The translations under genes and the position numbers were made by a program. Below, piece by piece: positions 1 through 27,310 of a DNA stretch of 27,310 bases. The notes under the pieces are model-generated. The model ran no database searches, had not been told where the DNA came from, and saw nothing but the letters and a program-made list of their open reading frames with translations. Position 1 is the stretch's first letter. Every line of letters starts with the position of its first letter. Source of the stretch: a virus (lineage: Duplodnaviria > Caudoviricetes); IMG/VR virus record IMGVR_UViG_3300032225_000322, positions 1 through 27,310 of that record; one strand, 5' to 3'.

Positions 1-2115
1 GATGCCGTCGTAGCCTTGCTTGCGAGCACGAGTGCTTACTTCTTTAGTTAAACCGCCTTTATCTTCGTAAGCCTTTTCCATTATGGCTTCGGCTTTTTCT
101 GTAGACACGCCGAGCGCTTCTAATAAAGCAACACCTGGATCTTTAGCTCTGTTATTAGTATGGATAATTAAAGGGTTTCGCAAGTCCGCAAAAACAGGCA
201 AAACATTACCGGTTGGAATTCCTTCTCCAGTTTTTTGAGCTTGTCGCAAAGGAGCAGTTATGTGCTCATTGCCGGTTTTTTCTAAAGCATCTATTACTTC
301 TGGGGTTGGTATGCCCGCATAATTATTTGAAATATCTGTTTGTGGGGTTAAGTAAACTCCTTCGCCCAAAGAACCTTCTTTGCTAACTTTAAACTGCGCA
401 ATACCTTTGCCTTGATTAGTTTCAGTTGTGCCATGATAAAGCGGGATCATGCGTCCGTTATCGTCTCTTACCTTTGATTCTTTAAAGTGCGCTTCAAATT
501 CCGCCGTATCTGGAATTGCAGGGGCATTAGATGGTAGCTGTGTCCCTGGCTTTTGGTTTTGCGCAGCTTCTAAACGTTTTAGTTCGTTTAAATAAACATC
601 TGCGGCTTCTTTACCTACAGTATATTCTAAATTCTGCGCTGTTTGTAAATTAGCCCTACTAATTTCACCTTTAAAATCATCCCGTGCAGACTGAATTATC
701 GGAGCATTTTCCCTAGTCTTTATAAATGCTTCTTCTTCAGCAACTAAAGCTTGATATTCTTTACCTTTTTTAGAATTAGCTAGTGGTATTCTGCCAGTCT
801 TAGTTAATAAAGCCGTTTTTTTGTCTTGAAACTCTTGAAGTTTTGCTTCTGCTTCCGCTCTTGTTAATGCACCCTGCTGTGATCCTTCTCCCACTCCAGA
901 TGTATCAGTAAGTCCTTTATCTCCACCCACGCTTCCAGGGGGAGGTGTTGTAGTTCCTGCGGCGGACTCGCCGGCTTCTTGTTGCTCAGATATAGGAACG
1001 CCTGACTTAGTTCTTCCGGTGTCAGTTCCAGTGTCAGTGTCTCGCTCATCTGTTTTGCCTTCTTTCTGTATCCGTATCATGTTATCAACGATTGCGCCAA
1101 TTTGCTCGTCTGTTGGAGTTTCTCCTCTGGCTTCCAAATCGTTTCGTACTGTATTGGCTAATTCGGCACGTTCTTTTTTGCTGAAATATTCTTTACCACC
1201 TTGAATGCCCGCACCTAAACCGCCGCCGACTATGGCGCCTTCAAGCATGTTTTGAGCTAACTCTGCAGCATCAACGCCTTTTTGAGTTCCTGCTGTACCA
1301 CCAAGATAACCAGCACCTTCTTCAAGAGCTTCTGTGCCGGATTGTACCGCCGTTTCTTTACCAATTCTACGTGCACCTGTAGACGCTTCAGCACCAAGTT
1401 TACCTTTAAACAAGCCTTTAGTAGCAAATCTCTCAAGCGTAGTTTCTATAACAGCTGCACCTGTAGCCGCAGTAATGTCAGCAATAGTTACGTCTTCTAA
1501 TTTTTTGTTATCGTTTTTAATGCGGTCGTTAAGAATCTCATTAGTTCTTGCCACTAAATAAGCTGGAGCTGCCATAGCCGCCGCTGCCATATCCGGAGCC
1601 GAAGCAATAACTCGTTCTGCAATAAAAGGAACAAGTAATAATGGTTTACCAGGAATTTCACCTAACTGAGTAGAAGGCGCATAGCCAATGTCTTTACCAT
1701 AATTACGTAAGGTATCTGCCCACTGGAACATAGGCTCTAACTGACGCTCGTTTTTAATTTGCTCTGGAGTTAGGTTTGTTAAAGGCACTGCTGTTTCTAA
1801 CTTATCGCCAAGGTTTTCTGCAACACGAGCAACGGCTTCTACGCCTTCACCGGCTAAACTAGACGCACGGGCAACAAGCCCCATAAATGGATTAGCAGTT
1901 TTATTTTCTTGAGCAGGCTCGGCCACAAACCTGCCTAAACTATCGGGCTGCGGTCCACTTACACCAAACCTATTACGAATAGCAGCTTGAGTTGCCTGAT
2001 TAGCTTCGGTGTAATTTTTATCTTGACCCGAATACTTATTAAAAATAGCTTCTTTAGTTGCTTCGTTTGCGTTTACGTAGTTAGGATCATTTAAAATCGT
2101 TAACAAATCTGCCAT
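1..2115 (-). CDS. Large polyvalent/ejected virion protein (3' end beyond window) with ART-PolyVal-like ADP-ribosyltransferase domain at about 1-498
   Basis: Hand translation from ATG at 2115 (2 nt after the stop of the 870-aa gene) is open to position 1 (705 codons): MADLLTILNDPNYVNANEATKEAIF... The last part reads FEAHFKESKVRDDNGRMIPLYHGT...SLGEGVYLTP...NNYAG...NVLPVFADLRNPL...RKQGYDGI, matching the motif series of ART domains in phage polyvalent proteins. Probably absent from the ORF track because it has no stop in the window. Confidence 0.9.
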   Translation of the reverse strand, partial: MADLLTILNDPNYVNANEATKEAIFNKYSGQDKNYTEANQATQAAIRNRFGVSGPQPDSLGRFVAEPAQENKTANPFMGLVARASSLAGEGVEAVARVAENLGDKLETAVPLTNLTPEQIKNERQLEPMFQWADTLRNYGKDIGYAPSTQLGEIPGKPLLLVPFIAERVIASAPDMAAAAMAAPAYLVARTNEILNDRIKNDNKKLEDVTIADITAATGAAVIETTLERFATKGLFKGKLGAEASTGARRIGKETAVQSGTEALEEGAGYLGGTAGTQKGVDAAELAQNMLEGAIVGGGLGAGIQGGKEYFSKKERAELANTVRNDLEARGETPTDEQIGAIVDNMIRIQKEGKTDERDTDTGTDTGRTKSGVPISEQQEAGESAAGTTTPPPGSVGGDKGLTDTSGVGEGSQQGALTRAEAEAKLQEFQDKKTALLTKTGRIPLANSKKGKEYQALVAEEEAFIKTRENAPIIQSARDDFKGEISRANLQTAQNLEYTVGKEAADVYLNELKRLEAAQNQKPGTQLPSNAPAIPDTAEFEAHFKESKVRDDNGRMIPLYHGTTETNQGKGIAQFKVSKEGSLGEGVYLTPQTDISNNYAGIPTPEVIDALEKTGNEHITAPLRQAQKTGEGIPTGNVLPVFADLRNPLIIHTNNRAKDPGVALLEALGVSTEKAEAIMEKAYEDKGGLTKEVSTRARKQGYDGI
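864..1049 (-). CDS. Putative nested (overprinted, +1 frame) 61-aa acidic helical protein inside the polyvalent gene
   Basis: ATG start; GAAGG at 1058-1062, 8 nt upstream; protein-like amphipathic sequence (LTPEELSQAFLYL, LPLEAWVEIKDLLIHLEWE); local GC about 53% versus about 34% at 661-840; the host frame here is a low-complexity linker. Confidence 0.6.
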   Translation of the reverse strand: MSETLTLELTPEELSQAFLYLSNKKPASPPQELQHLPLEAWVEIKDLLIHLEWEKDHSRVH

Positions 2116-2117
2116 TT

Positions 2118-4730
2118 TTATCCGCCAAGTAATGGGTTTTTAGTGTCTACTTGCCCTTTTGCTCCACCACCGCTAGCCCCTGCAGTTTGTTGTCCACCGC
2201 CAAGCCTTTTAACAATATTTTGATATATCTGTATTTTTTGTTCTTCAAGTTTTTTTCTGTCTTTTGGATCAAGTTCAGTGTTTTGCAATTTTAAGTTAAT
2301 AAGTTCAGTCTCGGCGGCAAACGCTTTTTCAATTTGTCCTTGGATAGTAGTATCAGCAGTTTTGTTTGATGCTGTGCTATACGCTGCTATTACTTCTGTC
2401 ATTGTCGGCTCACGCCCAAGTTTAGTTCTAAGTTCCTCACGAACAGCTTCTTTTTCTTTTGCAACCAAGTCGTAAGGAGCTTTGTGACTAGCAGCATTAA
2501 TACTTGCGGCACCAAGCGTAGCTGCGTTATTACCTTGAGCAATCTTAAGTTGGTTTTGCAATGTTTGGGCGTTGTCAAAGTGTTTGTTAGCTGCCTCAAT
2601 ATCTCCAGCGGCTCTTGCACGTACACCAGCTTCGTACTCTGCACCAGCTTTAGCAGTAGCCGATTTAAGCTCGTCAATAGTTTTAATATTAGCAGCCTTC
2701 TCACCAAGGTATCCAGTAGCAGCGCTACCAAGTTGACCGAATGTGTTTTTACCACCAGTCGGTTGTGTAAGGGACAAGAACGCTTTAGCTCTAGCCATAC
2801 GCTCTAACTGATCTTCTTTGCCAGCAATACCAGCTTGTTGTGCTTCTATTGAAGCTTGATATGCTTTACCTTTTTCACCAACAACATCAGGGTTAACACC
2901 TAACATGCGCATCATGTCTTGTTGTTCTTTTACGTAGTCGGCACGGGTCTTTTCTTTAGTCGCTTCTTTGTCAATAGCTTTTTGGGCCACTTTAGCTGGA
3001 GCTTTATTTGCAGCGTCTTGTGCAGCAGCATCTTTTTCAGCCTGTATACGCTGTTGGTCTACTAAACTATCACCTTCACCAGCAAAGGCAACAATGCCAC
3101 CGCCAGCCATTCTGCTACCCATGTTGTTAAACATATCACCACCGCCTTGAGCAATACCGCTCATCCTATCTGTTGGCATAGGGGGTTGTTGTGGGGGAGG
3201 CGCAGCTTGGGCCATCATCTGACCTGCTTGTGGGTTACTTCTAACGTATTGGTTATTAATCAAAGCACTATCAAATGTATTGTGCTCGTCTGGAGTAATG
3301 CCCGGTAAACCTTTAACTATATTTAGCTGCTTATCATCCATGCGGCCAGCCAGGGACTCAAGTTGAGGTTCGTTAACAAGCGTACCATATCTATAGCCGG
3401 GGACTTCTGCAATACCACCCGAGCGCATCTTTTTAATATCATCAACCGAGCCACCTTCACGAGCAGGTTTGCCACCGTATAAAGAACCAGCAGCGCCGAG
3501 TAAGCCCGTAGCCTGCATACCAAAACTTGGTTGCGCTTGATAAGAAGCTGTAGTTGTAGACTGCATTGGTAAACCACGCAACATAGAGTTAAGAACACCC
3601 AACTGCATGTATGGATATTGTTGTGCTGTAGCGTAGTTTTGAATCGCTTGATTCATAATCTGCTGTTGTTGAGCTTGTTGCTGACCGCCCATTGTATTTT
3701 GCAAATTAGCAATGCCTGTTTGAGCGTTAAGCTGTTGACCACCAATATTAGCTAAATTTTGAGCAGCGGTATTTGCCATACCATAACCAGCTTGTTGTGC
3801 GCCGACACCCTGTAAACCGGTTTGTGCGCCTTGTAAACCCATGCCATAACCTTGCATAGCTTGAGATCCTGCTTGGCCAACACCTTGTAAACCCATACCG
3901 TAGCCAGATAGGGCTTGTTGATTTCCAGCTAAAGCTGCTTGATTAGCAGCGTTCATTTGTTGCTGAGCTTGATTAAATGCTGTGTTGTATCCTTGACCAA
4001 TAATTTGATTCTGAGCCAACATTTGGTTTTGTTGGTTTAAAGAATTTGCTAATGCAGAACGTGACCCACCAAAAGCACCAGCAGATGTAGCAGCGCCTTG
4101 CTGTTGTTGACCAGCTATACCGTACTGTTGGTTGGCTAGTTGTAGCGCTGGGTTTAACGAGTTTTGTAAATACGGGTTCATGTAAGCGCCGACAGCGCTT
4201 GGGTCCGTAGACATTTGCCCTAAAGATTGCCCAATAGCAGCACCTTGTTGACCTTGCATTGCACCAGCGTTACCGTACGCATTTGACTGTCTTGCATATT
4301 GTTGTCCAGCCTGAGCTCCTAAATTACCGTACTGCTGGCCTTGTTGACCATACGCACTTGCTTGACCTGTAGTACCTAAAGCGCCTCTTCCCGCAATTCC
4401 GGCCATCTGGCTAGCAGCACCGTATTGTCCTGGCACTCGCATATTAGCAGCCGATGATTGTGCTTGTTGTTGCAGTGGAGAGAATCCTGCAACGTAATCT
4501 TCTGGGTTATCACTATAAGGTCTATACGGATTAAACCCGGTCATGTCCTTGTTGTAGACTTGCGCTTGTGCAGCGTTCATCATATTTTCTACATAAGGCT
4601 TTGCATACTCAGGAATATTAGTATTGTATGAAGTTGTTTGGCTAGGTTGACCGCCACCGCCACTGGGGCCGGAATCTCTAAGGACGCCACCATCGGCTAA
4701 TGCAAATCGTTTGTGTCTTAAAATGCTCAT
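2118..4730 (-). CDS. Ejection/DNA-transfer (internal virion) protein, Gln/Gly/Ala-rich
   Basis: 870-aa ORF; AYMNPY and GAFGGSR motifs, Q-rich helical segments and a coiled-coil C-terminal half; lies between the GNAT-like gene and the giant protein, as P22-type ejection genes do. Confidence 0.75.
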   Translation of the reverse strand: MSILRHKRFALADGGVLRDSGPSGGGGQPSQTTSYNTNIPEYAKPYVENMMNAAQAQVYNKDMTGFNPYRPYSDNPEDYVAGFSPLQQQAQSSAANMRVPGQYGAASQMAGIAGRGALGTTGQASAYGQQGQQYGNLGAQAGQQYARQSNAYGNAGAMQGQQGAAIGQSLGQMSTDPSAVGAYMNPYLQNSLNPALQLANQQYGIAGQQQQGAATSAGAFGGSRSALANSLNQQNQMLAQNQIIGQGYNTAFNQAQQQMNAANQAALAGNQQALSGYGMGLQGVGQAGSQAMQGYGMGLQGAQTGLQGVGAQQAGYGMANTAAQNLANIGGQQLNAQTGIANLQNTMGGQQQAQQQQIMNQAIQNYATAQQYPYMQLGVLNSMLRGLPMQSTTTASYQAQPSFGMQATGLLGAAGSLYGGKPAREGGSVDDIKKMRSGGIAEVPGYRYGTLVNEPQLESLAGRMDDKQLNIVKGLPGITPDEHNTFDSALINNQYVRSNPQAGQMMAQAAPPPQQPPMPTDRMSGIAQGGGDMFNNMGSRMAGGGIVAFAGEGDSLVDQQRIQAEKDAAAQDAANKAPAKVAQKAIDKEATKEKTRADYVKEQQDMMRMLGVNPDVVGEKGKAYQASIEAQQAGIAGKEDQLERMARAKAFLSLTQPTGGKNTFGQLGSAATGYLGEKAANIKTIDELKSATAKAGAEYEAGVRARAAGDIEAANKHFDNAQTLQNQLKIAQGNNAATLGAASINAASHKAPYDLVAKEKEAVREELRTKLGREPTMTEVIAAYSTASNKTADTTIQGQIEKAFAAETELINLKLQNTELDPKDRKKLEEQKIQIYQNIVKRLGGGQQTAGASGGGAKGQVDTKNPLLGG

Positions 4731-4733
4731 TTT

Positions 4734-5168
4734 TTAGTCCTTAAAAAACTTTTGGTACGAAACGCTTTGTACTTCATATCCGTACTTTTTAACATGTTTT
4801 CCCCAACCGGGACGCCCAATTAATTCAATTCCTGCGCACTGCGTATCTTTAGCAAATCTATCTAATACGTCGTACATTTTGTCTTCTACATACTGCATGT
4901 GATTAGCTTCTCCGGCACAATATTGGATAACTAACATTTTACACTGCGGGTATTGCTTTACTTCTGTTATTACATGCCCATAAGCTTTTTGCTCTTCAGG
5001 GGAAAAAACCATCCACAACTGCATATGGCCGTTAAGGATAAAACGCACTATATCGTCAACTGTAGACCTACCTCTAGTCCTCAATTCAGATTCTTTAAAG
5101 TATGGGTATAAAGCCCCTACAGTCTCGCTTATCTTTCCGACTGGTACTAAAGAGATTTCTAAGTTCAT
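4734..5168 (-). CDS. GNAT-fold acetyltransferase-like virion assembly protein (P22 gp14-like position)
   Basis: 144 aa; QLWMV...GHVITEVKQYP...LVIQYCAG...CAGIELIGRPGWGKHVKKYGY pattern typical of phage GNAT-like proteins next to ejection genes; ATGA overlap with the upstream gene. Confidence 0.65.
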   Translation of the reverse strand: MNLEISLVPVGKISETVGALYPYFKESELRTRGRSTVDDIVRFILNGHMQLWMVFSPEEQKAYGHVITEVKQYPQCKMLVIQYCAGEANHMQYVEDKMYDVLDRFAKDTQCAGIELIGRPGWGKHVKKYGYEVQSVSYQKFFKD

Positions 5169-7180
5169 TTAGGTAGATATTTCCCCGGTTTAACTTGCGG
5201 AGCTTGTTTCTTTTTGCCCGTTCTTGCGTTTCTTATTTTATCCATCATTGCATAAAGTTGCTTAGCACCGGCCTCAGTAGAGCCATTACCTAAATGAGAT
5301 ACCACATCTGCAGGTACTACAAATTCACCGTCGGCGAGGCGAGCTGGTTGGCGTTTACCAATCTGAGCTGGGATAGAATCAGACATGCCATCACCAGGGC
5401 CTTTAAGTAACCGACCGCCATCTGAGTAACCGCCTAATCCAGAAATACTGCCACCCATAGCGTAATGTAAATCTTGAGGCATCAAACCACCGCCAGCAGC
5501 GCCTGCGCCAACAGCATTAATCACCCACGGGTCAAAGTTATTTGCTGCATCTTGTTCAGCTTTTAATTCGGCTTGCACAGCAGCATATTGAGGCGAGCCT
5601 GCCATACCTTTAGGGTCAATAGCGTATCCAGTGCTGTTAGGCATTGCGCTTCTTGTAGGGATTGGGATCCCGCCGTATGCTTGTGCCATAGACGGATCAA
5701 ATGGGGTTTGAGCATAATTAGCATAATTAGCGTAGTTTGGACGATACACTTGTGGCGCAGCTGATTGGCTTGGTTGAAAATTACCTGTAGTAGAAGGTTG
5801 CGTTTGTGCTTGCGCTACTGCTTTTTGAACATCGCCCCCAAAAGCCATACCAATTATGCCGCCACTAGCTTCAGACTCAATATCACCGAGTTGTTTAGCT
5901 TCTTTAAGGGCTACTACATCTTTGCCCATTCCTGCTTTTTTAGAACGTTTTTTAAAGTTATACAGCGCTGCATTGTAAGCATCTAGGTCACGAGTGTTTG
6001 GATCGGTGTCGGTGTATATGCCAGGGTCAGCGCCAGAAGTTCGTGATAAAGTTACCGGCTCTTGAGTAGTAGCGGCGTTGTAAGCGTTAGCGGCGTCTAC
6101 TAAACTACCTGTTTTACCTGCATAAGAAGTAATGCCACCAGAAGCCATATGGTTTGTAGGCTCGCCAGTTAATGGGTTTGTCTCTGGGTCATAGCTAGCT
6201 AAAGTAGCTTGCATACTCATCGGGGTTTGTGGTGACGACGCATATTGCGTGTGGTCAATCTGGCTGCCTGGATACATACCACCAGAAGTAAAGTTTTTAT
6301 CTTGGGTTACACCGCCAATAGCCATACGTTGTGCACCGGGTTGATACGGATTTTTAGTGTAGTCGGTGTACTTTGCTTGGTACGCTGGGTTTGGCCGTTC
6401 TGGGAATGAACCTTGGAAGTTAGGGGACAAACTCTTTAAACTAAACGGATTTTGTTGCTGCTGACCGCCAGGCATTGTTGGGTTATTAAATGCACCCGTT
6501 AAAACTGGAGCCGCTGCCATACCAATATTGCTGACGTTATTAGCTAAAAAAGCTCCTGGAGCTGCGCTTGCTGCTTTTAACCCAGAACCCATAAGACTAG
6601 CGTTAGAAGGGGCAGCACCAAACGAATTAGTAAACGCCTGACCATAAGCATTTGCCGCTTCTGGGGTAATTGTTCCGTTAGCTACGCCTTGTGATAAAGC
6701 TTGTGGAGTCATTTTTGGAACGCTATTTAAACCAGGATCTAATGCGCTTGTACCTGCTTCTGTAGCACTTGCTAGTCCTGCTTCTCCAGCTGTTGCAGCT
6801 CCTGCACTCATTAACCCACTAGCCAAATTAGCACCGCCATAAGCACCAATACCTGCCATAATGCCTTGCTTTAAACTGCCTGTAACAGCGTAGTCGGCGG
6901 CACCAATACCACCAGCGGCAAGTGCAGAGTAAGCTTCTAGAGACATTCCACCAGTTTCAGGAGCCAAGGCAACAGCCGCAGCGCCAGCAAGCATAGGCAA
7001 AATACCGCTTAAAAATCCTGCTTCGGCAAGACCTGTTTCTGGGTTAATAGTTAAGCTACCACCATGAGCTTTAGCCATAGTCTGCAAACCACGAACTTCA
7101 TCCTTAGTCATGTGAACTAATTCGGTGTCGCTTCCACGACCTTGTCTTTTTAAGTGTTCTGCAGCTAATTTTAGGCTCAT
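5165..7180 (-). CDS. Internal virion/ejection protein
   Basis: 671 aa; N-terminal GRGSDTELVHM...GGSLTINPETGLAE motif then hydrophobic Gly/Ala helices; several MAxGG motifs; C-terminal GPGDGMSDSIPA...LADGEFV domain; RBS TAAGGGG at 7186-7192. Confidence 0.75.
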   Translation of the reverse strand: MSLKLAAEHLKRQGRGSDTELVHMTKDEVRGLQTMAKAHGGSLTINPETGLAEAGFLSGILPMLAGAAAVALAPETGGMSLEAYSALAAGGIGAADYAVTGSLKQGIMAGIGAYGGANLASGLMSAGAATAGEAGLASATEAGTSALDPGLNSVPKMTPQALSQGVANGTITPEAANAYGQAFTNSFGAAPSNASLMGSGLKAASAAPGAFLANNVSNIGMAAAPVLTGAFNNPTMPGGQQQQNPFSLKSLSPNFQGSFPERPNPAYQAKYTDYTKNPYQPGAQRMAIGGVTQDKNFTSGGMYPGSQIDHTQYASSPQTPMSMQATLASYDPETNPLTGEPTNHMASGGITSYAGKTGSLVDAANAYNAATTQEPVTLSRTSGADPGIYTDTDPNTRDLDAYNAALYNFKKRSKKAGMGKDVVALKEAKQLGDIESEASGGIIGMAFGGDVQKAVAQAQTQPSTTGNFQPSQSAAPQVYRPNYANYANYAQTPFDPSMAQAYGGIPIPTRSAMPNSTGYAIDPKGMAGSPQYAAVQAELKAEQDAANNFDPWVINAVGAGAAGGGLMPQDLHYAMGGSISGLGGYSDGGRLLKGPGDGMSDSIPAQIGKRQPARLADGEFVVPADVVSHLGNGSTEAGAKQLYAMMDKIRNARTGKKKQAPQVKPGKYLPK

Positions 7181-7208
7181 AGAGGCCCCTTACAGGTTGA
7201 TTTTGTTA

Positions 7209-7217
7209 ATTTTATCA
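7209..7217 (-). promoter_or_regulatory. Putative sigma70-type extended -10 promoter (TGaTAAAAT) for the ejection-protein genes
   Basis: Minus strand reads TATGATAAAATT in the largest intergenic gap of the window (7181-7219); no consensus -35 at 17-nt spacing (AGTGGA). Confidence 0.5.
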
Positions 7218-7219
7218 TA

Positions 7220-7516
7220 TTAAACCGTTGTTCCACTAGCGTTTTTCCACACCGTACCGTTCCACCAAATGGGAATTCCTAAGGTAGTATCAAAAAATAT
7301 CTGCCCAACTAGTAGGTTTTCAATAGGTCTATTTGCAGTAGTGTTATTAACCGGGATTGACGTTGCTTGGTTATAGTTATCTAGCTGGTTAAAATACAGA
7401 CGCATAATGTTATTTACTTCGTCTTGGTACGTTTGACTGTACTCTACCGGAGCAATTAATAAATTAGGAGATTTTGGGTAGCGTAAAGTACCAATCTTAT
7501 TATCTGTATTTGCCAT
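7220..7516 (-). CDS. Small tail-associated protein (P22 gp26-like position)
   Basis: 98 aa; PNLLIAPVEYS...LYFNQLD helix plus TTANRP...GQIFFDTTLGIPIWWNG fibre-type module; TAATG-coupled to the tail hub gene. Confidence 0.6.
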   Translation of the reverse strand: MANTDNKIGTLRYPKSPNLLIAPVEYSQTYQDEVNNIMRLYFNQLDNYNQATSIPVNNTTANRPIENLLVGQIFFDTTLGIPIWWNGTVWKNASGTTV

Positions 7517-9705
7517 TATCTTCTACCATCAGGTCTAATATCAATGCGTGGACTACCTAGTTGCCAAGCTACATCTTTTTCTGTAGATTCAATTCTAAAT
7601 GCCATTTGACGAGCACGAAGGCGGGTATATACCTGCCCGGTAAATTGCTGGATTGTGTATTCTGGAGCAACCGTATAGTTTTGTGCCGACTGCACTTGAG
7701 GGCTATCTGCTTGACCGTATGGAGTACCTGAGTTTTGGCGAGGTCTAACTGTCATAGTAACTTTTGGCTCGTTCCCAATTGACCCGTTAAAATTGACGTC
7801 AGGTAATATTCTCCAAACAAATCCAAAGTTATGCCCATCCCCAATGTCAAAATCAGAGCTTTGTATATAAGAGTAAATTGGCTGCGGACTTGTTGTTGCT
7901 GCATCATTGCAACCATTCTCATGGTAAATCAGTCTTTTATTGTAGTCGGCGGCAATAGGGTATTGGACAATACCGGTTTGGAACCAAGCAGAACGATTCA
8001 TGTTACCGTAGTACCAGACTCTATCTAAGTAGTTATATATAACGTATTTGTCTACTACAGTATTGTTGCTTGATTGACTTACATAGAACCACCAAACTTC
8101 GTTAAAAGCGGCGTTTGCCCCAGCAAATACTTGGTATGCTTGGTCTTGATTAATGTCTGCATAAATGTATTGACGTAGCGAGCAAGGTAAGGTTTCTACT
8201 CGTCCAGAATACATATAGAAACGGTCAACACCCATCCAATAAGTTATATTATTAACCGTAATCATAGCATTGGGAGATATTACAGAGATGTTATCCATAA
8301 GCATTTGGAAACCCCAAACATACGGAGGTCCAAGATACTGCATAGAATATATCGCCGAGTCACTCCAAACTAAAATTTCTTGGCGAGTTGACCGTGCCCC
8401 AATAATATAAGAGCCATTGGTTAAAAGATATTCACCAGATTGGTTTGTAGTTGTTGGAACCCATTGATATGCATTTGCTTGGTCTGCCCAACGAACTAAC
8501 ATTGGGTCAAATGCGGAGTTACTTACTAATTTACCGTTAACTGTAGCGGTTGCGGCTCCAGGGGTGTATGGGTTAGCTCCAAAAGCAATAACAAACTCTT
8601 GCACTTCAGAAGTAAGAACTTGATTAGTCTTAGTCGGTATATATCCACCAGCGTAAGAGAAGTTATAGCTTCCGGCATTTACACCTGTAGTAGCGTTAGT
8701 AATAGGAACTGTAGTAGCCCCGGTAACATAGCTTGACCCTACTTGTGTCCCTACGGGAATGTTTGTGCCTGATATAACCATAAACGGATAAATATAAGGG
8801 GCAGTCCCTGCAGGAATAGTAATGGAGCTAACACCACTAGTAAACGTAGCGGTTGAAGTAAATGCTGTAGTAGTATTAGCCACCGCACTTAAATAGGTAG
8901 CATTTGTACTTACCCCATTAGCATCTTGCCAGTAGAATATCGGCCCACCACGAGGAGCTAAAACAAGGTCGGTGCCATAGTTATCGTTAGTCCAAAGACG
9001 TAGCTGCTGACCAATACCAACGTTGTATGCAGAACCCCATGCGCCACGAGACCAAGGACCAGCGCCCCAGCCATTACCTGTAACATAAACGTCAAGTCCA
9101 GCAGGGTAGTAGTATGCAATTGTAACCGTACCACCACCAGAACCTGTAACAGGCACAGGATAAGCAATTGTGTATTGGGTTGCAGAAAGTACAGAAACCA
9201 CAGTGTACTGCCCAGAAATAGTTACACCGCTACCATAATAACCACCCCAGCCATTAGCAGACCAAGGGTCTTCGCCCCAGCCAGCACCCGCTCCTACAGG
9301 GGCAGAGCTAGTAATATATATGGTGTCCCCAGCATTTGGGCTATAAGATGCATCTGTAACAGTAACTATATTAGTGCCGTTCCCAGTAAATGGGTTAGTT
9401 AAAGTATCTGTTTGGACTATTGGGGTAATGTTGTAATAAATACCGCCTTGGTAAATAAAGTAACCGCTGTTTGTACCTAAACCAATATAAATATTGCCGC
9501 TTCCTAAATCCCCGTCAGCCCATACCCATAATGAACGGCAAACACCGCTATACTGGCTATTAGATATTTGCTGCCAACCACCAATTTTCTCAGGAAAACC
9601 AGAACGGAAACGAATTTTGTCGCCATCATACCAACCCCCTTCGTTGGAGTAGTCAGTACCTTCACGGTTTAATCCTGGTCGAAACTGTAGTTTTTGTAAC
9701 GGCAT
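7516..9705 (-). CDS. Tail hub / DNA stabilization protein (P22 gp10-like beta-propeller)
   Basis: 729 aa; MPLQKLQFRPG...GGWYDGDKIRFRSGFPEKIGGW start, DPMLVRW, FNEVWWFY and ...RLRARQMAFRIES...WQLG...DIRPDGRR end, recognisable from this family. Confidence 0.8.
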   Translation of the reverse strand: MPLQKLQFRPGLNREGTDYSNEGGWYDGDKIRFRSGFPEKIGGWQQISNSQYSGVCRSLWVWADGDLGSGNIYIGLGTNSGYFIYQGGIYYNITPIVQTDTLTNPFTGNGTNIVTVTDASYSPNAGDTIYITSSAPVGAGAGWGEDPWSANGWGGYYGSGVTISGQYTVVSVLSATQYTIAYPVPVTGSGGGTVTIAYYYPAGLDVYVTGNGWGAGPWSRGAWGSAYNVGIGQQLRLWTNDNYGTDLVLAPRGGPIFYWQDANGVSTNATYLSAVANTTTAFTSTATFTSGVSSITIPAGTAPYIYPFMVISGTNIPVGTQVGSSYVTGATTVPITNATTGVNAGSYNFSYAGGYIPTKTNQVLTSEVQEFVIAFGANPYTPGAATATVNGKLVSNSAFDPMLVRWADQANAYQWVPTTTNQSGEYLLTNGSYIIGARSTRQEILVWSDSAIYSMQYLGPPYVWGFQMLMDNISVISPNAMITVNNITYWMGVDRFYMYSGRVETLPCSLRQYIYADINQDQAYQVFAGANAAFNEVWWFYVSQSSNNTVVDKYVIYNYLDRVWYYGNMNRSAWFQTGIVQYPIAADYNKRLIYHENGCNDAATTSPQPIYSYIQSSDFDIGDGHNFGFVWRILPDVNFNGSIGNEPKVTMTVRPRQNSGTPYGQADSPQVQSAQNYTVAPEYTIQQFTGQVYTRLRARQMAFRIESTEKDVAWQLGSPRIDIRPDGRR

Positions 9706-9708
9706 GGT

Positions 9709-10296
9709 TTACCCTAGTATAGACATTGCTTTGGCAATTTTGGCTTTACGGTCATCAAGCCCGATTAGGCCGCCGTTAATACGTTTTGTTATTGTCTCAT
9801 AATCCTTAGCATCAGCCAAGGCGTTTAATCCTTTTTTGTTCCAGAACCATCCTGCGGAAAGGCAAGCGTATCGTGGATCTAACAATAACTCAGGGTCAGC
9901 AAGAAGATCAGCGCCAATACCAGATCCGCAGTGTTCATAGTTTTCTTTCCCTGTAAGCTGGATAAGTCCCCTACCTAAATATTTAGCAGCCTCTTCTTCA
10001 CTAGTGTTACCCAATCGTCCGTTGTAAACCTTACTTGCAATTTTGGCTGGTTGACGTGCATATTGGTCAGCAACTTCTTTAGTTGGAAAACGGCTAGGCC
10101 AAGTTTTCATTAACCCCTCGGCGCTGTAGTTAAGGTTTTCTTGTAAGATTTTAAAATTACCAGACTCATGAGCACACTGACCAATAAACGATGCTTGACG
10201 GATAGGTGTTGTAATGTCATATTTAGCAAACGCCTCTTCTAAAGGTCCAAGCCACTTGTGGTCAATACCTAGTTTATCTAGTTGGTCATACGTCAT
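9709..10296 (-). CDS. Endolysin, glycoside hydrolase family 19 (chitinase-like)
   Basis: FIGQCAHESG, ENLNYS, YLGRGLIQLTGKENY, SAGWFW and TKRINGG motifs. Confidence 0.93.
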   Translation of the reverse strand: MTYDQLDKLGIDHKWLGPLEEAFAKYDITTPIRQASFIGQCAHESGNFKILQENLNYSAEGLMKTWPSRFPTKEVADQYARQPAKIASKVYNGRLGNTSEEEAAKYLGRGLIQLTGKENYEHCGSGIGADLLADPELLLDPRYACLSAGWFWNKKGLNALADAKDYETITKRINGGLIGLDDRKAKIAKAMSILG

Positions 10297-10700
10297 TCTT
10301 TCTTTTCCTTAGCTTTCATATCCATAATTTTTTCTAGAGTACGTCCGCCAAAGTAAAAAGACATAATTAACATACCCCATTGGCCTAGCAATTCCACATA
10401 AGTTTTGTTAGTATCTAGGTCAAAGGCCGACATCATGGCAAATACAAAATAACCTATAAGGATAGCAATCAATGTCATGGGACGAATGTTTTTCGATAGC
10501 CAACTATCTGAGCTCATATCTGCTTCTTGTCGCTTGGTCAGTTCTTGAGCTTCTGCTGTGTCTGCCTGTAACTCTGCTAATCGGCCTTGCTGTTGCAGCT
10601 CTATTAATTTTGCTTGCGCCTCTGCTTTTGCAGCTGGGTCGGGGATAACCTTGTCTAGGATTTTCATCCCAACGCCAATAATGTCGTCTATACCAAACAT
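10293..10700 (-). CDS. Holin (GTA-type 3TM holin family)
   Basis: ILDKVIPDP, SDSWLSKNIRPM, two hydrophobic helices and FYFGGRTLEK; ATGA-coupled to the endolysin. Confidence 0.85.
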   Translation of the reverse strand: MFGIDDIIGVGMKILDKVIPDPAAKAEAQAKLIELQQQGRLAELQADTAEAQELTKRQEADMSSDSWLSKNIRPMTLIAILIGYFVFAMMSAFDLDTNKTYVELLGQWGMLIMSFYFGGRTLEKIMDMKAKEKKE

Positions 10701-10711
10701 ATTATTTCTTT

Positions 10712-11167
10712 CTAAAACTGTTTATAACCCCAAGTAAGGTACCAGGCAATGACCGCAGCCACTGCAAAGCAATAGAACTGTACTCTTTTAACTGCTTTAT
10801 AGTCGTGTTGAAAATCTTCATTATTTTTACGCTCCATATCGTCTATATCCAATTTAATTTTTAGCACTGCTTCCCATTCTTTAGCGCCATACTTTTTTAC
10901 AAAATCTATTTTTAGTTTTGCTTCTTGGTCGCTAATTTGCTTTTTATGGTTCCAGTCCCTCAATGCTTTAATTAATGCCGTTTCTTTTTTAAACTCTATT
11001 TCTCTAACCGCTCGGCGTCTTTCCGTTGCTCTCTTTTGCGCTACTTCAAAGCTTTCATTTTGTATATCTTCAATACTTTTAGATAGCCCTTTACTAGCCT
11101 CCCGACTTGCATCTAGGCTTCCGCTAAGAGTCTTTACTCCTTCGGTTATACCAAACGGGTCGGACAT
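10712..11167 (-). CDS. Hypothetical coiled-coil protein with C-terminal transmembrane helix
   Basis: 151 aa; charged helical body, then FYCFAVAAVIAWYLTW; directly upstream of the holin. Confidence 0.75.
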   Translation of the reverse strand: MSDPFGITEGVKTLSGSLDASREASKGLSKSIEDIQNESFEVAQKRATERRRAVREIEFKKETALIKALRDWNHKKQISDQEAKLKIDFVKKYGAKEWEAVLKIKLDIDDMERKNNEDFQHDYKAVKRVQFYCFAVAAVIAWYLTWGYKQF

Positions 11168-11176
11168 AATTCACTT

Positions 11177-11365
11177 TTATTTCACCTTCTTTGTCAGTGC
11201 GGTTTTAGCCTTAGTAGCTTTAGATGGCAAAGGTCTTGTTTTTCTTACTCGTGGTTTAGGTTCTTCTAAATCTGGTATTTTTGGTTCAAAGTTAACTTTA
11301 CCGACTTCAACCTCAATCTTTGGCATATAGCCAAGCTTGTCAAATAACCAGCTAATAATAAACAT
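11177..11365 (-). CDS. Hypothetical small protein (amphipathic N-terminus, basic tail)
   Basis: 62-aa ATG ORF that fills the gap between tail fibre and lysis genes. Confidence 0.7.
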   Translation of the reverse strand: MFIISWLFDKLGYMPKIEVEVGKVNFEPKIPDLEEPKPRVRKTRPLPSKATKAKTALTKKVK

Positions 11366-11366
11366 A

Positions 11367-12965
11367 TTAAGCCCCTACCTTTGCTTGAAGTGCTGCAATT
11401 TTTGCTGCTTGCGCATCTACTTTTGCATTAAGTTCTTTAATAGCACCTACTAAATAAGCAGTCATATCATTTTGCCAACCAATAGACAATGTACGATCAT
11501 TAATAAAGGGCTTTTCTTGGTCGTTAGGTACGTGGCTAGAAACTGCATTAGGTATAACTTGTTGTACTTCTTGGGCAATAAAACCTACTGTTGGTTCAGT
11601 TGTCTCGTATTTCCATGAATAAGTTACTGGATTTAAAGCATTAATTTTGTTTAACGCACCTGTTAACGGAGTTGGGTTATTTTTTAAACGAGAGTCTGAA
11701 ACAGAACCCCAATTACCGCCACCTGTTTTATAAGCCCCTCCGTCCCCAGCAAAAATAAACGCATTAATAGCGCTAGAACCTGCGGGGTTTTTAAAATTAA
11801 AATTATATTGTTGGTCTGTTAAAGAAGTTGATGAAGTAGCATAATAAATAGAGTTATATAAATTACCAGTAATTGAACTATAAAAATTAACAGATGAACT
11901 ACTTAAGACCATTGAATTTGTAGTAGTATTCCCACCAAAATAACTTAGATTACTAAAATAATTTAAACCTGAAAATGAATTAGCTGTATTTAACGCTGCT
12001 AAATTAGCTGTAGCAGGGCTTTGCGATGCCCAAACACTTCCGTTAGAAACTAACAAATTTCCTGCTGTACCTGAAGTAGATAAACCTGTACCGCCATTAC
12101 CAACAGCTACTGTACCGTTTAAGTTAACGCTAGGGTTTGCCCCCGTTCCAGTTACAGAAATATTAGTTCCGCCGCTTACAGAAGTTACTGAGCCACCTAA
12201 AGACCAAACAAATTGATTGGTTGCACCGTTATAAGTTAAATAAAAAATATCTGATGTTCCAGGTTTTGCAAAGAATTGTGTTACTCCTGGGCTAGACTGA
12301 TATACCAAAGAGTTTGTAGTACCACCAGCAAGGGCACTAACAGTACCAGTACTCCAGCTAAAACCAGAACCAGGAGTGTAAGTTAATATTGTTGCAGAAC
12401 CGGCAGAAGGGGGAGCATCAATAAAGTTTGTAGCGCTAGCGCCTGTTTGGTAAGGTATTTTATTTGCTGCGCCGCCACCTAAGCTACCACTAAATACAGG
12501 GGCTGTGATTGTGCCGGTAGCGCTGATTGTTCCAGTAATGCTTAAGTTACCCCCAGTAAATCCGGTAATACCAGAGGAAAAGTTTGTGCCATCGCAATAC
12601 ACTAAAGTAGTTAAACCGTTAGCAATAGTAACAGTAGAGCCAGTAGTTGCGCCAATAGTAATAGCAAACCCACCAGTAGTTTGGTTAGATATAATATAAA
12701 CTTTTTTCACTAGGGGAGCTACAATTGCATTAACCCCTGAGGCAGACCCAGTTACTACGATGACTGCATTTCTAGACTGGTCTGTTGTACCGTTTGCTAC
12801 CGATAAAGTAGCTCCTGAAGTACCTGAAATAGTTACTTGGGCAACGCCAGCTACAGCATCTTCAATAAGCTGCCAGTTAGTGTTAGTTGTGTCTCCCCAG
12901 CTACCAGATTGCTCTCCATTACCTATTTTGGTAAGGGTTAGACTGGTTGTATATGTAGATGCCAT
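11367..12965 (-). CDS. Tail fibre with C-terminal intramolecular chaperone (Peptidase S74)
   Basis: MASTYT...GEQSGSWG anchor; S/T/G-rich shaft with VGNGGTG; SDSRLK at about 11699, GFIAQEV and LVGAIKEL coiled coil; RBS AAGGA. Confidence 0.9.
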   Translation of the reverse strand: MASTYTTSLTLTKIGNGEQSGSWGDTTNTNWQLIEDAVAGVAQVTISGTSGATLSVANGTTDQSRNAVIVVTGSASGVNAIVAPLVKKVYIISNQTTGGFAITIGATTGSTVTIANGLTTLVYCDGTNFSSGITGFTGGNLSITGTISATGTITAPVFSGSLGGGAANKIPYQTGASATNFIDAPPSAGSATILTYTPGSGFSWSTGTVSALAGGTTNSLVYQSSPGVTQFFAKPGTSDIFYLTYNGATNQFVWSLGGSVTSVSGGTNISVTGTGANPSVNLNGTVAVGNGGTGLSTSGTAGNLLVSNGSVWASQSPATANLAALNTANSFSGLNYFSNLSYFGGNTTTNSMVLSSSSVNFYSSITGNLYNSIYYATSSTSLTDQQYNFNFKNPAGSSAINAFIFAGDGGAYKTGGGNWGSVSDSRLKNNPTPLTGALNKINALNPVTYSWKYETTEPTVGFIAQEVQQVIPNAVSSHVPNDQEKPFINDRTLSIGWQNDMTAYLVGAIKELNAKVDAQAAKIAALQAKVGA

Positions 12966-12974
12966 GATGTATCC

Positions 12975-13805
12975 TTATTGATTGTTGTTAATTTGCACCC
13001 AGTTTGGGGTTTGATTATCGTTGATTTTAATCCATTCGCTGGTAGTTTGCGAGTCTAATAAACGGATTGCTTCGGTTACTGCACTTATAAACTGGGCATT
13101 TATTGCGTTTTGGTCTTGAGAATTGAGGTTTTCGACCAACGATAACAAGAACGAGAAGCCTATGTTAGACGCATCTGCAGGGGTGAAATTCTCCGCAATA
13201 GTCAAAGCAAACACCTTACCTGCAACTGACGAGTCAGCTAACCCCGCATTTTCCGCTATGGAGAGCACATAGTCTTGAGCCAAAATGTTAATGTCGCCAA
13301 TCGTCATAGCCTCGGCAACAAAAGCCGCAAAGCTAGCTTGAAGACTAATAAGGTCGGCAATATTGCTGTTTTCTGATATAGACGCTAGGTACGCAGATAC
13401 AGTTGTGGGGGCATCTAAAACGCTGGTAATTGACTCGGTTTGAGCTTGAGCCCCGGCAAAATAGACTGTATTTGAATCAGCGGAGTTAAAGTCTTCAGTC
13501 ATATAAAGCGGTATTGACGTAGAGTTTGCGTCCGCCATAGTAAAGTTTTCAGCTATAGACTGAAGGTACGTAGATAGTACAGAGTTAGCATCGGCAGAAT
13601 TAAAGTTTTCTGCAATAGTAAGCGAGAACAAACCAGCTTGAGAATTAAAATCATTCGTTGTTACGGCTTCTGTTTGACTTGCTAAATAAGCAGATTGAGT
13701 TGCATTGGCATCGGCCATGCCTACATTTTCGGTAACACTAAGGGCGTAGTTATTTATACCTAAAGCGGCAAAGGCTGACTGAGAGAAGGCTGATATACCA
13801 AACAT
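12975..13805 (-). CDS. Structural protein with about 12 copies of a ~20-aa acidic repeat
   Basis: MFGISAFSQSAFA start; repeated [TASV]E-x5-D units about every 20 aa; RBS AAGGA. Confidence 0.8.
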   Translation of the reverse strand: MFGISAFSQSAFAALGINNYALSVTENVGMADANATQSAYLASQTEAVTTNDFNSQAGLFSLTIAENFNSADANSVLSTYLQSIAENFTMADANSTSIPLYMTEDFNSADSNTVYFAGAQAQTESITSVLDAPTTVSAYLASISENSNIADLISLQASFAAFVAEAMTIGDINILAQDYVLSIAENAGLADSSVAGKVFALTIAENFTPADASNIGFSFLLSLVENLNSQDQNAINAQFISAVTEAIRLLDSQTTSEWIKINDNQTPNWVQINNNQ

Positions 13806-13814
13806 AGTCTATCC

Positions 13815-15911
13815 TTAGTAAGTCGGCAAAGCCGCTGTGGGCGGTGTGAATGTAGTGGTATAACGAGCTAAACCATTGGTAATGCGTAGGTCATCTATAT
13901 AGCCATTGAAAGATTCATTTCCGTTTGTTGCGTTAGCACCAATATATGGTCGTGTGGCAGAACCTAAATAATTAGTTGAATCTGACCAAATTGAACCAGA
14001 TTGATTTCCATTAATAAACATTGCAGTGCTGGTTCCAACCCTTGAAATTGCTAGATGAAACCAAGTGCCTGTTGTTACTGCATTTGATGATGTAATTTGA
14101 ATTGTTGAATTAACATACCAAAGAAGTTTGTTTGTTGATCCTTGAAGAATAATACAAGGATATGCCCCGTTGCTTGGTCTACCGTCATACAGAACCATAT
14201 CTGTACCTGGAAGCGAATTTACATAAATCCACATTTCAATAGTGAAATCCCCAGTACCAAAAGCGTATAAACTTGAATTTGCAGGATTTGATGTTAAATA
14301 GTTTCCAGAACCACCGCCAAAACTCAAACTACCTGTCCCATACTTCTTAACACTTGTGCTTACTTGTGCATTACCTACTGTTTGTAGGTTGTTCTGCATA
14401 GCAAGGTCAGGGATGCCAGCGTTAGTAAATCCGGTTAAAAGCGATGTTCCTGATATTGCAGTTAATGGCGCAGTGGGAACGGTAATTGTTGAATTGCCAA
14501 CACCGTAAACATCTACACCTTTTACAAAACGTACATCAGACATATTGCCTGCCAAATACGAACCACCTGTCCCAACGCAATTATTACCAATAGAAAACTT
14601 GCTGTAAGAAGGAATACTGTATCCGTTGGTTGATGTACCAATAGAAGTGCCGTTAACCCAAGCTCTTGTAGTTGAGCCATTATATCCAATGGCTACATGG
14701 CACCATTGGTTTGTAGGCACTCCGGTACCAGTTAAATTCCATTCTGTACCGTTTCCTCTACTAAACTGCCAATAAAATGTTCCGCTGTAATTTGCGTAGC
14801 ATGAAAACAAAATACCGGTTGAGGCGTTCCAATCGTTTGAAGAGCCTTGAACTTGAAAAACAATTGCTTGAGTAGCAGTTTGATATATCCAAAATTCAAA
14901 AGTAAATGCAGAGCCGGGTGTAAATTGATTGGTTACTTGTGTTGTGTTATTTAAATAGCTTGTACTACCATCAAAGTATCCACTTCCACCTATTACGCTA
15001 GTAGAGTATGGTGCTGTTGGGTTAAATGGTGAGAAGCGTTGGACTGATGGTGAGCCACTTACAGTTAAAGCAAAAGCATTTGAACTATTGTCAATAAAAC
15101 GATTGCTTTGGCAAGTCAACAAAGTTGTATTTGTAATTGCCGTTAATGGTGTAGTTGGTGGAGTAAATGTTGTTGTATAAACGGCTGTTCCTTTTACTAA
15201 ACGAACATTAGAAATATAACCTGGAAAAGGGTCTGTGCTACCACCATTAGAACCAATCGCAAAGCCTAAACTGCTATCTCCAAGAGTTGCGCTTGATGAT
15301 GCAGTACCACCACTAACACCATTGATGTAAATGGTAATGGTTGAGCCATTTCTAACTCCAGCAATATGATTCCAAGCATTAAGTTTTAACCCTATTGATG
15401 ATACTATGTAATTAGCACCACCATCATAATAAAAGTTCAGACCAGCACCGCTAGTCATATAAAAAATCATCTTTTGAGTTGATGTGCTTCCTTGGTGCAA
15501 AATCCTAGCATCAGCCGATGCAGAAGTTGGGTAAGCCCAACATTCCCAAGTAAAGTCACCTGGCAATGACCAAGCTGAATTAGCTGCAAGCGTTAAATAG
15601 TTCCCAGCACCGCCAAAATAATTACTCCACAAATTACCATAAGGACTAAAGCTACCCTGTGTAGTATTGCCGTTACGAGTAATAGTAAAGTTATTGGTAG
15701 AGCTATCTAAGAATGTATTGTTCTGTGCGCCATTAGTACCATCGCCATTGAGTAACAATGTAACATCGTAGAAGTATGGGTCAGCAGGAGTGTATATTGG
15801 CCAAAGATTTTGGCTTTGCAAATAAGCCACTTGCTCAAGCGTCCACACACCACTATACGGAAAAGTGGGTGCTGTTTGGTTAATTATGCCGCCAGGCCAA
15901 CGTTCGCTCAT
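13815..15911 (-). CDS. Concanavalin A-like lectin (LamG) x3 protein, putative receptor-binding/adhesion protein
   Basis: Three domains marked by DFTWECW, AFTFEFW and DFTIEMW, each with WxHxA and YxNG motifs, ending in GYIDDLRIT; 698 aa. Confidence 0.9.
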   Translation of the reverse strand: MSERWPGGIINQTAPTFPYSGVWTLEQVAYLQSQNLWPIYTPADPYFYDVTLLLNGDGTNGAQNNTFLDSSTNNFTITRNGNTTQGSFSPYGNLWSNYFGGAGNYLTLAANSAWSLPGDFTWECWAYPTSASADARILHQGSTSTQKMIFYMTSGAGLNFYYDGGANYIVSSIGLKLNAWNHIAGVRNGSTITIYINGVSGGTASSSATLGDSSLGFAIGSNGGSTDPFPGYISNVRLVKGTAVYTTTFTPPTTPLTAITNTTLLTCQSNRFIDNSSNAFALTVSGSPSVQRFSPFNPTAPYSTSVIGGSGYFDGSTSYLNNTTQVTNQFTPGSAFTFEFWIYQTATQAIVFQVQGSSNDWNASTGILFSCYANYSGTFYWQFSRGNGTEWNLTGTGVPTNQWCHVAIGYNGSTTRAWVNGTSIGTSTNGYSIPSYSKFSIGNNCVGTGGSYLAGNMSDVRFVKGVDVYGVGNSTITVPTAPLTAISGTSLLTGFTNAGIPDLAMQNNLQTVGNAQVSTSVKKYGTGSLSFGGGSGNYLTSNPANSSLYAFGTGDFTIEMWIYVNSLPGTDMVLYDGRPSNGAYPCIILQGSTNKLLWYVNSTIQITSSNAVTTGTWFHLAISRVGTSTAMFINGNQSGSIWSDSTNYLGSATRPYIGANATNGNESFNGYIDDLRITNGLARYTTTFTPPTAALPTY
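14395..14423. repeat. 29-bp exact direct repeat, copy 1 (copy 2 at 16480-16508)
   Basis: tgcatagcaaggtcagggatgccagcgtt is identical in both LamG genes. Confidence 0.9.
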
Positions 15912-15926
15912 AATGTAATCATATCC

Positions 15927-17966
15927 TTAAGAAGTTGGAAACGCAGCAGTTGGTGGCGTAAAGTTAGCTGTATAACGAGCCACTCCATTGGTAATGCGTA
16001 GTTCATCTATGTAGCCGTAAAAACCTGAGCTTCCATTATCAGAACCAACAAATAGACTTGGTATGTTGTTGCTTGCTAATGCCGTTGTAGATGAAGCCAC
16101 AGCTGTTCCATTAACATAAACTGTGTATGTTGCACCATCTTTAACTAAACACATATGCCACCATGTACCAGCTGCGGGAATTGTAACTACTTGATTTATA
16201 TTGTTAATTGCACCATCACCAACAATCATTTTACCGCCACCTTCATTTGCCCAAACAAAATAAAATTGTCTTGGGTTTCCGCTAACTAATACTTGGGTAA
16301 AAGCATTGGTTGTAAAATTAACCCATCCTTCTATAGTCCAGCTACCAACACCAGGATTAAAGGTTGCTGCTGGGCTTGTTAATAGATAATCTCCGCTACC
16401 GTCAAACGCAATAGAGCCTGTTCCATATTTCTTAACGCTTGTGTTTACTTGTGCATTGCCCACTGTTTGTAAATCGCTTTGCATAGCAAGGTCAGGGATG
16501 CCAGCGTTGGTATATTGAGGCAGTAAAGCAGTGTTGGTTATATTAGCTGGCGGTGCAGTTGGTGGCGTAAAGTTGCTAGTGTATACAACAGAACCAACTA
16601 CTAGTCTGTATCCCGCCATATACCCATAACACGAGTCGTAGTTACTACTAAAGTTGGTGTAAAACCCAATATAGTTTTCTGATCCAGTTTTAGAGTTGTC
16701 ATAATATCCAGTTCCAACGCTAACACCATTTAAATAAGCTACAATATTTCCAGACGACCTTGTAATAGCTACGTGGTACCATTGGTTTATAGGCAAAGCG
16801 CCAGTAAAAGTTTGATTAAAAGGCCATCCAAAACCAGGACTCATAGCCACACCGAGACCATAAGCGCAGTTCATTCCAACGGCAAGTCCAAAGTACCCGT
16901 TATTAGTGCCACCAATATCAATTAAACTTCCGCCACCACCATAAGGGCCGCCAGCTATGGGATAAAACCAAGTCTCAAAAGTAAAATTAGTATTACCGCC
17001 TACTTGGGCAGCGCTGCTGGTAAAGTTTAAATAGCTACTGGCAGAAAAATATGCGCTTCCACCGTTGGTTGTTGTGCTGTACGCAGAGGTTGGGTTGAAA
17101 GGGGACAGGGGTAATACTTGTGGTGTACCGTTTGCTGTAATCGTAAAGTTATTAGAGCTGCTGTCTTTAAAACGGTTTGATTGGCAAGTTAATAGGCTTG
17201 TACCACTTATAGCAGTCAACGGCGTTGTACTTGGTGTAAAGTTACTTGTGTAAACCGCTGTGCCTTTAACAAATCTAATATTTGATATATAGCCAGGGAA
17301 ATTACTAGAATTCCCACTATCGTAGCCATCTGAACCAATCATTGGTCTGTTAGCAGCGCAAATATAATTTCCAGAATCTGAATAAGTTCCAGAAGCAATA
17401 CCATTTATATAAACAGTTGTAGTTCCTGAGTTTTTTACAAGTGCTACATGAGTCCATCCATTAAGAGCTACAGCAACAGAACTTGTTAACACAGCAGAAG
17501 CATATTGCCAAAGTTGCACTTGATTTGACGAATTAAGTCGCATTCTTAATCCAGTTGTAGCTCCTGAGCCACTTGGCAAAGTATCAAATACAAATGGTGT
17601 TCCACCGCCAGTAGTTAAATATACCCATGCTTCTACAGTCCAATTTCCAGTACCCATAGCACAAGCAGTATTTGCGCCCACCGCATATATGTAATTTCCA
17701 GAGCTACCATTAAAGTAATTACTCCAGTTACTACCATAAGGATTAAAGCTACCTTGGGTTAAATTACCATTACGATTTAATGTGATGTTGTTGGTAGAGG
17801 AGTCTGGAAAAGTATTGTTTTGCGCTCCATTAGTACCGTCACCATTAAGCAGTAATGAATTAGCATAAAAATATGGGTCTCTTGGAGTGTATACGGGCCA
17901 ATTAGACGCAGCCTGGGCTTGCATCTGTTGTTGTAAAGTAAAAGAACCTGAGTATTGAGTAGCCAT
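15927..17966 (-). CDS. Concanavalin A-like lectin (LamG) x3 protein, paralog of 13815-15911
   Basis: NWTVEAW, NFTFETW and SWTIEGW domains; linkers shared with the neighbour (LLLNGDGTNGAQNNTF, NAGIPDLAMQ, RITNGxARYT). Confidence 0.9.
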   Translation of the reverse strand: MATQYSGSFTLQQQMQAQAASNWPVYTPRDPYFYANSLLLNGDGTNGAQNNTFPDSSTNNITLNRNGNLTQGSFNPYGSNWSNYFNGSSGNYIYAVGANTACAMGTGNWTVEAWVYLTTGGGTPFVFDTLPSGSGATTGLRMRLNSSNQVQLWQYASAVLTSSVAVALNGWTHVALVKNSGTTTVYINGIASGTYSDSGNYICAANRPMIGSDGYDSGNSSNFPGYISNIRFVKGTAVYTSNFTPSTTPLTAISGTSLLTCQSNRFKDSSSNNFTITANGTPQVLPLSPFNPTSAYSTTTNGGSAYFSASSYLNFTSSAAQVGGNTNFTFETWFYPIAGGPYGGGGSLIDIGGTNNGYFGLAVGMNCAYGLGVAMSPGFGWPFNQTFTGALPINQWYHVAITRSSGNIVAYLNGVSVGTGYYDNSKTGSENYIGFYTNFSSNYDSCYGYMAGYRLVVGSVVYTSNFTPPTAPPANITNTALLPQYTNAGIPDLAMQSDLQTVGNAQVNTSVKKYGTGSIAFDGSGDYLLTSPAATFNPGVGSWTIEGWVNFTTNAFTQVLVSGNPRQFYFVWANEGGGKMIVGDGAINNINQVVTIPAAGTWWHMCLVKDGATYTVYVNGTAVASSTTALASNNIPSLFVGSDNGSSGFYGYIDELRITNGVARYTANFTPPTAAFPTS
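16480..16508. repeat. 29-bp exact direct repeat, copy 2 (copy 1 at 14395-14423)
   Basis: Same 29-mer, in the linker encoding NAGIPDLAMQ between LamG domains 2 and 3. Confidence 0.9.
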
Positions 17967-17968
17967 AA

Positions 17969-18856
17969 TTAGAACGTAATAGACCCAGAAGAGGTAAATG
18001 TATAGACTGTTTGCCCGTTAACTGTGGTTGTTGATGGAGACCCTGTTGTTGAGGCTGCTGGATAAGCACAACGGATAATAACTATGCCAGAACCTCCTGC
18101 TGAACCAGGTGTACTTGATCCATTTGTACCACACCCTGCTCCACCACCACCTCCAGTGTTCGCAGTTCCTGCTGTTGATGTATTAGATATTCCGTTTGAT
18201 GGTCCTGTAGCGCCATCGCCACCACCACCTGCACCGCCCGTTCCTCTTGAACGAGTACTTGTTGCTTGATAACCACCGCCACCACCACCAGCGTAAGTTA
18301 CTGAAGCGCCAGTAATAGAAGAACTTAAACCTGCTCCGCCATTACCAGCCCCAGAGCTAGTTCCATTACTACCAACTGCTCCAGCGCCACCACCACCTGC
18401 ACCAATTCTATCTGGAGCGCCATTATCATTATAGGCGTTACCACCAGCGTAGCCTTGACCAGAAGTTCCAGAACCGCCGTTTGATGCGGTAGACCCAGAT
18501 TCACCACCAGATCCACCACCGCCAGACCCGCCTGAAAGTCCTGTTGGGGTACCATTAGAAGTTAAATTTCCAGCACCGCCACCGCCACCTAACGCTGTTA
18601 TAGTACTAAATACAGAATTGCCGCCATTGGAACCAGAAGCATTACTTGTACCACCTGCACCACCAGCGCCTACAGTAACTGTATATGTTGATCCTTTAGA
18701 TACATTTAAACTGCCAGTTAAAAATCCACCGCCACCGCCACCGCCACCATTACGTGATCCACCACCGCCACCACCAGCAACAACTAAATAGTCAACGGTT
18801 GGTAATAAAGGATTGTAACTAGCGGTTATGAAGCCACCAAGGTAACGCTGAGACAT
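17969..18856 (-). CDS. Glycine-rich virion protein
   Basis: YLVVAGGGGGG...YTVTVGAGG...ANTGGGGGAG...GGSGIVIIR...YTFTSSGSITF, the common phage glycine-rich domain; RBS AAGGA. Confidence 0.88.
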   Translation of the reverse strand: MSQRYLGGFITASYNPLLPTVDYLVVAGGGGGGSRNGGGGGGGGFLTGSLNVSKGSTYTVTVGAGGAGGTSNASGSNGGNSVFSTITALGGGGGAGNLTSNGTPTGLSGGSGGGGSGGESGSTASNGGSGTSGQGYAGGNAYNDNGAPDRIGAGGGGAGAVGSNGTSSGAGNGGAGLSSSITGASVTYAGGGGGGYQATSTRSRGTGGAGGGGDGATGPSNGISNTSTAGTANTGGGGGAGCGTNGSSTPGSAGGSGIVIIRCAYPAASTTGSPSTTTVNGQTVYTFTSSGSITF

Positions 18857-18866
18857 TGCGCTATCC

Positions 18867-19271
18867 TTAAGTTATTGCTTCAAATGTAGCCGTAAACGTT
18901 AAAGCGCTTGCTGTGCTTGATGTTACAGCTACTGATTGAAATTCTGTGATATAGAAGTCGGTAGTTTTATCGGTAATAATTAATGTTGCTCCGGCAGGTA
19001 CAGAAATTTGATATGCAAGATAACTAATAACACTAGCTGAACCAAACGTCCCGTTATTACCAATAGCAACAGTTGCAGTAGCTGCAGTAGCCGTAGTATT
19101 AGCAACAACAATCCCAGTAATTTTGTTTACTGTGCCAGAGGCTGGTGTTAATCCTGTTAGTGTAGATGCGCCGTTATAAGTCCAACTAGTCGTTGCAGTT
19201 GTACCAGAAGGTACTACATAAGCTGTATTACCGTAAATAGAAGTTAGAGCTGCGATATTTGGGTTTGCCAT
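18867..19271 (-). CDS. Small beta-rich virion structural protein
   Basis: 134 aa; MANPNI start, ISVPAGATL motif; S/T-rich; within the tail cluster. Confidence 0.75.
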   Translation of the reverse strand: MANPNIAALTSIYGNTAYVVPSGTTATTSWTYNGASTLTGLTPASGTVNKITGIVVANTTATAATATVAIGNNGTFGSASVISYLAYQISVPAGATLIITDKTTDFYITEFQSVAVTSSTASALTFTATFEAIT

Positions 19272-19272
19272 T

Positions 19273-20433
19273 TTAGAATCCTAGTGTCATTGCGTATGCG
19301 ATTGCTTGGGCTTTAGTTGCTCCGCCAGAAGGTGTTTGCCATGTTGGAAGTGTACCGGCTCCACCAGAAGTTAATACTTGCCCAGATGAACCAAGGCTAG
19401 ATACTTGTTGCAAAGCACCAGTAGATGTAGTGCCACCAGCAACAATTGCGTATGGTATAGTAGAAGTTATCCCAGTTCCGCCAGCAGTAACAGGCAAAGT
19501 ACCTGCAGTTAAAGCTGTTGAGGATGTAGAATATATAGCGTTATTAGCGGCTGCAAAAGAAACTAGCCCTGTACCACCATAAGTAGGTCCTATAACAGTA
19601 CCGTTCCATACAGCATTACTAATTGCTGCGTTGTTAAAAGTAGCTGTGGTGTTGTTAAAATCGTACGATCCTGGTAGGAAAGAATAGATACCAAATGAGC
19701 CTGCAGAAGTAGAAATGTTTGTTGCGCCTAACTGAGTAACACCACCAGAAGGAATGGTTTCAATTGTTGCGCCGGCATTGTTTGTAATTGTTAAAAGGCC
19801 AGAAGAGTTGTTTACAAACAAAAAACTTTGTCCAAGCTGCAATGTCGTAGCATCGGGCATTTGAAAAGTATGTGTAGTAGACCCTACTAATATTTGATTT
19901 CTTGTTGAAGCTACAGTTAGGACCGTTGTGCCAGCCGAAGCTGTTGTTGCAGTAAAACCCGCTACGTAGTTATTAAAAACTATATTTTGGTTTGCATCAC
20001 GCAACACCACTGAGCTTGCGCCACTAGAAGCAGTTACGCCAGTACCACCATAAGCTACAGGAATAGTACTGCCATTCCAAGACCCTGATGTGACTGTGCC
20101 AAGAGTTGTTACATTACCAGATGCATCTAAATTAACTGACTTTGAAGCAGGATAAGTAACAAATACGTTGACAGTGCCACTAAAAGTAACTGCAGAACCC
20201 GAATTACTAGACGATACAATCGTAGTGCGAGTTAGCGTTGGTCCTGTTGTAGAGTACGTGCCGATACCAACTTCCCAATTACCAGAAGCATCGGTTGCCG
20301 AATAAAAAGTAGTATTGCCATTACCAACAACGGCAAAAGACTGAAACCCTGCAACAGATCCAGTAAGCGTAAAACTTACGGTGGTGTTAGCAGTGCCAGT
20401 CTGTTGGACACGATCATAAACAACAAGAGCCAT
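19273..20433 (-). CDS. Tail fibre/appendage protein
   Basis: MALVVYDRVQQT...WEVGIGT N-terminal domain; VAYGGTG, PTYGGTG and VTAGGTG fibre repeats; C-terminal KAQAIAYAMTLG; RBS AAGGAG. Confidence 0.8.
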   Translation of the reverse strand: MALVVYDRVQQTGTANTTVSFTLTGSVAGFQSFAVVGNGNTTFYSATDASGNWEVGIGTYSTTGPTLTRTTIVSSSNSGSAVTFSGTVNVFVTYPASKSVNLDASGNVTTLGTVTSGSWNGSTIPVAYGGTGVTASSGASSVVLRDANQNIVFNNYVAGFTATTASAGTTVLTVASTRNQILVGSTTHTFQMPDATTLQLGQSFLFVNNSSGLLTITNNAGATIETIPSGGVTQLGATNISTSAGSFGIYSFLPGSYDFNNTTATFNNAAISNAVWNGTVIGPTYGGTGLVSFAAANNAIYSTSSTALTAGTLPVTAGGTGITSTIPYAIVAGGTTSTGALQQVSSLGSSGQVLTSGGAGTLPTWQTPSGGATKAQAIAYAMTLGF

Positions 20434-20443
20434 TTAGGACTCC

Positions 20444-21055
20444 TTAGCTAGTAGCAGTTGTGGAGTATGTAACGCTTACTGTATCGCCAGCTGTAGTAGA
20501 CTTTGGAGAGCCAAATGCGCCGGCACTATATAACGTTCCACTAGTGTTACTTTGAGCAGAAGATGCGCCTGAGCCTGTAACTAAGAAACACCCAGTCACG
20601 TTACCACCAGAACTAGTAATAGTATAAGTAATGGCTGTTGCAGTTGAAGTTACTATGTTAGAAGGCGAAGCAGTTCCGTTATCTGTTGCTGCAGCAAATA
20701 CGGCTGTACCACGAACTGCGGAACCACCAACAGTATAGTTAGTAAATTCAGTCCAGCCAGCGTGTGAAGTCATTGTATCTGTTGCGCTGAATGTCGGGCT
20801 TGTAGTACCAATCAAACCTAAGAACGGGCCTGTAGTTGTGTAAGTACCAGAAGTACGCAACAAAGTATTAAGCATCAGCTGTTTGCCAACTGCGTTAACT
20901 AGGTTAGGGAAAGATTCTGTCCACTTGACGTTGCCATCAGCATCACGACACTCAACATGGTAAACGCCTTCAACGCCAACAGTTTCACCCGTAGCGGCTT
21001 GGGCTTGCAATGTAGCGATTGCGCTATCGCCTGATCCTGCTAATTCTTTAAACAT
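20444..21055 (-). CDS. Virion structural protein (beta-rich)
   Basis: 203 aa; YHVECRDADGNVKW, NLVNAVGK, HAGWTE and GTLYSAG; RBS AAGGAG. Confidence 0.75.
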   Translation of the reverse strand: MFKELAGSGDSAIATLQAQAATGETVGVEGVYHVECRDADGNVKWTESFPNLVNAVGKQLMLNTLLRTSGTYTTTGPFLGLIGTTSPTFSATDTMTSHAGWTEFTNYTVGGSAVRGTAVFAAATDNGTASPSNIVTSTATAITYTITSSGGNVTGCFLVTGSGASSAQSNTSGTLYSAGAFGSPKSTTAGDTVSVTYSTTATS

Positions 21056-21064
21056 AAAAACTCC

Positions 21065-21490
21065 TTAGTTGGAAAAACGAATGATAGCGTTTGAAGCATC
21101 GTCCGTAGGAAAAGTTATTGTAAAACTCGATGTCGGGGTTTTATCAGCCCCAAAATTCAGTACTGCAACCGCTGCGTTTGTGGTGCTATTATATATTAAA
21201 GCGCCTCTAGTGGTAAAGTTTGCTGGGTTCCAGGTCACGTTATTAAACGACAGATAAGCGGTGTATTCAGAGCTAGTCGGCGGAATAACCGTTAGGATTT
21301 TACCCCCTGCCGTGTACCCCGTACCTACCACTTCCCCCACAGTTGTATAGGCTAGCGTTGTGTTATTTAAGTTGGCGTTGGCTGTATATAGGGCTATTTT
21401 ATAGGTATAAGGGGTTCCAACCGCAAAGTTCTCTAAAGCACTTAGACAGTTTTGTTTGAATATGGTGCACTGACCTTGGACTATGCTCAT
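21065..21490 (-). CDS. Virion structural protein
   Basis: 141 aa; YKIALYT, EVVGTGYTAGG, RGALIYN and VLNFGADK motifs common in phage tail clusters. Confidence 0.78.
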   Translation of the reverse strand: MSIVQGQCTIFKQNCLSALENFAVGTPYTYKIALYTANANLNNTTLAYTTVGEVVGTGYTAGGKILTVIPPTSSEYTAYLSFNNVTWNPANFTTRGALIYNSTTNAAVAVLNFGADKTPTSSFTITFPTDDASNAIIRFSN

Positions 21491-22425
21491 GGGTTAACCT
21501 GAATTTTAGCTTGGCCATTCCTGTATGCGTCACCCCGCTCCAGACCAGTTCCAAGGCGATTTAACTGCTGCATGGCTTCTTGGTACTTAGTTTCGTAGTA
21601 GCCAATCAAATCTTGTTCGCCCTTCATAAACAGCATAGCCTCACGCATAGCGCCATAGAAAAGCACGGGGTCGTAGTTATCCCCAAGCCAGCTTGTACCA
21701 GAAGCGTTTGATATTCCTGTTACAGGCACAGAAAACGGTGTGGTATTGGACCCTAATGAAGAGCAAGATAATACATCGCCAACAACATAGAAATTGCCAC
21801 CAAACTTTAAACTTATTGTAGTAACCACTCCGCCTACAACCACAATGTCTGCTGTAGCGTTTGCCCCTGAACCGCCCGTTAAGGTTACATTTTGGTAAAC
21901 ACCATTAACATACCCAGCTCCGCCGGTTATAGTTCCTAAGGTAGTAATCTGACCTTGCACAATGGTCGGCGGGTAGTAGTAATAATGCATCTCTAACTTG
22001 TAGTTAGCGTCTGGTGTAGGGGCTACCATTAATGTCAATTCGTTAACGTTAGATAGCTGGGAGCCAAATAATGCGTAATATGCTGGAGTTCCCCCAGGAG
22101 TGCCTTGATATGTACCGCTGGTATTTGTAACGGCTGGATACGCTTCACGTAAAAAATTAACGTCTTTGTTTAAAAGATACCTATACTTATTGTTGGCATC
22201 AATTACTGCTAAAGAATAATTAGAAAGCCAATCATCGGGTAGAGAAACGTATTGATTACCAGAAGTAAGATTGCCGGTTACGTTTTTACGCAAAGAAGGT
22301 AGTTGAACCGAGTTATATATACGATCTTCAGCCTCCTGCACAAAGACAGGGATATTCGCCACAAACAATACTTCTGTGTTTTCGGTATAGGCTTGGATCG
22401 AGTTATATAATGTTTCGTAATTCAT
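21487..22425 (-). CDS. Head-tail adaptor / tail tubular protein A-like
   Basis: 312 aa; MNYETL...FVQEAEDRIY...LRKN, PAYYA, APTPDANY, SWLGDNYDPVLFYG and YQEAM...GDAYRNG pattern; beta-rich insertion at about 21705-21960. Confidence 0.7.
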   Translation of the reverse strand: MNYETLYNSIQAYTENTEVLFVANIPVFVQEAEDRIYNSVQLPSLRKNVTGNLTSGNQYVSLPDDWLSNYSLAVIDANNKYRYLLNKDVNFLREAYPAVTNTSGTYQGTPGGTPAYYALFGSQLSNVNELTLMVAPTPDANYKLEMHYYYYPPTIVQGQITTLGTITGGAGYVNGVYQNVTLTGGSGANATADIVVVGGVVTTISLKFGGNFYVVGDVLSCSSLGSNTTPFSVPVTGISNASGTSWLGDNYDPVLFYGAMREAMLFMKGEQDLIGYYETKYQEAMQQLNRLGTGLERGDAYRNGQAKIQVNP

Positions 22426-22607
22426 TATTCTGTTTCTGACTCAGCTTCTTTTGGTGGTGGCACTTGTGTCTGTACTTGAGCTTGAATTTTTAACATTAAG
22501 CCATAAGCTCCACATTTAGTAGGTAATTCCCCAAGCCCAGCTAAAATGCCCTCTACTTCATTTAGCGTCAAATCTAGGTTAATTGGAGTTTTTGGATCTA
22601 TACTCAT
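22425..22607 (-). CDS. Hypothetical protein
   Basis: 60 aa; coupled at both ends (ATGA, TAATG); LDLTLNEVEGILAGLGELP helix. Confidence 0.75.
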   Translation of the reverse strand: MSIDPKTPINLDLTLNEVEGILAGLGELPTKCGAYGLMLKIQAQVQTQVPPPKEAESETE

Positions 22608-22867
22608 GCCATTGGTCCTCGTGATGTAAAGCCTTTAGTTGCAGCGCCAGCGCCACGTTGTTTAATACCAGAAGATTTAACTTCATCATTTTGGCTTTTA
22701 AATACTTGGCTACCAACAGATATCTTAATTGCATCTACGCTGTTGCCGGATTTAGTAACGCTATCTTTAGTTGTAGTCATACTCTTGCCGTCCATAGTGT
22801 GGGGCGCAGCATACACATCAGCAGAACCTACTTCTTTCCCGCCTTGTTTCATAGAAAATTTAGCCAT
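22604..22867 (-). CDS. Small basic protein (putative internal/core)
   Basis: 87 aa; MKQGG and RGAGAATKG motifs; RBS GAGG. Confidence 0.75.
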   Translation of the reverse strand: MAKFSMKQGGKEVGSADVYAAPHTMDGKSMTTTKDSVTKSGNSVDAIKISVGSQVFKSQNDEVKSSGIKQRGAGAATKGFTSRGPMA

Positions 22868-22869
22868 GA

Positions 22870-23058
22870 TTATCTACCTCTTTGAGCAGCACATTTAGCT
22901 AAGTTACGGCCCATAGACTTCATATTAGCGTTAGTTTTACCAACGGTGTTTTTAATTGGACCGTTCATGGTTTTCACTGTAGGACCTGAATCGCCTAAGT
23001 TTCTACCTTTTGTTTTGCCTTTGGTTTCAATACCATTAGCGCCTTTTTTAAATGTCAT
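22870..23058 (-). CDS. Small basic protein
   Basis: 62 aa; ANGIETKGKTKG and MKSMGRNLAK; RBS AGGAG. Confidence 0.75.
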   Translation of the reverse strand: MTFKKGANGIETKGKTKGRNLGDSGPTVKTMNGPIKNTVGKTNANMKSMGRNLAKCAAQRGR

Positions 23059-23067
23059 AATTGACTC

Positions 23068-23496
23068 CTAGTTAACTGTTAGTGTTACTGTACCTACTTG
23101 TCCTATTGCAATCAAGTAATTCGGTGTTAATGCCGTATCAAATTGACTTGCTCCACCCACCGGGGTCCAGCCCCACTGAATCTGTCTACTACCGTCTGCA
23201 ACATACCCCGACTCGTCCATAGAGGTATTGTTCCCATCTTCTGTCTGCAAACCTGTTAGACCTGAAGAATAATAACTTGTATCTGGTCTTGGTTCCCGTA
23301 TAGCTTGGGGGTCTGAAACTGGGTACATACCTAACTGCAACTGCGGCTGATCTGGATCCCAACAAGTAGGGCAGACCTTAATATTATAAAGCTTTGTCTT
23401 TAATACTTGCTTCTTTAATTCCTTAAGCTTGTAGCGCTGACCACACCGGTCGCATTCTGCAATTGCCCATTTACCTGATGCATACTTTTCTGGCAT
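23068..23496 (-). CDS. CxxC...CxxC (zinc-ribbon-like) protein in the head/neck module
   Basis: CDRC and CPTC pairs, followed by DQPQL and PRPD; RBS AAGGTG. Confidence 0.78.
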   Translation of the reverse strand: MPEKYASGKWAIAECDRCGQRYKLKELKKQVLKTKLYNIKVCPTCWDPDQPQLQLGMYPVSDPQAIREPRPDTSYYSSGLTGLQTEDGNNTSMDESGYVADGSRQIQWGWTPVGGASQFDTALTPNYLIAIGQVGTVTLTVN

Positions 23497-23504
23497 ACGT
23501 CACC

Positions 23505-24428
23505 TTAATAGAACAATTGGCGTGGGACATACCTATCCGCAGCTTTATCTCTATCCTCTTGTGAAGCTAATAACCATTGTTGTTCGTACTCTGCCTTAAG
23601 TCCTACAACTCTTTGCGGGTCTACTTCTGGCTTTTTCATAGCAATTAAATACGCAAGCCCAGCAACCATACAAGGTATCAGGCGGAACGGAATATCTTGA
23701 ACATTAACACCATCGCCAGCATCTTGCAACCTGCGCATACGCCAGTAAATAAATGTATAAGGGCCACCACCATCGCCTGTAGGCCAAACATTAACGTTAG
23801 GTAAGTTCAGAACAGTGATAGCTTCGGTAGTTGTATGTGCGGCTGCGGTTGTACCATTCTGGGCACGGAAGCAATTTAAAAGCTGTTTAGCTGCAGTATC
23901 TACGTTTTGGTAAGAAATAATCTCAGTACCAATCTGAATGAAACCTGTTGTGCCCAGCTCTGCTACAGAAGTTAAAGTTAATGTGGTTGCTGTAGAGCTA
24001 ACGTTTGCAGCTAGCTTAGCAGTAATAGTGTTTTGCTGACCTGTCTGGCGGTTAATCCAAACCTGAATGGGTCGACCGTTTGCATTCTTAGTCGGTATCG
24101 TAGAATAAGTAGACTCAGAAATACGGCTGATATTAATATCAACTTGGGTTTGGTTTGAACCAGTACGGATAACTTGGTCTAAAAGGTCAATAGTATCTAC
24201 AGGCAGTGCATACATAGCCTGCCCAGTATTAATAGTAATTTGCCCCTGCTCAATAGTCCACAGGTTAATGCCTCGGTTAGCCCACTCAATTGTTAAGAGG
24301 TTAAGGCTACGACGGGCAGTACGCATATCATATCCAGAGCGCAGCTCTAACCCAGCACGTTCAAATGCTTCCTCAATTAAATCAGTGAGTTCTAGGTTAA
24401 ATGACGCTGATCCAGAAGTATATGACAT
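23505..24428 (-). CDS. Head-tail connector/adaptor-like protein
   Basis: LIEEAFERAG...TARRSLNLLTIEWANRGINLWT...GRPIQVW...WP...PFRLIPCMVAGLAY...EDRDKA; beta-domain insertion at about 23810-24030. Confidence 0.7.
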   Translation of the reverse strand: MSYTSGSASFNLELTDLIEEAFERAGLELRSGYDMRTARRSLNLLTIEWANRGINLWTIEQGQITINTGQAMYALPVDTIDLLDQVIRTGSNQTQVDINISRISESTYSTIPTKNANGRPIQVWINRQTGQQNTITAKLAANVSSTATTLTLTSVAELGTTGFIQIGTEIISYQNVDTAAKQLLNCFRAQNGTTAAAHTTTEAITVLNLPNVNVWPTGDGGGPYTFIYWRMRRLQDAGDGVNVQDIPFRLIPCMVAGLAYLIAMKKPEVDPQRVVGLKAEYEQQWLLASQEDRDKAADRYVPRQLFY

Positions 24429-24793
24429 TATTTTTTCTTCGCTGTTTTAGCTGACTTAATAAAATCCGCTTTGCTAGGCGCACCCTTAGACCCAGGCTTA
24501 CGCATCTTTTCACCAGAGCCAGCCGCAATACGTGCTTGCTTTTTATGGATGTTCTCGTACAAACCGCCCTTGGCGTACATATCCGCCGCAGTTAATGAGC
24601 CTGGTTTAGCTAGTAGTTTTTTAGCCATAGCAGAAGCAGTACCGCCTTTAGTAGTAAAAACAGACGATGGTCCCTTACCTACTTTGCCACCCTTGGCAAA
24701 CTCAGTGAAGTCGGTGTCATCCCTACGCTCTTTCTTTTTAGCCCCGGGCATTTTAGAGGACTTTATATCGCCCATCCCACGAGCGGGTCTCAT
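24428..24793 (-). CDS. Small Lys-rich protein
   Basis: 121 aa; MRPARGMG, FAKGG and YAKGGLYENIH...GEKMRKPGSKGAP; coupled at both ends. Confidence 0.8.
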   Translation of the reverse strand: MRPARGMGDIKSSKMPGAKKKERRDDTDFTEFAKGGKVGKGPSSVFTTKGGTASAMAKKLLAKPGSLTAADMYAKGGLYENIHKKQARIAAGSGEKMRKPGSKGAPSKADFIKSAKTAKKK

Positions 24794-25395
24794 GCACGGG
24801 TCTTTCCACGGATTGCGCAGCCATCAGCACGTTTAGAAGCAGAAGAACGGACTGAACCACCAGCTTTCATGCCTTTAGCTTTTTCAGAAGCTTTAGCCGC
24901 TTTCATCCGTGGAGATAAATTCTCGCCAGATTCTTTCATTTTTGCCTGGGTTGCTTTATATCTAGCTTCTTGATCTCTACCTTCTTGACCAATTTGATCC
25001 ATAGATTTTTTAATAAATGAAGAAACCCCTTCATTTGCTTTAGCTTGACCTCTTGGAAGACTACGCTCTTTTGGCTCTTCTTTAGTTGTTGCAGGGGCTG
25101 AACCACCTTTAAATGGTGATGAGCTATTTTTAAATGCGGTCGGGCTGTCTTTAAATGCGGATGATTTAGGGGCAGTTTTTGGCTCTTCTTTAGGGGTCGG
25201 CGCTTCTGCTTTAGGTGTTAACTTAGCGGCAGTCTTTTTAGGAACTGCGGGTTCGTCTGAACTGCCTTTTTCCATAGCCGCCATTGCTTTAGCACGAGTT
25301 TCATCACTGATGCTTTTGTTTTCACCTTGTTTAGTTTCAAACTCTACTTCAGAGCCATCTTCGCCGTTATATCGCTTCATTTTCTTTTTCATCAT
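24790..25395 (-). CDS. Lys-rich, probably disordered protein
   Basis: 201 aa; C-terminal MKAGGSV...RADGCAIRGKTRA; ATGA overlaps at both ends. Confidence 0.8.
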   Translation of the reverse strand: MMKKKMKRYNGEDGSEVEFETKQGENKSISDETRAKAMAAMEKGSSDEPAVPKKTAAKLTPKAEAPTPKEEPKTAPKSSAFKDSPTAFKNSSSPFKGGSAPATTKEEPKERSLPRGQAKANEGVSSFIKKSMDQIGQEGRDQEARYKATQAKMKESGENLSPRMKAAKASEKAKGMKAGGSVRSSASKRADGCAIRGKTRA

Positions 25396-25769
25396 TTTTT
25401 TCCTTTAGACATACCACCAACACACATTTTAACTTCTTTACCTTTAGTCAAACCTTTTTTAGCAATACCATTAGCAGACTTATGACCAGCAGCAAGACCA
25501 CCTTTTTTCAAAGTTAGCTTAGTGCCCTTACCGCCTTTGTGTTCTTGGGCATCGTGCTGTTTCATGGCTTTTTTAATCATGGCCTTATCTTGCGCTTTGT
25601 CCATCTTCATATTTTCTTTCATAGCTCCACCTTCTTTAAATTTTTTGCCTTTGTCGGCAGTGTTAAAATCTTTGCCCACAGACTGTGGAACTCCTACCTT
25701 CTTAGCAAATGCAGGGTTATGTGCAATTGCCGCCATAAAATTATGTTGTTTTTTACTTGTTGATGGCAT
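25392..25769 (-). CDS. Small Lys-rich protein
   Basis: 125 aa; MPSTSKKQHNFMAAIAHNPAFAKKVGVPQSVG, three xxxGG motifs and ANGIAKKGLTKG; RBS AGGGAG. Confidence 0.8.
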   Translation of the reverse strand: MPSTSKKQHNFMAAIAHNPAFAKKVGVPQSVGKDFNTADKGKKFKEGGAMKENMKMDKAQDKAMIKKAMKQHDAQEHKGGKGTKLTLKKGGLAAGHKSANGIAKKGLTKGKEVKMCVGGMSKGKK

Positions 25770-25956
25770 TTTTATTTCTCCCTAACCAGCCTTGTACTGT
25801 CTTGGTCTCGTAGATGCGGATAGCTGTCCAGACTATCGTAAAAATAGCGGCAATAGCTGGTAACATATCTGCAAGGGTTCCTAGTACTGTGGCAATCGAA
25901 GCAAAATCAATGATATGTTTTGTTGCTTCGTCCATATTATAAAATGGGTCGTTCAT
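25753..25956 (-). CDS. Small membrane protein (holin-like topology)
   Basis: Hydrophobic segments IIDFASIATVLGTL and LPAIAAIFTIVWTAI, basic tail; start placed at 25956 by the TAATG overlap with the upstream stop. Confidence 0.65.
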   Translation of the reverse strand: MNDPFYNMDEATKHIIDFASIATVLGTLADMLPAIAAIFTIVWTAIRIYETKTVQGWLGRNKNAINK

Positions 25957-26216
25957 TAGCATTTCCACCTTTTCAAACTAGCTGCCTTACGAGTAGGCTT
26001 ACCATTCTCGTCTTTCATCGGTCCTGGCATACCTGACATCCTAGCGCAAAACGATTTTTTACGGGGGCCACCTTCGGGTTGCGGAGCTTTTAAATGCGAG
26101 CCAGTAGCTGCATTATACTTAGCACGACCTTTGGCGGTAAGCCCAGCGCCCTTAGATGCAGGCAACTTTTCACCACGGCCAATCGCAAGGGAGGGACCTT
26201 TTTTCTTGGTAGCCAT
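25956..26216 (-). CDS. Small basic conserved phage protein (DUF6321-like)
   Basis: GLTAKGRAKYN...LKAP...RKKSFCARMSG...SLKRWKC motif series. Confidence 0.75.
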   Translation of the reverse strand: MATKKKGPSLAIGRGEKLPASKGAGLTAKGRAKYNAATGSHLKAPQPEGGPRKKSFCARMSGMPGPMKDENGKPTRKAASLKRWKC

Positions 26217-26974
26217 TATGCAGCATCCTTTTTTGACTCAATAGACTTCATCAACGGGTACAGATAGTCTTCACCAAATGCACCAGCAAACTCTTCCATG
26301 CCCATATGACCTAGCTTAATCGTCGGGTCAATCCAAACTTCAAAACCCAGCTCCCTAGCACGGTCACAAAACAAAAAGTCTTCGCCAATGTATGTACCAT
26401 CTTTTAACGCAAAATCAAAGAAAGCAGTGATCTCATCTCCAACTTTTTTCTCGTCATGGTAACGCCACTCAGGATGAGCTTCATATAGTTTCTCAAATAC
26501 TTCACGACGAATAATCATAAAGGCTGTAGCCACACGCTTGGCTTTAACCAGGCCCATGTAGTTCATCAAAATGTTTTCATCTTCGTCAGTATCTAACGTA
26601 GAGATATAAGTCTTACCTTTTTTACGGGCAACGGGAATGCCTGCAACAATACCTTTTTTAGGGTCACTATTCCACGCCATCAAACGGAAAATATCTTCAG
26701 CTTCAAAGTTAATATCCGAATCAATAAACATAAGGTCGGTACAATCTGAATCTAAGAAGTCTTTAGAAATCAAGTTGCGGACACGAGAAACAACAGAACA
26801 CCCAGAGATATTGCAAATCTGGATGTCAACACCATGCTGCATAGCACGAGTGCAAAAAGAAGCCAGCGATATAGCCAGCTTTGCAGTTACTTTAAAGTCG
26901 TAAGTTGGAAGACCAATCATAATCTTCCGCCCTACTAAATTATACGAACCCTGCGCTTGAGTCGTTTCTGACAT
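26216..26974 (-). CDS. GT-A fold glycosyltransferase-like protein
   Basis: IMIGLPTY, SVVSRVRN, LMFIDSD (DxD), ATAFMIIRREVF and GEDFLFCDR...VWIDPTIKLGH motifs. Confidence 0.85.
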   Translation of the reverse strand: MSETTQAQGSYNLVGRKIMIGLPTYDFKVTAKLAISLASFCTRAMQHGVDIQICNISGCSVVSRVRNLISKDFLDSDCTDLMFIDSDINFEAEDIFRLMAWNSDPKKGIVAGIPVARKKGKTYISTLDTDEDENILMNYMGLVKAKRVATAFMIIRREVFEKLYEAHPEWRYHDEKKVGDEITAFFDFALKDGTYIGEDFLFCDRARELGFEVWIDPTIKLGHMGMEEFAGAFGEDYLYPLMKSIESKKDAA

Positions 26975-26977
26975 TTT

Positions 26978-27310
26978 TTACCCGTAGAAAATATTTACTG
27001 CGGTTAAGTTTGATATATAACCATACACGCCAGTATCAGCTTTTACGCCTTCGCCAGGAATTAACGGAGAATTATTGTAAGAATCTCCAGCAGCTATATC
27101 ATATGTCATCAACAATTTACCAGTTGAATATACAAGCGTTGGTGAGGCGCTAATAGTTCCGCTATTAATATCAGTTACAGTAAAAGTATTTGCGTTTGTA
27201 ACCGTAACTGCATAGTTTCCATTAGTAGCTGTACCGCCTGTACCTGCAGCAAAGTCAATGCCAATAACTTGTCCAGTTGTCAAACCGTGCGCTGTAGAGC
27301 TAATAGTAAC
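26978..27310 (-). CDS. Beta-rich virion decoration protein (5' end beyond window), with FCCH-like module
   Basis: Frame stays open past the track's TTG start (27283) to the window edge: VTISSTAHGLTTGQVIGIDF...NGNYAVTVTNANTFTV, then a C-terminal PGEGV...VNIFYG. Confidence 0.75.
   Translation of the reverse strand, partial: VTISSTAHGLTTGQVIGIDFAAGTGGTATNGNYAVTVTNANTFTVTDINSGTISASPTLVYSTGKLLMTYDIAAGDSYNNSPLIPGEGVKADTGVYGYISNLTAVNIFYG

Follow-up and report, generated by a model that had tools for sequence, protein, structure and literature searches.

A 61-aa protein is encoded at positions 864-1049 (minus strand), in the +1 frame of a giant gene that likely specifies an ejection protein, and comparison with relatives indicates that this nested frame is a conserved gene under purifying selection. 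Judged by its conservation and start signals, it is almost certainly translated. The family is large (220 clusters), occurs in 18 of 39 relatives found through an independent anchor gene, and has no convincing Pfam or PHROG match. Our overall interpretation, held with more doubt than confidence, is that widespread uncultured aquatic podophages carry a LarA-like regulator of the Lon protease hidden in the linker of a giant ejection gene, the linker sequence being a by-product. This regulator would mimic a His-terminal docking signal, protect or time the ejection proteins, recombine as a module of its own, and have escaped the overlap at least once.

Genomic Context of the Nested Gene

The window, i.e., the whole stretch of DNA that was analyzed, is a 27.3-kb fragment of a phage record, 42% complete, with its annotated genes on the minus strand. 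It contains tail, lysis and virion genes, and the giant gene is situated at one end, where it is cut by the contig end. The relevant features are as follows:

1-2115, minus strand: giant polyvalent gene, 705 aa visible, cut by the contig end; likely an ejection protein
1-465, minus strand: ART-PolyVal domain (giant residues 551-705); a variable cargo domain, not the constant partner of the nested gene
862-1050, minus strand: linker in the host frame (giant residues 356-418), rich in G/A/T/P/V and nearly without aromatics
864-1049, minus strand: nested gene, ATG...TAA, +1 relative to the giant gene; product of 61 aa, acidic and predicted to be helical
867-878, minus strand: C-terminal tail S-R-V-H; family consensus S-x-[LVI]-[HQN], putatively resembling Lon histidine degrons
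1058-1062, minus strand: GAAGG resembling a Shine-Dalgarno motif, 8 nt ahead of the nested ATG; most relatives have GGAG/GAGG/AGGA here
2118-4730, minus strand: 870-aa gene upstream of the giant, member of the ejection cluster
7516-9705, minus strand: virion structural protein (phrog_3287), 729 aa; independent anchor for the prevalence of the nested gene

The giant gene is of the polyvalent class, being multidomain, with LPD, ART and MPTase domains, and located within a virion gene cluster. To the same class belong the polyvalent proteins with LPD38/LPD39, MPTase and ART domains described in PMC5512222, as well as gp47 of phage phi24B. The complete homologues of the giant are ~1600-2900 aa long, mostly with LPD38 or LPD39. 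A role in ejection is likely, based on its place in the cluster, on the annotation of the equivalent position in phage DSL-LC04 as 'DNA transfer protein', and on the proposal that the LPD38-bearing phi24B gp47 is an ejection protein (bioRxiv 10.64898/2026.04.10.717836). The cargo domains 3′ of the nested gene vary and include HATPase (four giants: L017, L021, L078, L101), YkuD L,D-transpeptidase (two: L027, L073), ART and HExxH. A weak FtsK-gamma match is seen just upstream of the nested gene in the giant of L109. The giant of L003 is split into frames of 1048 and 969 codons (6699-9842 and 9812-12718) and is whole in the close relative L002, the split representing a frameshift or an assembly error.

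The nested ORF occupies host codons 356-418 of the ORF running from 2115 to 1, in the +1 frame, and its product ends in SRVH. An earlier note, made from this DNA alone, had described a 61-codon ATG...TAA ORF in this frame of the polyvalent gene, with GAAGG 8 nt upstream and a low-complexity host frame over it. The ORF (864-1049, minus strand) and the motif (1058-1062) are indeed found there, and the overlap is composed in the host frame of 17% G, 12% A, 12% T and 10% P, with almost no F, W or Y. The GC counts of that note (98/186 for the ORF versus 61/180 for the comparison interval) were reproduced exactly. Elevated GC was nevertheless rejected as proof of the nested gene because it is not unique to this region: other 200-nt bins of the window reach 0.50-0.56. 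Several other genes of the window have +1 stop-free runs of 61-134 codons, and the Shine-Dalgarno (SD) motif of the window is weaker than in most relatives. The signals within the window alone are weak, and the proof lies in the comparison with relatives.

As a control, the other alternate-frame ORFs of the window were compared with homologous DNA; three are interrupted by stops in some homologues and two were unmatched. The 59-codon +1 ORF in the giant (window 1257-1436, minus strand) is open in the three closest relatives, has five stops in L015, and is not a conserved gene. For the 118-codon +1 ORF in the 870-aa gene (window 2399-2755, minus strand), tblastn gave no match among the fetched loci, and it is therefore probably a by-product of composition.

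Conservation and Selection

A search with the small protein identified 12 viral loci (43-88% identity), and in each the gene is nested within a giant ORF, in +1. Searching with the host protein instead yielded 11 loci, each of which carries the nested gene in +1; two of these contigs were already known and three are near-copies. Over all fetched phage loci, 120 distinct DNA versions were obtained, of which 118 lie within an ORF of ≥300 aa, in its +1 frame, and two are free-standing, a ratio valid for the sampled clades only, because most versions were found with the small protein as query. All 120 copies are located in the late ejection cluster. Three candidates (L038-L040) were discarded as false pattern matches lying in the giant's own frame. 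A profile search extended the family to 220 clusters at 50% identity, three of the 150 listed appearing spurious; the genomic context was traced for two of them (P0010 and P0130).

The nested frame is the constrained one. In 25 disjoint pairs, dN/dS calculated on the same shared DNA is 0.18 in the nested frame versus 1.78 in the host frame (gap-free pairs only, 65-97% DNA identity, last 50 codons). Differences within the overlap fall at nested codon positions in the ratio 131/101/280, an excess at third positions. The upstream flank behaves normally for the host frame, with 551/382/1050 differences by host codon position and a pN/pS of 0.34. The proposal of the earlier note that selection acts on the alternate frame is thus borne out by the dN/dS of the relatives, and the composition of the host-frame linker appears to be a by-product of this selection.

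The frame, start, stop and ribosome-binding site are likewise kept in the homologues. With a start rule blind to the SD, 54 of 68 copies have an SD motif before the start, versus 144 of 3619 background +1 ATGs; the count becomes 63/68 if the start is picked by best SD. Contigs from other sequencing runs (X2-X4, two studies) match the window from 862 to ~1051 and have unlike flanks, and loose contig ends at the nested start codon in these runs carry a stronger SD. No RNA record was listed among the holders of the nested-gene sequence.

Distribution and a Free-Standing Lineage

The 729-aa structural gene served as an anchor independent of the nested gene. It was found at 110 loci, and the giant was sufficiently visible in 39 of these: the nested gene is present in 18 and absent from 21. 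The anchor gene itself occurs in an estimated ~5100 stretches in IMG/VR. No different nested gene was seen in 22 giants of non-carriers, and 11 non-carrier records, several of them incomplete, yielded no relocated copy. All five carrier genomes inspected have a single copy each. The presence of the gene is patchy, with 15 label changes on a quick anchor tree versus a shuffled mean of 19.4.

Two copies stand free (L107:4400-4576 and L108:7001-7177, the latter genome being G001). They have their own SD and lie between the first two genes of the ejection cluster, next to a 424-aa gene that is matched by the N-terminal half of the 870-aa gene of the window. The other frames over these copies are full of stops. 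In G001 (98% complete), the free-standing copy is the only one, and the giant has no nested copy. L107 and L108 group with the nested L109-L111 (SH-aLRT 99, from only 57 columns and with a midpoint root), and escape from the overlap, from nested to free-standing, would therefore be the likelier direction.

Judged by the anchor gene, the nearest named phages are DSL-LC04, MinM2, HTVC023P/027P and CRP-901, and none of these five records contains the nested gene. A tblastn search of INPHARED with the small protein gave no match, and a scan of GTDB contigs found no nested gene. In the family of G006 (301 genomes), only the phage contig of G006 itself matched; a second, weak match contains three stops.

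Three of four non-carriers (G410, G411 and G412 are in the set) share two genes of ~230 and ~295 aa that are unmatched in carriers. The carriers compared (G420, G423, G424, G003, G005 and G001) share several small genes unmatched in non-carriers. Carriage of the nested gene may follow the genome lineage or a replication module.

Relation to ART and Other Domains of the Giant

The earlier note had also proposed that the nested gene encodes an antitoxin of the ART domain that travels with this effector, about 370 nt separating the two. The ART-PolyVal domain, from residue 551, is found ~400 nt past the nested stop, and the proposed association is not borne out. With a custom profile, ART is detected in 10 of 54 C-terminally complete carrier giants and is missing from the other 44; with Pfam, it scores above the cut-off in 4 of 40 carrier giants and below it in two more. 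The closest homologues, L001 and L002 (84-88% identical), are without ART, as are all but one of the 18 anchored carriers. Where present, ART lies ~100 to 900 residues past the nested gene. All 18 ART-bearing giants of the co-occurrence set carry the nested gene, and ART is found in 0/22 non-carriers, but most carriers of this set were found through the small gene and 19/22 non-carriers are truncated.

No domain co-occurring strictly with the nested gene was found among the giants compared. The carriers are of the LPD38 or the LPD39 type, with cores to which some non-carriers can also be aligned. The flanks (300-330 giant residues on each side of the nested gene) were compared in 110 pairs with 45-60% small-protein identity; an alignment was possible for the upstream flank in 20 of them and for the downstream one in 14. 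With so few pairs aligning, the constant partner is unlikely to be one giant domain. Conservation is far higher in the small protein than in the surrounding giant domains, and the nested gene has been kept while both flanks were swapped and has left the giant altogether in one lineage. The small proteins are slightly more alike in giants of the same LPD type (0.44 vs 0.39). From these comparisons, the nested gene appears independent of ART and of any one giant domain tested.

Predicted Structure and C-Terminal Tail

The earlier note describes an acidic helical hairpin; the predicted model has helices at residues 11-22 and 38-57 and a free tail (mean pLDDT 79.9). The median net charge in the family is -5. 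Conserved positions are L9, A17, L21, P30, L33, L36, W41, L48, L51, E54, K55, S58 and the last two residues. Sequence searches of Pfam, PHROG and PDB gave no convincing match, only scattered single-member matches or matches with E>0.5; a word-based homologue search returned nothing, and the ESM Atlas had no usable match. No fold search produced a clear match; the best VIA match (Z 5.2, rmsd 3.5, 58 aligned) is to a homeodomain-like three-helix arrangement. Foldseek with the predicted model found nothing at E<=0.001.

All 107 distinct proteins terminate in [LVIM][HQN] (H 74, Q 21, N 12), an ending found in 81 of 1610 background +1 peptides. The free-standing copies end in STIH and STVH; as they keep the His, the host frame does not force the tail. 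According to a crude gene caller, the nested gene is in 6/6 near-complete carrier genomes the only called gene (of 66-80) ending in [LVIM]H, and among four non-carrier genomes one other gene with this ending was called. A 74-aa acidic protein ending in DTIH is encoded by the non-carrier G412 (C1:49244-49468, minus strand) and is possibly an unrelated His-tail protein.

Such endings are known from substrates of Lon. In the Caulobacter protein LarA, His89 and Val88 bind a conserved groove of the Lon N-domain (PMC11882793), and the last five residues are described as a transferable degron (PMC10665427). Yersinia Lon degrons with a terminal His include VTLH, FTVH and LSLH (PMC11986505, Table 1). 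The degron motif published there is x-L/I-L/I/V-H; the small-protein family lacks its L/I at position -3, which is mostly S/P/T/R/Q (L in 9/145). Degrons with T or S at -3 are, however, also published, and several known degrons have a hydrophobic residue at -4 (PMC11986505), a position that is mostly S in the family. As terminal residue, Yersinia Lon ranks His first, Val second and Pro third (PMC11986505); terminal Val or Pro never occurs in the small-protein family, while Q and N do. Among Smg homologues (24/29 loci parsed), the terminal residue is H in 20, Q in three and S in one. The small-protein profile shows no homology to Smg (hhalign probability 9%). Based on these resemblances, the tail probably acts as a Lon recognition signal, though this is far from assured.

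Possible Function

It is well possible, and this is the reading that we favor, that the small protein is a late cytoplasmic decoy or modulator that docks on Lon, rather than a mere substrate, and shields the ejection proteins until packaging. The nested gene product would be made late, from the same message as the ejection proteins, its position coupling its expression to the mRNA of the largest virion protein, which is partly disordered. The terminal [LVI]-His tail would dock on the host Lon, which we assume to be of the type that binds His tails. Acting as decoy or modulator, the docked protein would allow newly made large, partly disordered ejection proteins to survive until they are packaged, and would itself be short-lived.

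A degron by itself would be equally expected of a short-lived chaperone and of a Lon regulator. Such a chaperone or assembly factor would hold a shared feature of the ejection proteins in check, e.g., hydrophobic membrane-inserting segments, and be cleared by Lon via its tail once released. It would suit the conserved positions, which are mostly Leu, Trp and Ala, the hydrophobic segment found upstream of the nested gene in 41 of 49 giants, and the fact that the gene stays in the ejection cluster even outside the giant. Yet the small protein is much better conserved than the giant on either side of it, and the giants of 21/39 anchored relatives lack the nested gene; a chaperone is rather unlikely.

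It is improbable that the protein serves superinfection exclusion or counter-defence through another conserved host target, the tail only limiting its lifetime. In its favor, the gene is accessory and single-copy, has a patchy distribution (the 15 versus 19.4 changes on the quick tree) and is conserved independently of its flanks, whereas the confinement of 120/120 copies to the late ejection cluster and a model with no apparent membrane segment argue against it.

The possibility that it inhibits the HExxH metallopeptidase of the giant, with the terminal His/Gln/Asn and the carboxylate blocking the zinc site until ejection, is quite improbable. This peptidase is the domain most widely common to LPD38- and LPD39-type carriers, occurring in 38 of 54 complete carrier giants and also in the giant of G001, where the small gene stands alone; it is, however, missing in 16 of the 54 and present in 8 of 22 non-carrier giants.

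Very little speaks for a +1 frameshift that would give the N-terminal part of the giant a Lon degron, with no separate protein. The nested frame is always +1 and downstream of the N-terminal domain, and one 489-aa database protein (P0016) passes from the giant's frame into the nested frame mid-linker, probably through an indel, perhaps of assembly. Against such a frameshift, SD and start codon belong to the nested gene itself, 15/68 copies have an in-frame stop 0-3 codons ahead of the start, no slippery hexamer is common to most copies (the best, in 32/66, lies inside the coding part), and stand-alone copies exist. A cognate ART antitoxin moving with its domain, despite the 18/18 and 0/22 counts of a mostly gene-selected set, is largely refuted by the 44/54 complete carriers and nearest homologues without ART and by the ~100 to 900 residues between the two, and can practically be dismissed.

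Comparison with Known Systems

Nested phage genes as a kind are already known. In phage lambda, Rz1 is embedded in Rz, the two encoding membrane spanin subunits that act together. As in Rz1/Rz, one gene is contained entirely in the +1 frame of a second, where the latter encodes a low-complexity linker. Unlike Rz1, the nested gene is accessory, appears to encode a soluble protein, is found inside a gene of ~2000 codons, and can relocate.

Phage modulation of host proteases is also established. T4 PinA is a phage modulator of Lon. Lambda CIII acts on FtsH (PMC1838920) and SPO1 encodes a ClpCP adaptor-like protein (PMC6873191). The mode proposed here would be similar, with a small phage protein being both substrate and modulator of a host protease; PinA, CIII and the SPO1 protein are encoded by ordinary genes and show no family match, whereas the nested gene sits in a late virion gene.

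A close parallel to the Lon-docking reading is LarA, an allosteric Lon activator of Caulobacter with a DUF1150 domain (PMC10665427, PMC11882793). Both are small proteins in which a short free tail with terminal Val-His follows a helix. LarA differs by its four-stranded sheet core, its chromosomal heat-shock gene and Val at -4, whereas the nested protein is predicted to be all-helical, is phage-encoded and has Ser at -4. Its model shows helices only instead of the alpha/beta fold, and no Pfam match to DUF1150 was obtained among 145 family members. Smg, SulA and Y2853 (PMC11986505) likewise have a terminal His after L/V/I, and the variation from H to Q in the nested family resembles that of Smg homologues. 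The family differs from this class in that -3 is rarely L/I, N endings occur and the Smg profile does not match.

In the main text of the study on polyvalent proteins (PMC5512222), the word 'overlapping' is absent, and its passages on these proteins mention no nested gene. A literature search over titles and abstract openings, with few subscription papers, gave no report of the nested family. New here are the finding that the gene is not linked to ART, a lineage in which it stands free, an estimate of its prevalence, and the proposed tail-based mechanism. The family offers a natural series for the evolution of overlaps: most copies are nested, about half of the relatives have none, and one lineage, placed among nested copies, has the gene free-standing. 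Should the tail dock on Lon, phages would here be imitating the His-terminal Lon-binding signal described only recently. This would also provide a testable answer to the question of how ejection proteins so large and partly disordered escape host quality control until they are packaged.

Other Genes in the Window

A 144-aa gene (window 4734-5168, minus strand) lies at the position occupied in CRP-901 by a GNAT acetyltransferase; since the carrier L005 has no room for it, its presence is not coupled to that of the nested gene. Two adjacent genes of ~690 aa (window 13815-17966, minus strand) each contain three laminin-G/concanavalin-like stretches and are probably paralogous tail proteins. Two further genes (window 21487-22425 and 23505-24428, minus strand) match the SU10 adaptor family.
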